Origin: Paraspadella gotoi | Lineage: Eukaryota; Animalia; Chaetognatha | Direction of reading: 5' to 3' | Assembly (NCBI GenBank): GCA_051294375.1 | Contig: CM119266.1 | Location: forward strand, 18,648,087-18,712,086 | DNA length: 64,000 bases | Shown here: in pieces, positions 1 to 64,000 of the stretch | Position numbering within the stretch: the stretch's first letter is position 1 | Layout of the letters: each line of letters begins with the position of its first letter | The notes under the pieces: model-generated | What the model was told of the DNA's origin: nothing | Seen by the model: only the letters and a program-made list of their open reading frames with translations | Database searches by the model: none | Program-made: the position numbers and the translations under genes

Positions 1-26
1 TGTTTTCATTGATGGAATAAGATCTT

Positions 27-30
<4 letters not shown>

Positions 31-103
<73 letters not shown>
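31..103. repeat. (CT)n microsatellite
   Basis: Perfect dinucleotide run. Others near 663, 3125, 6030, 8725, 22540, 29520, 33570 and 40487. Confidence 0.95.
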
Positions 104-107
<4 letters not shown>

Positions 108-660
108 GGGTAGTTTTTCTTTCCTTTTATTATTTCTTTTTTTCTTTTATTTGCTTCTTTTCTTTCTTTTTCTTTTAATTTCTTTAATCCCCTTTCTCAC
201 GCTGATGGCACTGGGCAAAAAAGGAAACACGCTAAACTTTCTTTTTTTTTCTTTTCCATTTATTTGCCAAATACAATGTGGAGCTTAAATCTGAGAGTTG
301 AAAGTTGGAAACGACTTATGTCTTGTTTGGCTTTTGTCTGTGTTTTTTTAGTTATTTTCTTAGCCACCTTTCGGATTCGAGATTAGTCACTTTTGTATAT
401 ATATTTAATTTATTTATATATACTAGAACTTTCTTTTATTCTTTTAATATTTAAATAAAAACCATTCTCTTATTTAATTTCCTTTCTATCTCAGTCAAAA
501 CCAAATTAAAAATCATCTTTCTTTTCGTCTTTAACGCTGTCATCTCTCCCAAATTTTCGAGGAACATTTCTTAGAAATAGGCCCTTTTCCAATTTCTTTC
601 TCATGGTTTTCAAGCAGTCACAGAAAAATGCACATCAAAAATTCAAAATCTATATTCGTA

Positions 661-700
<40 letters not shown>

Positions 701-1638
701 CTCTCATCTCTCTCTCTCTCTCTCTCTCTTTTCCGGTGTCTCCTCGTTAAACATAGCTCCGGACTGAAATTCTAGTCCATTTATCGAAATTGGAGGAAAT
801 TGAATTCGTTATTCAATTCGGGGTCTGAACTGAAAACCAATTTAATCCAAATGACTAGAACTGACTAGACTAGTCTGCAACGTTTAATGCGTAGATAATT
901 TAGGTTCCTTTAAATGTCATTGGGCACAAGTTTGAAAAATAAATATGTGCTTTGAGACTAATTCTGCATTGTGATCAAATGACACTGAATCAAATAAGTT
1001 TGGATGATTAATCTGTACGTAGTTTTAAACGCGTATCAAATTTCATTAAAGGATCAAGGACGTTGATTTAAAATCTTAATTTTAAGGTTTTGAGACTGTA
1101 ATACTATTAAAAATAGCTTTTATCATTGTGTCGAATAAAATGAATGGTTTGAAAAAAAAAATTGTGAGGGCCGTTTCATTAAAGGTGACGTTATAACGGG
1201 TAGCGTGATACGGGGACACGGCGTGACAGTCCGTGACAGGAAAAGACGTAACGTACCCGCGTGAGGGAACGATAACGTCTGACGCTTTAAATCTTAACTC
1301 GCTTCATGGTGTCAACACTAACTATGGGGTGGGAGCATCAAAGACGGAAATAAAACGGAATTCGCGAAATATTGGTCATTTAATGTTTAATATAATCTCG
1401 GTAGATGGTTCTAAAGTTGGTCGATAACCGCTGATTACTATTTTGTTTATAATCTCTAATTAATCAAATCTTTCTCCTATAGAATCTGTCTCGAGTCAAT
1501 ATTTCATCGTTTAGTAATTAGTACTCAGTCTATCCTTTACACGAAACAGATATGCCTTAAAATTAGTTATTCTAACCTTGATTATTTTTCTCTTTATCAC
1601 CCTCTCTCCCCCCTCTCGCTACCCCCGCCCCCGCACAG

Positions 1639-3121
1639 AGCATGAGCGTGAAGCAAACCACAGTGGAGATGACGAACCTGACAGGCCTCCTTCCCGGCCA
1701 CGCCTACCACATTGAGGTGGTCACGGTTGTCACTCCGACGCTGAAGAGTCAACCGCTTTACATCCAACACTGCACGAGTGAGTCATCATGATGATGATCT
1801 GAATGATGGTGATCATAATGATGATTTTATTAGTGCCATGAAAATCTTACTGACTATGATAATAACGATGATAATGATGACGATAATGATAATGAGGTTG
1901 CGACAATGAAAATGATGATGAAGATAAGGTCAGCTAAGGTGATAACGATGATAATAATTTTGATGATAAAGATTAAAGACAAGAAATAACGATGATTGAG
2001 GAATGATGATGCCGATGCTCTTAACAATGATCGGGAAGATGATGATGATTGTGAGGATAAAAAATGAGCTGAACTACCGCCACTCACCCATTCCTCACCC
2101 TTAGGGCCGCTGCCTCCGTCTTCCCTGGAAGTGAATCGAGTCACAACCGACGCCATCTTCATTTCTTGGTCGAATCCAACATCCGGGAATTTCACTTCCT
2201 TTCATATCACATACTTTCCTTTGCAAAATCCCCAGGTGGGTTGATTTTTATCATTTTTTTAAAATTTCTATATTCTGTTTATTTGGATTTGATTATGTCA
2301 TACACACAAATAAAAAAGTTCATCATTTCAGTTTAGCTATAATCTCATCTCTTTTAAGCTTTTTTCAGCTTATTTCATATCAACCTTTCTTAATCTCCTA
2401 TTCTTTTATCTTATATTTTTAAAAATATTCCTACATTTTCTGTTTTTATCAATATACTATTAATACTATTAATACTATTAATTAATAATTATATTAATAA
2501 TAGATCTCATCTATTTTTATTTTGCGTTATCTCAATCTATCTCAATTAAATTTTCATGTCTTTTTTTCTCTTTTTTTTACGTCACATCTATTTTAATCTC
2601 ATCTCTTCTATTCTCTTCTCACCTCGAATCATGTAATCTGATTCCATCTCATGTGTTTTTTATATCGTCATTTATTTTAACTCATCTTATTTCATCTGAT
2701 TTCTTTGTATCTTAAAAGTATCTCATTTCATCTCATCTATTTTTCACCCATATATTTTTATCTCATCTCATCTCTTTTGACATCATCTCATCTATTTTTC
2801 TCTCATACTTCATCTCATCCCTTTTTCGCCCTAAAAGATCCCGCATGAAATTTATTCCGCCTTCTTTCTTCCCTCCTCAATCACGGGCAAAAACATTTTC
2901 TATAATCTCATTTGCATATCGCGGTTTTTTTCCATTTCCTGTTTTTATCCACTCAATGGGTCGTCATTGAGATTCAAGAATCCATCCATTAAAATTATTT
3001 TAGAAGAGGAAGTTTTTTATAAATAGAAAAAATAAATAAAAAAGGAAATTTAGCAACCAAACAAAAAATAATTTAAACACAAAATATAAACTGAAAACAC
3101 TTTATGATCTGTTTTCATTCG

Positions 3122-3174
<53 letters not shown>

Positions 3175-6041
3175 TGTCTCTCTCTCTCTCTCATTTTCCC
3201 ATCCGCTTTCCTCTAACCCCCAACTGCGGTTCCCTCCTCATCCACTCTATATAAACCATCAAATCGCTTTAAAGTAAATATTCAAAATAAAATTAAAAAA
3301 AAAAGACAAAAAGGAAAACAAATTAAAAAAAAAGATAAAAAATAAGCTCCCCACTTCTGTTCCTTAATTCCAAAATCTAGTACCGCACCTATAATCTAAT
3401 CTCTAACTTTAATCCTAACCCTAATCCCTAACTAGAACTTAATCATCAACCCTTACACTAAACCCAATCCCTAATCTCTAGCCTGAAACCCTAAACCCTA
3501 ACCCTAATCGCAAACTCTACTCCTTAACCCTCACTTCTAACCTAATCTTTAATATAAAACTAATTCATTTTCGAATTTTAAATAAAATCAGGCGTTTTGG
3601 GAAAACGGGGGGGAAAATGGTCCCACGTTATAATTTTATTGTATAAATATTGTCGATAGATTTTTAAAATAAGCAATGAATCGTAAAAAGTCATGAAAGG
3701 TCAGGTTTAATACTTTTCACTAACATATAACAGGATTTAAATTTTTTAACTGGGAGAGAGAATGAGAAAGAAAAATATAAGAGAGAGAGAGAGACAGAGC
3801 GAGAGAGGGAGACATAAAAAAAGAGAGAAAATATTGAACTAATGAATTGCTTGTTTGCGGTTTGCTTTTTTTTTTCCCTCTCTTTTTTTTTAAAAAGCCC
3901 AAGGCTCAAGTTAACGCTTTGAGATAAGAGCGGCTTATAACAAGGATGAAACTAACTTAGACAAATGAACGAAAAAATTTGTCCGTGCGCGAAATTCGAC
4001 AGTCAATTAGTTAAGACAAACAAACAAATTTTTAAATTAAATTTTAAAAGACGAGTTTTGGGGGGAATTTTTGAGTCCCAATTATATAACTTCTGTTAAT
4101 GATAAATATACGTATATACATAGGTCAGATGCTATTGCAGAGTAGAGTATGGTGTTCCCCGATCTAATACTTGAAGGATTGGATTTTTTATCCAATTAAA
4201 ACTTCCTTGAAAACATTATATACCGTTTCATTAATAAAGAAGCCAGGTACTCTGGAAGTTTATAAACTAGGCCGTGAGACAATCTTGAATGAAAGCTTGC
4301 GGCGACTCGCTATGCAATTATCTTGTAAGAGGAATGGCGGCCTTAACCTGAATAAAGTGAGGAGCGAGATAGCTAATTAATTAAATTCTTATTAAATTAA
4401 TATTTTTTTTTAATATTTGTTGTACCAATTTCATAAACTTCTTAACCATTTTCACTCCATCCCTTACCAATTTAACTGACCTTCACCTCACCTTTCTCTC
4501 TCCCCAGGTCTGCCAAACCCAAGAGATTCCCCTCCCTCTCTCATCGCCTCTTCCCCATTCAATCTCGAGCAAATGCCTGACCAACGCAGCCGCCGCCGCC
4601 GCCGCCGCGCAGCCGCCGCCCGTCGACGCCGACGCGATGACGACGACGTCGACGACGACGACGACGACGGCGACGAACGAGTTGGAATCAGAGTCGGACC
4701 CTCTCGGCGTCCACAGCAACAACAACAGCAGCGGAGGCGGAGGAGGAGTCTGCAGCAGCAACAGCAAAACCGTGACGGAGCATAAGATCGAGGGACTCGG
4801 TTCGGGACACGAATATAAGGTAAGTTAAAGGTCAACCGATATGGGTGGGCCGTATTGGGTCAGGGAGGGTAAGCTCACGTCAATCGTGTACAGGGTAAGT
4901 TCCAAATAATTAGGGTCGGGACACAGGATCAAGGCAAAGTTGAGCAGAGTAGTGAATCGTGTAGTAAATCGAATAGAGAAGTAAAGCTGGGTGAGTTCAT
5001 TTGGGTAAGGCCATTAGGACGAGTCGGGGTCAGCTTATTCGAGTGAGAACCGTAATTACGAGGTAAAGTCAATTAGATTAGAATCAAGTTGTCCAGATAG
5101 GGACACGAGTACAGGGTAGGTTAGCATAGGGTGATAAATTGAGTTCAGAAAGAGAGTAAGGGGTTCTCTTACTCACCTTAATTCACCGTTTCTCTTAATC
5201 CTTAACAAACATTAACTTCTCTTTCACCTAATTCACCCCTCGATGTATTTCAAACAATTCTTAGAAATTGTATAGAATTAATTATTAATTTAATGAATAA
5301 CCTCAACTTCCTCCAGACTTTTGACAGACTTAGGGTTGTGTTAAGGCCTTCATCCCTCTAACAATATAATAATATAATGTAATAATATAATGTAATAATA
5401 TAATATAATAAGGTTTCCGCTTTTTCCCTCTCCCACCCCGAAGATCGAGGTGAGGTGTTGCCACAACGGGGAACGCAGCGAAGCCCTGATGGCGGTGGCG
5501 CGGACAGCGCCGAACCCTCCAGCGGCGCTGAGGGTGGAAGGAAGTCGGTGCGATCGGTTGGCGTTGAAGTGGAAGGAGTCGCCAGGGCAGCACTCTTCTT
5601 ACGAGGTGAGGGAGGGTTTGGATTGGATTGATTGATTGGTTGGCTGATTGACTGAATAAATGATTGTTTTATTTAATTTGTATTGATTTAAAAAAATTTA
5701 TTAATAGATTTGACTGAATTGACTGATGGGTGGTCGGTTTTATTACTGGATTTATTGATTTATATGTTTATTGATTTGAATTGATTTGAATTGATTTGAA
5801 CTGATTTGCTTTGCTTAAACTGAATGATAGGTCTCCTACTTCCCTGCGGACTCACCCGCCGATCGCCTCACCCGCTCCGTCGCCGCGGAACACGTGACTC
5901 TTACGAACCTGACGCCCGCGACGCGATACGCGGTCGAAGTGCGCAGCGTTAGCGGCAGACAGAAGAGCCGAGCGGCGCTGGTGACGCACGCCACCCCGGA
6001 AGCTGGACTCTCGCGCCACGGATCGGGTAAAGGGAGAGAGG

Positions 6042-6119
<78 letters not shown>

Positions 6120-6835
6120 ATCCACTCAAGTCCTCGGTCGCCGTCTCTCTTTAATCTTTCTTGATTAAATCTTTTCCAAAGATTTTTTTACGATTTTTCT
6201 CTTTCCCTTTAATTTTTCTCTTTCACCTTCTCACCCTTTTTCTTAATTTATTTTCCTTTTTTTTTCTCTTTCCCATAAATCATGTTTTATTTTCATTTTT
6301 CATTTTATTAATTTTCCCCCTTACCCCTCCCTCTAATTATCCCTTCTTCTTCTTCTCTTCTCACCCTCCCTCCTCTTTCCTCCCTCCTCCTCCCCTCTCT
6401 TCTCCTTCCTCCCTCCCAACCCAGGCTCCACTCTACCCCTCGTCTCCCCGGCCGATTCCGTCGACGCGTCCACCTACGCGCACCTGGCGGCGAACGTGGC
6501 GCTGCAGCTGACGCATCTGCAGAGCGGCGGCGGGGTCGGCGGCGTCCCCAGCGGTCGCGCCTCTCCCGTGGCCGCTGCTGCGGCGGCGGCGGCGGCGCTG
6601 CTGGCGTCGAATCCCGACATCGTGGCGGCGCATTTGCGGCGTCGATCGTCGATGACGCCTTCGACGCCATCGACCCCGCCTCCTGGGATGGCCCCGGGGA
6701 TGGCACTGGGGATGGCACCGGGGATGGCAATGCCGCACTGGATGGAGGGGGCGGCGATGAGGTGAGTGATCCGAGTGATTGATGGATTTATAGATTTTGA
6801 ATTATTATCATTATAATTATTATTATTATTTATTA

Positions 6836-6903
<68 letters not shown>

Positions 6904-8218
6904 TTAATTTATTTTTCGCCTCCAATTCAGACACACACCACATTCAATTTCACAATCTCCCCCTTCCCCCCCCAAATTCTCACCCCCGCCCCAAATTTCC
7001 CCTCTTCCCCAACAGGACGAGCTCGACGCCTCACCGCCACCACCACCACCACCACAAACACCCACCCCCCTCTTCCTCTTCCGCCTATCGCCGCCAACAG
7101 AGGGCGAAGCGAAGTCAATCAGTTCCGCCCGAAATGATGGTGGAAATGAACAGCGCCGCCATGATGGCCCACTACGGGATGAAGAGGGCAAAGGGGGTGT
7201 TGAGGTTGGTTGATTGATTGGTTGATTGGCTTGTAGGTTAAATGATTGCTTTGTTGATTGGTTGGGTTAGTTTATTGGCTGATTGGTTTGGTTGGTTGTT
7301 GTTGGTTGGTTGGTTTGTTGTGTTGGTTGATTGGTTTGATGGTAGAAGAATTGGCCGATTGGTTGCTTCGTTGATTCGTTGTTTATCGTTCGATTGGTTG
7401 TTTGATTCGTTCTTATGCTGCTTTGTTGTTAGATGATCAGAGACACTTTATGAAGAAGACGATTCATCACTATTAATCAACCATTCGAGATAAAAAAACA
7501 AATAAAGAAAACTAAGTTGATTTAAATATTGATTGATACTTTATTTATGTATTTAAACTACATAGAGCAATTACATCCTCTCAACTGTCCTTTCCCCTCC
7601 CTCAAAGTTCCGACTCGGACTGCGGCGCCGAATCAGAACCCGTTTGGCTGCCGGAATCTCGCTTACCCGGCGTCGCCGCACCTTCCGCCGCAGCCGTAGA
7701 CAGCGCCGCCCCGCGTCCGGCGTCGTTCGACCGGCGTCACCCCGAGACGCCGGCGTCGGAGGCGCTGGTAGCTTCGACGATGTCCGAACCGGAAACGAAG
7801 GCGCGAAGATCGGAAACGCGAGCGGGAATGAGAACGACGAACGGTGAGTTGTGATTGGTCAAGGACAGATGAAATCGAAAGATTTGATTGGTCGAGGGGA
7901 AGGGTGGCTTAAAGTGATTCTGATTGGTGGAATGTGTGGCGAAGAGTGATTCCGAATGGCCGAGCGTTATTTGGTTGGAATAGCAAAGACAACGATTTGA
8001 GGATATTTAAAATATAACTTACTATCAGGAGTGGGATTCGAGCCCACGCCCACATTGTGGACTGCGACCTTAGCGCAGCGCCTTAGACCGCTCGGCCATC
8101 CTGACCGCTGATTTGATGTTGCAAATTTAAGGGTGGGGCCGGTGGCGGCTGGTAGAGACAAATATTGTTAGATTCGTACTGTATTAAGATTATTATTATT
8201 ATTATATATATTTATTCA

Positions 8219-8256
<38 letters not shown>

Positions 8257-8722
8257 ACGATTTGTATTTTATTAAACATTTGAGAGAGAAACCCAATTGC
8301 GCGAGAGGTTAAAAGGATGAAGGAATAACAATTTATTTTTCAAAATAAGACAAAAAACTTATTGCGGCCAAGATTTAATTTCAAGCAATAAAAGAAAATA
8401 ATAAAATTATGAAATCGGAGCAACCAATATAAAATTTATCCATTCATTCAATAAATAGGACATCTTCTCCCTAACTTTTGCCATGGCCGTTGGCCAGGAT
8501 ATTTTAGATTATTTTACTTGGATAGTTGGAGATTGATGACTCAGTAAAGATTGATTGATTGATTAATTGTTGATTGTTTAGCGAACCCACGATTAAAGAT
8601 GGACATTAATTATCGGTAAAATGACAAAAAGAATCAAAAATATAGCTTGGGAGAGTGTACTGGCACGAAAAATTATTAGCAATGGGCGAAAAATATAGTT
8701 TTGGCATTGACGTGTATGGGGC

Positions 8723-8768
<46 letters not shown>

Positions 8769-11700
8769 ATGTATTACAACTAAAATACATCTACGTTGAT
8801 ATGGCCCTGGGGAGTGTGGAACCATATTGTATAAATTTTAATTTTAATTTGATAAATTTAATTGATTACCTGAGGTCATTTCTTTATTGCAGAAAGGAGA
8901 AACGCTTCCTCTTGTCATTGGGACCAAAACTCGGAAGAGAGTGTCCATCCACTAATCCATCAATTGCAGAACGGTGAGTCTTTTCAACTTTTGCGAATTT
9001 TTCTTTCCCAGTTTTATCGAAATTTTCCCCCGGCAATTCCGGTTTTAACGAAGAAAAGGCCCGATTTTAAACAGACACTGAGCTTAAAGTGTCCCGAAAA
9101 ATTGAAATAAAACTTATTAGAGAAAAAATTCCTGGAGTAAACCGTTCGATACGGACTTAACGAAGCTAGATTTAATTTTAAAACCGAAAAAAGATAAAAA
9201 ATTGCTGATTTTTTTTCTTTGATTTTATTTTTTTGACCTTCGGTGAGGCGGAAAAAATTTTTAACCTCCGGCCGGTTTATTGTTTTATAAAAAAAACTAA
9301 ATAGTTATCATGACAACTTTCTTTATAGACAGTTAATATATTCTTGTCCAATTTGACTTTCAGATTAAGATCTACATTTTTATGCAAACGTTACGTGATG
9401 CGACAGATGTAAATGTATCATGTGAATGGAAAATATAATTCTTAATGTTTTCTGACAGTCATGTACAGAACGAGAAAACTAACGAGAATAGAAAATATTA
9501 GAAAATAATATTAGAAAATATTCACCAATAATTACGGTTTTAATATAGAAAAAAAAATTACCAAATTTGAGTAAAAGTTTACCGAATTATCGACTCTAAA
9601 ATTTGTATACAAAAATATAAAATAAAAAATAATCTAAAAAAATAGCAGGTGACAAAATTATCGGTCCTTTGAAGACTTCACAATGATTCGATATCTCCTT
9701 TACATCATTCGCTTTTCTTTTCCGCTCCAATACACCATTAATTTTTTTTCTACTCCTATAAAATCATTTCCATTATCTTTTCCGCTCCTATAAAATCATT
9801 TCCATTATCTTTTCCGCTCCTCTAAGATCATTTCCATTTTCTTTTCCACTCCAGCGACGAACCCGACGGGAGCGACGTCGTCCTCGTCGGACGGAGAGTC
9901 TCCCTGCTCCACCACTCCCCTGCTGAGGAAACTCCCGGCGGGAAGCCAGCACCCCAGCTACCTGAACAGACATCACCCTCCCTACGCCAGCCCTTACCAG
10001 ACTCATAACAGGTAAGCCGATCGAAGATAAATTTGGGGTTTTTTTTTTTTTCAATATTATTTTCTAAATGTCCATCTTTGTCCTCTCAGATGTAGCAATT
10101 GTAGCGTCGCTCTCTCTCACAGTCTATAGTCTCATTCTCTTCCACAGAGCTATGTCGCATTCTTTTTCACTGCGCCTTTATGCCTCGTTTACTCCTCCGA
10201 TGTCTCTCTTTTTTTTTTCAGACCACAGTACCCCGTCTCATTATCATTCGCTTATTTCTCTTTCACTGCGCCTTGTCTCATTTCCACCCGCAGTACTATG
10301 TCTCATTCTCCGCCGTTCCCTTCCACAGTGCCACTCTTAACGGCGGCCCGAATCTTCAAACGTTAAACAGTTCGGGCGAATCAACGAAAACGAATTCAAT
10401 CGACGCCGATTGTGGAAGCCTCGTTACGAACGACGGTCACCTGCTCAAAGTAAATAAATATAATATAAATAAATATATAATACGTAATTTGATAAATCAT
10501 TAATCTGTTTATTTTAGTAAACATTTTACCGATTCGTGCTTTTCTTTAAAATTGTTTCTTTATTCTTATTGTCTTTTGTTGATAGAATAGACTTTCGAAA
10601 ATCTGTCAGGTGGGACTTGCGACATCTTGAAACGGATTGCTCTCTCTCTTATCAAGTTTAAAAAAAGTCAAACTTCACAAACTATTCTAAATTTAGTAAT
10701 AATAAATATATCAATATCTTTTAATTTTCAAACAGAAACGTGTTCGCTGAGTTTAAGAAAGGATTTTGACTTTTATTTTTTTTATTTTTTGTGTACAGTT
10801 TCGATAGTGTAAAATAAAACGTGATAAATTTGTGGAACAAATAAAATCAAAGTGGAAAAGATAAATGTTGTAAATAACATCACTCTGACACAACTCTGAC
10901 ATTCTCACGTCACCTTTTAAATTTTCTTCCTCCTTTCACACTTTTTCGAATCATGTCGCTTCACATTTCCCTTTTCACCTCTCACATCTCACACCCATTT
11001 CACAATTCTCACCACCCCTACCTTCCAACCCACAGGAGCTTCCCGCCGTCGACTTGGCCACCCTCGTCGAAACCGTCGGCCTTCTCCAGCATCAGCTGGA
11101 AAAGTTTCACGAAGAATACCGCAGCAGCGGCGGCGGCAGCGGCGGCGCCAGCCCCACCGCCTCGTCCAACCCGGCGGGGCTCTCGGCGGCCGGACAGCCG
11201 CCGGATTTGCCGACCGACGAGGGACGGAAACTCGGCGTCTGCGGCGTCGGTCATCCGTTGCAAGATCGCGCGGCGGAGCGGCTGCCGGGACAGTCGCCAG
11301 GACAAATGGGAGGCGCCGGAGGGAGATTGCCGACAAACGGAGAATCGAGTCTTTATTCGGGTGAGCGGATGAATGAGTGGTCAATGTCACTGGTCAATGT
11401 GGGGCTTGTGGGGTGAATGGCTAGTAGATGAATGTGTGGTCAATGGATGAATCTGTGGTCAGTAAGTAAGTTTGCTGAGTCGATAAATACAGTCCTGTGC
11501 AAAAAAAAGAGGACACCCAAAAACATTATGAAAATAAATCAAGTTAGATTCCTTTAAAATAAAAATATTATAAGTAAATAATATTCATGGAAAAAAGAAC
11601 AATTGGTATAAATTTGGTTAATCCATGGTTATCCGTTACTAAGCAGTGATTTTTTAAAAGTAACTACTCAGTTACAATTACTAAGTACTCAAACAGAATA

Positions 11701-13210
11701 TCAGAGCAGAAAAAAATTAGATATTTTTAACCTTTTATGTTTAAGGTGGAATAGCTCTGGAATGACTGGACCAATTTTTTTTAAAGTTACACATATGGAT
11801 TCCTCTTTCAAAAGTTTTTATTCCTCATTTACAATTTTTTAAAAAATATAAATACAATGCTTATATTAAGGCTAAAAAGTATTTTTAGTTTTTAGCAGAT
11901 CTTTAAAAATGGTTTTTTGAAGCGACTCAAATGACGAATGTTTTTGAACACTTGTCTTTCAGGAGCTATAGCTCTTGAACGCTTGGACCAATTTTCTTTT
12001 AACTTACACATATGGATTTTTTAAAATCCTTTTTTTTAAAAAAAATCTATTTTTATCATTCATAAATTTTTATAATATGTGTGTAAAACGAGCGCAACTT
12101 AAGTTTGAAGAGTATCCTATTTTTTTTGCACAGGACTGTATGTGGTGAGTAGATTAATTAACTTTGAATGGATCTCTTGTGTAGGATTATATCCACAGTC
12201 AAATGATTCAAAAGTGAGTAGATGAATCTATTGGGTAGCTGAATTGAATGAAAGAATGAATCAATGGTGGGTTAATTCATCTGTGATGACCCGGCGTGAA
12301 TTCATGATGAGTAAAATTAGATTAATGACCTTTTTAAGAAATAGAATTTATATTAAACAAAATTAAAATTGACCTCCAGTTGTGGTTCCATCGCCGATCA
12401 GAGCCTCGATACCGCCGCCATCAAAGAACGCCCACCGAGGACAACGGACCAATGGACGGGGCATCAACGTCGGGAAAGGTAAGTTCGAGGGTAAGGTCGA
12501 CATTGATTTAATTCAATGATATAAACTGAAATTAAATACGTGTAGGAAAAGATAGGGTTTTGAAAAAAATTTCGTTTACTTAGGTCCTAATATATACAGC
12601 TGATTAATTTTCAAATTTTTCTTCTTCCACAGGCCAACGCATGAGCCTCCGACGCAACCGTGCTCGATCCCAATCTACTTCGGCAGCGTTCGACGTCGGC
12701 ATCGGCGGCGTAGGCGGCGGCGTCGGCGGCGGCGTCGGCGCAGCAGGACATCTGCTGGCAGCGGCGGGCGGCGCTGCGTCGTCGTCCGGCGGAGAAGACA
12801 TCGGCGGCGCCGTCGGCAGCGCAACTAACAGGAGCAATCATGGGCATTATGGGTAATTATGCGGGGTAACGCTTCATGCTTTTTAGTTTTTTAAATTCTT
12901 AATGATTGCTTGTAACGCAATAAGTCCTCAATTGTAGCCTCCCCTTCAAAGTCTGACTGCTTGTCTTCCTGCCAGAACCTGATTGCTTCTCTATCTTCCA
13001 ATCCATGTCCGCAGCTTGTCCGCTTTACGCCCTGCCTAACCCTAAAAGCTTTCCAAAAGATGATAGCTTGCCAGAGCCTCTATTGCTTGGTTTTTTTCTC
13101 AATCCAGATACCTGCTCCGGAATCATCTTGAGGAGGGGAGTGACGAAGGGATCGAAGCGGGAGACGAGACGGAGGAGAGCATCTCCGAGGATCCTCACGA
13201 GGAGGTTTGA
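1639..13210 (+). CDS. Multi-exon gene (5' end outside window) encoding tandem fibronectin type III repeats followed by a long low-complexity tail
   Basis: GT-AG exons at about 1639-1777, 2105-2235, 4508-4819, 5444-5605, 5831-6026, 6425-6761, 7016-7204, 7608-7843, 8893-8973, 9855-10011, 10329-10449, 11036-11360, 12380-12478, 12633-12852, 13108-13210. FN3 signatures LTGLLPGHAYHIEV, RPLPPSSLEVNRVTTDAIFISW, IEGLGSGHEYKIEV, LTNLTPATRYAVEV. Ends ...DPHEEV*. Reading frame is not fully reconcilable between about 7200 and 10000. Confidence 0.75.
3395..3550 (-). repeat. Degenerate interstitial (TTAGGG)n-like tract
   Basis: Multiple CCCTAA/CCTAA units on the + strand. A similar tract on the other strand lies at 45490-45660. 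Confidence 0.65.
6808..6903. repeat. (ATT)n microsatellite
   Basis: Trinucleotide run in an intron. Confidence 0.9.
8023..8105 (-). tRNA. tRNA-Leu(AAG), intronic and antisense to the FN3 gene; possibly a variant or pseudogene
   Basis: Reverse complement GTCAGGATGGCCGAGCGGTCTAAGGCGCTGCG-CTAAGGT-CGCAGTCCACAATGTGGGCGTGGGCTCGAATCCCACTCCTGATA. Cloverleaf with long variable arm, anticodon AAG, T-loop CTCGAAT instead of TTCGAAT, G-T at pair 1:72, T-run shortly downstream. Confidence 0.85.
11490..12138. mobile_element. Tc1/mariner-type MITE
   Basis: Terminal inverted repeats CAGTCCTGTGCAAAAAAAA..AGGA and TCCT..TTTTTTTGCACAGGACTG flanked by TA on both sides. Internal ~50 bp direct repeat near 11752 and 11968. 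No ORF. Confidence 0.85.
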
Positions 13211-16200
13211 CGGCACACTTGGCGTAGACTGGCGCGACGAGGCGCGGATTGGCGAACGTAAATAAGTGCTTTCGAAACGAAATACAACAAAAATTAAAAA
13301 ACTAAAATGTAGTTCGTTGCTAAAAAAAATGCAAAAAAAAAAAACACAAAAAACAAAACCAACAACACAAAATAAAAGAATAATCGACTCGCTCTCTCTC
13401 TATCTCTCTCAGCTACGTTATGACGAGAGGCATGGCGTTAAGGGTGTGACGTCAAAAAAATAAGGAGGGCGGATTGACGCGACGTCATTTTATTTGACGC
13501 TCTAATCCGAAACATTTTACGAATTAATTCGCTTAAAAAAAATCAACCGCAATTTTATTTCTGCAACTTAAAAAAAGTCGAGGGAAAGAAAAAAGAACCT
13601 CGCCCACATTTAAAAATAATAATTACGCTGTTGTTGATGTTTTTCTGAAACTCTTTTTTTTTTGTTCCGTTTTGCTACTGTGAAATACTGTGTAGTATCG
13701 TCCAATGCTGCTTTTTTGAATCTTTTTTTTTTCATTGGTCTTTGGTGATGAAGTAGTATTTGAGCGAATCACTTTAAAGTCCAGGAATATTTTTTCTTTA
13801 CCACAAAAATTGAATGTTTTTAATTCTCCCACCGTTTTATGAACCCTCCATTTTTATAGAATTTTTTTTTGGCTGAGATCACGCTTGGAGAAATACAGGT
13901 TAATATGCTCGCAATATTTATTAGTACGAAATTTTTTTATATTTCTTATAAGAAAAAAATGTAATTTAAGTTTTATGTCCGTCCGTCCATCCGAAGGTCT
14001 GTCACCAATTGTTTTTAAATGCAATTAAGTGCATGTGTGAAGTAATTAATTTGAATGCAGCAGTGAGAAATTATGAGTCGCCACAAAAGTGAATTGTAAA
14101 AAAAAATAGAGAAAACCGCGAGGTGAAAATAAAACTTTGTGAAGGGAATGCAAGTCTATGAAGCGCGAGGTTATTTATTATACAATCGAATGTGCAATTG
14201 ACATACTGATAAAAATAATTCTGATATACTTAATTAGAGCTAACAATAAAAATAGGTCTATAAATATTATTAATTATTAAATCATTTCAGTAATGATCAT
14301 TAACTCGGCTAATGCAAATTAACATTATTTATTTGTATAACTAGTAAATAGTAAATTAAAGATTAGTTTTTGGTGTATTCCTACATATCAATTTGTGTAA
14401 ATTTTAAAGATAAAAATATTATAATTCAATACATTGTGTAAATACACCTAAAGCTTTTTCATACATTTATAGTTATTTATACTTTCATTTAGACCTTGAG
14501 CAATTTATTTTTTTTAAATTCAAATAAACTTTTTAATTAAAATTTTAAACAGAATGCTTTTAAAAAATTACCCATCTTAATCCTTTTTTTACTGATACCA
14601 CTTTCTTATATAAACTGTACATTGCTTAGTGGTTTCAGCGGGTTCCTTCATCTATTAAAATCGATTCTATTTTTTTTTTTGTGCTATTTTTGAGAATAAT
14701 GCGTAAAGTAGATTGATGGTGCTACGTAAGAAATTGTTACAACAAATATAAAAATGGTTCATTCATTTAATAAACATTAAACAAGGTATCTTGCCACTGA
14801 CTTCGGACAAGATACATGAAGTTAAACCTAATCAATTTTTATTATACTTTTTTCGAAAAACAATGACTAAATGTTTTTTTGAACTGTCGATAAATTTAAC
14901 CTCATTAAAACAAAGTTTCATTAATTTGGAAATAACCCAAAAGCTAAAGGTTTTTTAAAAAGATTTGTACAAAACAATTTAATTAAATTCTAGTTGATGT
15001 TGATGCTGAAAACCGTTTTTTTATCCTTAGCAATGCGTATATCTAGAAATGCTTGGTTGTACTTCTCAACCCGATTTTCATCAAATTTTGTTTGTGCTTT
15101 TTTCGCGTTTTTTTTTCTACGAGCGTTGTTTGCATGTTTGTATTGTTTTAACGATTAAAGAATCAAGCTCATTACTTGTATTGTAGCAACAAAACTGGAG
15201 ATAATGTAAAAAAAAAGAAATTAACTAATCCTTGCTAAAATTGTATCTCGAAGCTCAACGCGACCAAAACCAATTAAGTTGCTAACAACTATTTTTTGTT
15301 GATTAAAAAAAAACTTCCGGTGCCCTAAAAAACGGTGACTTCTGTACAACGTGCGAATCGACCATTGTGTAACGAAAGATACCATTAAACGAATAAAGAT
15401 TTTTTACCTCAATATGTTTCTTCTTTATTTTTTGATTGCCATTTCGCTAAAACGGTTTCCCACTGTCGTACAGTGCTCTCTCGGTCGATTCATTCCGTTT
15501 TTTGTTCGACTCTGGTCACTCTGTACTTTTATCTGTGTCATTTAAAAAAAAACAAAAAAACTACGATTCCACTTAATAATCTTTTTTTCTTTCTAAAAAA
15601 CTCAATTTTTTCGGATTTTCTCTTCAATTTTTAGAAAATTCGAAAAATTGTCTAATCTGTGCATTAAAGCGTAGCAAAAATATTAAAATAAAGTAGAATC
15701 AAAATTCGAATTGTAGATCATGAACTCTTGAACAGGCTTGTACCTGTGAACATTTTTAAATAAAAAAAATATTTTTTAATTGTCAATTTTCGCATTAGTT
15801 ATTAGCCTATATTATAAAAATGTAAAAATTTTAACACGTTTTTTTGAAGTTCTTGATTCTCGCAAAGTTTCTCATTCCAAATTAGGTGGAGAAAACGAAT
15901 ATCACCATTAAAAATTTCTCCGGATGCGCTATATGGACTTTCCGCGCCACTTTTTGCGCAAACCACTTCCGGTTGAAAAAAGATAAGAATTTTTAAAAGA
16001 AGCAAGCAATTAATTGAGCCAGCACACTTAGTAATTAATCAAAATACAGTTACTTATAATCTTAATACCTAATTATTTGGTTTTGCTTTATAAATTACAT
16101 TTTGTATGTCAAAGGATAACAATTAAAAAAGGCTTTATATTATAAAATGCTGGCTTTTGACAAAATTATGGGTAAAAACTTTCACTAACTGATGTTTTGG

Positions 16201-17336
16201 CCTTTGGAAAAACCACTTAAAAATCTACTTTTAAAAAAATTAATATTGAGGGAGAGAAACAGTCTTGCAAAAATTTGGGTAAAACTTTTGGAATAAATTA
16301 AATTGTGCTTCTCACAAATTATGATGGTAATAAAAAATTATATGCACCCATATTTTTTAAATAAGATAATTCAAACGATAGGGGAAAAAGAAACGAGTTT
16401 AGCATAATTTAATAATCTATATTATGTCATTAATTTATAAGTTAGTAATATCGGTGTCCTCAAAGTTACCTTTAAACCTTCACAGTTGATATTATGTCTT
16501 TAAGATTCACTATATTTTTCAATTTAGAAAAATATTATTTTCATATTTAATGCCGAATTTTATATATGATGATATTATTGGAAGGTTAAAAATGTAGTTG
16601 ATAACAATACAATTAAAAAGGGAGAAAAAACATTGTTTTCGTTACTGGCTTGAAATTCGAATGAGAGAAACTTTACAATGTAAGGAAACGAAGACGACTG
16701 AGGCTTGACTGTAGTTCGGTGAAAGGATTCTTTGGTAACCGAGGTTTACTCAAGTTGCCAGAATATATTTATTTTGCCCAGACTTCTAATACAGTCAGTA
16801 GTACAATTACTTTATACTTGCTACATGACCTTGTAGTCTGGCATTTCTCTATCGTCTGGACCTCAGGTCTGCTGTGAGACGTTACAATCGTCATTGGGCC
16901 TTAGATCCGGTGGCCTCGTTTCCTCGGCGCTATATCTACGTAACCGAGAGTTTTAGTGCTGAGTTAGCACAAGAATTAGTTGTCTAGGAAGCATTGATTC
17001 TCTATAATCATTTATCGCGACGTCCGCTCGCAATTTTTGGTGACAATGCAATACAAACTATATAAATTATTCATTTAAAAAATAGCTGTCTTGCCGTTTT
17101 GGGACTGGCTATGGTGAGTTAAGGCATCTATCATCTTTCATCATTATATTTTTATTAGAGTTAAAGTTGTAGAGATTTTTATTTTCATTGAACTCTAATA
17201 TTAATAATAAAAATGAAAAGAAAGGAAAAGATACGAACTTTCTATTTTTTAAATTTATTTTTACTTCTTCAAAGATTATTTTGTATTTTGCACTTTATTT
17301 TTAATCAAAATATTTTAATTATTGTTAAAATTGTGT

Positions 17337-17545
17337 AGTCGGGCATGGCCTAAATCACCCTGCCAATAATCATAACACCTTCAGTCGTGACCCGGTTGCT
17401 CATTGAGTAAAGCCATCAGCTCATGACCACTAGGTACCGGGTTCAATCTCAACTTAGTAAGACCCTGTGGGAAGCAAGAGGACGACCGTAGACCACTATG
17501 GAGGCGTGGAAAACCCTCAAGCCTGGTTCCAAGCCAGGACTGTGG
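17337..17545 (+). mobile_element. Repeat family C: tRNA(Met)-like head plus degenerate twister-like motif
   Basis: GACCCGGTTGCTCATTGAGTAAAGC..CTCATGA..GGTACCGGGTTCAATCTC, followed by GA GGA CGACCG TAG ACC AC ... G CCTGG T TCC AA GC CAGG. Second copy at 51273-51423 (-). Confidence 0.65.
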
Positions 17546-19559
17546 CTGCTGAGGGGCATAGAAGTTACTGAATGCAGTCTTCAGCCCACTTATCGCTTAT
17601 TCACAATTGTTCTTATTAATGTCATTATGGATCAGTTAACTAATAAAAAATATTAAACACATATTATAAAAATATAATAGTAAAATAATTGTTAATTTAA
17701 AGAATAGTATTTGAAAAATCTTTCAAAAATATGATTATTTCCTGTCTTTTTTATTTCGAGGTAATATTGATAAAAATATTTAATATTTTTAAAAATTTAC
17801 ATTTAAATTATAATTCATAAAAAGTAAAATAATCATTCAGCTGTGTATAATTAACCATAAAATAAATAATTTTAAGTTTAAATCGTTTTATTCCTAAAAA
17901 CAAGTTATTTTTTAACCGGAAGTGGTACGCCACATAAAGTGCGTGAAAGTCCATAATTCTCGACCTGAGAATTTTTCATTGTGATATTCGTTTTTATCAA
18001 TAAAATTGGAATGAGAAACTTTGCAAGAACAACAACTTTTCCAAAGTGGGATATTTTTGGGAGGCCTAGCCTATATTATAAAAATGTAAAAATTTTAACA
18101 CGTTTTTTTTATTTTTGAAAGCAGATTCGAATTTCTCAGGAAATGTAACTCTTTTTAGAAAATTATTTCATTAAGTAGGTCAAAATCCTAAAAAAACTAT
18201 TATAATTAACCTATAATTAAATTTTAGTATAAAAAATATAGTTTTTTAAATTTTTAGCTAACTTAATAAAATAATTTTTGATTAAGACTTTTTCTTTTAT
18301 CAACTTTTTATTAGGAATTCGAATCTGCTTTTAAAACTAAGAAAAAACTATTTTAAAATTTTGACATTTTCTATGGTAAGTACTATGTATAAATATGGGC
18401 TAATACGAAAATTAAAAACTTGATGATTTTTTTATATATCAATGTTCTTTAGTACAAAACTGTTCATAATCAATTATTCGAATTTTGATCTGCAACTTTC
18501 ACTACGCCTTACTGTGCATGAATACTTTCTTTTTGACTTTTAATCGTCGCAAATGACGAAAACACTTTGTATCTTTGTAGAAAAGATGATATATAAAACA
18601 AGAATATAGATTTATTAAAAATGTAAACAAAAAAAAGACCATTGGCTTTCACGAATCATTTTTTTGGGTAATATTTCGTGTTGTAACCGATGAGTGAAGA
18701 AAACAAAAAGATCAATCGTCTGATTTCTGTGTTTCTCTCTTTCTAACGATAGATGGAGCTTATTTCTTTTTCATGAAACCTAGTCTTTCAAAACAAAAAC
18801 AAAAAACAAACAAAAAAAGAAAAACACTTTCCCGTTTTTCTCTTCCTTTTATTCTCTAAAGCCTTTTTGATTTTCCTAGACTTTGTACGATGTATAAATA
18901 TAAAACAAAGAAAGCGATTTATTTTTCTTTTTTGTATGCATAGAATCGTTATTTGTATAATTAAATTTTCAATGAGAGAAAGTATTCATATCTTTTAGAA
19001 CCAAATTAAAAAAAAACACACACACACGTCTTTCCAACTATAAAAAAATCATAAATATTAATATTATTAAAAAATATGAATTAATAATTTCTGATGGCAG
19101 AAATCCTCTGCTGTTGTTTAGCTTCTTTCACAAAGGAGCAAATTAATGCTACGTACGTTACGTCATTATGAAATAAATTATTAAATAAAAACATGAAAAC
19201 AATTTACTTTTTTATTGCTTACCATCATAGCTATAATTTCAAGGTACGAAGTAACTACCATTTCAGTATAACTTTTAGTTTCTTTTTTTTATATCAGTAC
19301 TTTTGTTTTGATCGGTAATGTAATGTAAACCAATTCTTGAATATAATTTTCATTGCGTTATATGTAATTTGTGATTTCATTATTTGAGGAGTTAAAGATA
19401 AACTGAGTCCATTTTTTTTACTAGTTAGACATGAAATTAATCAATAGTCGTCATAATTTAACAAATCAATAGTTCAATACCCACTTAGCCCACTTAGCGC
19501 CTTATCCACAAGACCACCAGTTTTACATCCGACCACGGAAAAATTCCTACAATCTCCAT

Positions 19560-20030
19560 TACGGTTAAGGCACGGAGATGTACGGGAGGCCCGGGCCCAG
19601 GTTAGAGTTGGTGGAGAGGCACAGAGTAGAACGGGAGGCCCGGGTTAGGGTTAGGGTTGGGGGAGGGGCTGGTGGTTAATGCATCAAAGGTGGTTAGGGT
19701 TACGGTAGATGCACGGAGATGTACAAGAGGCCTGGCCCGGGTTAGGGTTAGGAGAGAGGCACGGAGTTGAACGGGAGGCCTAGTTTAGGGTTGGGAGAAA
19801 AGCCCATGGGTGATGTGTCGAAGGCAGTTAGGGTTGAGGCATGGATATGTTAGGGTTGGGGGAGGGGCCCGTGGTTGACGCGTCGAAGGTGGTTAGGGTT
19901 AGGGTTGAGGTACGGAGATGTACAGGAAGCCCGGACCTGGGTTAGGGTTGGGGGAGAGGCATGGAATTGAACTGGAGGTCCAGGTTAGGGTGATGGGAGA
20001 AGCCCATGGGTGATGTGTTCATCCCCGTGT
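19560..20030 (+). repeat. G-rich minisatellite with embedded TTAGGG units
   Basis: Recurring ~45-50 bp subunits GGCACGGAGATGTACGGGAGGCCCGG joined by GGTTAGGGTTAGGG. Confidence 0.8.
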
Positions 20031-20821
20031 CTCAACATCAGCCGCGAGCCTCTCCTCTAACTCGCGCCCTTAATTATATTCGCTGCTTTTATCACTGGCG
20101 CCCTGGCGATATCGCCATGGCGAAGTCGCCAACCAAGTACAACCTGTCGGTGTAATATATAATTTAATTCATATTTATATGATAAACATTACACGATAAA
20201 AAACAATCGATTTAAAAATCTTAATAGCATAAGGATCGTCGCAATCGCATAAAAAAACTGGACCCATGACAAACTTTGATACTTTGAAAATAAATAAATA
20301 AATATATAAATATAAATAAACAAATAATAAAATGAATAAAATAAATTGAACGAATTTAATTAATTTAATTTGAATTGAATGAATGAATGAATAAAACATA
20401 ATTTGTAGTAATTTTTATATAATAAAATGGATATAATTGTTTTTAAATAGAACATAAACGAATCCTTGTATCCATATGCAACATGTCATTTTAAAAGATC
20501 TTGATGATGAGAAGCTATATCTAAATGCAAGCATGTAGCTTCCTAGCTTCTTAGCTTTTAACCTTTTATAATATCCAATTGTAAAAAGCATGACGACTTC
20601 GACGACGTCACTTAGAAGGTAAGTAAGTAAGTAAACCAAAATCTCACCCAAGACGAGCCTAGGCACGTCTGGTGAAATAAAAAAGCTATCTATAATTAGG
20701 AACGCCAACGATGACAACGACGACGACGCCATTTATGGGGATCATCGTCACAAAGTCATCGCAAGCGTAAGCGATTGCGACGATAAAAGGTACATTTCTT
20801 ACAGTGAGATTAAGGACATAA

Positions 20822-22539
20822 TTACTCTTCTTCAAAACTTTTCTTGACTTTTCTGATTGGAAGATTCTTTGCCATTTTATCCAAATTTTTTATTTCATCT
20901 TGATCCATAGTTGTAGTTCCTCCTTTGATTCCCTGTCCCTGTAATGAGTGCACAAAGTTATCAATAATAACCTATTGGTTAATTAAAAAACTGCACATGA
21001 AACCGGATTTAAATTTATTTTTCAACTTAATAAGAAACTTTAAATTACTTTTTACGTTATAATTTGTTTCCTTAACTATTTCACATCGTTTAGTCAAGAA
21101 AACCTATATTTTTTTTTATTTTTGAAGAGTCACAAGCAATTGATACTTGGATTTTGGAAAAACAAAGCTACTGTGGAAACCCTCGTCACAAAGATTTACG
21201 TCGTTGATTTAATTAAATTAATTTTATGTTAACTTAAAAAGTCAGTAACAAAAACAAACGAGATTCTACGTTTCTACAACGCAGGGGCGGCGAGAGAGGG
21301 GAAAACCCTAGCCTCAGGTGGGGGGGGGAAGAAAAAAAACCCGTATAACCTTATCTCTATTGCTGCTCATGGTTAAAAATAAGCGCTAAATTTCATCTAG
21401 TCAGAAGGTTTAACAAATTTAAACCCATCACTCAGACTAGAGGAGAGGCACAATGATTGTGATTAAAAAAAATCAAAAAACAATTCAGTAAAACACCAAT
21501 GCCAGGTTGCAGGTCCTGGAGGCAGAAGTTTGAGCACTGGAGCAATTTCCAAGGCAGAAAGCGAAAACTAAAAACTAAAATTATGGAGAGCGGGGGGGAG
21601 GCCCGGCCAGGGGCCCAGTGCCCGCCATTTCTCTCGCCGCCCCTGCTTCAACGTATTACAAATATTCAAAACAATAATAAACGGGCGATATACAACGATA
21701 CAATGATACCAGATACAACAAGGTTAAAATGTCGTTGATAAAGGCCTTGGCGCTCAATGGTTACCCTCTGTGGGCATACGAAAAGGCTAGGTACCAGCAG
21801 AACCTGGCTGAGGGTAGTGGCCACCAAGGGGCTACCCAAGTAACTGCTGATGCAAGTCCAACCTCCACCCCCCAGAATGAAGGGCAGGACTCTGCTGCCG
21901 AACAGTCTACCGGCCCACCACAGCGCAACTGGAAACTAAGCAGAGGCGTCCTAGGAACGTGGGTTACCTGTCCCTGCCCTACCACCCAAGAGAGATAAAA
22001 TCCCCAGACCGAAAACATCAGGAGCCGTCTATTGGGAGGCCTGTGCGGGGCGGGCAACCAACCCTGACAGCAGCATACGTGGGTGAGACAGGGAGTCTGT
22101 CAGATCGGTTCAGCAGCACACTAAAGAGCCCTACCGTGACTCTCGCAAATACTGGCCATCTGTTCAGAGAAACTGACTGTCTTATGCTGTCCCATGACCG
22201 GAACGGGTTCTCAAGAGGTATTAGAGAGGCGATTTACATCAAAGCCCTCGAGCCGTCTTTGAACCGTGATAGATGACAATTCGATCTCCCTCCAAGCTAT
22301 GATTCGCTTATGCTTAGTGCCTTCTCACCACAGCGCACGATGACTCTCCTGTTCCCACTCAAGCGGTCAGGCGGAGACCTCCCGATACGCAATGGATGCC
22401 CGATGCCTCAGCCTCTCCTGCAGCAACCCTGTCCGACTCTCCTCGGATCGGGCGTCCCCCAAAAAGACGGCTGCAGGAGGAGTCTCTTCCCGTAACAAAA
22501 CTGGCGAGATTAGATTAGCAACTTACCTTCCCCCCCTCT

Positions 22540-22575
<36 letters not shown>

Positions 22576-22582
22576 CTCTCTC

Positions 22583-22616
<34 letters not shown>

Positions 22617-25600
22617 AAATGTTATTTGAAAATCCAAAAACTGAATTGTGAAAGCGTGTGAGGCTTGCATTAAAGCCGAAACATGTCTGTTTAAATCTTT
22701 TAAATCGTTGTTTTAAAAAGACTTCGTCTTTAATTTCAAACTCAACTTAGAATTTCAAAAATATTTTAGATTGAAAAAAATATTTAAATGTTTGGTTTAT
22801 TTTTTTTAGTTTACTTTGTTTAATGTATTATTTTTTAAACTCAAATAATTGTTTCACTTGTATAATTTTTTCAACTTACATAATTTTTTTAGCTTGTACA
22901 ATTTTTTTCAATTTGCATAATATGTACATATATATTTACATATATATATATACATAAACATATACATGTAGTATGTACTTGAAGTTCGGACAACTCTTTT
23001 TCGTTGGCTTTGGCGTATTCTTCCAACAGCATGACAATTCCACGTCGTTCCAGGGCGCGCGCCAAGTCGTAGACTGAACGTCCCTCTTTGTTGGGTACCA
23101 TAACATCCGCTCCTCTATTAATGAGCGTCTTAAAAAAAAGATAAGTTAAGAGCCTCTTAAGCATGAAAAAATAATTTATTTTTAAAAACAAATGAACGTG
23201 ATGTCTGATTTTAATACCATGTTTAATTTGTCAGATTAGTATATAAATAAAATCTTTTAGAAATAATTTTGTACTCATAATACAATTTTTAAATCTTACT
23301 CATTATTTTTTCAAACCAGTTTTGTTCATAGTAAATAAATAAATAAATAGATAAATAAATAAATAACTGGCTTCCTTTTTCAAGAGGAGACCCTTCGATC
23401 CTCCTCCTCCTCCTTTCACGCCCGATGAGCCTCTTTCCTTTCATTGTTTTGGACTTAGAGAGTTAATAAACGAGACTGTGAGAGTCTTGATTGAAAGCTT
23501 GCAGGGACCTGCTATGTCATTATCTTTTAAGAGTGATGGAGGCCTTAAACCAGCAAAGCCTGTCCAATGTCAGGGGCAAGATAGCTTACTTATTAAATAA
23601 ATAGATAATTCATATATTGGTTGTGCCAATTCTATAAAATTCAGCTCCTTGTATTTTTATGCTGGACGGAGTTCAATATAGTATTCCCCGATCTAATACT
23701 TAAGGGAGTGGTCTTTTCATGCATTTGAAACATTCTTTTAAATATTATACCACTTCATTGTTAGGGAAGCCAGGTACTTTAGGAGTCCGTCTGTCTAGCT
23801 TTGAGCGCCAATTACTCATGAGTTTATCAGGTGATTGACTTCAAATTTTGTAGGAGAGTGTGTGATTGAGAATTTTTGATGGAATCGTCCGAGTAGAAAT
23901 AAGTTTAAATAGAAAAAAACAAAAAAACCTGTTTTACTATTTAAATATGCTATTTTTTCTTTTTAAATTGAATGTAAATGCAAACTACATTAATTAATCA
24001 ATCAATCAATCATAGTCAGTGTTATAGTCGTCATCGCCATCAGTGTCGTCGTTACTTTTATCGTGGTCATTGAACTGACAAAAAGACCTAAAAACCAACA
24101 AGATAATTAATTATCATTTAATTAATTGTTTAATTAAATAATTACCGGTAATGATCGTAGGCAACAGGCTCAAACTTGTTACAAAGATAAGTCAAAAATC
24201 AGCAATGTCGCACTTTAAAATACCTGAGCAATAAGGCCCTTGTTAGAAATTGTGGCTAGCATTAAAGGTGTCTTCAGGTCTTTGTCCACACGGTCTATCT
24301 TTGCTCCATAACGAATGAGAACTTCGGCTATTCCTTCTGTCCGAACGCCTACGAGCGCACACCTGTCCAATTAAAATATCCAGCTTTTTAAATCCTTTTC
24401 ACAAAAAATTAAAGCCATTGATTCCATTTTAATTATGAATATCTCTGCGGTTTCAAGAAAAATCAGGAGTTTTTAGAAACCGATATAAGGCAGATAATTT
24501 TTTAATACACAATGTCTACTACAAACTTACATACCAACCGTAACCACCACAAAACTTATTTCCTTATTTGAAATCTTAAAATGAATTAAAATTTTTTAAA
24601 ACATTTTTAAACATGATTATTATTATTATTATTATTATTAAATTGGTACAACCGATATAAAAATTATCCTTTCATTTAATAAATAAGCTATTTTGACCCT
24701 GACTTTGGACAGGCTTTGGTGGTTTAAGGCCTTCATCACTCTTACAAGATAATGACAAAGCAGGCCTCTGCATCTGCCTCTGCATCTGATAATTACCGCT
24801 AAATTACCCTTAGTCGATCCGACATGGTTTGTTCACTGTTCACTGTTCAATGTTCAGACTTGTTAGTTTTATAAATGCCGCCAGCAAGAACCTTTCTTTC
24901 TCTCTCTATCTCTCTCTTTCCCTCTCTCTATGTCTGTCTCTCTTTCATCAAAGAAAAAACATGACTATTTTTCAAAATAAAATTACTTGTTTGTAATCTT
25001 TAAAATAAACATTTCCATTGTAAATAAAAATCTTTAAAATTTCAAAAAAAATTTTTATATAAATATATTGCAATTTTTGTTTTTATTCGCATTCTAATAT
25101 ATTTTTTGTATATGATGATAAATACTTATCAGTGCCTTAACTAGTAACTACTACTACATTTCTTCTAAAGTATAAATGCTCCGATTATTCCGACAAGGTT
25201 CTTTTAAATACTGAAAAAACAGGTTTGAGCAAACAATGTCGGATCTGCCCACGATCATTATCGGTAATTTATTAATTAATAATTAATTTATAATTAATTA
25301 ATTCAAGTTAATTATTTAATTAATTAAGCAATTAATTATTTATTTTGATCCAAAATGTTTCTTTTTATTAATTAATTGACTGATTAATTAATTATTTATT
25401 AATTAATAGACTTATTTATTAATTAACTGATTAATGCATTTACATTTAATATAAAAAGAAAAAAGCATAATCAATTAGTGAAACATGTTTTTTGTTTTGT
25501 TCCATTTAAACTCATTTCCACTCAAATGATTCCATTGAAACTTGATTTACAGCTTAATCACACAGTTTTCTACCCACATACAAAATTTCAAGTCAATAGC

Positions 25601-28600
25601 CCCATCCACTCATGAGTAATTGGTATTCAAATAGTGAGATTTTTTTTTCCATTTAAACTAATTTTCACTCGGACGATTCCATCAAAACTTGATATCCAGC
25701 TTAATCACACACTTCCCTACCCACACACAAAATTTCATTCAAATCCATCCATCCAATCACGAGTAATTGGTGTTTTTTGCTAAGGTGGGACGAACATACA
25801 GACAGACGGACGGACGGACATCATTTTTTTTTTGGCATAATTTATCATAATTCGATGTTCTGACATGATATAAGTGAATGCCCGACAAGATTGAGGGGGC
25901 GGACCGACGGACCGACAAAGTGAATTATAGAGTCGGGATCTGCTGATAAGCAGATCCGACTAAAAAGAGTGCATAACGCTCAACAGCAACCTGTGAAGTG
26001 GAGACCATCCCTGGTTGTCCAATGCCTCTGGATTGGCCCCATCACCAAGCATGTACTCCATTAATTCCGTATTTCCACTATCTACTGCCCAATGAATAGC
26101 GTAAAGGTGGGAGGAGTCGTAGCTGTTAGCCCAAGAAAGGTTAATATCAAATAATAGGTTCTTGAGTAAAAAAAAGAAAACCGAGTTTCTAACAATTCAT
26201 AAGAAGCCTCGAAAAGACGCAAACACTTTAAGGCCTTTAATTGTCCAGAATAACAGGCAACCATCATTGCAGTTCTTCGTTGTTCCCGAGACTGAAAGTT
26301 TGGGTCAGCACCTCGTCTCATTAACGCCTGCATAATTCTAGGGAAACAAGTTTATTATTATTCATTAGAAGACGGTGATAATGTCTTTTTAGCCGCATCT
26401 GCTAACGGCAGATTCCTTCTCTATAACTCTCTTTATTACTTATGAAATAAATACAATCAATATATATAACATTTTGAATTAGAAAAAAAAAATTTATGCA
26501 TTATCTTTTTGAGTGCATATGGCATATTGTTTCAACAATTTGTTGTTAAGGAATAATATAATGAATAAATAAATAAAATAATAAAAATTAGATCCAGGAA
26601 TACTATATTCTACTCCGCAAAATTGAACTGAAATTGGTAAAATGAATAAATTAATTATCCAATATCCATTCATTGAATAAATAAGCTATCTTGCCTATGT
26701 TAATAGACTTCATATGGTGGGTTAAAGCCTCAATCCCTCTCAAAAGATGTAATAAAAAGCAGGAATCTACAGGCTTTCTTTTAAGACTCTCTCACAGTCT
26801 AGTTTATTAACTCCCAGAGTACCTGTCTTCCCTATCATTGAAGTGGTATAATTATCTCGCTCATTTTTAGTCTTTACTTGATCTTGTCCTTGAGCGCAGC
26901 ACGCATTAGCGGGGACATTCCTACTGGATCCTCGGCATTAGGATTTACTTCTCCCGTATCCATGATTTCAATCAACCCCTATAATTATGAGAAACATAAC
27001 AAATCATAACTAGATCATAACATTATAAATCATAACAGGTTTCTCAATTAATCAATTAAAAAATTATTAATCAATCATTTAACCAAATTAACAATCAATC
27101 AATCAATCAAGTAGAGAGAGTAACTTTTAAAAATAAATATAAATGTGTCTGTTGGTTTTCTAATTTAAACTTCTACGATTCCCATCAAAAATTTATATCC
27201 ATCTTTCATTTCAATTTATCAATCCGATTTTTAATAAATATAATAATTATGAGTAAATATAAGTAAAAATTTTAAGTAAATGTGACTTGAACCAGCCTCT
27301 TCAATGATCCCAAACACGCAAACCGGGCCTTTGATGTTATTTTAGCTACGCAATGGCCACCAGAATTAAGAGAAGGTTCAGAGGAGATGTTAATGGAAGT
27401 CATTTCGATGTATAAAGAAATGAATAGGCGTCTCGATTATCAAAAAGGTTAATTTACGTAATACACAACATTACCACACACGTTAAGGTCATCCAAGGCA
27501 ATCTTTTGGAGTACGTCCAGTACAGAATATGGTGACCTCTTTGTCTCGACCAACAAAGTTTCTGACCACAAACTATGAATATTCTGTTCATGGTCGAAAG
27601 CGCGAAGCCGGAACATATAAGCAGTTAGAGGTTTTAAGTTTTCCACCACAAACGACATCCCATAACTGCATAAATGAGGATAAATATTTTCTGAATTTCT
27701 CGAATTTTAGCAAGAAAATAGCTAGTCTATACTGACGTTCGTTAACACTGAACAGCATTTCCTTTTCTGTCATTTAATTAATGGAAAAATGCTTGTCCGT
27801 CTCTTTTTAAACTTGTATAACTAATATAAAATTTATCCTTTTGTAATGACGTAATATCACTATCCAATGGATATAATGGGTCCTATCATCAGCGCTGTAA
27901 TAGCATGGTTAAGGATTTATCACTTAAATTCTGAACCCAATGGTCCCGGGTTTTAACCCTGATCGGAATGGTCCTCGCTTTAGAGAGACGGGCCGGTTGA
28001 ACCGACGTTTTTAAAAGCGAGGCAACTGACGGGAAAAGCTCCCAAACCCTCAATAAAATATTGATCAGATTTTTACATTCTGAAATAAAATACAAAACAG
28101 TCTTTTTAGCTCTGTCTTTGTTAGCCTCCTACACAAAGGAGTTATAAAAATAATTTGATTCTAACTCACGACGTAATAAATTAAAATATATGAAATAATA
28201 ATTTCAACATAATCACATATGCACATTATTCAATCTTCTGAATTCTGATGTTATTTTTTGACCCAAAAGTTCCAGATTTCACCGCCTAATTTTCCTTCTT
28301 TAATCTTTATCTCTCAAACTTGGCAAAAAAAAACTTGTAAAACCCACTACTAATTGCTTAATACTAATTTATTATATCCTGCGCAAATCAAATTTTATTT
28401 CATTTTTCAAAACCACCTAAAAAAGCTAGTGAAGAGTTAGTAATAATTGTTAAGAATTAATGAGAGAACCGTTCAATATAAGCAGTACCTGAGCTTCGGA
28501 TCAGGCTGTAACACCTTGTTACAGGCGGGAAAAGCGCCCCGTCCCTCTTAACTGTTAGGCGACCACCGGGCTAGAACAACGGACCTTTGGGTTGGGAGGC

Positions 28601-29539
28601 AAATGACTTGCCTCCATCACCAATGGCCACTGATGAATGGTTGGTGGATTTTAGTCCACCATACATCCCCCCTCCCATAGGGAGAAGTCTGTTGCTTCTC
28701 TTCAGTGAATTGTTGGTGGAAAGTACGTCGCCAGGTTGAGGCATGTCGCTTGAAAGTGCTGTTGTTGCTGTTGTGTTCAGAAGTTGAGCTCACCAATGAA
28801 GCGACAGTTATGTTATGAATAATGACAGAACCGTTCAATAAAAGCAGGATGTAACACCGTGTTACAGGCGGGTTAATCGCCTCATCCCTCTTAACTGTTA
28901 GGCGACCACAGGGCTAGAACCCCTTTGGGTTGGGAGGCGAATGACTTGCCTCCTGCAGCATTGGCCAATTATGAACGGTTGTTGGATTTTAGTCCACCAT
29001 ACGAGTAATCTGTTTCATCACAAAATTATTTCTTGACTCGCCTCTTCCTATCTTTAAAAAAATTCCATGGATTACTTCAGATTTTAATAAACTTTATAAT
29101 ATATCTATAATTTTTTTTAAAAGTAGGCTCTTGAAGTGACTGAAAGGAAAAGAAATTGCCGTGCCTCTCTGTAAGTACGAATTAAATATGAGATTGCTAA
29201 CTAGTATTCTCTTACCCTGTCCGTGCAATCGCCCAGTCTCTAATTGAATCTTTAGCTTTGTACTGAAGTGTATAGAGGCACCGACTATCTCCCACTGTCA
29301 AGAGAAAATGCTTGGTATTAATTCCGCCATTCGGATCAAGAAAGAGTTAGAACCGAGAATGATTTGATTTTCTCGCAACAATGTAAAAATTAATAACAAA
29401 ATGGTCAGATGCTAAGTCTCGTAAAAAGGTCAAAAANNNNNNNNNNNNNNNNNNNNNNNNNCAGATAACATGCGACGAGTCACGGGTCAACAAGTCAATA
29501 ACAATAAAATAATAGTTAAACTGGAGAGAGAGAGGAGAG

Positions 29540-29602
<63 letters not shown>

Positions 29603-32600
29603 AGAGAGTTTTTGTTTGGCGAATTGATCGTTGTCCACATATCCCCCTACCAAAGAGTTTTTTTTTTTTTTTGTTTTTTTCTGAAATAAAAGAGACAATT
29701 TGACAGTTAAGACGATAAAAAGATAAAACGATTTGAAACAATATGACATTCAAACAATAAATGAGTATTGAGCAAGACTAATTGCACTCATGGCACTAAA
29801 AATAAAAAATAAAATTCAACAATTAAGGAAAATTGGAAATTGGAAAAGTATTAAGTATACCAATGAAAATGTGAGTAAATATTATCATTATGGTTCCTAA
29901 CATTTAAGAATAAGAGGGTTGTTGAATGTGATAGGTTTCGTCGTCGTTGTGTCCTCGTCCTCATCTGGAGATGAAGCATGGATAGTAATACGTTGAGTCA
30001 AATTGGTATTGATGATGGAGGACGGAGGAGTCGGAGGAGGAGTCGGAGGAGGAATCACGAGAGTGACCTTTTTACGAGAGTTAGCGTCTGACCATTTTGT
30101 TATTAATTATTAGGGAACGTCGGAGCTTACCATTTGTGGCAACGATCAAGAAAGAGAACCGGGAATGATTTTTGTTCGGCGAATTGATCGTTGTATAGCA
30201 GATTCCGACTCTATAATCCACTTTGTCGGCCCACCACCCCCAATATTGTCGGGCATTCATTTATATCATGTCAGAACATCGAATTATGATAAATTATGCA
30301 AAAAAAAAAAATGATGTCCGTCTGTCTGTCTGTCCGTCCCCCTCTTAGTAAAAAAACTCTAATTACTAATGATTGGCTGGATGGATTGAGATGAAATTTT
30401 GTGTGCGGGAAGGAAACTGTATGGAATCGTACAGTGTAAATCTGTATAAATGGAAAATGATGATCCTAAATGAAAAATAACAATAAAAATAAATACTTAT
30501 TAAAAATAAAAAAAAAAAAAGATTCGTTTTAATTATTCATCTGATTAGCTGTTAACCGCTAAATTATCGTGGGCAGATCCGACATTGTTTGCTCAAACTT
30601 GTTTTTGTCGCGCAGAACTGTTTTTTCAGTAACTTTTTAAATTATTGACAAACTGAAGCATTTAAATATTTGAAAATACAAAAGAAATTGATATTTTTTA
30701 TTTTCCCAAAACGGTAATTACCATCAAATTATTCGGACATTATTACAATAAAAAATGCTATAATGGAAAGTCACTAAAAGAAAACAGTGGTAAGGCGGCA
30801 GTATAGCATACACTAGGCAACAGATGATTGTTCTGCAACAGATGATTCTTCTGCGACAAAAAACTTTCAAGACCTTTGTTATCTTACGTTTTTCTGCGAG
30901 GAGCGATGCTTTTTTCTTTGCTTTGGCTAAATCTTCTTGCATTTCGTCTTGATTCTTAACTGATAAAGTTAAAGTTACAAGATTACTTGTTTTACCATAT
31001 CTTTAAGGAAAATTGTTTTTATATAGTTATAATTTTAATAAATTAATAAATTTTAACTTATTACAATATATCTTAAGATTTTGACAGTTATATTTCAATA
31101 TCATTTACTTTTAGAATATTTATGAATATTGTAAGGAGTGAAGGATATCGAGGAATTATGCATATTTAAGCGTATGTTAAAAGTAAAAATCCTAAATTTA
31201 ATTTTATTTAAAATTCTAATAGTGAGGAAGACATTGTTTAAACTTTCTTTTCGTTGTGTGATATAATTAGATACATTGTGCAACGTACAACAAAGATAAA
31301 TATTTTTAAAAACTTAATAATTATTATATATATATAAATATTATTAAGTGTTAACAATTAGCTAATAATAAATAATATAAAAAGAAGGAAAAAAATGAAA
31401 TTTTGAAAAAGATACTGTTGGTGAGGGAAATAAGTAAGTGATTTTTGAGCTCTATCTAAATTCTTAAACTTTCACTTTATCACTCACTCAATGTGTCCTT
31501 ACCTTCAGCCTGTCCTCACCTCTGACCACTATTCTTTACTCAACTCTATGTCGGAAATCTTTTTGCCCTCCCTCCCTCTCTCTTTCTCTCTCTCTCCCTC
31601 TCTCTCTCTATCTTCCTGCATATGATTTGCTTATAATTTTCAAAAACCAAATTTAACGATAATGTAAGCCGAAACATGTCCGTTTTTCTTTTTTAAAAAT
31701 AAAAAATCGTTGTTGAAACTCATTATTCAAACCTTTTCTCTAATAGTGAGGAAAGAACAAAATAGCACTTCATGAATATTGAATATTAAAAAATTTTATT
31801 AAGAATTTTAAAATTAACGCTGTAGGCTATAAATCAAAATTTTAAAATGGTTTTTGTAATATTTTTTGCACATTTGGATTGTATAGTATTTCCCGATTTA
31901 ATGCCTAAAGGAGTGGTCTTTTTTTATAATTAAAACATTCTTTGAAACATTATACCAATTCATTGATAGGTAAGCCAGGTACTCTGAGAGTGAGTAAACC
32001 AGACTGTGAGAGAAGCTTGCAGGGACCTGCTATTTCATTATCTTGTAAGAGTAATGGAGGCCTTAAACACCAAAGCCTGTCCAAAGTCAGGGACTTGATA
32101 GCTTATTTATTAAATGAATGGATAATTTTTATATTGATTGTACCAATTTCATAAAATTATTATTCTTTATGAATTAAGGTACAATGATGGACGTTGTTCA
32201 TAATTGACTTTTATAATTTTTATACATTACATATGTATACAACACATCGTTAATAAACTTTCTGTTTGATGCTTCAAATTAGATATACATGATTCTTGTA
32301 GGAAGTCATTTATGAAAATTAAAATATCTAAAAAGTTTAACATAAAGGGTGTGGAATTGACAATTTTGTTTTGGGATTAATAAAGGATATTGAAGAGACC
32401 GTAATTATTTATGCGTTTGTGACAAAACCGTTCAATATAAGCAGTCCCTGATCTTTGGATCAGGCTGTAACACCGTGTTACAGGCTGGTAAAGCGCCCCG
32501 TCCCTCTTGACTGCGAGGCGACTACCGGCGCTAAAACCCTGGACCTTTGGGTTGGGAGGCAAATGACTTGCCTCCTGCACCAATGGCCGTTGCTGAACGT

Positions 32601-33566
32601 TTGCTGGATTTTAGGCCACCATAATATGATTGTTTGCTGTGCCAAAGAATAAGACGACAAGGTAGAATCATAATCTTCTCTCAGAAAGAGAACCGGGAAT
32701 GATTTTTGTTCGGCGAATTGATCGTTGTATAGCAGATTCCGACTCTATAATCCACTTTGTCGGCCCACCACCCCNNNNNNNNNNNNNNNNNNNNNNNNNA
32801 TCCATCCAGCCAATCATAGTAATTAGAGTTTTTTACTAAGAGGGGGACGGACAGACAGACAGACGGACATCATTTTTTTTTTTTTGCATAATTTATCATA
32901 ATTCGATGTTCTGACATGATATAAATGAATGCCCGACAATATTGGGGGTGGTGGGCCGACAAAGTGGATTATAGAGTCGGAATTGCTATACAACGATCAA
33001 TTCGCCGAACAAAAATCATTCCCGGTTCTCTTTCTTGATCGTTGCCACAAATGGTAAGCTCCGACGTTCCCTAATAATTAATAACAAAATGGTCAGACGC
33101 TAACTCTCGTAAAAACGGTCACTCGTGATTCCTCCTCCGACTCCTCCTCCGACTCTCCGTCCTCCATCATCAATACCAAATTGACTCAACGTATTACTAT
33201 CCATGCTTCATCTCCAGATGAGGACGAGGACACAACGACGACGAAACCTATCAACATTCAACAACCCTCTTATTCTTAAATGTTAGGAACCATAATGATA
33301 ATATTTACTCACATTTTCATTGGTATACTTAATACTTTTCCAATTTCCAATTTTCCTTAATTGTTGAATTTTATTTTTTATTTTTAGTGCCATGAGTGCA
33401 ATTAGTCTTGCTCAATACTCATTTATTGTTTGAATGTCATATTGTTTCAAATCGTTTTATCTTTTTATCGTCTTAACTGTCAAATTGTCTCTTTTATTTC
33501 AAAAAAACAAAAAAAAAAAAAAACTCTTGGTAGGGGGATATGTGGACAACGATCAATTCGCCAAAC

Positions 33567-33632
<66 letters not shown>

Positions 33633-36600
33633 CTCTCCTCAGTTTAACTATTATTTTATTGTTATTGACTTGTTACCCGTGACCTCGTCGCATGTTATTT
33701 GACCTTTTTACGAGACTTAGCATCTGACCATTTTGTTATTAATTTTTACATTGTTGCGAGAAAATCAAATCATTCTCGGTTCTAACTCTTTCTTGATCCG
33801 AATGGCGGAATTAATACCAAGCATTTTCTCTTGACAGTGGGAGATAGTCGGTGCCTCTATACACTTCAGTACAAAGCAAAGATTCAATTAGAGACTGGGC
33901 GATTGCACGGACAGGGTAAGAGAATACTAGTTAGCAATCTCATATTTAATTCGTACTTACAGAGAGGCACGGCAATTTCTTTTCCTTTCAGTCACTTCAA
34001 GAGCCTACTTTTAAAAAAAAATTATAGATATAAAGTTTATTAAAATCTGAAGTAATCCATGGAATTTTTTAAAAAGAAGGAAGAGGCGAGTCAAGAAATA
34101 ATTTTGTGATGAAACAAATTACTCGTATGGTGGACTAAAATCCAACAACCGTTCATAATTGGCCAATGCTGCAGGAGGCAAGTCATTCGCCTCCCAACCC
34201 AAAGGGGTTCTAGCCCTGTGGTCGCCTAGCAGTTAAGAGGGATGAGGCGATTAACCCGCCTGTAACACGGTGTTACATCCTGCTTTTATTGAACGGTTCT
34301 GTCATTATTCATAACATAACTGTCGCTTCATTGGTGAGCTCAACTTCTGAACACAACCAAACAACGCACTTTCAAGCGAGCACATGCCTCAACCTGGCGA
34401 CGTACTTTCCACCACAATTCACTGAAGAGAAGCAACAGACTTCTCCCTAGGAGGGGGGATGTATGGTGGACTAAAATCCACCAACCATTCATCAGTGGCC
34501 ATTGGTGATGGAGGCAAGTCATTTGCCTCCCAACCCAAAGGTCCGTTGTTCTAGCCGGTGGTCGCCTAACAGTTAAGAGGGACGGGGCGCTTTTCCCGCC
34601 TGTAACAAGGTGTTACAGCCTGATCCGAAGTCAGGTACTGCTTATATTGAACGGTTCTCTCATTAATTCTTAACAATTATTACTAACTCTTCACTAGCTT
34701 TTTTAGGTGGTTTTGAAAAATGAAATAAAATTTGATTTGCGCAGGATATAATAAATTAGTATTAAGCAATTAGTAGTGGGTTTTACAAGTTTTTTTTTGC
34801 CAAGTTTGAGAGATAAAGATTAAAGAAGGAAAATTAGGCGGTGAAATCTGGAACTTTTGGGTCAAAAAATAACATCAGAATTCAGAAGATTGAATAATGT
34901 GCATATGTGATTATGTTGAAATTATTATTTCATATATTTTAATTTATTACGTCGTGAGTTAGAATCAAATTATTTTTATAACTCCTTTGTGTAGGAGGCT
35001 AACAAAGACAAGCTAAAAAGACTGTTTTGTATTTTATTTCAGAATGTAAAAATCTGATCAATATTTTATTGAGGGTTTGGGAGCTTTTCCCGTCAGTTGC
35101 CTCGCTTTTAAAACGTCGGTTCAACCGGCCCGTCTCTCTAAAGCGAGGACCATTCCGATCAGGGTTAAAACCCGGGACCATTGGGTTCAGAATTTAAGTG
35201 ATAAATCCTTAACCATGCTATTACAGCGCTGATGATAGGACCATTATATCCATTGGATAGTGTATTACGTCATTACAAAAGGATAAATTTATATTAGTTA
35301 TACAAGTTTAAAAAAGAGACGGACAAGCATTTTTCCATTAATTAAATGACAGAAAAGGAAATGCTGTTCAGTGTTAACGAACGTCAGTATAGACTAGCTA
35401 TTTTCTTGCTAAAATTCGAGAAATTCAGAAAATATTTATCCTCATTTATGCAGTTATGGGATGTCGTTTGTGGTGGAAAACTTAAAACCTCTAACTGCTT
35501 ATATGTTCCGGCTTCGCGCTTTCGACCATGAACAGAATATTCATAGTTTGTGGTCAGAAACTTTGTTGGTCGAGACAAAGAGGTCACCATATTCTGTACT
35601 GGACGTACTCCAAAAGATTGCCTTGGATGACCTTAACGTGTGTGGTAATGTTGTGTATTACGTAAATTAACCTTTTTGATAATCGAGACGCCTATTCATT
35701 TCTTTATACATCGAAATGACTTCCATTAACATCTCCTCTGAACCTTCTCTTATTCTGGTGGCCATTGCGTAGCTAAAATAACATCAAAGGCCCGGTTTGC
35801 GTGTTTGGGATCATTGAAGAGGCTGGTTCAAGTCACATTTACTTAAAATTTTTACTTATATTTACTCATAATTATTATATTTATTAAAAATCGGATTGAT
35901 AAATTGAAATGAAAGATGGATATAAATTTTTGATGGGAATCGTAGAAGTTTAAATTAGAAAACCAACAGACACATTTATATTTATTTTTAAAGTTACTCT
36001 CTCTACTTGATTGATTGATTGATTGTTAATTTGGTTAAATGATTGATTAATAATTTTTTAATTGATTAATTGAGAAACCTGTTATGATTTATAATGTTAT
36101 GATCTAGTTATGATTTGTTATGTTTCTCATAATTATAGGGGTTGATTGAAATCATGGATACGGGAGAAGTAAATCCTAATGCGCGAGGATCCAGTAGGAA
36201 TGTCCCCGCTAATGCGTGCTGCGCTCAAGACAAGATCAAGTAAAGACTAAAAATGAGCGAGATAATTATACCACTTCAATGATAGGGAAGACAGGTACTC
36301 TGGAGTTAATAAACTAGACTGTGAGAGAGTCTTAAAAGAAAGCCTGTAGATTCCTGCTTTTTATTACATCTTTTGAGAGGGATTGAGGCTTTAACCCACC
36401 ATATGAAGTCTATTAACATAGGCAAGATAGCTTATTTATTCAATGAATGGATATTGGATAATTAATTTATTCATTTTACCAATTTCAGTTCAATTTTGCG
36501 GAGTAGAATATAGTATTCCTGGATCTAATTTTTTATTTTATTTATTTATTCATTATATTATTCCTTACAACAAATTGTTGAAACAATATGCCATATGCAC

Positions 36601-39600
36601 TCAAAAAGATAATGCATAAATTTTTTTTTTCTAATTCAAAATGTTATATATATTGATTGTATTTATTTCATAAGTAATAAAGAGAGTTATAGAGAAGGAA
36701 TCTGCTGTTAGCAAATGCGGCTAAAAAGACATTATCCCGTCTTCTAATGAATAATAATAAACTTGTTTCCTAGAATTATGCAGGCGTTAATGAGACGAGG
36801 TGCTGACCCAAACTTTCAGTCTCGGGAACAAGAAAGAACTGCAATGATGGTTGCCTGTTATTCTGGACAATTAAAGGCCTTAAAGTGTTTGCGTCTTTTC
36901 GAGGCTTCTTATGAATTGTTAGAAACTCGGTTTCTTTTTTTTACTCAAGAACCTATTATTTGATATTAACCTTTCTTGGGCTAAAGCTACGACTCCTCCC
37001 ACCTTTACGCTATTCATTGGGCAGTAGATAGTGGAAATACGGAATTAATGGAGTACATGCTTGGTGATGGGGCCAATCCAGAGGCATTGGACAACCAGGG
37101 ATGGTCTCCATTCACAGGTTGCTGTTGAGCGTTATGCACTCTTTTTAGTCGGATCTGCTTATCAGCAGATCCCGACTCTATAATTCACTTTGTCGGTCCG
37201 TCGGTCCGCCCCCTCAATCTTGTCGGCATTCACTTATATCATGTCAGAACATCGAATTATGATAAATTATGCCAAAAAAAAAATGATGTCCGTCCGTCCG
37301 TCTGTCTGTATGTTCGTCCCACCTTAGCAAAAACACCAATTACTCGTGATTGGATGGATGGATTTGAATGAAATTTTGTGTGTGGGTAGGGAAGTGTGTG
37401 ATTAAGCTGGATATCAAGTTTTGATGGAATCGTCCGAGTGAAAATTAGTTTAAATGGAAAAAAAAATCACTATTTGAACACCAATTACTCATGAGTGGAT
37501 GGGGCTATTGACTTGAAATTTTGTATGTGGGTAGAAAACTGTGTGATTAAGCTGTAATCAAGTTTCAATGGAATCATTTGAGTGGAAATGAGTTTAAATG
37601 GAACAAAACAAAAAACATGTTTCACTAATTGATTATGCTTTTTTCTTTTTATATTAAATGTAAATGCATTAATCAGTTAATTAATAAATAAGTCTATTAA
37701 TTAATAAATAATTAATTAATCAGTCAATTAATTAATAAAAGAAACATTTTGGATCAAAATAAATAATTAATTGCTTAATTAATTAAATAATTAACTTGAA
37801 TTAATTAATTATAAATTAATTATTAATTAATAAATTACCGATAATGATCGTGGGCAGATCCGACATTGTTTGCTCAAACCTGTTTTTTCAGTATTTAAAA
37901 GAACTTTGTCGGAATAATCGGAGCATTTATACTTTAGAAGAAATGTAGTAGTAGTTACTAGTTAAGGCACTGATAAGTATTTATCATCATATACAAAAAA
38001 TATATTAGAATGCGAATAAAAACAAAAATTGCAATATATTTATATAAAAATTTTTTTGAAATTTTAAAGATTTTTATTTACAATGGAAATGTTTATTTTA
38101 AAGATTACAAACAAGTAATTTTATTTTGAAAAATAGTCATGTTTTTTCTTTGATGAAAGAGAGACAGACATAGAGAGAGGGAAAGAGAGAGATAGAGAGA
38201 GAAAGAAAGGTTCTTGCTGGCGGCATTTATAAACTAACAAGTCTGAACATTGAACAGTGAACAGTGAACAAACCATGTCGGATCGACTAAGGGTAATTTA
38301 GGCGGTAATTATCAGATGCAGAGGCAGATGCAGAGGCCTGCTTTGTCATTATCTTGTAAGAGTGATGAAGGCCTTAAACCACCAAAGCCTGTCCAAAGTC
38401 AGGGTCAAAATAGCTTATTTATTAAATGAAAGGATAATTTTTATATCGGTTGTACCAATTTAATAATAATAATAATAATAATAATCATGTTTAAAAATGT
38501 TTAAAAAAATTTTAATTCATTTTAAGATTTCAATAAAGGAAATAAGTTTTGTGGTGGTTACGGTTGGTATGTAAGTTTGTAGTAGACATTGTGTATTAAA
38601 AAATTATCTGCCTTATATCGGTTTCTAAAAACTCCTGATTTTTCTTGAAACCGCAGAGATATTCATAATTAAAATGGAATCAATGGCTTTAATTTTTTGT
38701 GAAAAGGATTTAAAAAGCTGGATATTTTAATTGGACAGGTGTGCGCTCGTAGGCGTTCGGACAGAAGGAATAGCCGAAGTTCTCATTCGTTATGGAGCAA
38801 AGATAGACCGTGTGGACAAAGACCTGAAAGACACCTTTAATGCTAGCCACAATTTCTAACAAGGGCCTTATCGCTCAGGTATTTTAAAGTGCGACATTGC
38901 TGATTTTTGACTTATCTTTGTAACAAGTTTGACCTACGATCATTACGGTAATTATTTAATTAAACAATTAATAAATGATAATAATTATCTTCATATCCTT
39001 CAAACTTGTTGGTTTTTAGTCTTTTTGTCAGTTAAATGACCACGATAAAAGCAACGACGACCTGATGGCGATGACGACTATAACACTGACTATGATTGAT
39101 TATATTAATTAATGTAGTTTGCATTTACATTCAATTTAAAAAAGAAAAATAGCATATTTAAATAGTAAAACAGGTTTTTTTTGTTTTTTTCTATTTAAAC
39201 TTATTTCTACTACGGACGATTCCATCAAAAATTCTCAATCACACACTTTCCTACAAAATTTGAAGTCAATCACCTGATAAACTCATGAGTAATTGGCGCT
39301 CAAAGCGAGACAGACGGACTCCCTAAAGTACCTGGCTTCCCTAACAATGAAGTGGTATAATATTTAAAAGAATGTTTCAAATGCATGAAAAGACCATTCC
39401 CTTTAAGTATTAGATCGGGGAATACTATATTGAACTCCGTCCAGCATAAAAATACAAGGAGCTGAATTTTAATGGAATTGGTACAACCAATATATGAATT
39501 ATCTATTTATTTAATTAGTAAGCTATCTTGCCCCTGACATTGGACAGGCTTTGCTGGTTTAAGGCCTCCATCACTCTTAAAAGATAATGAACATAGCAGG

Positions 39601-40485
39601 TCCCTGCAAGCTTTCAATCAAGACTCTCACAGTCTCGTTTATTAACTCTCTAAGTCCAAAACAATGAAAGGAAAGGCTCATCGGGCGTGAAAGGAGGAGG
39701 AGGAGGATCGAAGGACGAGGTCTCCTCTGAAAAAAGGAGCCAGGCAGATATTTTTAAACTAATTTCTTTCTTATTTATTTATTTACTATGAACAAAACTG
39801 GTTTGAAAAAAATAAAGTAAGATTTAAAAATTTTATTATGAGTACAAAATTATTTCTAAAAGATTTATTTATATACTAATCTAACAAATTAAACACGGTA
39901 TTAAAATCAGACATCACGTTCATTTGATTTTAAAATAAATTATTTTTCATGCTTAGAGGCTCTTAACTTATCTTTTTTTTAAGACGCTCATTAATAGAGG
40001 AGCGGATGTGATGGTACCCAACAAAGAGGGACGTTCAGTCTACGACTTGGCGCGCGCCCTGGAACGACGTGGAATCGTCATGCTGTTGGAAGAATACCGC
40101 AAAGCCAACGAAAAAGAGTTGTCCGAACTTCAAGTATATACTACATGTATATGTTTATGTATATATATATATGTAAATATATATGTACATATTAATGCAA
40201 GTTGAAAAAATTGTACAAGCTAAAAAATTATGTAAGTTGAAAAAATTATACAAGTGAAACAGTTTAAAATAATACATTAAACAAAGTAAACTAAAAAGAA
40301 TAAACAAAACATTTAAATATTTTTTTCAATAAAATATTTTGAAATTCTAAGTTGAGTTTGAAATTAAAGACGAAGTCTTTTAAAAACAACGATTAAAAAA
40401 GATTTTAAACAGACATGTTTCGGCTTTAATGCAAGCCTTCATCAGCGCTTTCACAATTTCAGTTTTTGGATTTTCAATAACATTT

Positions 40486-40561
<76 letters not shown>

Positions 40562-43500
40562 AAGAGAGAGAGAGAGAGAGGGGGGGGAAGGTAAGTTGCT
40601 AATCTAATCTCGCCAAGTTTTGTTACGGGAGTTAGAGACTCCTCCTGCAGCCGTCTTTTTGGGGGACGCCCGATCCGAGGAGATCGGACAGGGTTGCTGC
40701 AGGAGAGGCTGAGGCATGGGCATCCATTGCGTATCGGGAGGTCTCCGCCGGACCCGTTGAGTGGGAACAGGAGAGTCATCGTGCGCTGTGGTGGAGAAGG
40801 GCACTAAGGCATAAGCGAATCATAGCTTGGAGGGAGATCGAATTGTCATCTATCACGTTCAAAGACGGCTCGAGGGCTTTGATGTAAATCGCCTCTCTAT
40901 ACTCTTGAGAAGCGTTCGGGTCATGGGACAGCATATGACAGTCAGTTTCTCTCTGAAACAGATGGCCAGTATTTGCGGAGGTCACGGTAGGGCTTTTTGT
41001 GCTGCTGGAACCGATCTGACAGACTTCCCTGTCTCACCCACGTATGCTGCTGTAGCTAGGGTTGTTTGCCCGCCCGGCACAGGCCCGCCAATAGACGGCT
41101 CCTGATGTTTTTCGGTCTGGGGATTTTATCTCTCTTGGGTGGTAGGGGAGGGGGAGGTAACCCACGTTCCTAGGACGCCTCTGCTTAGTTTCCAGTTGCG
41201 CTGTGGTGGGCGTGTAGGCTGTTCGGACAGCAAGGTCCTGCCCTTCCTTCTGTGGTAGGGCGGTTGAAATTAACAAAATTTAAAAAATCTAAACTAGGTC
41301 ACTAGTATTTTGGTGTAATACGGTCTGCAGATTTAAATGTGATATTGAATATGTTTCCTACATAACATCTTCTTTGTCGAATTTTTTGATTTTTTAAGAC
41401 AATCAAAATGCACGCGATTTTATATTTTTACAAAAATTAATAATAAATGAGTTTTTTTAAATAAAATAACAATTTTTAAAGTAAAATTTATTTTTGAAAC
41501 AACCCAGGATATAAAGGAAACTGGTTCTATTTAATAAACACCAAATAACAAATAATGAAATCAACAGCATTTCAAGAATCAGCTTTATTGTCAAGGTTTG
41601 GGACAGAGCTTTAACGTGCATGGCAACGAGCAAAAACATAACGCATCGCGTCTCTCTTTCTCCGAAAACTTTGAAATGACGCAACAGTAACCTCTTTAAC
41701 TAACCTTTCCACACTTTGGGATGTGGCAGGGTATGTGACCTATTTCAAAGGTTTGTTTAAAAAACATATGAAGTTCTGTTTTGAAAAACATCTGCGGTAA
41801 GGATTGGTCAGAAAAAGCTTTTCCAATCGATCATTTCTGGAGATTTTTTGCAGACCAAATTTAGGCGAGGAACGGGCGAAAACTCTCGTAAATAACTTTT
41901 GTCCCCAACTCACTATTTCCGCGTATCTCACAAATTTTCTTCACCGCAAACTCTCTCTCGGCGCATCCGAACTAGACAAGAAGAGTGAGTAAAACTATTT
42001 CTGGATGAGGGTGCCAAGCTGCCGTCATAATTCGTTTTTTCAACAACAGCTTCGTATCTCATTAGGCAATTTCACGAAACAAAATTTCATTTTCTTTAAA
42101 AACGTGATGGGGACCCATTCAAAAGAGATGGGTTACATTTGATTGAGACCACATTGGGTAGTACAAGAGGATAATGTTGGGTTACAATCATTTCTAGATC
42201 CTTTTTAAACTTGGCTTTGAAAAACTTGATTTTTACTGACAAAGAGGCGAAGAAACGGTTTGTGCTGTTGTCAGCCACCGTGAGTGACTGATGGGTCCCA
42301 GGCTTGAGACTTAAGCAGATTGTTCGTCGACGGTTTTCCCATTATCATCCTCACCATGCGATAACATAGTGTGGTCGTAGCTGAAGATCATTGACGACAG
42401 CGTCGGAAGTATGAGGAAATTAAGAGCGTTGGGAATTGAAGATTCGTTGAAGTCGGGGTTGAACTTCCAGTCTTCCAAACGAACCTTTCCAATTGCTTTA
42501 CCAGGATCACCTGAAAATTTAAAAATATTGTAGCAATAATTCAAAAAGTTCACAGCATTCCTAACAAAAATAACTTTTCACGCTATTAGTCCCTAAGGTT
42601 GGCGTTTGAATCAATTTCACAAGGAGAGAGAGAGAGAGAGAGTGGAAAGAAATACATGTATAAGTTTGGATCATGAGAAGTGGGTATAAAAAATTTTAGT
42701 ATCAAATGACAGATAATATTTTTTATAACTCCATATGCATTATTTTAGAGATGGTTGGAATATTTCGTTCCTCATTGAATAATGATGCGAAGGGGCAATT
42801 CGTTCGTGAGATGAAATTTTGTGTGCGGGAAGGAAACTGTATGGAATAAATGGAATAAATGTATAAATGGAAAATGATGATCCTAAATGAAAAATAACAA
42901 TAAAAAATAAATACTTATTAAAAATAAAATTAAAAAAAAAAAAGAATCGTTATAATTATTCATCTGATTAGCTGTTAACCGCTAAATTATCGTGGGCAGA
43001 TCCGACATTGTTTGCTCAAACTTGTTTTTGTCGCGCAGAACTGTTTTTTCAGTAACTTTTTAAATTATTGACAAACTGAAGCATTTAAATATTTGAAAAT
43101 ACAAAAGAAATTGATATTTTTTATTTTCCCAAAACGGTAATTACCATCAAATTATTCGGACATTATTACAGTAAAAAATGCTATAATGGAGAGTCACTAA
43201 AAGAAAACAGTGGTAAGGCGGCAGTATAGCATACACTAGGCAACAGATGATTGTTCTGCAACAGATGATTCTTCTGCGACAAAAAACTTTCAAGACCTTT
43301 GTTATCTTACGTTTTTCTGCGAGGAGCGATGCTTTTTTCTTTGCTTTGGCTAAATCTTCTTGCATTTCGTCTTGATTCTTAACTGATAAAGTTAAAGTTA
43401 CAAGATTACTTGTTTTACCATATCTTTAAGGAAAATTGTTTTTATATAGTTATAATTTTAATAAATTAATAAATTTTAACTTATTACAATATATCTTAAG

Positions 43501-46500
43501 ATTTTGACAGTTATATTTCAATATCATTTACTTTTAGAATATTTATGAATATTGTAAGGAGTGAAGGATATCGAGGAATTATGCATATTTAAGCGTATGT
43601 TAAAAGTAAAAATCCTAAATTTAATTTTATTTAAAATTCTAATAGTGAGGAAGACATTGTTATAAACTTTCTTTTCGTTGTGTGATATAATTAGATACAT
43701 TGTGCAACGTACAACAAAGATAAATATTTTTAAAAACTTAATAATTATTATATATATATAAATATTATTAAGTGTTAACAATTAGCTAATAATAAATAAA
43801 TATGAAAATGAAGGAAAAAAATGAAATTTGAAAAAGATACTGTTGGTGAGGGATAGATAAGTAAGTGATTTTTGAGCTCTATCTAAATTCTTAAACTTTC
43901 ACTTTATCACTCACTCAATGTGTCCTTACCTTCAGCCTGTCCTCACCTCTGACCACTATTCTTTACTCAACTCTATGTCGGAAATCTTTTTGCCCTCCCT
44001 CCCTCTCTCTTTCTCTCTCTCTCCCTCTCTCTCTCTATCTTCTTGCATATGATTTGCTTATAATTTTCAAAACCAAATTTAACGATAATGTAAGCCGAAA
44101 CATGTCCGTTTTTCTTTTTAAAAATAAAAATCGTTGTTGAAACTCATTATTCAAACCTTTTCTCTAATAGTGAGGAAAGAACAAAATAGCACTCATGAAT
44201 ATTGATATATAAAAAAATTTTATTAAGAATTTTAAAATTAACGCTGTAGGCTATAAATGTCAAAATTTTAAAATGGTTTTTGTAATATTTTTTGCACATT
44301 TGGATTTGTATAGTATTTCCCGATTTAATGCCTAAAGGAGTGGTCTTTTTTTATAATTAAAACATTCTTTGAAACATTATACCAATTCATTGATAGGTAA
44401 GCCAGGTACTCTGAGAGTGAGTAAACCAGACTGTGAGAGAAACTTGATTGAAAGCTTGCAGGGACCTGCTATTTCATTATCTTGTAAGAGTAATGGAGGC
44501 CTTAAACCACCAAAGCCTGTCCAAAGTCAGGGACTTGATAGCTTATTTATTAAATGAATGGATAATTTTTATATTGATTGTACCAATTTCATAAAATTAT
44601 TATTCTTTATGAATTAAGGTACAATGATGGTACGTTGTTCATAATTGACTTTTATAATTTTTATACATTACATATGTATACAACACATCGTTAATAAACT
44701 TTCTGTTTGATGCTTCAAATTAGATATACATGATTCTTGTTAGGAAGTCATTTATTGAAAATTAAAATATCTAAAAAGTTTAACATAAAGGGTGTGGAAT
44801 TGACAATTTGTTTTGGGATTAATAAAGGATATTGAAGAGACCGTAATTATTATGCGTTTGTGACAAAACCGTTCAATATAAGCAGTCCCTGATCTTTGGA
44901 TCAGGCTGTAACACCGTGTTACAGGCTGGTAAAGCGCCCCGTCCCTCTTGACTGCGAGGCGACTACCGGGCTAAAACCCTGGACCTTTGGTTGGGAGGCA
45001 AATGACTTGCCTCCTGCACCAATGGCCGTTGCTGAACGTTTGCTGGATTTTAGGCCACCATAATATGATTGTTTGCTGTGCCAAAGAATAAGACGACAAG
45101 GTAGAATCATATCTTGTTAGAGGGATACATAGTTACATATTAGGGAAAGTAATTTCTCTCGAACTTGTTATTCATTGTCTAAAAATCATCCTAACTGCGT
45201 TTCTTCGTAAGGTTACCAATTAATTCATAATCGGAATGTAATCACCTGCTTCCTCTGAAGATTCCTCCTCCTCAAATTCGTACCATTGAATTTCTATGCT
45301 AAAATGAGTGACTTTAATAACTTGCAGCCTTGGACACAGGATATCGCCCACCACCGATTCTTGCTGATAAAATTCTTTCATATAATTTTGGGTAAAGATT
45401 TGACAAGTTTCATAAGATACAGGACTCTGACCAAATAGTTTTTATATAATAATTTAATAATTAATAATTTTTTAATTAAAAATCAGGTTGGAAGTTAAGG
45501 TTAAGGATAAGGTCATTGATGAGGCTAGTGATTAAGGTTAGGGATTAGGTTAATGATTATGTTATGGTTATGGATTAAGGTGAGGCATTAGTAATTAAGG
45601 TTAAAATTTAGCCATAAGGGTTTAGGGTCAAATTTCAAAATTAAATTAGGGTTTGAAATAAGTCTTGAGGTTTAAATTTAAAAATGTTTGGGTAAAATAT
45701 TAACGTTAAAATTAAATTCTGGGATAAAGCTACAGATATAAAGCGCCTGCACTAAAGCCAAAAATTCAGCCTACAAAAAAGTTTATAAAGAGATAACCAA
45801 TACCAGATTTTCATAAAATCAAGATTAGATCATTAATGCTTCAGTACCAAAAATGACTTTACAAGAAAAATGTCATTGTAACAATCCTGCCTCTTATGCT
45901 TACTGTAATATACAATAAGGCGCAGATCAAAATTTTAATAGTTGATCATGAATAGTCTTGTTCTAAAGAACAATATATATTTTTTTTATTAATTTCTTAA
46001 TTTTCGTAGTAGCCCATTTTTATACCATTAAAGATTAAATTTTTTTTCAGTTTTGAGAGCAGAATCGAATTGCTCAAAAAAAGTTAGTATAAGAATATGA
46101 AATTGGTACAACCAATATAACAATTACCCATTCATTTAATAAATTAGCTATCTTGCACCTGACTATGGACACTGGATAGGCTTTGGTGGTTTAAGGCCTC
46201 CATCACCCTTACAAGATAATGACATAAAAGGTCCCTAAAAGCTTTCAATCAAGACTCTTACAGTATCTTACACTCCCATTCTTAAAGAATTTGAGTTCAA
46301 CAGTAAGACAAAGGAACATTCAAAATAAACTTTATCTGCACCCACTAAATCTTCACTTGATCCTGCTCTTTAACCAAATAGCAATTATTTTTTTAAATTT
46401 TTAGTATCTTAAATCTTTTAAAAATTATTTTTTTGTTATTTTTTAACAAATATTTTTTATTCTATTTCTTATTTTAAGTATTTTTAATCTATATCATATA

Positions 46501-49500
46501 TCAAAACAAAAATGATTTATAAAATATTTTTACAAGTACAAAAATGTTATTAGTGCTGAAGTAACAGTTCAGTTTAAGCCCTTGAAAGTGATTTATTGTA
46601 TGTAATTATCCAGTTTTTGGTTAGGAAAAATTATTGTGAATGTTACATTATGTTTATTTTGACATACTCAAGATTTTTGTAGAATGGGAATAATTGACAG
46701 TGATGATAATGATTTCATAAAAAACGATGTAGAAAATGATTGGGAGGAAATTTTGTTTTAATAGACGCTCATTAAGTTGAGCTTGAGGAAACTGCTAAAT
46801 ATTATAAATTTAATATGCAGCTTATGATGTTGGATGCAGAGAATATTTATTACTGTTAAAACTATTTTCCAGCTGACTGCAACTCGATGTATTGTCAATA
46901 TAAATGACTTTTATAAAACCATCTGCATAACCATAAAATTCTTTCAATTAAAACCCTTAAAATCTGATATAATTGTTTTATTTTGAAAATAAAGACATCA
47001 TATAAAACTGCAAGAATTTCTGAATCCAATGAATACAGTAAATGCATTATTTAAAACTTTACCAATTACTGCATTGATTTGTAAAGTAACAGTACGCTTG
47101 AGACACTCTGTAATTAATGCGAAATATTAAGTCTTAATCAAAAATTCTTTTATTAAGTTAGCTAAAAATTTATTTTTTATGAAAATTTAGTCATAGGTTA
47201 ATCATAACAGTTGTTTTAGGATTTTGACCACATTTTTAAATTTTGACATCATTTGACATTATGAAAGTACTACTGGGCTACTGCAAAAATTAAAAAAGAA
47301 AAAATAATTTTTTTGTTTAAAAATGTTTACAGGTACAACCCAGTTCATGATCAAGTATTTGAATTTTGATTCTATGATTTTAAAAGTTTTGCTACGCTTT
47401 AATATACAATAAGTCTTAAAAGGCAAAGTAAAACATTTTATAATTATCTTCAAGTATAACTAGTAATAATTAACTTCATTAAATCCTTAGCAACTTTTTG
47501 AAATTTTATATATTAAGCTAAGTATATCCAATAAAATTATACGTTCAAGTGATAACCGGATATGATGCAGCTGTTGATTTTCTATCTTTTCGTGATGACT
47601 TCTTAGACTTGCTCTCTAAAATTTCATTCAAAGAATTAATTAAGTAAAATAAAAATTCTAAAACACCAAAAATTCTGAAAATCAGCATTCTAAGATTAAT
47701 GAATGAATACCATGGTTTTATTAAAAGTTCCTGTAAAACATTTTGTCAAATTTTGCAATTTAATCAGCAAGTTAAAATTTTTTTGTTTTGTTTTTTTCTT
47801 TATTTAAATGAGCCGTCTTTTAGCTAATTATGATTAAAAATGTATGTGTGACGTGAAACTAAAAGAAAAATTTTAAACATACAAAGAGATCCACGGGTAG
47901 CGATCTCAAATAAATGGTTGCAGCGCCCATACGTGCTATCTGTTGTTCATGATCAAGATTTAATTAGTTAAAAAAGTCTTGTTAATGTTTTGGGTACTTA
48001 TCCTATAAAACTTTTTCATTTCAAATTTTGCGCAGTAAAAACTGATTTTTCAAAACATAAAAAATCTAGTTTTTGATGAATTCTTTAAAACCGACTTCAA
48101 CTTGACTTACACCACTCTTTGCTAGTTTTAATATCTACAATGGCTAAGATGTTAGAAAACTAAAAGCCAGCTAGTAAATAAATTGCAATAAGCAAGGTTT
48201 ACTTTGAATAGCGGAAAGTTAAGGATAAAGCTCAAAAGCTCAATCTCAGAAAATTTGAAAATCGAAAAACTTTAAAATGCTACTGGGTCACTCAAAAAAA
48301 ATAAACATGACTTTTGAATATTTAGCAATATTGATGAAAACTTTATTCAAATTAGTTAATGAGCTGTTAAATTTCTTTTGGGAAGACTAAAGATAGAACC
48401 CTATAACTTATGGGAAAAATATAATTCAGGATCACCTTTATCTTTCTCTTCTTCGGCATTTAAAACTTCCCCCGACAAAACTGTGTCTGAATAAGTAAGT
48501 ATAAAAAACATAAACCAACTATTAAAAAGTTTTTTTCTTTTAAATATAATAACAACGCTTACGTTTTGATTGAGCCATTGACGTTATTGACTGTAGGAAA
48601 AAAATAACAAAATAACAAATGAGGACGGATAATAATTCTCGCGATTATTTCAAATCCGTTCTAATTCCTCCTAAAAGTTATGAAAAATATGTCGTCAGAA
48701 ATAAACAGTTTAGACTTATTAAATCTACAGTAAGGAAAATGCCACAAAAGCCAGCCCCGGTACCCTTGAAGAGTTAACAAGCAGTCCCTGAGCTTCGGAT
48801 CAGGCTGTAACACCGTGTGACAGGCGGGTTAAGCGCCCCGTCCCTCTTAAATGCTAAGCGACCACCGGGCTAGAACCCCGGACCTTTGGGTTGGGAGGCG
48901 AATGACTGGCGAATGAATGGCCGCTGATGAAAAAATAAAATGAAATAATCATAATGATATATAAAATATATATTATATAATTATATACATTCTTTTACAC
49001 AACTTTTAATTTAAAAATTTTGAATTTTCTAACCGCGCGTGCTTTCTCATCTTTACTCTTGACTTGCCGCTTGTGCTTTTTGGAAATTCCTTCATCACGA
49101 TGACGATGTTTTTTTAAAACCCCCACAATCGGTGTCCGGTTACCTGGCAAAAAAGTGTGTTGTACAAAGGGCCTTCAACCCTATCGGAGAGACAGAATAA
49201 CTTATAAATTAATGAATAAACCGTTCATACATTAGTAGTCGATGAGTATCGGATCAGGTTATAACGCCATGCGACAGGTGGGTTAAGCGCCCTTTACTTA
49301 AAGTGTGTCTAAAATTTAGAAATGTTTATAGCTTATTTGGCATCCTGCACAATTGACTTAGGCATAATAAGGTCTTTTGCCCAAATCTCATTGAATTTCG
49401 TTGAACACACTTAGCTCAACTATGAAAGGACTTTTGGATCCACTATGGATAGATGTCACAGATGCTAATTGATAATATAAATGGCCAAAGTAAAAAATAT

Positions 49501-50097
49501 AATCGGGTTATTCCATAGGTCTCTGGGTAGCCTCAAGGTAGCCACTCTTGAAGGATTGGGGAGCTTGTTCAACACTCTCTTTTATTGGGCCAACATAATT
49601 AAATTAATTTAATTCTAGAAAGAACAAACTTTTTAATATTGCAATATGCAAAAAGGATTTTTGTATCATATAATCAACTTATTAAGTGTTGGCGGAAATT
49701 TGCCGGTTCTTCAAATTTTTTTTCTCGATTCATGATCCTACAGCTATATCAGTTCTACATTGAAGTCTTACCGGTTGGAACCCTGTGGCGATGGTCGGGA
49801 CTTGTCATGAACTTCCAAGTCATTGGATCATAATGTATTCGAGGGTCAAGCAAATCTCGACGCATCACATCCTCTTCACAGCTTTGCCCCAATATTTTAG
49901 CCCAGTGACCCTCATTCCATTTGTATTGGTACTGTGAATTTAATTAAACGAAAATTTTCATGAATGAAACTATAGCCCAATACCTATAACTTCAAACTAA
50001 CAAAATTATGATGCGACATTTCCTTCTCTTGTGGTTCATTAACGATTTCTTCCCCCTCCGAAGGTGTTGCAATTTCCAGCGACTGGTTCGATGTCAT
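20822..50097 (-). CDS. FANK1: FANK1-like protein (FN3 plus ankyrin repeats), about 595 aa with a long N-terminal extension
   Basis: Phase-consistent GT-AG exons: 50097-50002, 49931-49772, 49143-49034, 48590-48563, 48486-48436, 46362-46331, 45426-45246, 43382-43311 (duplicate at 30959-30888), 29294-29216, 27665-27482, 26978-26878, 26337-26182, 26122-25991, 24362-24224, 23128-22979, 20938-20822. Motifs KVTHFSIEIQW, GYGMSFVVENLKPLTAYMFRL, TAMMVACYSG, AIHWAVDSG, GWSPLHR, KTPLMLA, GRSVYDLARALERRGIVMLLEE are colinear with vertebrate FANK1 as recalled. The first six exons are less certain. Confidence 0.85.
21282..21645. mobile_element. Non-autonomous hAT element
   Basis: TIRs CAGGGGCGGCGAGAGA and TCTCTCGCCGCCCCTG. 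8-bp flanks ctacaacg and cttcaacg (7/8 identical, TSD). Confidence 0.85.
21660..22700 (+). mobile_element. Degenerate Penelope-like retroelement 3' part (RT C-terminus, GIY-YIG endonuclease, (CT)n tract, hammerhead tail)
   Basis: Frameshifted peptides ALALNGYP, YLSLPY, AAYVGETG, SRGIREAIYIKALEPSLNRD match PLE RT-thumb and GIY-YIG motifs. Lies in the last FANK1 intron. Confidence 0.8.
22651..22692 (+). ncRNA. Degenerate hammerhead ribozyme copy
   Basis: Same sequence as 40407-40451, but CTGATGA reads TGTGA. Confidence 0.55.
23451..23788 (+). mobile_element. Repeat family B (~335 bp unit), circularly permuted copy
   Basis: Begins and ends at the same GGTACT-N-GAGT point of the unit. Mirror near 39318-39657. 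Confidence 0.75.
23521..23583 (+). ncRNA. P5-type twister-like ribozyme (family B), partly degenerate
   Basis: TATCTTTT AAG AGT GA TGG AGGCCT TAA ACC AG CAAAG CCTG T CCA AT GT CAGG G GCAAGATA. Mirror near 39523-39585 (-). Confidence 0.55.
24689..24751 (-). ncRNA. P5-type twister-like ribozyme (repeat family B)
   Basis: TATCTTGT AAG AGT GA TGA AGGCCT TAA ACC AC CAAAG CCTG T CCA AA GT CAGG G TCAAAATA. One T1 mismatch. Mirror copy at 38350-38412 (+). Confidence 0.6.
25214..25966 (-). mobile_element. HINE/DINE-1-like non-autonomous Helentron element
   Basis: Subterminal inverted repeats GTCGGATCTGC and GCAGATCCGAC, 5' hairpin, (GTCC/GTCT)n microsatellite, internal tandem core repeats, short 3' stem-loop, T-run boundaries. 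Confidence 0.75.
27895..28045 (+). mobile_element. Repeat family D: tRNA-like remnant plus truncated twister-like motif
   Basis: B-box-like GGTCCCGGGTTTTAACCC, then CCTCGCTTT AG AGA GA CGG GCCGGT TGA ACC GAC ... AAAGCGAGG. Mirror near 35080-35225. Confidence 0.4.
28467..29001 (-). mobile_element. Two head-to-tail copies of repeat family A (leader hairpin, tRNA-like head, twister-like motif)
   Basis: Copies at 28467-28663 and 28829-29001; mirrored at 34126-34298 and 34462-34656 (+). Confidence 0.8.
30198..30606 (+). mobile_element. 5'-truncated HINE/DINE-1-like element
   Basis: Same core, microsatellite and 3' end GCAGATCCGACATTGTTTGCTCAAAC. Further pieces near 23785-24180, 32731-32990 and 42808-43030. 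Confidence 0.65.
33838..40133 (+). pseudogene. FANK1: Partial inverted copy of seven internal FANK1-like exons
   Basis: Mirror of 29294..22979. Lacks the upstream exons and the terminal exon. Several 1-nt indels break the frame (for example near 33877, 36182, 36229, 37111, 38829). Confidence 0.7.
37142..37888 (+). mobile_element. HINE/DINE-1-like element (mirror copy)
   Basis: Reverse complement of 25214-25966. Confidence 0.75.
40400..41255 (-). mobile_element. Mirror copy of the Penelope-like remnant
   Basis: Reverse complement of about 21870-22700, including REAIYIKALEPSLN and AVYWRAC peptides. Confidence 0.8.
40407..40451 (-). ncRNA. Minimal type I hammerhead ribozyme at the PLE 3' end
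   Basis: Minus strand AAAGCG CTGATGA A GGCTT GCATTA AAGCC GAAA CATG TC TGTTT. Core boxes intact, 5-bp stem II, palindromic stem III ACATGT, GUC cleavage triplet. Confidence 0.8.
41256..42510 (-). mobile_element. Degenerate hATm-like transposase remnant with putative TAGGG terminus
   Basis: Frameshifted peptides GPISHSRWLTT, HPHPEIVLL, EMIDWK, YPATSQSVERLVKEVTVAS resemble hATm-type transposases. TAGGGCGG begins at 41256. Confidence 0.65.
44305..44597 (+). mobile_element. Repeat family B copy
   Basis: Homologous copies at 4135-4437, 31875-32157, 26587-26851 (-), 36266-36530, 46099-46263 (-), 24640-24771 (-); fragments near 5313-5367 and 8420-8495. Confidence 0.8.
44867..45062 (-). mobile_element. 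Repeat family A copy
   Basis: Same ~200 bp sequence. Duplicate at 32426-32623. Other copies or fragments at 48777-48931, 49218-49291 and 56073-56097. Confidence 0.8.
46149..46218 (-). ncRNA. P5-type twister-like ribozyme (family B) with a 7-nt insertion in P4
   Basis: TATCTTGT AAG GGT GA TGG AGGCCT TAA ACC AC CAAAG CC[TATCCAG]TG T CCA TA GT CAGG T GCAAGATA. Fully paired P5 and P2. Confidence 0.55.
48780..48855 (-). ncRNA. P5-type twister-like ribozyme, best preserved copy (repeat family A)
   Basis: Minus strand AGCATTT AAG AGG GA CGG GGCGCT TAA CCC GC CTGTCACACGGTGTTACAG CCTGA T CCG AA GC TCAGG GACTGCT. UAA cleavage site, GA, pseudoknots CCG/CGG and GC/GC, and P3, P4, P5 are all present. 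Confidence 0.75.
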
Positions 50098-50383
50098 GGT
50101 TAAATGAATTAAGCCTTTTCAAAAATTAATAGAAAAACCGGTTTTACGTTAGCTTTACTTGAATAGCCTCGATCAAAACACTTCTTTTTTAATGAAAAAA
50201 ATGTCTCTAATCCATGAGTCGCGTTATCAAAGCAGAACGATATTCCTATAAACATTAAGGCTGAAAATTATGGGAATTACGGCTCGGAAATTGGGATTGG
50301 AAACTCTGGTTAAAACTTAGAATACTCAGTGCCAGATCTAGCATAATTTCAGACCGTTAAGCCAGTAAAAAATGATCTGACAT

Positions 50384-50859
50384 CAGGGGCGGCGAGAGAA
50401 ATGGCGGGCCCCTCCACTGGCCCCCTGGCCAGGTTCCCCCCGCTCTCCATAATTTTATTTTTTAGTTTTCGATTACCGACTTTCTGGCTTGAAAATTAGA
50501 GGCTGTGGACACTGGACAGGGCCAAAGGGGCACAGGGCCACAGAGCCACAGGGCCACATTAAAAGTGAAATGGACTATAACCCTGAAACAGTTGGGACAT
50601 TACCAATAAAGGGGCCTTGATGTGACTTAAATAGGGGCCCAACTTGACCCCTAAAGTCTAAAGGGGCCAAGGCATGATCTAAGTTGAATTTGATCAGTTA
50701 AACTATCTGCACAGACTGAACCTTTTTTCATAATCACTCAATTCATTTTTTCCCTTTTTTTTCATATTTTCTTTCATTCTTTTTTCTCTCTTCTGAGGGG
50801 CCCGAGCGGGCCCGGGCCCTTCGCCTGAGGCTAGGGTGTTCCCCCTCTGACCGCCCCTG
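50384..50859. mobile_element. Non-autonomous hAT element, same family as 21282-21645 in opposite orientation
   Basis: TIRs CAGGGGCGG...CCGCCCCTG. 8-bp flanks tctgacat and tctggcat. Shared subterminal sequence. Confidence 0.85.
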
Positions 50860-51272
50860 TCTGGCATATAGCATACAATCTGGCATATTCAAAATGTGAA
50901 AAAATTTAAGGTTTTCCGATCTACAGCATTCGACAAAGTATGAAAAACTCTTACTCTGGCAATATAAATCTGTATTAAATATGATTTTCATCTGAGATGC
51001 TTATGTAGTTCTGTAATACTAGTAATAGAATGTTGAAGCAATTTTACAAGTGCAAAAACATTATGGCGTCGGTTGGTTGGTTGGTCTGTTAAAAAATTAC
51101 TGCTGCGAAACACCTTCGTTTTACAGCTCGTCACTCGTCACTTGAGCAATTCACAAAAGTATTATTTTTTTGGTCTTTTTTTGTTCTTATCTGTCTAAAT
51201 GATTTTTCATAGGCTCTAATAATTATCATTTCTCTTTACTCTCGTAACAGTTTTTAAATTAGCTATAAGAAA

Positions 51273-51423
51273 GCTTGAAAGCAGGCGTGAGGTTTTTCCA
51301 TGCCCCCAAGACGGTTTACGGCCGTAATCACGCTTCCCGGTACCTATTGGTCATGAGCTTATCGTATTACTCAATGAGCCACCGGGTCACGATTAAAGGT
51401 GAACTTGTCGCATGGCCCGACTA
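51273..51423 (-). mobile_element. Repeat family C second copy
   Basis: Minus strand ...GTGACCCGGTGGCTCATTGAGTAA...CTCATGA...GGTACCGGG AAG CGT GA TTA CGGCCG TAA ACC GT C...G CCTGC T TTC AA GC. Confidence 0.6.
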
Positions 51424-52441
51424 GAGTTTGTTGTTGTAGTTTTTTGTTGTAATTGTTTGTTGTTGTAGTTAGTTGTATTTGGTTGTTGTCGCGGAAAATG
51501 AATAAAAATAGTTTGTGAGATCAGGAAATTAAAAAAGATGGCTCATGATGGATCATGGAGAAATCTTTCTCGAAAATGTATGACGTTCTCCCTATAAAAC
51601 AGGGCAGTCAACAGTAGAACGCGCAGTGAAATGGCAATGAGATTTGTAAACGCGGATTTTCATATATTACACAAGTTTTGTTTTCTTAACATCTTTGATT
51701 TCTTTTCTCCTCGAATTGAAATGAAATATTTGTTATGCCGCCAATTTCCGTCGCTTTTCCGCCGGTTTTACCGATGATTTTATATTGGTTGTAGAAAATG
51801 AATAAATTTGTCGTTTAAGCATGAAATGATGAATGTTAGTGCTAATTTTCCCTTTCTCACGGTAGCTAACCCAAAATTTTTACTATTGCTAATGCTTTTC
51901 AATCCGCCCATAATGTATTTAAGTGAAATATTAACAAGGTTGTGGAAAGATCTTTTGTCTTTTTATACTGCGAGCCGTTTTTCAGTTCTCACCACCTCAA
52001 TTGGTCTTATGTTTATTCAATAGAAAAGGGCTAAGTTGTTAAGCATCGGGCATTAACTTGTTCCAACATCCGGGTTTCGGTTGTCAGTTGAGTTTCGGAT
52101 TCAACGACCGATTAGTAAGACTCTGTTCCTCCCAACATTTTTCGTCTGCTTCTCGTTCAATGACATCCTCGGCCCCTTCTAAATTAGCATAAACTATGGA
52201 ATTTTGCAGGAGACCAACGATGATATCTCCGTCTTTTTTACAGGTAAAAAAGCAAAATTCCCGTAAAATATTTAGAATATTTTTATTGAAGCTTTCCAAA
52301 ATGCTTTATTTATGAGCAATAGATGATTTAAGGCAATGTATCGTAAGTTATACACACTGGGTGTCATTATGAAAATTGGACTGACATTGAACCCAGAAAT
52401 ACTAGATGCCATTAGTGAGATCGGAAAATATCTGATATACG

Positions 52442-55400
52442 ATGAATTGTGATAGTGAGGTATTTAAAATGGGCTTCAATGCTACTTTTGATATTTTTAT
52501 CGTGGATAAATTTTTATTATATATTTTTCAGGATAATCAGCAGCAAAGGCAAAACGTCTTCGACAATTTGCGTTCCCCCTTGGAGCAATGTCTAATAGAT
52601 ATTTTACAGAATCCTTCTACTGTGAACCAAAGTAAAGGGTAAGTGACGAATTTAAGAAATTAAAGGAATTCTTCCAGAGTTAAGATCCACGGCGGAGATG
52701 GGGAAAAGAAAGAAAGGTTTTTCTTAATAAATTAAAGTTAGGAGGAAGAGAATTTGAAAAAACCGCCTCCTCCACCAGTCTCTAATTCTCTGAGTTTATG
52801 AAGAGTTCAAAAAGGGCACCTTAACAAAATAATCAAAGCATATAGATACAATAAAGAATAATTACCAAAATTACCATTAAAGCACTCAAAAGAACTACAA
52901 AAATCAGCACAAATTCAAAAACCAATGAACAAACCAAAGCACGAATGCCAAAATGATTCAAACGATAAATCCTTGTGACGAAGTAAAGTTCGAACTCAGA
53001 TATCGCGATTCGCGAGTCTTTGGATCTAACATTAACAACACAGCTTCTCACAATATATAAAAGTTAACAGACAATACCATTAGGACACACTGTAGTAATC
53101 ATAACAATAAATAATCAAGTACCCGAATGATCAAATTTACGTAATGTGTAGGGAATGGTAAAGAAATAGACCAAGGTCAGAGTCCAGTAATAAGCGACTT
53201 AAACGTCCTTTTATTCTGGAGAAGAATTCCGTCCTGGGCAGAATCCCGAATGATCACGATAAACAGACAATGAAACGAAAGTCAATATCTCTCTTTATCT
53301 GAAGAAATAAGAGCATCTGAGTTATATATGGTGATGGGCTTTATTTTCCCAGAACGCCCCATTTTATCTTAAATTCGGAATTAAGTTACTTGGTAGAGCA
53401 TTTAAAGAGAACAAAATCTTAGATATCAATTTTTTTTACTGTAAAATCTGAAGAGCTTTATCGTGATGACCATTTTTTAGTTGCGCCCCGAGTACTCGCG
53501 GAGCAGCTTTTCGGTCGGTCTGTGGGTATTAAGGCGGGCCAAATTTTAATTTTTTTATAAAATGAAAAAGTCTGTAATAAAAGTATTTTGTCCTTTTACA
53601 ACCGAATTGACTTATGATGTTAGATTTTGATTAAATTAATTTTCCTCATGCATGGAAGCATTTTAATGTTTAATAATATATAAGAAATGCTTAAAAATTT
53701 AAATTTATTAAAAAAATTTTTTGACATTATTTAGTATTTGGATAACATAAAATAGCTTCCATGCGTTTGAGCTAAATCTTAAATTTTTTTTATTTTCATG
53801 ATCTTTAATATCGGTCTGTCCCATTTATGTTAAAGATATTTATAACTCGCCTATAAACAAGAAAAAAACTTTAAATCTAAGCAACTACTAGCGCCGCCTT
53901 TTGTGTTTTAAAAAAATCTTATATAAACTATAAAAACTATAAAAGACTTTATTCTAATGCAGTATGTGTTGAAAATACACGGAATAACAAAGTTACTGCC
54001 CCGTAACATATTTTAATTTCCATTCTTGTCTGTATAATTTCTTGTCATAAATGACGATTTTAAAAGTATATAAAATATTAATAAAATGGTATAATTATTT
54101 AAGGGTATTATAAAATTAAATTATTAAAATTTTATCAAATTTATATTTAATTTTTAAATATGAAAATAAAGACCATGTTTATTTAAGTAAGTTTATTACC
54201 AAATTGTATTTATAATTATAAATAATTTTAATTAAAAATAAGCTAATGTTAAAAAATAACCAGATATAAATTCCTCAAGAAAAGTAAGGAAGTATAATTC
54301 ATTTTTAAAAATTCTTTCATTAAATTGGTTAAAAACAATATTTTTATCCAATTTTTTGATCGTGATATTTTCCTTTCTTTCATTGTTATCAGTTTTTATT
54401 TTTATATTTTGTATGTTAAATATAATTTTTAAAAATCTTTATTAATTTATTTAGTGTTTACCCTATTTTATTAATATTTAACATGCTTTAAAAACGTTAT
54501 TTGCGACAAGAAAGATGAAATTTTATCAAAAAATGGTCATCACTATCATATTCTTCAGACTTTATTACAGTAAAATAATTATAAACGAAATTTAATATCT
54601 AATATTTTGTTATCTTGAAACGCTTTATTAACGGGTTTTCTAACTCTTTCTGGAATATATTCAAAAATTTATTTAACGTAGTAAAAATTATTATTTTTAC
54701 ATAGAAATTCGAATAAAATAATGTAATAATATATAATAATATAATAAAATAATGAACCGATTACACTCATTGCAATCATAATTGGCTTTGATCATTGTCA
54801 CTGAATGGCTCTTTAGGGAAGCACACACTTTTGCAACTGCACCTCTTTTGATTGTTAATGTTTTAATTCAAGAATTTATTAATTTTATTTTATTTTTCAT
54901 GTACCACAGGTGTTTGCCGGTATCGTCCTCTTCACCTGGCGATGTTAGCAGCAGCAGTGGGTGCAGCGGCAGCTCCCCAGGCTCGGGCTTCTCGCCACCG
55001 CGACTTGCCAGCGTATCATCCAGTGCCAGTAGTCATCAAAATATTAGGACCACTTCCTCATCCTCTTCCTCGTCAATAATGTCGGGTGAAGTCAATTTGC
55101 TTATTATTATTCATAATGGTTTTTTGTTTTTTGTCTTTGCAATTGGGGGTTTACAACGATGAAGTTATGGTGACTTCCAAAGTAAACGTAGTGATTATTT
55201 AAAACTTGCCACAACATAGAAAAAAGCTGCTGTTTGCAAACTTTGCAAAACCTTTCAATTTGCTGACTTCTCTTGAAACATACTAAATGAGAGGGCAAAT
55301 TTCTTTTTGCCGACTTGGATTTTAACTCTACACCGGTGTTTTTAATTATATTTTATTGAAATCAAAAAAAATATTTTAAAAAAAAATTATCATTTTGGCG

Positions 55401-57158
55401 ATATTTTTAATTAATAATAGGAAGTCCATATTTATGATCCATCTAAGGTTCTTTGACGGATCTTCAAAGTGGGACCGGTACTCACAACAGTTTTTCTGAA
55501 CACCCTTTACAAGTATCTCAACAGCAATCACAATTATCGGCTGTGCAATCTCATCTCAATTTTCAAAGGTAATTATCCTTTCTATCTATGAAATTGGTAT
55601 AATGAATATATTTACAGATTTTCCCCTTTTCACTATTGTGATCAGTCAATTTTTTCCGGAAATCTGTTCATCTCTGATGCGGACGTCTTCGCAGTCGAAG
55701 ATCCCGTTTCAGCTCCGAGACGGTTTTTTTCCTTTGGGAAGCCATGACATGGAGAGTTCTAGTGGCCGTAGCGCCTTTGTTTCCTCCACCAGTTCCAACA
55801 AAGGTGCCGAAGGTTTTAATGGCAATCTCCTCTCATCGTCTTCAACTGAATCTTCTCCAGCAAAAGTAAGTCTGGAAACTTCAAATATGAGAAGGTATAT
55901 ATTTAACTCTGCCCAAAAGGCAATACTCTTAATTCCGACCAAATTAAAATGTTCCTTATAGGATTAGCATTAAACATTTAGTAAATGTTTTATCGTTCTT
56001 AGCGATGAGAAATCCAGTTTTCTGAACAACTCACAAGTTTAACAGTCTTGTAATATCTGCAAGGAAAATCCAGTTGGTGGATTTTAGTCCACCATACTTT
56101 CCAAATTATTAATATATGACAATATGCTAATAAACGAAAACGATTTTTTTTGGTTTGGACAACAATTTATTTAAATGATAAAATATTTACGGACATGTTT
56201 CATACATGTGTCGTCACGCGACCATCCAGAACGACGGTCACGCGATCAGAAAAAAGTGGCTTATTCATATATTATTTGGTCATTTTGCGTAAAACCTAAC
56301 ATCGAAGTAATAAACCTTATTCTTCTTGTGCATATGTTTCTCGTGATCACGTGATAATCAGAAAATGCATCCACAAAAGAAATTTATATTATGACATGTC
56401 ACTTTATTTTATTTAGGATGAAAAACGGAGCAATAACGAAGATTGCATCGATGATACTGACCACAGTCACCGCTTAAGACTCGGCTTTGGCAGTCTGGAT
56501 TCTACGGGTGCATTAGGTGGAAGTGCTGGATTAACTTCATTGGGAGGCAGTACAGATGTTGATGCGCTCAGTGGGGATATTGAAAGATTTTCACGTAAAG
56601 TGTTTGTTGGCGGTCTTCCGCCGGACATTGATGAGGACGAGATTACAGCCAGCTTTAGGCGTTTTGGTCCGCTGGTTGTTGACTGGCCCCATAAGGCAGA
56701 ATCAAAATCGTACTTCCCACCTAAGGTAAGCTTTAAATTCTACATCATTGACTATTAATATGATTGAACTGTAGTACAGTCAACACTTTCCCAGAAGCAA
56801 AATTTTTGTAAGTATTTTTCTTATCAGGGTTACGCTTTTCTTCTGTTTCAAAACGAGGCTTCTGTTGGGTTCCTGATCGATGCTTGCCTAATTGATGGAG
56901 ATAAGTTATATTTTTATGTTTCCAGGTGAGTTTTAGTAGACTTTAGTTGTATTAAATAGAAAAATTTGATAATGTCAATGACTGAGTTTGGGCGTTTTTA
57001 CGAGGAAAAGTTTATGAGTTTCGCAGCGAGTACTTAACCTTTTTGTAACCTTTGTGGTTCGTTGTCAGTTATAATTCATTTTTCTTGTTTTTTTTTTTAC
57101 TTCGCAAAAAGCAAATCGTTAATGATTAAATATTTAATGCTTTCATTTTCTTCTATTT

Positions 57159-57254
<96 letters not shown>

Positions 57255-59031
57255 TTTTTACAACAATTGAATAGTTCAACAATAATTCGTTTAGTTTTAT
57301 AACAATGGTTTGCTATTACAATTGTCTTTGGAATATTATTATGATAATCAAATGGTTTATTTTAATATTAATATGTTATTTAAGTCATTAAATTGTAATA
57401 TGCGAAACATATAATTAAAAATAAAGGAATAACAATACATTTAGTAGTACAACAACGGAATATTTTTATATTTTCTTTTATATTATTATATAAAGAAGTT
57501 CTTGTTGGTTAAGAATTTCGCCCAGGCGAAATTCTCCCCTCCTGGAGAGACCGTAAAAGCGTCAAGGATAATACTTCTCTACGTTTGGTTTATATATACA
57601 TATACATATCCAGTAAAGCGTGTGGCGAACGGTCGCTAAACGCCAGAACGGAAATGGATGGCGTCGATTTCGCCACGTGGGTCTTCGTCTCTGACTCCGA
57701 TTGTTTAGTTTGAATAATTAAAATTGTTTCCCAGAACTGTATTTTGTTCATTAATAAAAACAGTGTCTGAATTGCCATAATTTAAAATTATATTTTTTGT
57801 TTTTTTAAGCCCTACGATCAAGCACAAACCCGTCCAAATTCGTCCCTGGAATCTGGGTGATTCGGATTTTGTGATGGATGGATCTTCGCCCCTTGACCCG
57901 CGGAAGACTATTTTTGTTGGAGGCGTTCCTCGTCCACTCAGAGCTCTTGAACTTGCTATGATAATGGACCGACTATACGGAGGAGTTTGTTATGCAGGTT
58001 GGTCTTTCAAAATATGGTTCTTTGTATTACATCCGTATTTTGTCTTGCACGTGAGAAGTTTTTATCTTTTTTTTAGTTTAGCTTTTTAATTATGATTTTA
58101 TTAATTTTATTTTCTAGTAGTAAATTTTTTTTAAAAATTAGCTAAATGTTAGTTCGGGAAATCTGGTGTGCAGTATATATGATGTCAAAAGGAGAAAAAA
58201 TTTAGAGTTGCTAAACAAATAAAAAACGAAATGAAATTGACATAAGAAAACGTTAAGAAGATTTTTAACTAAGGATATTTTTGTAAATTATCTGATTAAA
58301 TATTTATGTTATGATATATATTTCTTTTTAGTCGTTTGGGGTTTGACAATGAGTATTTATTATTTTTCATAGCTGTTTTGGAATCATAATGTTTGTTATT
58401 AATCAAATAATCTAAAACTCCTCATCAAGCTCCTTGAATTGAACAACCAAAATAGCGCACAACCAATCTTTTAGGCATCGACACAGATCCTGAGCTTAAA
58501 TATCCAAAGGGTGCCGGCCGTGTAGCGTTTTCAAACCAACAAAGTTACATCGCCGCTATCTCGGCGCGATTTGTACAACTACAGCACGGGGATATTGATA
58601 AAAGGGTGGAGGTCAAGCCGTACGTACTGGATGATCAGATGTGCGATGAATGCGCAGGCACGCGCTGTGCAGGTTAGATATAAAAAATAAAATTTCTTAA
58701 TTAAAACAAAATTCTTTATATAATTGTAATAACATATTACATTTTTACTGGACTGTGAGAGAGTTTTGATGGCGAGATCACAATATTTTTAGATAGATTT
58801 ACAAGCCTTTCAAATAATTTATTCTTGAAATTTTTATATTAAATTTATAATTCATTTGTATTAAATTCAGGCAAGTTTGCTCCCTTTTTTTGCGCTAACG
58901 TAACCTGCCTCCAGTACTACTGCGAGTACTGCTGGGTCACCATCCACTCCCGTGCTGGTAGACAGTTTCATAAACCTCTTGTGAAGGAGCGCGCCGATCG
59001 GCCACGCACCGTTCCCTTTCGTTGGTCATAG
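52442..59031 (+). CDS. CPEB2/3/4 (orb2): Cytoplasmic polyadenylation element-binding protein, CPEB2-4/Orb2 subfamily, about 531 aa
   Basis: Exons 52442-52459, 52532-52638, 54910-55085, 55448-55568, 55646-55865, 56417-56725, 56828-56925, 57810-57997, 58475-58672, 58871-59031, all in phase. RRM1 [51 protein letters not shown]; RRM2 [14 protein letters not shown]...[10 protein letters not shown]; ZZ domain CDEC...[17 protein letters not shown]. Confidence 0.95.
57155..57252. repeat. (TTTC)n microsatellite in a CPEB intron
   Basis: Perfect tetranucleotide run. Confidence 0.95.
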
Positions 59032-62000
59032 GTATTTGCTTTTTTCCTTCCCCAATATTTTGAAATTGTATCGCTCTCCATTTGAGACGCTAATCCGGGG
59101 CCATACAATGAGTTTTTAGTTTTATAGCGTTTTCAGTTGTCGTGATTTAACGCTTTGTTAAAAGATTGATTCTTTCTGAAAATCGATTTGTCAAATATTA
59201 ACTGTAACAATTGGGGCCACCTCTTAATAAACACGCCTGTGAAATAAATAATTTTAAAAGGGTATAATGATTTTTTTAATATTTCATTCGCCAAGCTCGA
59301 TTCGAAATTAATAAAAAAACTACAAATTTAAGTTTGAAATAAAAATATATGATTTATAGTAATATATTAATTTTTTGAGAACCCTATGAACGAATTTATT
59401 ATTCTTTTAATTTTGATATCTCTGGTAATACTTCAACAATATTTGTCTCAATCCATCCTAAATTGGAATAATTAACAAGTGAAAAAAGTTGAGTCGCACA
59501 AGTGGAAATGTGTTTAAATGAAAAAATCAAAAGACACCTATTCCAATAATTTTTTAACATTTTTATATCACACTTCTGCTTTAAAATTCATTTACTCAGA
59601 ATTCTATGGATGTTATATCATGTTAATAATTAAAAATGTAGCCAAAACTTTTTCTGAGTTCAGTTACTTCAATAGCTTTTAATACAAAGATACAAAAACA
59701 AATTATTTTAAAAATTAAGTTTTTTGCAAAATATGACAAAAAATATAGGAGTTGGATTCAAAATAAAAGAGACATGAAAAAAAAGTTCTTGAAAATATTT
59801 ATTACAATGTCTAAGGATTATTAAAAATGAGTTTAGATTTTTTTTTACATATACCTCTTATCAACACTAGTCTTTCTAATCATTTTTTGCTAAACAATAG
59901 CAATAGCAATCAGAAATTTCACGGCATCCAAACGTCTCCCGTTTTCGACAGTTTCAACGTGATTCGAGTAATTCGACGTTTTTGTTTTTAACGAGAAACT
60001 TAGGAATATCAGCGAAATCCCGTGAATACGGGACTCAAAAACGGGCAGACGTTTCTGAATGAATCTAAAAATAGTATTAAAAATATTCTTGTTTTCCTCC
60101 AAAAATTGAAAATGTTGACCGGACAAAAAAAACGGTCAAACTCTAGTACTACTCAAATACTACTAAGAATTTGAGGGAGAAAGAGAGAGAGAAATGAGGC
60201 TTAGGATTTTTTTCATCTTTTTTCCTAAATTATTTTAATTAAGGAGGACAAAATTTCGGTGAAAGTTTTGGCGTCATTTCCAGCATGGTAGAATTATTAT
60301 TCGGTTTGTGGATAAAAAGTTAATTACACTATAAAAAAAGTTTTAATGAAATCGTGGAAATAAAAATAAATGGAGAAAACTTATTTTTGTTGAATATTTT
60401 TTTTTCTTTTCTATAAAATGTGTATGCATGCTTCAACAACAATAAAACAAAGACAACCTCAAAAACTAAAACAATCATACCAACAATGGCAAAAAATTGT
60501 TTCTTTTGCGCTGATTTAAAAATATGTGCATTACGCATATATTGATATATATTTTTATTTATAATTTTAAGATCGTATCTAAGCGTATCGAATTGTATCG
60601 TATCGTATCCAAAATATATCTCATACTGAATTCGAAAACCATTATAGCAACCACCACAAGGACCACAATCACCGCAACTATAACAACCACAACACCAAAT
60701 ATGACAACGATTACAATAACAATAACTACAATCACCACAACAACCACGCCATAAAGAAAGAAAAAAGTTAAAAAGAAATGGTTAAAAAAAAGAAAGAAAA
60801 GCCAGAGAGCATAATAAAAACGAAGAGCTAAAGCAGCTTAAACACAGATAAAAAATGTATTAATGACAATGACAATACAGAAAAAAGTGCATGAAATTTA
60901 GTTTGAAAAAGAACTATAAATTACAAATATTCAAAGTAATGATAGGATAATATTTAATTTTTTTTATATTAAAATATCTTTTATTAAAATATTAACTATT
61001 TTCATCCTTTAACAAATAATGGCCTCAGTTGTTACAGATTGATTATTAAAATTAAGCTTTTAGCGTTTTTACCTAATTCAATGATAATTTATCCTGCTGT
61101 CATGAAGTTTTACGAGCACCTGATAGAAAACTCGCCATTTTTGGATAATTTTTTTATTACCTATTTATAAAATCTAGTTTAAACTATTTAAAATTTATTT
61201 CCAACATTAAATTTGAGTTTAATATTATAAAACTATAAAAACCTCTTGTCGAAAAAGCTGTTTTAAAGTAAAATTTATTGATGAGCTGCTCCTGTAGTTT
61301 TAATTGTAATACTAAGAAGATACTCTTTTTTTAAAAATTTGGGAATTAAATTTTTTTTAAATTTACCCTATTTTTAAATAGCCCGTGAGTTAGAACGAAT
61401 AATACTATTAATTAACTCAAATACAAAATATTTAACTTGGTCCTGATTTTTCAAAAAAATAACAGAAGTTCCAACAAGGACAGTTTCATTCAAAAATATG
61501 TTTTTTCTGACTGATAGACAAAAAGAATTCTTTTTAAAGAATTGTATTGAAATAAGTATTTTTTGTTAAATCGTTAGATGGTTTTATGTATTTAAAAAAT
61601 TGGGGTGTTTAAGTCAAAGCAGTTTACGACTGAGATCATCATTTATCCAATTTTTGAAATGCATGATTCTAGTAGTTTTGTTTGAAAAACGAATAAAAAT
61701 ACTGATTTATACAATAATCAAAATCAAATTCTTTTTTTTATATTATCATCTTCACTGCTCAGAGGAAAACAGAAGTCATAAAAACCCGAATGAGAATACC
61801 AAATTCTACGGTCATCATTATTATCGCAAGTCCTTGACTATCTATTTGCACCAAGATTAGCTGACACTAAAACCGTTCGGATAAAAAAAATTTCATGAGA
61901 TTCGCAAAATTTCTCTTTACTATCTCGACTTTAGGACTTACTTTTCACTAAGTCAAAAACCACTGAGATTTGTACTGCCTGCTATACTACACCCCATCTT

Positions 62001-64000
62001 TTTAACGTTTTGTCCCTTTACCCCCAGTCCTAGTAAGTCTGTTTCGCCTCACGTTTTATCCAGCTTTATATTAGATGGTGGGGCTATTTGGCGAATTTCG
62101 ACACTACTCGGCAAAAAGTTGCCTTTTCTATTGCTAAACATGGTTTACTATTTTTTTTCCCATTCGTTCAGTTTGCTGGACGCAGTTTTGAAAAAACGAA
62201 ATATTTAAATTAGCCAAATTAGATCATTTTATTAAGACTTTGTGCTTAAATTTTGTTTTTATTCATTGGCAAAGATAACAAATAGCTATGAATAATAAAA
62301 ATAATTAGCGGATAATAAATATAAATATATATTTATAAAAATTGGATTTTGGATTTTCGTGGTTTATCCATTTTTGTTTATTAGCTCTTGCATTGTCACT
62401 ATTACTTTTAAGATATGTTAATTCGTCTTGCTCACGGGTTTTAGAGTGCGCTTCCACCATACATGATTAGAAATTTAAAGAAATCGTGCATTAAAAGCAC
62501 AACTCCTTACCTTTTTTGCAACTTCAATAATATGGGAGACTACTTGTGTCAAAAAGTCAAATTCAGTTCTTTATATTCTTGATACCAGGTTTGTAGTTTT
62601 ATATTTTTTTTCGATGTTCAACAAATTTTTTTAATGCCGTTCTTTTTTATCATTTTTGATTTTGCGAAAAATAAGAGAAACTTTTATCCAAATATTTGCT
62701 TATGTGTATTAGATTTTCAAATTTTTTAATATTGATTAATTCTAAATAAATTTGATACTGTCTTTTTAAATTATTTGCAGTTAGTAACAAAACGTTTTTA
62801 TAAGAGATTTTCTTTGTTTCTGCGATATTCGAGGTCTTAGACACATTCTTTTCAGGTTAAAGATTTTTAAATCTATTGCAAGCCGAGTATAATTTCATGA
62901 TGAAGCATTGATAAAATTATTAAATAACAAAAGATGAATGTATGAAAACACAATATACCCCATATTGGCTATAAATAATAATAATAATATAATCTATAAC
63001 AATTAAAGATGATCTATGATGACTTTGGTTGTAATAATCAATGAGATTTGTTTTGTGCTAAGTATTTTGTAATGCTTATTATTTCTCAGTGATGTTAAAT
63101 TTTTAAAAAAATAATTTAAATTTATTTGAATTCAAATTAATAATCTGTAATAAATGATGTACTTTGTACTGGCAGATTTGCCAAATCTTTAACTCTTTAT
63201 CTTCCACAATAAAAAAAGTTTAGTGATGAATTAACTAACATAAATATTTTGTATGAATTAGTTGAAAGCAATTGATTTTGTTACTTATATTAAGTTATAA
63301 TATTCATTGAATAATTTTTTTAAAAAATTGTTAAAATAAATTAAAATTTTTTGTAGTTATTCATTTAATTATTTTAATTTCAATTTATTATCAAATTTTA
63401 ACATTTTAAAAACGAAAGTCATGCAGTAAAGTCTAGTATTGAATGTTTGAAACTATATAAGCTTCGGTAAAAAGTGTGTAATATTAAAATTTTTCATTTC
63501 ATAATAGGGTAATTATGCAGAAGAAAAAATAATAAATTTTTCTATATAATGAACAGAAAAATAAAATAGTATTCTCAGGTCACTTATTGTTCATGCATTT
63601 TTTTTCCATCCGTCTCTTTTACTTGGGTAAATTTTTATAATTGCTCTTTTCTGTATTCCCACTGATGAGTGATGATGATATAGAAACATATATACACGTA
63701 CTAGGGATCTAAAAATTTATTATTTTCTGTTCTGCACTATCCCTCCTTTTATGATAATAAAAATTTTATCATCTGTGCATGCGATGACATTATAAGTATG
63801 TAGCTCTAGTTTTCCTTGTGTTTAAATGAGTATAAACCCATGACAAATGAAAATTTTGTTATTGAAATAAAATCTATTTTAATTTACTTTGATCTTTAAA
63901 CATGATATCAATATTTTTTTTAAAGTGCATTTAAATGAAATATTTAATTAAAATAGTTTTTTTTACCAAATAAAATGAAAGTTTTTGCATAACATTGTTA

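Follow-up and report, generated by a model that had tools for sequence, protein, structure and literature searches.

The window, meaning the whole 64,000-nt stretch of Paraspadella gotoi DNA analyzed here, has a GC content of 34%, is rich in simple repeats and contains one tRNA-Leu and no long genes. Gaps of N lie at 29437 and 32775. Comparison of the window with itself revealed two large duplicated blocks, 21859-30386 (repeated in inverted orientation at 32800-41266, 96% identity) and 30387-32677 (repeated at 42807-45115, 97.5% identity), which probably represent redundant haplotypes or a recent duplication. A short interspersed repeat, Family B, gave 14 hits in the window. Because several of them (the copies at 39316, 36266, 38329 and 31882) sit inside the duplicated blocks and are not independent insertions, the hits reduce to 10 independent loci. 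The copies are as follows:

23451..23786, + strand, one full unit in a permuted phase (circle position ~233 to 240)
39316..39657, - strand, non-independent duplicate of the copy at 23451, located in the inverted block
26587..26852, - strand, second permuted copy, 0.86 unit, running ~40 nt beyond the common end (circle 198 to 151)
36265-36529, + strand, duplicate of the 26587 copy
44309..44598, + strand, near-full copy (0.89 unit) lying in the common phase, with A in place of the catalytic G45
31882-32158, duplicate of the 44309 copy
4140..4441, + strand, diverged near-full copy, 0.92 unit, starting inside the linker, with a deletion in the twister
46096..46267, - strand, 5'-truncated copy with the common 3' end, a perfect 3-bp P2 and an insertion in L4
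24631..24772, - strand, 5'-truncated copy ending in (TAA)8, twister with 22/24 features
38329-38474, + strand, duplicate of the 24631 copy
5271..5376, - strand, old 5'-truncated copy
8407..8478, - strand, short 3' fragment with the common end
14732..14809, - strand, short 3' fragment with the common end
17068..17137, - strand, old 5'-truncated copy

The period of the unit is 323 bp (325 bp with a GA insertion carried by the majority), which corrects the ~335 bp given in the preliminary description. The unit is low in GC (<50%), has no LTRs and falls within the 150-450 bp size class. No ORF of at least 120 aa lies over the Family B copies, apart from a chance overlap at the end of the copy at 4135. 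The copy at 23451 measures 1.01-1.04 units with a terminal overlap of 4-13 nt and is permuted, as had been proposed: it starts in mid-unit, passes the common end, continues through a linker into TATAGTATT (23677) and stops at its own starting point. The minus-strand copy at 26587 likewise crosses the end-to-start junction, with other breakpoints and a shorter linker. The 'mirror' of this copy at 36266-36530 is indeed a copy of its sequence and, since it lies in a duplicated block, not an independent insertion. The copies at 4135 and 44305 had been described as units with the same ends; the 4135 copy carries TATGGTGTT instead of TATAGTATT and begins inside the linker. A search for tandem arrays found none within the 64-kb window.

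For end mapping, a check proposed in the preliminary description and carried out here on the window copies, the independent copies were aligned to a tripled 323-bp unit (position 1 = 23547) under several scoring sets. The 3' ends were clustered, the 5' ends were scattered and 2 of the 10 copies were permuted. With the first scoring set, the 3' ends of the eight non-permuted copies fell at 57, 70, 85, 85, 91, 91, 95 and 96, the two lowest values (57 and 70) belonging to old copies in which the alignment fades early. A 25-nt arc contains six of the ten 3' ends in two scoring sets (P 0.0025) and five of ten under the strictest scoring (P 0.025); the 5' ends are spread (P 1.0). Circular permutation therefore applies to two copies, and the ends of the family are not freely permuted; the caveat that several copies share one end was well placed. 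The predicted cleavage site described below is spanned by 8/10 independent copies under the first two scoring sets, in agreement with the original observation. Six of the ten copies terminate 85-96 nt beyond the predicted cut and none at the cut itself. Three of the ten reach 0.89-1.04 units, and none is longer. Three features lie at the junction:

23616-23630, + strand, short hairpin
23631-23642, + strand, zone of the common 3' end of most copies, 85-96 nt after the cut, a putative start of reverse transcription
23643..23676, + strand, linker ('tail') between the common end and the common start, in a minority of copies

Fixed ends accompanied by tails and target-site duplications had been named as the pattern that would speak against a circular origin. 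Most 3' ends are shared. The longest words shared by the flanks are 3-7 nt in 10/10 copies (null mode 5, boundaries approximate), that is, target-site duplications do not exceed chance. The Family B copies have no poly(A) tails, and a (TAA)n tail is present in one of the ten.

Contigs of 4 of 9 public runs were mapped to 23300-23950 at 80% likeness. Summed depth over the ribozyme in run X4 was 3.2-3.8 million, compared with 295 in the unique left flank, which shows that Family B is very abundant, summed depth being distinct from copy number. Depth was present in every bin from 23454 to 23783 in the contigs of the four runs. Linker depth at 23658 in X4 was 389,528, a family-level value; relative to the twister depth at 23527 it amounts to 12% in X4 and to 7, 4 and 3% in the three other runs. 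At 23786, loose contig ends run on into the letters of 23464 onward, and the joints jump back by ~300 nt. Because the full unit and the linker both have depth and the ends at 23786 rejoin 23464, these data show that the Family B consensus is a closed circle of ~325 nt. Both junctions are read through in contigs, a type of data that cannot reveal array length. Depth is lost stepwise upstream of the ribozyme with a drop near 23677-23696, a step that suggests a preferred 5' start too, with the divergence of the reference copy as a confounding factor. In run X9, guessed to be RNA, the contig profile parallels that of the DNA runs and is thus silent on expression.

The self-cleaving motif of the unit is laid out as follows:

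23521..23583, + strand, predicted P5-type twister ribozyme
23521-27/23577-83, + strand, P5 stem, 7 bp
23532-34/23549-51, + strand, P2 stem
23535-39, + strand, L1 (G45-G49)
23540..23545, + strand, P1 reduced to the 6-nt palindrome AGGCCT
23546..23547, + strand, predicted U/A cleavage site (U6/A7), placed by the U6-A7 site of twisters (PMC6154101 and PMC8501958)
23552-53/23569-70, + strand, T2 strands
23559-62/23571-74, + strand, P4 stem, 4 bp
23563-70, + strand, L4

The ribozyme of Family B is very likely a P5-type twister and not a hammerhead. Among Rfam families, Twister-P5 (RF02684) matches the unit best, with 24.9 bits (E 0.56) in the window and 19.7 bits (E 0.058) in 44300-44610, both from damaged copies; single copies of Family B stay below the RF02684 gathering score of 37.6, and the segment 23440-23640 has no Rfam twister match. 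The pair register follows the rice twister (T1 25-49, 26-48 and 27-47; T2 13-31 and 14-30) as given in PMC10249389. At 23527, 23553 and 23568 the letters of the 23451 copy are not those of the family majority. The prevailing letters at these positions reach 97.9, 95.0 and 98.8% in X4 and restore P5, C14 and A29, with the same restoration in 4 runs. Read column by column, the family majority has 23/24 twister features, and its sole lack is the C11-A42 pair. The conserved U6 A7 A8, C14, G23 U24, A28 A29 G30 and G45 A46 are all found in the majority letters, and each good window copy misses 0-2 bases of the catalytic set. All five pairs of pseudoknots T1 and T2 form in the majority and in the 44305 copy, two of them through compensatory changes, and P2 has 2/3 pairs in the majority and 3/3 in the 46101 copy. 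No window copy of Family B carries an intact twister; the three best independent copies score 22/24 with different lesions. Among the positions listed in 23521-23583, a minority letter of at least 5% occurs only at 23532.

The 24-feature descriptor was composed after the motif had been seen, and the 7-bp P5 that closes the motif is outside its score. In 960 block-shuffled windows at least 23 features were reached 14 times and exactly 22 were reached 178 times, equivalent to ~7e-5 per unit (both strands) and 0.19 per shuffled window, respectively. In a positive control on viral contigs, 119 distinct contexts of the canonical L4 word were scored and 39 of them reached 22-23/23, the remaining 80 being probably other permutation types, and 7/8 viral loci passed the Rfam Twister-P5 threshold with 53.5-60.8 bits. 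Compared with the Rfam consensus and phage P5 twisters, Family B shows three compensatory replacements: G47-C27 to U-A, G13-C31 to A-U and G22-C33 to U-A. Pair swaps in T1 and T2 keep twister activity and P1 is dispensable (PMC5113685). Covariation in seven window copies was not above shuffles (86/500, both-side changes); the P2 pair 9-44 is U-A in three and G-C in three of these. P5 stems are stated to make up 1% of annotated twisters in the cited sources, PMC13725137 among them.

Other assignments of the motif were rejected. An alternative register that uses the upstream GAGAG as L1, as in the Rfam alignment, loses two T1 pairs. Rfam scans of two copies, run up to E 10, matched neither a hammerhead nor a hatchet. 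An exact hammerhead core with stem II is absent from the window, and one word with a single mismatch was found in 1/6 copies scanned. The 23451 unit, a diverged copy, folds no better than its shuffles (z 0.13 linear, -0.26 circular).

P1 is the unusual element of this twister. Its palindrome does not provide the closed hairpin expected of P1 and could form either one base pair with a palindromic tetraloop or a 6-bp intermolecular duplex. Among the nine copies that reach P1, five carry AGGCCT, two carry variants that are self-complementary with wobble pairs, and two are broken; self-complementary words account for 1.6% of all 6-mers, or 5.3% counting G-U. All 39 phage P5 twisters have a longer P1 spacer, of 11-39 nt. 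A pattern with a 9-30 nt spacer found 35 viral loci (14-30 nt), and one with a 4-8 nt spacer found one viral and three prokaryote matches, with no clean twister among the four. A hammerhead of the axolotl in which a single base pair is capped by a palindromic tetraloop is described as cleaving poorly as a monomer and well as a dimer (PMC7229834), and Penelope hammerheads are also palindromic (PMC6765202). By this analogy cleavage of the Family B twister may depend on a dimer, for which we set the odds between even and likely. A cofold of two twister stretches reached an energy below that of two monomers but did not adopt the twister fold, and it was discounted as evidence.

A second family in the window, Family A, has a twister arranged in the same way, with a tRNA-like segment ahead of it:

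48781..48856, - strand, Family A twister, same layout as in Family B
48857-48924, - strand, tRNA-like stretch preceding the twister, 14.4 bits, E 2.3, below threshold

The P1 spacer of Family A is the self-complementary GGCGCT in 3/4 copies. Its twister has an 8-bp P3 hairpin, C47-G27 in T1, C9-G44 and A23-U32, and the C11-A42 mismatch is common to the Family A copy and the Family B majority. The stretch has no Rfam twister match. Family A has two fixed ends and the tRNA-like head, ahead of which 3/4 copies carry a leader of ~35 nt; a solo Pol III transcript would lack such a leader, which argues against that origin. The local alignment score of Family A versus Family B is 34 (shuffle mean 17.8, maximum 34 in 1000), and the two families may share ancestry. 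They are therefore not fully independent, and the palindrome is nonetheless kept in different letters. Compensatory changes among Families A, B and the phage twisters appear to point to selection on RNA.

We interpret Family B as a retrozyme-like, non-autonomous retroelement, high in copy number, non-coding, ~325 bp long and built on a twister, with a probability of roughly 60%. In such an element, head-to-tail source loci or read-through transcription would yield multimeric RNA, in which two twisters would pair via the palindromic P1, cut at U/A (23546/47) and release monomers of ~325 nt. A host ligase would seal the monomers into circles. A borrowed reverse transcriptase, likely of the Penelope type, would prime at a nicked genomic site, start copying ~85-96 nt after the cut within the RNA, pass the sealed cut and stop at or before one round. 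The outcome would be mostly 5'-truncated copies with a fixed 3' end, and occasional other start sites would give permuted copies such as 23451 and 26587. Copying from a circular or multimeric RNA had been suggested in the preliminary description; the circular consensus and the ribozyme-bearing unit agree with it, and the single 3' end shared by most copies would also fit a linear element with occasional read-through. Since copies cross the cut, the cleaved linear monomer is not the template; a circle could serve, and so could a transcript left uncut. The circle is favored by the limit on copy length at about one unit and by the phase of the 23451 copy, and we rate a circular template from evenly balanced to likely.

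The 3' ends at +85 to +96 and the optional linker of ~35 nt fit a Penelope-type start, and other models too. The PAc enzyme begins synthesis in vitro 111-118 nt inside the ORF, and the hammerhead cut lies at 26 nt, from which we calculate by our own subtraction a start 85-92 nt after the cut (PMC11167929); the agreement of 85-92 nt with the 85-96 nt of Family B may be chance. PAc prefers AT-rich targets (PMC11167929), Penelope insertions bear an optional tail of 30-40 bp (PMC8557442), and a Penelope origin has been proposed for vertebrate retrozymes, which are often dispersed monomers (Li et al., bioRxiv 10.64898/2026.07.22.740005).

Within the window, Family B does not match the DNA around a remnant at 21881-22276 in the self-comparison. 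The broken reading frame at 21720-22276, which we take from its motifs to resemble the GIY-YIG end of a Penelope element, has no Pfam or solved-structure match. A stronger version of the retrozyme-like reading, in which Families A and B would be the first retrozyme-like elements built on twisters, with an obligate P1-swapped dimer, circles of ~325 nt and Penelope-type copying from an internal start, is tentative and somewhat short of an even chance. As part of this version, and held just as tentatively, the P1-swapped dimeric twister would be a convergent counterpart of the hammerheads that act as dimers in newts and Penelope elements.

The strongest alternative, which we regard as unlikely, is a SINE-like linear element whose two ends (TATAGT... 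and ...TTCATAA) are fixed, whose twister is off in solo transcripts and which needs no circle. Priming would take place at the 3' end in the ordinary way, and the junction copies would be truncated products of tandem source loci or of template jumps. A 3' end common to 6/10 copies with scattered 5' ends fits this element, as do the two near-full copies that start at or near TATAGT, the shared 5' start suggested by the depth step near 23677-23696 (with its confounding by divergence) and the one copy ending in (TAA)8, but target-site duplications above chance (at approximate boundaries) and poly(A) are absent. Family A, with fixed ends and a tRNA-like head, resembles such an element; in Family B, however, a search of 44300-44610 up to E 10 gave neither a tRNA nor a 5S match, and the sense strand contains T4-T9 runs, which speak against Pol III. 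The low linker depth (just 3-12% of twister depth) and the small share of permuted copies (2/10, one of them full-length) could be explained by occasional junctions, yet the linker has a single conserved sequence, with depth at the family level, and is not a set of ad hoc joints, and the 23451 copy would need two independent truncations meeting within 13 nt (~9% by chance).

An origin at the DNA level is improbable. Family B would then be a set of dispersed satellite monomers or a rolling-circle derivative of the Helitron type, its twister a dead relic and its permuted copies the products of circular DNA or array recombination. The damage to the twister in every window copy would be expected of a relic, but the majority sequence keeps every catalytic base, and the near absence of minority letters noted above (23532 only, among the listed positions) is at odds with decay. 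The lack of target-site duplications, the hairpins near both ends and the very high depth also suit this account, while the polarized 5' truncation suggests reverse transcription and the compensatory changes between A, B and phage twisters would indicate selection at the RNA level. Marginally less probable still is a chance resemblance to a twister in an ordinary unclassified interspersed repeat, for despite the sub-gathering Rfam score, the post-hoc descriptor and the lack of significant covariation within the family, the majority has 23/24 features against a null of ~7e-5 per unit, a 7-bp P5 outside the scored features and a counterpart of the same layout in different letters in a second family.

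Circle-based spread has so far been described for hammerhead ribozymes. What appears to be new in Family B, judged from its letters, is the predicted P5-type twister with compensatory swaps in both pseudoknots and P4. Within the literature searched, which covered few subscription papers, we found no twister retrozyme, no twister SINE and no dimeric twister with a palindromic P1; eukaryotic P5 examples in the original twister paper or its supplements might bear on novelty. Truncated twisters at the 5' ends of RTE elements are mentioned as unpublished in PMC7761336, and twisters in viroid-like circles and RNA viruses are mentioned in bioRxiv 2022.07.19.500677, PMC6154101 and PMC13725137. Relatives of Family B gave no matches in metagenome, prokaryote genome or viral contigs, and 32 matches of a looser Family B pattern in contig collections were rejected as chance. 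If the retrozyme-like reading is correct, the retrozyme lifestyle (a ribozyme, a small circle and a borrowed reverse transcriptase) does not depend on hammerheads, and entire families escape surveys restricted to that ribozyme. A natural twister that works only with a partner, joined through a 6-nt palindrome, would represent a new architecture among ribozymes, under-scored by standard models, which would explain why such motifs have stayed hidden in animal genomes; it would also act as a simple on-switch, cutting in multimers only. The end pattern offers a genomic test of whether circles template retrozyme insertion.

Family B is not a standard SINE, having no Pol III promoter head by the tRNA and 5S comparison above. 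The schistosome SINE-like hammerhead repeats and newt satellite 2 (PMC6765202) are small ribozyme repeats processed from multimers, as proposed for the elements here, and a further likeness is the tRNA-like promoter just ahead of the ribozyme in Family A; the present families differ in carrying a twister instead of a hammerhead, and Family B in lacking the Pol III head. The twister variants of Schistosoma Perere-3 (PMC8501958) also reside in an animal retroelement and have a weakened P1. They are P1-type and located at the 5' end of a coding LINE with target-site duplications beside the cut, whereas the Family B motif is P5-type and internal to a non-coding element without an ORF, 8/10 copies of which cross the cut.

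Non-autonomous Penelope-like elements and their pseudo-LTR tails (PMC11167929 and PMC8557442) resemble Family B in 5' truncation, the lack of clear target-site duplications, a fixed 3' end (85-96 nt after the cut in Family B) and an optional extension of ~35 nt. The likeness rests on this end pattern, not on sequence homology, and Family B has no hammerhead. Among Penelope-like elements, canonical hammerheads are missing from Naiad. With Twister-P5 (RF02684), Family B has in common the order P2-GAxGG-P1-UAA-P2-T2-P4, all catalytic bases and a 3-bp P2, as in 28/39 phage examples. It differs from the phage examples in its palindromic 6-nt P1 and in the A-U pairs of T1, T2 and P4, and from Twister-P5 in general in its location in an animal interspersed repeat and its score below gathering.

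What defines an animal retrozyme is a type I hammerhead within tandem repeats, according to a study that also describes the circles as highly self-paired (Cervera and de la Pena, 2020; PMC7229834). The unit size had been said to fit these elements, and 323-325 bp does lie within 150-450 bp; the ribozyme, however, is a predicted twister. Since the defining hammerhead is absent, Family B is not filed as an animal retrozyme; it also differs in having putative circles, no tandem array in the window and a fold no better than shuffles. It nevertheless shares with the animal non-LTR retrozymes a non-coding, low-GC unit of 150-450 bp, one self-cleaving motif per unit, a very high copy number, dispersed monomers and, with the amphibian type, a minimal palindromic helix.

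Family A, the second repeat family of the window with a predicted twister ribozyme of the same layout as that of Family B, has a unit length of ~220–240 bp and fairly fixed ends on both sides among the window copies:

28421-28663, minus strand, Family A copy
28811-29002, minus strand, Family A copy
44844-45062, minus strand, Family A copy (duplicate at 32382-32623)
48779-48931, minus strand, Family A copy

The head is tRNA-like, and the 3' end resembles that of Family B (...TTCATAA). The predicted P5/P3 twister has a self-complementary P1 of 6 nt, and the copy at 48779 looks intact.

Large inverted and direct duplications with 96-97.5% identity (21859-30386 / 32800-41266 and 30387-32677 / 42807-45115) are probably redundant assembly haplotypes, and several repeat copies occur twice owing to them. 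N gaps lie at 29437-29461 and 32775-32799.

The other features were as follows:

8023-8105, minus strand, tRNA-Leu gene (anticodon AAG)
21720-22276, plus strand, broken reading frame with likeness to a Penelope-like element
18081-18493, 15663-15980, 45922-46095 and 47129-47403, MITE-like family

By its motifs, the broken frame, followed by a (CT)n tract, looks like that end of a Penelope-like element which comprises thumb and GIY-YIG. It gave no match in Pfam or structure search, and a hammerhead core was absent nearby. The MITE-like family has a long inverted repeat at 18081-18370; one copy adjoins the 3' end of the Family B copy at 46096-46267 (minus strand). Directly after the Family B copy at 23451-23786 (plus strand) is a further high-depth repeat (23800-24010, also 25406-25631 and 25495-25774), and 147-bp units related to it make up a tandem of 1.9 copies at 25495-25771. 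A tandem of higher GC at 19559-20018 (periods 49 and 199 bp) includes words like GGGTTAGGG.

In many phage contigs (loci L033-L165 and L170-L204), several P5-type twisters lie at distances of 1-3 kb from one another. The P2 of phage P5-type twisters normally has 3 bp (28/39), one base pair less than in the Rfam model (4 bp).

Follow-up and report, generated by a model that had tools for sequence, protein, structure and literature searches.

Structure of the Element and Its Copies

In the window, i.e., the whole stretch of 64,000 nucleotides of Paraspadella gotoi DNA that was analysed, the minus-strand segment 29001-28430 is a single non-coding LTR retrotransposon of 572 bp. What the initial annotation described as two tandem copies of a SINE-like unit are the paired LTRs of this element. 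It has a primer site of tRNA-Trp type and a polypurine tract, is flanked by target duplications of 4 bp and also occurs as solo LTRs. Its features are as follows:

29002..29005, minus strand: target-site duplication, upstream copy, CTCG (three of four letters agree with the downstream copy)
28797..29001, minus strand: 5' LTR, 205 nt, with two deletions, one of which takes out P4/L4 of the twister motif
28783..28796, minus strand: primer-binding site of tRNA-Trp type, directly 3' of the 5' LTR, decayed in this copy
28664..28796, minus strand: internal non-coding region, 133 nt
28666..28676, minus strand: polypurine tract, ending 2 nt upstream of the 3' LTR
28430..28663, minus strand: 3' LTR, 234 nt, with pile-ups of contig loose ends at both ends in four of four runs
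28426..28429, minus strand: target-site duplication, downstream copy, CTAG
28642..28661 and 28980-28999, minus strand: hairpin at the LTR 5' end
28972-28980 and, with one mismatch, 28634-28642, minus strand: upstream arm of a 9-nt inverted repeat, AACCGTTCA, internal to the LTR
28467-28475 and 28829-28837, minus strand: downstream arm of the same repeat, TGAACGGTT, 37 nt inside the LTR end

The loose ends were counted in four public runs, with at least 28, 32, 13 and 18 records at 28430 and at least 98, 112, 24 and 45 records, in the same order, at 28663. The spacer between the LTRs is itself multi-copy in all four runs (28664-28780 covered), and the junction letters drawn from the runs match 13 of the 14 letters of the tRNA-Trp primer-binding site given for Gypsy-32_NVi and Helenus-2_SyJa. 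Primer site, purine tract and duplications are found at both loci that keep both ends, the duplication being exact at one and agreeing in three of four letters at the other. The LTR ends with CA and starts with TA; the lack of a TG start counts against the explanation favoured below. The two LTRs are identical at 180 of 205 aligned positions (88%), and this divergence of 12% indicates that the copy is old.

These boundaries modify several earlier statements. The head-to-tail spacing of 362 bp holds at TGAACGGTT but becomes 338 at the hairpin because the upstream copy has two deletions. The conserved leader placed upstream of the promoter is the 5' part of the LTR, with the hairpin at its 5' end; the approximately 33 nt concerned are kept as claimed, the depth over 28631-28660 being like that of the remainder of the unit. 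The "complementary ends" are the two arms of the internal 9-nt repeat, and the unit extends beyond TGAACGGTT to 28430. No pairing of this repeat across the LTRs was predicted by folding of the damaged element.

No Pfam match to a reverse transcriptase or an integrase was obtained in the 87 open frames of the window. A search with a CPEB exon places the host among animals, without separating phyla. The internal-to-LTR depth ratio of 0.13 in run X5, which is RNA by guess only, against 0.12 in the DNA run X6 is uninformative on expression. Other copies lie in the window:

34126..34693, plus strand: second assembly of the same element, located in an inverted duplication of 8.6 kb; it likely represents the other haplotype and is not an independent copy
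44833..45062, minus strand: solo LTR with an exact 4-bp duplication (ATAT/ATAT)
32391-32623: duplicate assembly of this solo-LTR locus
48767..48935, minus strand: truncated LTR, the sole window copy with every twister core position intact, UAA at 48831
49184..49292, minus strand: decayed 3' half of an LTR

The tRNA-like Segment

Each LTR carries a tRNA-like segment followed by a twister-type motif, an order on the minus strand that the initial annotation had recognized correctly:

28559..28630 and 28902-28968, minus strand: tRNA-like segment, putative promoter, A-box-like at 28622-28611 and B-box-like at 28578-28568

The segment folds like a cloverleaf. Its Rfam tRNA match is weak (14.4 bits, E 1.7, on the copy at 48857-48924), and ARAGORN made no tRNA call. 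The A-box pattern is intact in one of the four copies checked, and the B-box is present with one mismatch in two of them. The letters GCGGCCA and TGGTGCAGGAGG formerly quoted for the locus come from other copies of the window; in the pair of LTRs described here, mutations affect one of the B boxes and both of the A boxes.

The presence of a tRNA-like segment inside the LTR identifies the element as a Helenus-type TRIM (Kojima 2024, PMC10886601). It shares with Helenus/TRIMp3 a short non-coding LTR structure with a tRNA-like segment per LTR, primer-binding site, polypurine tract and solo LTRs, as well as the 4-bp duplication of the animal members, and its 572 bp fall within the 311-1263 bp of Helenus. 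As described in the same source, animal Helenus elements have primer-binding site types in common with Gypsy, including tRNA-Trp. However, most of the LTRs covered in the available text of this source start with TG and carry a T-run soon after the tRNA part, whereas here the LTR starts with TA, has no T4 run and continues into a twister motif of about 75 nt. In the available text of Kojima 2024, no ribozyme is named in Helenus and the word "twister" has no occurrence. Among six motifs searched in the available Helenus consensus file, five were absent and the remaining one was found in an internal region that is unrelated; line breaks in this file can hide matches.

A Permuted Twister Motif

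Downstream of the tRNA-like segment, both halves of the motif resemble the eukaryotic consensus of twister P1, but their order is permuted: P2'-GA-T1' comes first, then a 6-nt palindrome where a P1 hairpin would be expected, then UAA-P2-T2-P3-P4. Neither the permuted order nor the missing P1 hairpin figured in the initial description.

28481..28556, minus strand: permuted twister motif of the 3' LTR, set against the S. mansoni table and the consensus lines of Rfam
28556-50 (P5'), 28547-44 (P2'), 28543-42 (GA), 28541-39 (T1') and 28538-33 (palindromic P1), minus strand: 5' part of this motif
between 28532 and 28531, minus strand: predicted cut site, mutated in this copy
28529-27 (P2), 28526-25 (T2), 28524-06 (P3), 28505-488 (P4, with L4 at 28500-493) and 28487-81 (P5), minus strand: 3' part
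28843..28899, minus strand: damaged motif of the 5' LTR, UAA at 28875 retained, T1' mutated, P4/L4 deleted

The motif is damaged in both LTRs of this copy, the 3' LTR having UUU for UAA at 28532-28530 and the 5' LTR lacking P4/L4. The conserved UAA, GA and U-NNN-AAG, together with the pseudoknots T1 and T2, are nevertheless intact in the copy at 48831. In the family as a whole, the two A's of UAA account for 97.0-99.9% of the summed contig depth in the four runs, and of the read variants with a listed share of at least 10%, those at subfamily level within the domain fall in the P3 loop (28516, 28517) and at the outer end of P5 (28556). A descriptor composed after the sequence had been seen retrieved one intact match (48831) in the 128 kb made up by the two strands, none when each of two copies was shuffled 20,000 times and none in 150 shuffled windows. 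With a model built from 24 phage twisters only, 10 of the 15 matches in the window were copies of the element (family A) or of a second repeat family (family B), all of them weak (E 0.036-5.3). Self-cleavage at U^A is predicted from the motif.

The motif shares UAA, GA, the U-NNN-AAG loop, T1, T2, P3 and P4 with the twister types P1, P3 and P5 (PMC5408937; RF03160, RF02684). Readings of it in the ordinary P1 or P3 order fail. Natural P5-order twisters have 17-22 nt at the place of P1 in five of five matches; here, no P1 stem can form within one molecule and a loop-less 6-nt palindrome takes its place. P2 consists of three pairs and a bulged purine in both families, short of the four Watson-Crick pairs of the canonical P2, and a longer or shorter P2 may disturb the active site (PMC5408937). 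Short P2 strands do occur naturally, less often than the 4-nt strand (4 of 120 and 44 of 121 loci, respectively). The Rfam models twister-P1, P3 and P5 gave no match up to E 10 while the positive controls, including natural P5-type twisters, were detected; this may be explained by the Rfam P5 model, which includes a P1 hairpin of some length but lacks P3. When three natural copies were folded without pseudoknots or P1, the twister-compatible fold lay 9-14 kcal/mol above the minimum, P3 and P4 being well formed in two of the three and P5 seldom.

Relatives were also sought elsewhere. Viral scans, which covered CCC or CCY pseudoknots only, found at least 39 loci in which a P5 order goes with a 6-nt segment, at least five of them with a P4 of four pairs. 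Three of these viral loci were run against Rfam: one is the junction of two tandem P1 twisters, another an ordinary P1 twister and the third has no match, which leaves no clean stand-alone precedent among them. None of the 24 loci returned by a pattern scan of metagenome contigs is related to the element, so that no relative emerged from another species; P4 has three or more pairs in only 2 of the 24.

Comparison with Family B and Pairing between Copies

The same permuted layout is found in family B:

44478..44541, plus strand: family B comparator, UAA at 44503 on the plus strand
4344 and 23546 (plus strand), 24726, 26724 and 46193 (minus strand): further family B UAA sites

Pairs were counted part by part at five family A and six family B independent loci, three of 14 copies being omitted as haplotype duplicates; the counts for T1 and T2 also omit three copies in which L4 could not be found. 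The first pair of P2 is CG in 5/5 loci of A, and AT in four and CG in two loci of B. The third pair of T1 and the first pair of T2 are each GC in 2/4 loci of A and AT in 4/4 of B. In the palindrome, the centre pair is CG in 5/5 loci of A and GC in 6/6 of B, and the outer pair is GT in 5/5 and AT in 5/6, respectively. P5 is rebuilt from unrelated letters in B, and the bulged purine of P2 is retained. Such paired double changes in P2, in both pseudoknots and at the palindrome centre suggest that the fold is likely under selection, this covariation being a single contrast between two related families of one genome in which several A copies break pairs through decay.

The centre pair of the palindrome joins neighbouring letters, so that the pairing is possible only between two copies. 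A dimer-type twister formed by two LTRs is therefore predicted. The palindromes self-duplex at -8.3 and -9.1 kcal/mol and pair when two natural copies of B are folded together. On the other side, self-complementarity is found in 5% of random 6-mers.

Proposed Mechanism

What is observed comprises the LTR-internal-LTR order with its primer site and purine tract, the duplications of 4 bp, the solo LTR, the twister layout and its paired changes relative to family B; the steps that follow are our inference. Pol III would initiate within the 5' LTR, at its tRNA-like segment, and read through the element, which has no T4 run except two that result from copy-specific changes and could on that account be transcribed to its end. 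The 6-nt palindromes of both LTRs would then pair as a common P1, and a twister of ordinary P1 order would be completed by the 5' half from one motif and the 3' half from the other, leaving the other parts of the unit as a loop behind P5. Cleavage at the two U^A sites would release a unit devoid of terminal repeat, which a host RtcB-type ligase would close. The tRNA-Trp would prime reverse transcription round the circle, and the integrase of a partner would insert the DNA, producing the 4-bp duplication. A solo LTR or a finished circle would cut poorly, since each has one palindrome. The circular or read-through template proposed in the initial annotation survives as a model.

On balance, we slightly favour the view that this locus holds a full-length but decayed copy of a gene-less miniature LTR retrotransposon present in many copies, whose LTR comprises a tRNA-like segment (putative Pol III promoter) followed by a permuted twister; cleavage predicted only in paired LTR copies would give a unit RNA of ~367 nt, which would then be closed into a circle and probably copied by a partner of Gypsy type. 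A more specific reading, which we hold tentatively and with a little less than even confidence, is that of an animal LTR retrozyme with its own tRNA-derived Pol III promoter and a new twister architecture, in which the permuted motif has a P2 of three pairs with a bulge and a palindromic P1 that lacks a loop. Its two LTRs would form a double twister cutting only full-length transcripts, its circle could not recut itself, and the same dimer-type twister would be present in a second, non-LTR repeat family of the same genome.

Alternative Readings

Pairing between LTRs would be unnecessary in a Helenus-type TRIM whose active twister, lacking P1, cut in monomeric form and so served to terminate or trim the Pol III transcript. 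P5 closes the domain inside one LTR, and P1 is dispensable in other twisters: P1-less twisters are described as cleaving near the wild-type rate (PMC5408937) and S. mansoni variants with a weak P1 as active (PMC8501958), which suggests that the monomer might cut. However, the 6-nt palindrome is maintained through a central double change in 11 of 11 loci, and a plain linker would need none; we regard this reading as unlikely.

Similarly unlikely, and slightly more doubtful in our opinion, is an ordinary Helenus TRIM in which the twister is a relic of a captured family B-like repeat and no longer cuts in family A. The non-canonical P2, the missing Rfam match and a fold that is not favoured in nested folding are in keeping with a relic, and Kojima proposes that such LTRs originate when a small element inserts into a TRIM (PMC10886601). 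On the other hand, the bulged P2 is common to both families, and the commonest letters of family A retain all core positions and differ from B by paired changes, from which it follows that the amplifying master copy carried an intact fold.

An SM-alpha-like SINE in tandem arrays with a leader retained by read-through, as initially put forward, has a tRNA-like head, a ribozyme motif and the Schistosoma precedent in its favour, but is very improbable given the LTR-spacer-LTR order with primer-binding site and polypurine tract, the ends fixed on both sides, the lack of a tail and the short duplications. A non-autonomous, DINE-1-like Helentron with subterminal inverted repeats, 3' hairpin and captured tRNA-like piece would be in keeping with the succession of 9-nt repeat and terminal hairpin on the plus strand, as in DINE-1, but is largely refuted and hardly credible: the repeat of DINE-1 is terminal to 2 bp internal at the 5' end and DINE-1 inserts in TT without duplication, whereas here the repeat is 37 nt inside the end, 4-bp duplications replace the T|T sites that had been named as counter-evidence, and primer site and purine tract lie exactly at the LTR junctions.

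Relationship with Known Retrozymes

The dimer-cutting TRIM that we favour is closer to the LTR retrozymes of plants (Cervera et al. 2016, PMC4918200) than to SM-alpha, of which it had been proposed to be a twister analogue. It shares with the plant elements a ribozyme motif within each LTR (here predicted and damaged), primer-binding site, polypurine tract, 4-bp duplication and solo LTRs. According to the same source, plant LTR retrozymes have a Gypsy partner and their unit is circularised without the R region; they carry a type III hammerhead and a tRNA-Met primer, with no internal promoter reported in the available text. In contrast, the element described here is from an animal, with a twister-type motif, a tRNA-Trp-type primer-binding site, a putative tRNA-like promoter and predicted circles. 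Rfam searches gave no hammerhead match at the element.

The non-LTR retrozymes of metazoans and the dimeric hammerheads of amphibians and Penelope (PMC7229834, PMC7761336, PMC6765202) are also small animal repeats in which a palindromic stem that is too short forms between two copies. However, they carry type I hammerheads and are stated, in the available parts of these sources, to be without LTR, primer-binding site or polypurine tract, all three of which are present here. In Schistosoma SM-alpha (PMC6765202), a ribozyme likewise follows a Pol III promoter, and cleavage leaves this promoter at the unit's 3' end, but SM-alpha is a SINE-like tandem repeat with a hammerhead and no LTR features. 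The T-variants of S. mansoni in Perere-3 (PMC8501958) place a twister at the 5' end of a non-LTR element, whereas here it lies within the LTR.

The element is a candidate animal LTR retrozyme with a twister, the comparable plant design using a different ribozyme. Literature searches found no earlier description of such an element; the alignments and supplements of the original twister and dimeric-hammerhead papers might contain such motifs.

Significance

In the available text of PMC10886601, the promoter of Helenus is unvalidated and no processing step is known. A ribozyme in the LTR would be a direct possible answer to how TRIMs driven by Pol III yield a template that a reverse transcriptase can copy end to end. 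If the motif does not cut, the element adds another family to Helenus, marked by a curious relic. If it does, this would be a natural twister obliged to dimerise, parallel to the dimeric hammerheads, and as the permuted twister is missed by current Rfam models, more may be hidden in animal repeats. LTR retrozymes would then extend from plants to animals and from hammerheads to twisters.

Anatomy and Classification of Family A

All the motifs listed in the initial annotation were found on the minus strand, where they belong to a short non-coding LTR element (family A) carrying a tRNA-like segment and a twister motif in each LTR. Its parts and a related solo LTR are the following.

29001-28797, minus strand: first LTR
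between the two LTRs, minus strand: internal region, 133 nt
28663-28430, minus strand: second LTR
29001-28430: whole element, flanks CTCG/CTAG
45062-44833: solo LTR, flanks ATAT/ATAT

The internal region opens with a TTGG primer site and closes with a purine tract 2 nt ahead of the second LTR. The junction letters obtained from public runs are identical at 13/14 positions to the tRNA-Trp primer site of one Gypsy and one Helenus family. The two LTRs are 88% identical and the insertion is therefore old. When contigs from four public runs were aligned to 28331-28780, loose contig ends stacked at 28430 (at least 28, 32, 13 and 18 records per run) and at 28663 (at least 98, 112, 24 and 45 records); the spacer between the LTRs is likewise deeply covered, a depth that does not equal copy number.

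The 362-bp spacing initially proposed for the two copies holds at TGAACGGTT (362) but not at the hairpin (338), and the inverted repeat lies away from the element ends, which had been described as complementary. Helentron termini, named in the initial annotation as the refuter of its own model, are largely ruled out by repeat position, target site and duplication. The LTR anatomy contradicts the SINE-type unit first suggested. According to PMC10886601, animal Helenus elements are defined as TRIMs (short non-coding LTR elements) with a tRNA-like segment in the LTR and 4-bp duplications. The family A element almost certainly belongs to Helenus, itself already known. Besides, 56073-56097 (minus strand, within the CPEB gene region) matches family A over the initial 25 nt of its LTR, at the hairpin end, before continuing into unrelated sequence; it is perhaps another LTR family or the partner of family A with a common terminus.

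Genomic Setting

The window is animal DNA, as indicated by exons of a CPEB2/Orb2 gene with RRM and ZZ domains (56417-59031, plus strand). It also holds ankyrin-repeat exons (25963-26351, minus strand) and an fn3 exon (2068-2241, plus strand). Self-comparison of the window revealed that 21859-30386 recurs inverted at 41266-32800 (96%) and 30387-32677 at 42807-45115 (97.5%). N gaps adjoin both of these large duplications, one inverted and one direct, which are likely two alternative haplotypes assembled side by side; each locus was therefore counted once.

Other features include a tRNA-Leu gene unrelated to family A (ARAGORN; 8023-8105, minus strand) and a 290-bp imperfect palindrome (18081-18370, 72% self-match), likely a MITE, with kin pieces at 15847-15980 and 47129-47229. 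An open frame (21881-22276, plus strand) has no Pfam match; by eye, it resembles a Penelope-like element at its terminal GIY-YIG endonuclease portion.

A Permuted Twister Motif in Two Families

Rfam found no twister in family A. A part-by-part comparison revealed, within the 76 nt immediately 3' of the tRNA-like segment, both twister halves in swapped order: P5', P2', GA, T1', six letters, UAA, P2, T2, P3, P4 with an 8-nt loop, and P5. A motif descriptor gave one match in the window and 0/20,000 in shuffles, and a stricter one 0/150 in shuffled windows, both having been composed post hoc on a sequence already seen. Both LTR motifs of the element are damaged; the two A's of UAA are restored in 97.0-99.9% of run contig depth. 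The motif differs from canonical twister types in P1, a 6-nt palindrome without a loop, and in P2, with three pairs and a bulged purine where four pairs are expected according to PMC5408937.

A second, AT-rich family (family B; unit of about 323 nt) carries the same permuted motif with a palindromic P1.

4147-4444, plus strand: copy
23458-23786, plus strand: copy
24627-24772, minus strand: copy
26587-26852, minus strand: copy
44308-44602, plus strand: copy
46096-46264, minus strand: copy
5276-5376, 8397-8478, 14727-14809: fragments

Their start points vary and two copies continue into the beginning of the next unit, as expected for tandem or circular templates. Rfam gave neither a tRNA nor any other match in family B, and no LTR features were seen; it is a candidate non-LTR twister retrozyme.

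As an independent check, a model built from 24 phage twister halves was run on the window and gave weak matches (best E 0.036), 10/15 of them in family A or B. Pairs were counted over five family A and six family B loci. The P2 pair is CG in A versus AT in B, which holds both types; T1 and T2 each differ on both sides (GC versus AT); the palindrome centre pair is CG in A (5/5) and GC in B (6/6); and P5 is rebuilt with different letters while the P2 bulge is retained. Decay disrupts some pairs in individual copies, T1 and T2 being intact in just 2/4 A loci. Among the commonest letters of A and B, which form a single evolutionary contrast, all differences preserve pairing. This suggests selection on the fold, and a twister-type fold is very probably maintained in this way.

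Comparison with Phage Twisters

A 3-nt P2 strand is rare in phage contigs but does occur (4/120 loci, versus 44/121 for a 4-nt strand, among the matches listed), and three of these loci match Rfam twister-P1 under its cut-off. The phage candidates with such a strand are L150, L168, L188 and L392/L411, this last having the permuted order, six letters and no Rfam match. Two other phage loci, L403 (379-478, minus strand) and L409, hold two P1-type twisters immediately head to tail. Since the permuted layout resembles the L403 junction (second half, six letters, first half), derivation from the junction of two tandem twisters is plausible.

Proposed Dimer Mechanism

The palindrome centre pair joins adjacent letters and can therefore form solely with a second copy. 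Self-duplexes of the palindromes reach -8.3 and -9.1 kcal/mol, and a co-fold of two natural B copies runs through the palindrome. Short palindromic stems forcing dimers are already described for hammerheads. Several points count against the proposed mechanism: the twister-compatible fold lies 9-14 kcal/mol over the minimum (nested folding, three natural copies), nested folding of the damaged element predicts no cross-LTR pairing, and other twisters can do without P1 (PMC5408937).

In the literature searched (mostly open-access papers and part of the Helenus supplement), neither a twister inside an LTR nor an animal LTR retrozyme was found; nor was a natural dimeric twister. Reviews describe animal retrozymes as having no LTR, PBS (primer-binding site) or PPT (polypurine tract) (PMC7229834, PMC7761336, PMC6765202).

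In family A, the other LTR would supply the second palindrome copy. A Pol III transcript begun in the 5' LTR would encounter no terminating T4 run, as none lies in the read-through path save two copy-specific ones, and the palindromes of its two LTRs would pair within it. Cuts at both U^A sites would then release a unit of about 367 nt with the primer site, the purine tract and both LTR ends, without a terminal repeat. This lack would be met by circularisation, as it is in plant LTR retrozymes; in animals, retrozyme RNAs are reported to be circularised by RtcB in vitro. Family A is predicted with reasonable confidence to cleave actively, and the chances of the full dimer-and-circle model are about even. 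Having no hammerhead, family A stands outside the LTR retrozyme family as defined, but it is predicted to operate as LTR retrozymes do.

What the first reader, a model, noticed from the sequence alone, without database searches (positions are those of the whole stretch)
48780..48855. Permuted (P5-type) twister-like ribozyme shared by up to four unrelated short repeat families: candidate twister retrozyme system
Seen: the order P5 - AAG - P2' - GA - T1' - 6 nt - TAA - P2 - T2 - C(P3)G - P4 - T - T1 - AA - T2' - P4' - P5' recurs in family A (48780-48855), family B (24689-24751, 46149-46218, 23521-23583) and, degenerately, families C (17471-17540, 51273-51336) and D (27973-28022). Paired positions covary: T1 CCG/CGG in A, CCA/TGG in B, TCC/GGA in C; T2 GC/GC in A, AC/GT in B; P2 CC/GG in A, AC/GT in B; P5 GCAGTC/GACTGC in A, TATCTTGT/GCAAGATA in B, CCTCGCTTT/AAAGCGAGG in D. 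Unpaired GA, TAA and AA stay fixed. Known: this is the twister consensus (U^AA site, catalytic G in GA, two pseudoknots from loop 4) opened at P5. Described animal retrozymes use hammerheads, and eukaryotic twisters are mainly reported with non-LTR retrotransposons. Inference: these are non-autonomous retroelements processed by twister self-cleavage. I do not recall such a system being described.
Basis: partly seen in the sequence, partly recalled or inferred. Interest (0 to 1): 0.93.

Follow-up and report, generated by a model that had tools for sequence, protein, structure and literature searches.

The report
Twister-ribozyme retrozymes riding Naiad retrotransposons
Several short jumping repeats in this animal genome carry a twister-type RNA fold in which one helix is replaced by a six-letter palindrome, so they likely cut their own RNA, probably in pairs, and are likely copied by Naiad retrotransposons, a group reported to lack the usual self-cutting ribozyme.

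Summary
The motif is real, on the minus strand (48787-48848). It is a P5-permuted twister fold with both pseudoknots covarying across repeat families A, B and C. D is only a hairpin. A metagenome scan that left those bases free returned one fully paired hit, in a 974-nt circular or tandem contig, and its hexamer is a perfect palindrome. Family B is a very abundant ~320-nt unit with circularly permuted copies; A and C have tRNA-like heads. Published Naiad (Penelope-like) consensus sequences carry the same fold near their 3' ends in 8 of 47 ends read by eye, with palindromes at P1. Best reading: non-autonomous Naiad partners, i.e. retrozymes with a dimer-type twister instead of a hammerhead. Against: Rfam scores are below threshold, P2 is short, cleavage and RNA circles are untested, and no Naiad was shown in this genome. 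This scan noted the Naiad twister before on other DNA; ten literature searches found no report of it or of twister retrozymes.

The parts
48787..48848 (-). Family A twister-type core (P5 permutation), the only copy in the window with no violation of the descriptor
48832..48837 (-). Self-complementary hexamer in place of helix P1 (predicted intermolecular helix, -8.3 kcal/mol self-duplex)
48829..48831 (-). UAA; predicted cleavage between 48831 (U) and 48830 (A)
   Evidence: position inferred from the twister consensus (PMC5408937, PMC8501958)
48841..48842 (-). GA; 48842 is the predicted catalytic G
   Evidence: inference from twister structures (PMC5408937 section 11)
48780..48855 (-). Outer limits of closing helix P5 (48849-48855 with 48780-48786)
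48857..48924 (-). tRNA-like head of family A; B-box-like motif 48867-48877
   Evidence: (Rfam tRNA 14.4 bits, below gathering)
28430..28664 (-). Full-length family A copy: 5' hairpin lead, tRNA-like head, twister core with damaged UAA, ~50-nt tail (duplicate near 34461-34702)
28795..29002 (-). Family A copy with P4/L4 deleted (duplicate near 34125-34316)
44825..45062 (-). Family A copy with damaged UAA, T1 and T2 (duplicate 32420-32623)
49207..49292 (-). Decayed, 5'-truncated family A copy
56073..56097 (-). 25-nt fragment identical to the family A 5' lead (hairpin resembling the Naiad 5' motif)
23440..23786 (+). Family B wrap-around copy, slightly more than one ~320-nt unit; twister core 23529-23574, hexamer 23540-23545, Naiad-like motif 23660-23691 (duplicate 39304-39668)
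24627..24772 (-). Family B copy, core 24698-24743, one T1 mismatch (duplicate 38329-38474); Rfam Twister-P5 23.5 bits
44300..44605 (+). Family B near-unit-length copy, core 44486-44531, G of GA mutated (duplicate 31882-32162)
46096..46267 (-). Family B copy with a 7-nt insertion in loop 4
26587..26852 (-). Second wrap-around family B copy, decayed core (duplicate 36265-36529)
4129..4444 (+). Family B unit-length copy with a deletion in the core
5271..5376 (-). Decayed family B fragment; further fragments at 8397-8478, 14727-14809 and 17068-17137
17376..17545 (+). Family C copy: tRNA-like head (read by eye) and decayed twister core; hexamer 17483-17488 with one mismatch
51273..51401 (-). Family C copy: decayed core, P4' lost; hexamer 51319-51324 self-complementary
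27895..28022 (+). Family D: tRNA-like head with B-box-like motif 27949-27959, then a rod hairpin holding GA, a self-complementary hexamer (27992-27997) and TGA but no P4/L4; not a complete twister

Best explanation
Families A, B and C are short non-coding repeats that carry a P5-permuted twister-type fold whose P1 helix is replaced by a self-complementary hexamer; they are likely non-autonomous partners of Naiad-type Penelope-like retrotransposons, and the fold is predicted to cut the RNA at U^A, probably after two copies pair through the hexamer. Shown: the fold, its covariation, the palindrome, the tRNA-like heads of A and C, the cyclic ~320-nt unit and very high abundance of B, and the same fold variant in published Naiad 3' ends. 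Inferred steps: (1) read-through or tandem transcripts (Pol III from the tRNA-like head for A and C, host read-through for B) hold two or more motifs; (2) hexamers pair, so the 5' half of one copy completes the 3' half of another, as in double hammerheads; (3) cleavage frees unit-length RNA, which may be circularised; (4) Naiad reverse transcriptase/GIY-YIG endonuclease copies the multimer or circle into new sites, giving permuted copies without target-site duplications. My odds by step: twister-derived fold 0.92; catalytically active 0.7; dimer-dependent or dimer-enhanced 0.55; Naiad-driven 0.65.
For: Fold. Palindrome: hexamer self-pairs in 96.7% of 30 cells and all 3 pairs show two-sided changes; background for such hexamers in the window is 2.9%. 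Blind test: of 48 loci from six collection scans that returned loci, all with that region free (two searches found nothing), only L001 satisfies the twister pairings (penalty 0.5; the other 47 score 2 or worse) and its hexamer is a perfect palindrome; Rfam Twister-P5 hits it independently at E 0.014; L001 is a 1097-nt contig with an exact 123-nt terminal repeat. Family B genome-wide: 9017 contigs laid in run X1; at 23527, 23553 and 23568 nearly all depth carries the letter that completes P5, T2 and the AA; no variant reaches 5% in the hexamer; contigs in 4 of 4 runs bridge the tail-to-start seam, and in 3 of 4 the 23778-to-23480 joint is listed. Naiad link: 8 of 47 Naiad consensus 3' ends read by eye in File S5 of PMC8557442 show the fold with palindromes in the P1 position; 5 bivalve records share the AAG-N linker and 3-nt P2, and two have a 3' half nearly the same as family B. 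A motif common at Naiad 5' ends resembles the start of A and the seam of B. Precedent for dimer cleavage through a palindromic loop: minimal hammerheads (PMC6765202, PMC7229834, passages).
Against: No cleavage, transcript or circle is shown; the one run guessed to be RNA cannot be used. Rfam scores are below gathering and A is not matched. P2 has two sure pairs and an uncertain third, whereas the canonical stem has four and its length was suggested to matter (PMC5408937 section 11). Only 1 of 14 independent window copies is intact. Twister cuts at near wild-type rate without P1 (PMC5408937), so a monomer may suffice. In a Poseidon element hammerhead cleavage was not needed for insertion in vitro and no reads ended at the site (PMC11167929, passages). 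No Naiad was found in the window and the genome could not be searched; the one Penelope-like remnant here is of the hammerhead-bearing, C-terminal-endonuclease type. A shows no tandem junction. The Naiad motifs were read by eye, record names inferred from table order, and the 5'-motif patterns were fitted after seeing the sequences. In nearest-neighbour cofolding the hexamer duplex forms for B24 and L001 but not for A48 (pseudoknots not modelled).
Confidence: 0.58

Rival explanations
1. Same elements and an active twister, but it cuts as a monomer (a natural mini-twister with one base pair and a tetraloop at P1); the palindrome serves RNA pairing for packaging or template switching, not catalysis.
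For: P1 is dispensable for twister cleavage (PMC5408937); six bases are enough to span the P1 position (inference from the structure); in Naiad records the P1 insert is longer and could form its own hairpins.
Against: The hexamer's inner four bases are Watson-Crick self-complementary in A, B, C and L001 with different sequences, which a plain loop would not need; this is the pattern of dimer-cleaving minimal hammerheads.
Confidence: 0.2
2. The fold is a twister relic that no longer cuts; it is kept as a recognition or dimerisation signal for the Penelope-type reverse transcriptase.
For: Short P2, no intramolecular P1, sub-threshold Rfam scores; ribozyme cleavage was dispensable for a Poseidon element in vitro.
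Against: The bases that matter for chemistry (GA, UAA, AA) stay fixed while paired positions change across A, B, C, L001 and Naiad records.
Confidence: 0.13
3. Ordinary LINE-driven SINEs whose twister trims the 5' end, as in Perere-3 or the RTE elements mentioned as unpublished in PMC7761336.
For: tRNA-like heads in A, C and D; eukaryotic twisters are known from LINE 5' ends.
Against: Those are type-P1 motifs at the very 5' end with TSDs next to the cut; here the motif is P5-permuted and internal, sequence is conserved on both sides of the site, no TSD was found at 13 of 13 copies tested and B is cyclic.
Confidence: 0.06
4. Chance resemblance, or hairpins of a DNA-type element (MITE or Helitron-like) read as a ribozyme.
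For: A has fixed ends and a terminal hairpin; loose descriptors hit shuffled AT-rich DNA.
Against: Two pseudoknots covary across families; an independent hit and eight Naiad records keep the same order of parts; the fold lies in the same sense as the tRNA-like head.
Confidence: 0.03

Closest known systems
Type-P5 twister ribozyme (Rfam RF02684; reviewed in PMC5408937)
   Same: Order of parts, T1 and T2 pseudoknots, P4 with the U..AA loop, GA opposite UAA, termini in P5.
   Different: P1 is a six-base palindrome rather than a hairpin; P2 has a 3-nt strand with an AAG-N linker; scores are below the Rfam gathering threshold; found in animal repeats.
Animal non-LTR retrozymes (PMC7229834; bioRxiv 10.64898/2026.07.22.740005)
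   Same: Short, low-GC, non-coding ~320-nt unit with a ribozyme, permuted or tandem copies, proposed dependence on Penelope-like elements (family B).
   Different: Defined there by a type I hammerhead; here a twister-type fold. Circular RNA not shown.
Minimal and amphibian type I hammerheads that cleave as dimers (as reviewed in PMC6765202 and PMC7229834)
   Same: The helix next to the cleavage site is reduced to a palindrome that can pair between two copies.
   Different: Different ribozyme class; no natural dimer-type twister was found in the searches.
Schistosoma SM-alpha SINE-like retroposons (as reviewed in PMC6765202)
   Same: Pol III-type promoter plus a self-cleaving ribozyme in one short element (families A, C).
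   Different: Hammerhead, tandem arrays; A here has fixed ends and no tandem junction in the window.
Naiad Penelope-like elements (PMC8557442)
   Same: Same twister variant near the 3' end of 8 of 47 consensus ends read; similar 5' motif; partial-tandem copies; TSDs often not discernible.
   Different: Naiads encode endonuclease and reverse transcriptase and have a longer palindromic insert at P1; the paper reports no ribozyme other than lack of canonical hammerheads (twister: 0 occurrences).
Perere-3 twister variants (PMC8501958) and RTE 5' truncated twisters (unpublished mention, PMC7761336)
   Same: Twister with weak or absent P1 in an animal retroelement.
   Different: Type P1, at the 5' end of an autonomous LINE, TSD adjacent to the cut.

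Membership tests
Twister ribozyme, type P5 | Pseudoknots T1 (3 bp) and T2 (2 bp) from loop 4 | tested here: met
   86.7% and 85.0% of cells paired, two-sided changes in both
Twister ribozyme, type P5 | Conserved GA, UAA and loop-4 U..AA | tested here: met
   present in 48787-48848, in the genome-wide majority of B and in L001
Twister ribozyme, type P5 | Stem P4 and termini in P5 | tested here: met
   P4 89.7% paired; P5 71.2% with family-specific register
Twister ribozyme, type P5 | Four-base-pair stem P2 | tested here: not met
   two covarying pairs, third uncertain, 3-nt strand (PMC5408937 section 11)
Twister ribozyme, type P5 | Intramolecular P1 hairpin | tested here: not met
   six bases only, self-complementary; P1 is dispensable in vitro
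Twister ribozyme, type P5 | Rfam RF02684 gathering score 37.6 | tested here: not met
   23.5-24.9 bits for B, 24.2 for L001, no match for A
Twister ribozyme, type P5 | Site-specific self-cleavage at U^A | not testable with these tools
   needs in vitro transcription
Non-LTR retrozyme | Non-coding 150-450-bp unit, GC under 50% | tested here: met
   B ~320 nt, GC 0.33-0.36
Non-LTR retrozyme | Tandem or circularly permuted copies | tested here: met
   met for B; not seen for A; too few copies for C
Non-LTR retrozyme | Type I hammerhead in each unit | tested here: not met
   no Rfam hammerhead hit in the window; the unit carries a twister-type fold
Non-LTR retrozyme | Abundant linear and circular monomer RNAs | not testable with these tools
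   only contigs; no run on record as RNA
tRNA-derived SINE | tRNA-like head with B box | tested here: met
   A: Rfam tRNA 14.4 bits (weak) and B-box-like motif; D: B-box-like motif; C by eye; B none seen
tRNA-derived SINE | Target-site duplications | tested here: not met
   0 of 13 copies; copies are old and ends approximate
Non-autonomous Naiad (Penelope-like) element | 3' structure shared with Naiad pLTR/3' UTR | tested here: met
   same fold in 8 of 47 Naiad ends, 5 with the same linker and P2 (by eye)
Non-autonomous Naiad (Penelope-like) element | 5' motif shared with Naiads | tested here: inconclusive
   resemblance at A's start and B's seam; patterns fitted after the fact
Non-autonomous Naiad (Penelope-like) element | Autonomous Naiad with matching ends in the same genome | not testable with these tools
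   no genome held

The most novel reading that the evidence does not exclude
A natural twister ribozyme that works as a strand-swapped dimer through a palindromic P1 is the missing ribozyme of a large part of the Naiad clade, and it has been taken up by several non-autonomous families (a cyclic retrozyme-like unit and tRNA-headed SINE-like elements), giving twister retrozymes that make circular RNAs in animals and, judging by L001, elsewhere.
Probability: 0.4. Interest if true: 0.86.

Novelty: new variant of a known kind. Interest (0 to 1): 0.74.

Why it matters
Animal retrozymes are defined by hammerheads, and Naiads are described as the Penelope-like clade that lacks them. A twister in the same position, reduced in the same way (helix next to the cut replaced by a palindrome), would show that two unrelated ribozyme classes converged on a cut-only-when-paired design in Penelope-like elements. 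That suggests a dimer or tandem checkpoint is what these elements select for. It also explains why Rfam and hammerhead-based screens miss these elements, and gives a 60-nt natural RNA on which dimer-dependent twister cleavage can be tested at once.

Tried and rejected
No whole genome was held, so no genome-wide copy collection or Naiad search. A first strict descriptor gave 0 hits because it demanded a full P2, and its loose form hit AT-rich DNA widely; both were replaced. Family D as a twister: rejected. A tandem unit of 343 nt for the A pair at 28.4-29.0 kb: rejected, the 147-nt spacer has no other match and flanks do not align. TSDs: none at 13 copies. Exact A/B pattern in viral contigs and the free-hexamer pattern in prokaryote genomes: 0 hits; 43 further viral and prokaryote loci and 4 metagenome loci fail the pairings and score at most 12.4 bits with the model. 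A second ribozyme on the opposite strand of L001: none found; L001 does not fold better than shuffles (z -1.23) and has no similarity to the window outside the motif. Expression: no RNA holder listed. Genome-wide variation of family A was not obtained, so only B has read-based support. Exact hexamer-plus-UAA and loop-4 words in the Naiad supplement: no relevant hits among those shown; the motifs were found by reading record ends. Host group from the CPEB exon: animal only, not resolved. Pfam did not recognise the Penelope-like remnant. Roth 2014 and Lunse 2017 were not held.

Full report
OBSERVATION. The window is animal DNA (34% GC; CPEB2-4-type exon). The motif lies on the minus strand. With a fixed-geometry descriptor, 48787-48848 is the only window copy without a violation; 10 sites score 3 or better against 2 in 12 shuffles (geometry taken from these sequences). 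With a descriptor using only published twister features and a free P1 length, the window has 1 site, this one, against 0.23 per shuffle, all shuffled hits being AT-rich. Rfam Twister-P5 finds three B copies at 23.5-24.9 bits, below the 37.6 cut-off, and not A.

FAMILIES. A model built from 9 window copies and L001 gives 21 window hits above 18 bits; 7 are duplicates inside two segmental duplications, leaving 5 A, 7 B and 2 C. D is not hit and folds as a plain hairpin without P4/L4. C fits only when its two decayed copies are read together. On the 10-sequence alignment 84.8% of 191 cells pair and 15 of 20 pairs change on both sides, including T1, T2, P2 and P4; slid controls pair 31-51%. Cells count sequences, not events; the independent lineages are four (A, B, C, L001).

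THE PALINDROME. The six bases in place of P1 are self-complementary in A, B, C and D with different sequences; 96.7% of 30 cells pair and all three pairs covary; 2.9% of window hexamers have this property. To test it blind I scanned collections with that region free. The metagenome scan gave 5 loci; viral and prokaryote scans gave 43 more or none. Of these 48, only L001 satisfies the twister pairings, and its hexamer is a perfect palindrome unlike any in the window; 3 of the 47 failures are self-complementary only with G-U pairs. Rfam hits L001 at E 0.014. L001 has an exact 123-nt terminal repeat, so it was assembled from a 974-nt circle or tandem unit. Minimal hammerheads of Penelope-like elements and amphibians have the same reduction and cleave as dimers (PMC6765202, PMC7229834, passages).

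ANATOMY. A (about 235 nt): 5' hairpin lead, tRNA-like head (14.4 bits; B-box-like motif), twister fold, ~50-nt tail; four independent places start at the same base; no tandem junction and no TSD. C and D also have tRNA-like heads. B (about 320 nt, GC 0.33-0.36) has no such head. Two B copies (23440-23786, 26587-26852) run past the usual 3' end into the sequence that starts other copies. Laying contigs of four runs on 23440-23800: 9017 contigs in X1; summed depth 1.4 million over the fold against 33-50 at the flanks, roughly tens of thousands of copies (the tool warns this is no copy number); at 23527, 23553 and 23568 almost all depth carries the letter that completes P5, T2 and the AA, so the family majority is intact; no variant reaches 5% in the hexamer, though most of the core is equally uniform; contigs bridge the tail-to-start seam in 4 of 4 runs. 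X1 may be the source of the window; X7 is only guessed to be RNA and says nothing on expression.

THE LIKELY DRIVER. Two earlier notes of this scan (e1-6818684, e1-9132506) reported a P1-less twister in Naiad elements on other DNA. I checked this on the published Naiad consensus file (PMC8557442 File S5), reading about 600 nt at 47 of 54 record ends by eye. Eight show the fold: by table order Naiad_Mley, Naiad-4_Chem, Naiad-1_Movir (four-pair P2) and Naiad_Mgal, Bpla, Mphi, Scon, Mmer (AAG-N linker, 3-nt P2 as here). Each has a longer insert with palindromic stretches at P1, and Mgal and Bpla have a 3' half nearly the same as family B. Many Naiad 5' ends share a motif that resembles A's lead and B's seam (patterns fitted afterwards). 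The paper reports that Naiads lack canonical hammerheads and does not mention twister. No Naiad is in the window, and no genome was held. The Penelope-like remnant at 21681-22700 is of the hammerhead-bearing type.

MECHANISM. Shown: fold, covariation, palindrome, heads, cyclic B unit, Naiad counterpart. Inferred: multimeric transcripts; pairing of hexamers to give strand-swapped dimers; cleavage at 48831/48830; unit-length, perhaps circular RNA; copying by Naiad enzymes. Against: P2 is shorter than the canonical four pairs, whose length was suggested to matter (PMC5408937 section 11); twister cuts without P1, so a monomer may do; in a Poseidon element ribozyme cleavage was not needed for insertion in vitro (PMC11167929); energy-based cofolding forms the hexamer duplex for B24 and L001 but not A48.

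WHAT IS KNOWN. Animal retrozymes are defined by type I hammerheads (PMC7229834, passages; bioRxiv 10.64898/2026.07.22.740005, parts 1-2 of 5, twister 0 occurrences; its supplements are closed). Twisters in animal retroelements are type P1 at LINE 5' ends (PMC8501958, abstract and sections 17, 18 part 1, 22; an unpublished RTE mention in PMC7761336, passages). Twister-bearing circular RNAs are known from metatranscriptomes, type P1 in the passages seen (bioRxiv 10.1101/2022.07.19.500677), so L001-like circles could be in its supplements, which I could not see. Also read as passages without a matching report: PMC10085705, PMC8782182, PMC13725137. Roth 2014 and Lunse 2017 were not held. Ten searches found no paper on twister retrozymes, a palindromic-P1 twister or a twister in Naiads; subscription journals are mostly not covered. 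The tRNA A/B-box and hammerhead consensus used for by-eye reading are recalled.

VERDICT. It works like a twister and, for B, like a retrozyme, but fails formal membership of both (short P2, no P1 hairpin, sub-threshold score; no hammerhead). New variant of a known kind. The Naiad twister was noted before within this scan; new here are the non-autonomous families, the minimal six-base palindrome with a blind confirmation, and read-based evidence for a cyclic, very abundant unit. Interest 0.74.

Noticed in passing
window 21859-30386 / 32800-41266 and 30387-32677 / 42807-45115: An 8.6-kb inverted duplication (96%) and a 2.3-kb direct duplication (97.5%), with two 25-N gaps near the centre; possibly an assembly or haplotype artefact. 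It doubles many repeat copies.
   Followed up: partly
window 21681-22700 (+), duplicate to about 40400 (-): Decayed Penelope-like element with a C-terminal GIY-YIG-like frame (Atlas 0.91 to a cluster with PF01541 in 44% of members) followed by a minimal type I hammerhead with a palindromic hexamer; the core is intact in the duplicate near 40410-40445 (read by eye). A known hammerhead counterpart of the motif studied here.
   Followed up: partly
L001 1-1097: Contig with an exact 123-nt terminal repeat (974-nt circle or tandem unit), no long ORF, one twister-type motif with a palindromic hexamer at 395-439 (-). Candidate twister retrozyme from another, unknown organism.
   Followed up: partly
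window 56417-58089 (+): Exons of a CPEB2-4/Orb2-type gene (Pfam RRM_7); a 25-nt family A fragment lies 320 nt upstream of the RRM exon frame.
   Followed up: partly
window 19559-20018: 199-bp tandem repeat studded with TTAGGG telomere-type repeats.
   Followed up: no
window 18081-18370: Imperfect 290-nt self-inverted element with relatives at 15663-15980, 45922-46095 and 47129-47403; MITE-like.
   Followed up: no
window 8023-8105 (-): tRNA-Leu(AAG) gene.
   Followed up: no
PMC8557442 File S5 (not in the window): Many Naiad 3' ends without the twister share another conserved structured motif (oyster, hemichordate, Clytia records), and some carry hammerhead cores in permuted order; a second conserved motif sits at many Naiad 5' ends. 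Either may be a further ribozyme.
   Followed up: no
window 27895-28022 (+): Family D keeps GA, a palindromic hexamer and TGA inside a rod hairpin behind a tRNA-like head; it may be an internally deleted member of a fourth family.
   Followed up: partly

Follow-up and report, generated by a model that had tools for sequence, protein, structure and literature searches.

PMC10085705 gives the forms of the twister ribozyme as P1, P3 and P5 only. Twisters that lack the P1 stem were reported to cleave at a nearly wild-type rate (review PMC5408937), and in a large screen P1 imperfections occurred without loss of cleavage, while short stems and bulges were tolerated in P2 (PMC11662667). Cleavage without P1 was termed inefficient in PMC8501958. 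In animals, Perere-3/RTE retrotransposons carry twister T-variants at their 5' end (PMC8501958; PMC7761336). In a different ribozyme class, the dimeric hammerheads, the helix adjacent to the cleavage site is reduced to about one base pair and a palindromic loop, and the retroelements that carry them form tandems (PMC4209133, PMC7229834). Axolotl hammerheads, with 1 bp and a palindromic tetraloop, cut much better in dimeric constructs (PMC7229834); those of Penelope-like elements (PLEs) cleaved poorly even when dimeric (PMC4209133, PMC6765202). For Naiads, a group of PLEs, canonical hammerheads are reported as lacking in PMC8557442, where twisters go unmentioned. In the literature that we searched, which lies outside subscription journals, natural twisters that are dimeric or have a palindromic P1, Naiad twisters and tRNA-headed twister elements were not found in print.

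We analysed 64,000 nt of DNA from Paraspadella gotoi (hereafter, the window), which is A+T-rich, microsatellite-rich animal DNA. It contains exons of an RRM_7 protein at 56417-58089 (+), presumably CPEB/Orb2-like on the basis of its motifs, and a tRNA-Leu(AAG) gene at 8023-8105 (-). A nested 49/199-nt repeat at 19559-20018 carries GGGTTA (telomere-like) motifs. The window also includes N gaps at 29437-29461 and 32775-32799, a direct duplication (30.5-32.7 versus 42.9-45.1 kb) and a near-perfect inverted duplication (~22900-30200 versus ~33000-40200), the arms of which differ mainly in small indels and which may be a fold-back assembly artefact. Because of these inverted and direct segmental duplications, many apparent twister copies are one locus seen twice, and duplicates were collapsed before counting, leaving 16 independent twister loci.

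Only one of these loci, at 48778-48856 (-), retains an intact core; core defects were seen in the other 15 of 16. A descriptor, a parse of its elements and covariation all assigned it to the type-P5 (permuted) twister fold, and we refer to the repeat family to which it belongs as family A. Read along the minus strand from 48856 to 48778, the elements are P5, AAG, AGG, G-A, CGG, GGCGCT, TAA, CCC, GC, P3, P4 and P5', an order that matches the type-P5 twister. Within this, 48841-48829 consists of the L1' A, T1' (CGG), the linker, U-1 (48831) and two A residues. The G-A-CGG segment at 48838-48842 comprises G 48842, which we take to be the general base, a conserved A and the T1' strand, which pairs with CCG in L4. 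The 5' strand of P2 (CCC) and T2 (GC) occupy 48824-48828, and the 3' strand of P2, G-[A bulge]-G-G, lies at 48843-48846. The P3 hairpin (48805-48823) is missing in a second family, family B. P4 (48787-48804) has 5 bp, CCTGA / TCAGG, with the loop TCCGAAGC at 48799-48792. The U-A-A of L1 at 48829-48831 was assigned by homology to the twister L1 (PMC8501958), and the cleavage position is predicted to be 48831/48830 (U/A).

At this locus, both pseudoknots, T1 and T2, were entirely Watson-Crick, and the conserved nucleotides of L1 (N-A-A; G-A) and L4 (U...AA) were present both here and as the contig majority. P2 was formed, and P4 was a covarying stem of 4-5 bp. An intramolecular P1, a stem of the twister consensus that is reportedly dispensable, was not seen, as the 6-nt linker allows at most 1 bp plus a tetraloop. 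Contigs of four runs retained the letters of 48778-48856 at every core position, and in family A the contig majorities showed no damage to G-A, TAA, T1 or T2. When the linker length was left free, the descriptor gave 24 matches in the window, mostly A+T-rich chance matches; only two were free of defects, this locus and one chance match made of A+T only.

To compare families, we used an alignment of 10 rows, namely three of family A, five of family B, one of family C and one metagenome match (L015, described below). In this alignment, 84.7% of cells paired, as compared to 31-48% in slid controls, and 14 of the 20 named pairs changed on both sides, although these counts are not probabilities, because the rows are related and relatedness inflates them. 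T1 was CGG/CCG in family A, TGG/CCA in B and GGA/TCC in C, and T2 was GC/GC in A and AC/GT in B. Both pseudoknots, P2, P4 and P5 covaried between families. A and B stand as real repeat families, well supported and with covarying T1/T2.

General-purpose models did not detect this fold. The Rfam models returned no twister at threshold in the whole window or in three short stretches, and the twister models gave no match at the family A locus 48778-48856. The best Twister-P5 (RF02684) score, 24.9 bits against a gathering threshold of 37.6, fell on one family B copy and was mis-registered. A covariance model trained on our own loci found three additional weak matches in the window (E 0.018-0.4); the one of these that was inspected, at 41700-41754, had no twister core. 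Minimum-energy folds lacked the twister P2 and did not stand out from those of shuffled sequences (z -0.15 to -0.81). Pseudoknots lie outside that folding model, and because the fold is a double pseudoknot, such folding is uninformative here.

An earlier sequence-only reading of this DNA held that P2 has three positions, the third often a C-A mismatch. The three positions were borne out on the 5' strand. The mismatch is better read as part of a 3-bp stem with a bulge, as the third C pairs not with the adjacent base but with the G beyond it (G-C in 9/10 rows), and the skipped base, which is A, C or G, forms a one-base bulge. The inner pair covaries between G-C and U-A. P2 is thus 3 bp plus a bulge, below the usual 4.

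In place of the P1 hairpin, the intact copy carries the self-complementary linker GGCGCT at 48832-48837 (-). The same reading described this linker as always 6 nt long, always self-complementary, specific to each family (GGCGCT in A, AGGCCT in B, CGGCCG in C and GCCGGT in D) and too short for a hairpin. The length held in every locus parsed. Self-complementarity was less than universal, being found in 12/16 independent loci (A 4/5, B 6/8, C 1/2, D 1/1), a count to be read with the caveat that many loci were initially detected by the linker motif itself. For comparison, 5.4% of all 6-mers in the window, and 4.4% of those with at least four G+C, are self-complementary. The family-specific linkers of A and B are well supported, and those of C and D weakly so. 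As for the hairpin, three pairs cannot form within one linker, but a single closing pair with a tetraloop can; it was predicted to be unstable, at +4.9 kcal/mol for GGCGCT (range +3.0 to +5.3). The predicted self-duplex, in contrast, was -8.3 kcal/mol for GGCGCT, with a range of -8.3 to -10.7 for A-D.

All three pair positions of the linker changed on both sides in the 10-row alignment, with 29/30 cells paired, and this includes the central pair, which is impossible inside one strand. When the letters of the four family linkers were pooled and shuffled, all four were palindromic in 0.04% of trials, and when they were permuted within each linker, in 0.9%. For the A and B linkers alone, the corresponding values were 0.023 and 0.053; for A-D plus L015, they were 4.5e-6 and 0.001. 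GGCGCT formed the majority letters at 48832-48837 in contigs of 4/4 runs, and among the linker variants listed there was only 48835 G>A, at 0.2-6%. This conservation is not evidence of selection, because family A is homogeneous.

Family A is a very high-copy, short non-coding element with a tRNA-like head, a twister and a tandem unit of ~343 nt. Its head lies directly upstream of the twister (48857-48924, minus strand) and is likely an internal Pol III promoter. The Rfam tRNA model matched it full-length with 14.4 bits (E 2.1), which is sub-threshold (gathering score 29); the heads at 44932 and of the second family C copy gave no Rfam tRNA match. A B-box-like motif was present in the A, D and second C heads and not in B. 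Relaxed ARAGORN made 306 matches in the window and was discarded as a test of these heads. The A head can be aligned with the D head, and the families may have a common origin.

A partial family A tandem in which both twisters are decayed lies at 28430-29002 (-), duplicated at ~34125-34675 (+). Its two U-1 positions, 28875 and 28532, are 343 nt apart, and it is the only two-twister pair among the independent loci (2/16 loci). At this tandem, the contig majority restored GGCGCT at 28877 (98% in run X1) and TAA at 28530-31; the broken family A copies reflect individual decay. Other members are a solo copy with a decayed core at 44879-45062 (-), duplicated at 32438-32623, and a 5'-truncated fragment at 49234-49292 (-) that begins at the palindrome. 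Summed contig depth, which measures the abundance of a family and not its copy number, was ~0.3-1.2 million over the family A head and twister and ~0.17-0.21 million over the spacer, as compared to a flank depth of 36 in run X1. We made no use of a peak in depth immediately 3' to the predicted cleavage site, given that summed depth is no copy number. The contig comparison covered families A and D. In run X1, 87 contigs stopped at one sharp 5' edge (28663) with unrelated flanks, which indicates that many genomic family A copies are solo. A small hairpin-like motif at 28645-28663 (-) lies at this edge, ~33 nt upstream of the tRNA-like head; its length is similar to that of the 30-40-bp terminal extension of Naiad insertions.

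The family B element at 44308-44602 (+) has its twister at 44478-44541 and the linker AGGCCT. Other family B twisters were located at 23521+, 38350+, 46148-, 36367+, 4319+, 5304- and 17080-, plus duplicates. BLAST showed that the copy at 23453-23786 (+), of ~330 nt, is circularly permuted relative to 44308-44602, with the order head, twister, tail, body. Together with the 343-nt tandem and with tail-to-body joints of family A in run X2 contigs, this permuted copy points to a tandem or circular history. Non-coding units of 150-450 nt with tandem or permuted copies are retrozyme- or SINE-like, and many of the copies here are solo.

Families C and D are sparser. Family C comprises two decayed copies (51318- and 17489+). 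One, at 51273-51401 (-), has the linker CGGCCG and decayed T1' and P4; the other, at 17376-17545 (+), has a tRNA-like head, a decayed twister and the linker CGACCG. The palindrome CGGCCG is found only in the first, and a recognisable P4/L4 only in the second. Family D, at 27885-28030 (+) and duplicated around 35123 (-), consists of a tRNA-like head and the 5' half of a twister with the linker GCCGGT. It is a single locus (27998+ = 35123-), and it counts as weak evidence because TGA replaces TAA, P4/L4 is missing and the contig depth of the twister half, ~85, is only ~2x the flank depth of 36.

Five hammerhead-core pattern matches were found in the window. None formed a hammerhead inside the A-D elements; one begins at the edge of a family A head and extends into the flank. 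A decayed Penelope-like remnant is present at 21680-22730 (+) and 40212-41266 (-), with a GIY-YIG-like peptide recognised by eye and no Pfam family match among its ORFs. It ends in a minimal hammerhead with the palindromic stem III ACATGT, the core of which is intact at ~40400-40445 (-) and damaged in the copy at 22.7 kb.

We also searched for similar folds outside the window. A pattern with free linker letters gave 47 metagenome matches, among which L015 (381-450, minus strand) was the only one with a full palindrome, CAATTG, and also the only one with an all-Watson-Crick core, including T1. Its P4 is 6 bp long, it has a P5, and its P2 is CCC/AGG as in family A; its predicted linker duplex is weak (-3.0 kcal/mol), and no tandem, long ORF or likeness to the window was seen in its contig. 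Another metagenome match, L032, passed a loose structure filter by way of G-U pairs, and its linker is non-palindromic. A near-identical short-linker pattern gave five viral matches and 54 matches in prokaryote genomes, none of which passed the structure filter; two of the 54 were palindromic. One of these two, in a bacterial MAG (L084:101-152, minus strand), had T1, P2 and the palindrome CCGCGG without a clear P4, and is possibly a chance match. In five of five canonical phage P5 twisters (L001-L005, from IMG/VR contigs), the linkers are 17-30 nt long and form hairpins, the longest, of 30 nt by eye, being that of L003.

Among the Naiad consensi supplied with PMC8557442, P5-like twister cores were parsed by eye in four (near parts 8, 10, 11 and 22 of the supplement). 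In each, the segment that separates T1' from the cleavage site contains two self-complementary stretches, and the palindromes include GACGCGTC, GGGCCC, GGGTACCC and GGCGCC. Three nematode Naiad ends in the same supplement carry hammerhead-like cores instead. This check was made by targeted motif searches rather than by scanning all 54 consensi systematically, and the majority of the matching passages was unrelated coding sequence. A Naiad ORF was not found in the 64-kb window, so the link to Naiads is by motif only.

The sequence-only reading had also proposed that two tandem twister units pair through the palindrome, so that multimers are cut while single copies or circles are spared. Pairing between copies is the simplest account of these linkers, because the 6-mer varies from family to family while all three of its pairs are retained. 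We lean slightly towards a model in which the palindrome of one copy pairs with that of a second copy to rebuild P1, as in dimeric hammerheads, and so aids cleavage; we expect cleavage to be helped by such pairing, not to depend on it strictly. A strict dimer requirement seems doubtful to us, because twisters can cleave in the absence of P1 and solo copies are numerous. The sparing of single copies or circles is likewise unsupported, given that P1-less twisters cut, that tandems are few and that many copies stand alone. In such a model, the tRNA-like head of an upstream unit would drive transcription into the next unit, a parallel to the Schistosoma hammerhead SINE. Two twisters, on the same or on separate transcripts, would then swap P1 strands to form a 6-bp duplex, which might speed folding or U/A cutting. 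Cuts at successive twisters would free unit-length RNA, and this RNA could be circularised and reverse-transcribed in trans by a Penelope-like, possibly Naiad, element.

Alternatively, the ribozyme could be a naturally P1-less "mini-twister", able to cut in monomeric form, with the palindrome joining two RNAs for a purpose other than gating cleavage, such as template pairing or switching in reverse transcription, or co-packaging. The monomer may cut well, because P1 is dispensable in tested twisters: cleavage without it was almost wild-type in rate (PMC5408937), and imperfections of P1, P2 and the bulge were tolerated (PMC11662667). The many solo genomic copies are consistent with this, as is the presence of two palindromes in Naiad linkers (PMC8557442), where P1 needs only one. 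However, in all families the palindrome takes precisely the place of P1, immediately 5' to the predicted cleavage site, and the P1-less construct had free ends, whereas here a 6-nt tether joins T1' to U-1. We regard a monomeric ribozyme of this kind as rather unlikely, though as the likeliest of the alternatives.

If the linker instead formed one closing pair and a tetraloop in a monomeric ribozyme, its palindromy could be ancestral or could have arisen by chance in a small G+C-rich sample. Linkers that differ at every position with palindromy kept argue against this, as do L015 and the four Naiad examples, which come from outside the P. gotoi genome, and the low shuffle values obtained once L015 is added to A-D. 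We consider inheritance or chance improbable, even though only A and B are well supported, with shuffle values for these two that are far less extreme, and 2/54 structure-less prokaryote matches are palindromic by chance. A twister-derived fold that no longer cuts itself, and either needs proteins or serves as a structural or DNA-level signal for a mobilising enzyme, would fit the failure of the Rfam twister models to find it, the core defects in 15/16 loci and the poor cleavage of PLE hammerheads even as dimers (PMC4209133, PMC6765202). Set against the intact G-A, TAA, T1 and T2 of the family A contig majorities and the covariation of both pseudoknots between families, a non-cutting fold appears very improbable. 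Beyond the preferred reading, pairing between copies to rebuild P1, lies the broader proposal that, throughout Penelope-related retroelements and the tRNA-headed elements that ride on them, twisters independently evolved the dimer switch known from hammerheads, with P1 formed solely by two copies together, such that multimers are cut and unit circles spared; we hold this only tentatively, and on balance doubt it.

If pairing between copies is correct, two unrelated ribozyme classes would have converged, in retroelements of one kind, on a shared regulatory device, the palindromic half-helix. Were the obligate-dimer reading true, the elements would hold the first obligate-dimer twisters from nature and be the first retrozymes of twister type. 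Animal ribozyme counts are likely too low, because Rfam misses a twister form that is very abundant in this genome. The findings bear on a point left open in PMC8557442, how Naiads spread without canonical hammerheads, and a twister that senses copy number would serve RNA circularisation tools.

With respect to fold, the locus resembles the type-P5 twister (RF02684, clan CL00120) in ending in P5, in its G-A plus T1', UAA and T2, and in a P4 with the U-NNN-AA-GY loop, here as in phage examples. It differs from that type, which has a hairpin P1 of at least 6 bp, in that P1 is a 6-nt palindrome and P2 is 3 bp plus a bulge. The palindromic, reduced cleavage-site helix is shared with dimeric type I hammerheads of Penelope-like elements and amphibian retrozymes (PMC4209133, PMC7229834), for which the palindromic-dimer precedent cited by the sequence-only reading is documented (also PMC6765202). 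The two ribozyme classes are nevertheless unrelated, and dimer dependence is not automatic for twisters, because P1 is dispensable in tested ones whereas hammerheads need helix III.

With respect to the element, the family A layout resembles that of non-LTR retrozymes (PMC7229834). Similar to the Schistosoma hammerhead SINE (PMC6765202), it has a promoter-like head directly 5' of the ribozyme and tandem units, such that an upstream head would transcribe the following unit; in contrast to that SINE, the fold is a twister and the Pol III promoter is predicted from sequence. With the four Naiad consensi (PMC8557442) it shares a P5-like twister core and a palindromic linker, as parsed by eye, but Naiads are autonomous and have longer, two-palindrome linkers, whereas the elements described here are non-coding and have one palindrome. 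Like the Perere-3/RTE T-variants, it is an animal retroelement twister in which P1 is missing or poor. Those variants, however, are type P1, lie at the 5' end, lost P1 by insertion and have a 4-bp P2, whereas the present twister is type P5, internal to a non-coding element, and has P1 replaced by a conserved palindrome. To the known twisters at the 5' ends of RTE-type animal elements, our results add a non-coding, tRNA-headed, single-palindrome form with a short P2.
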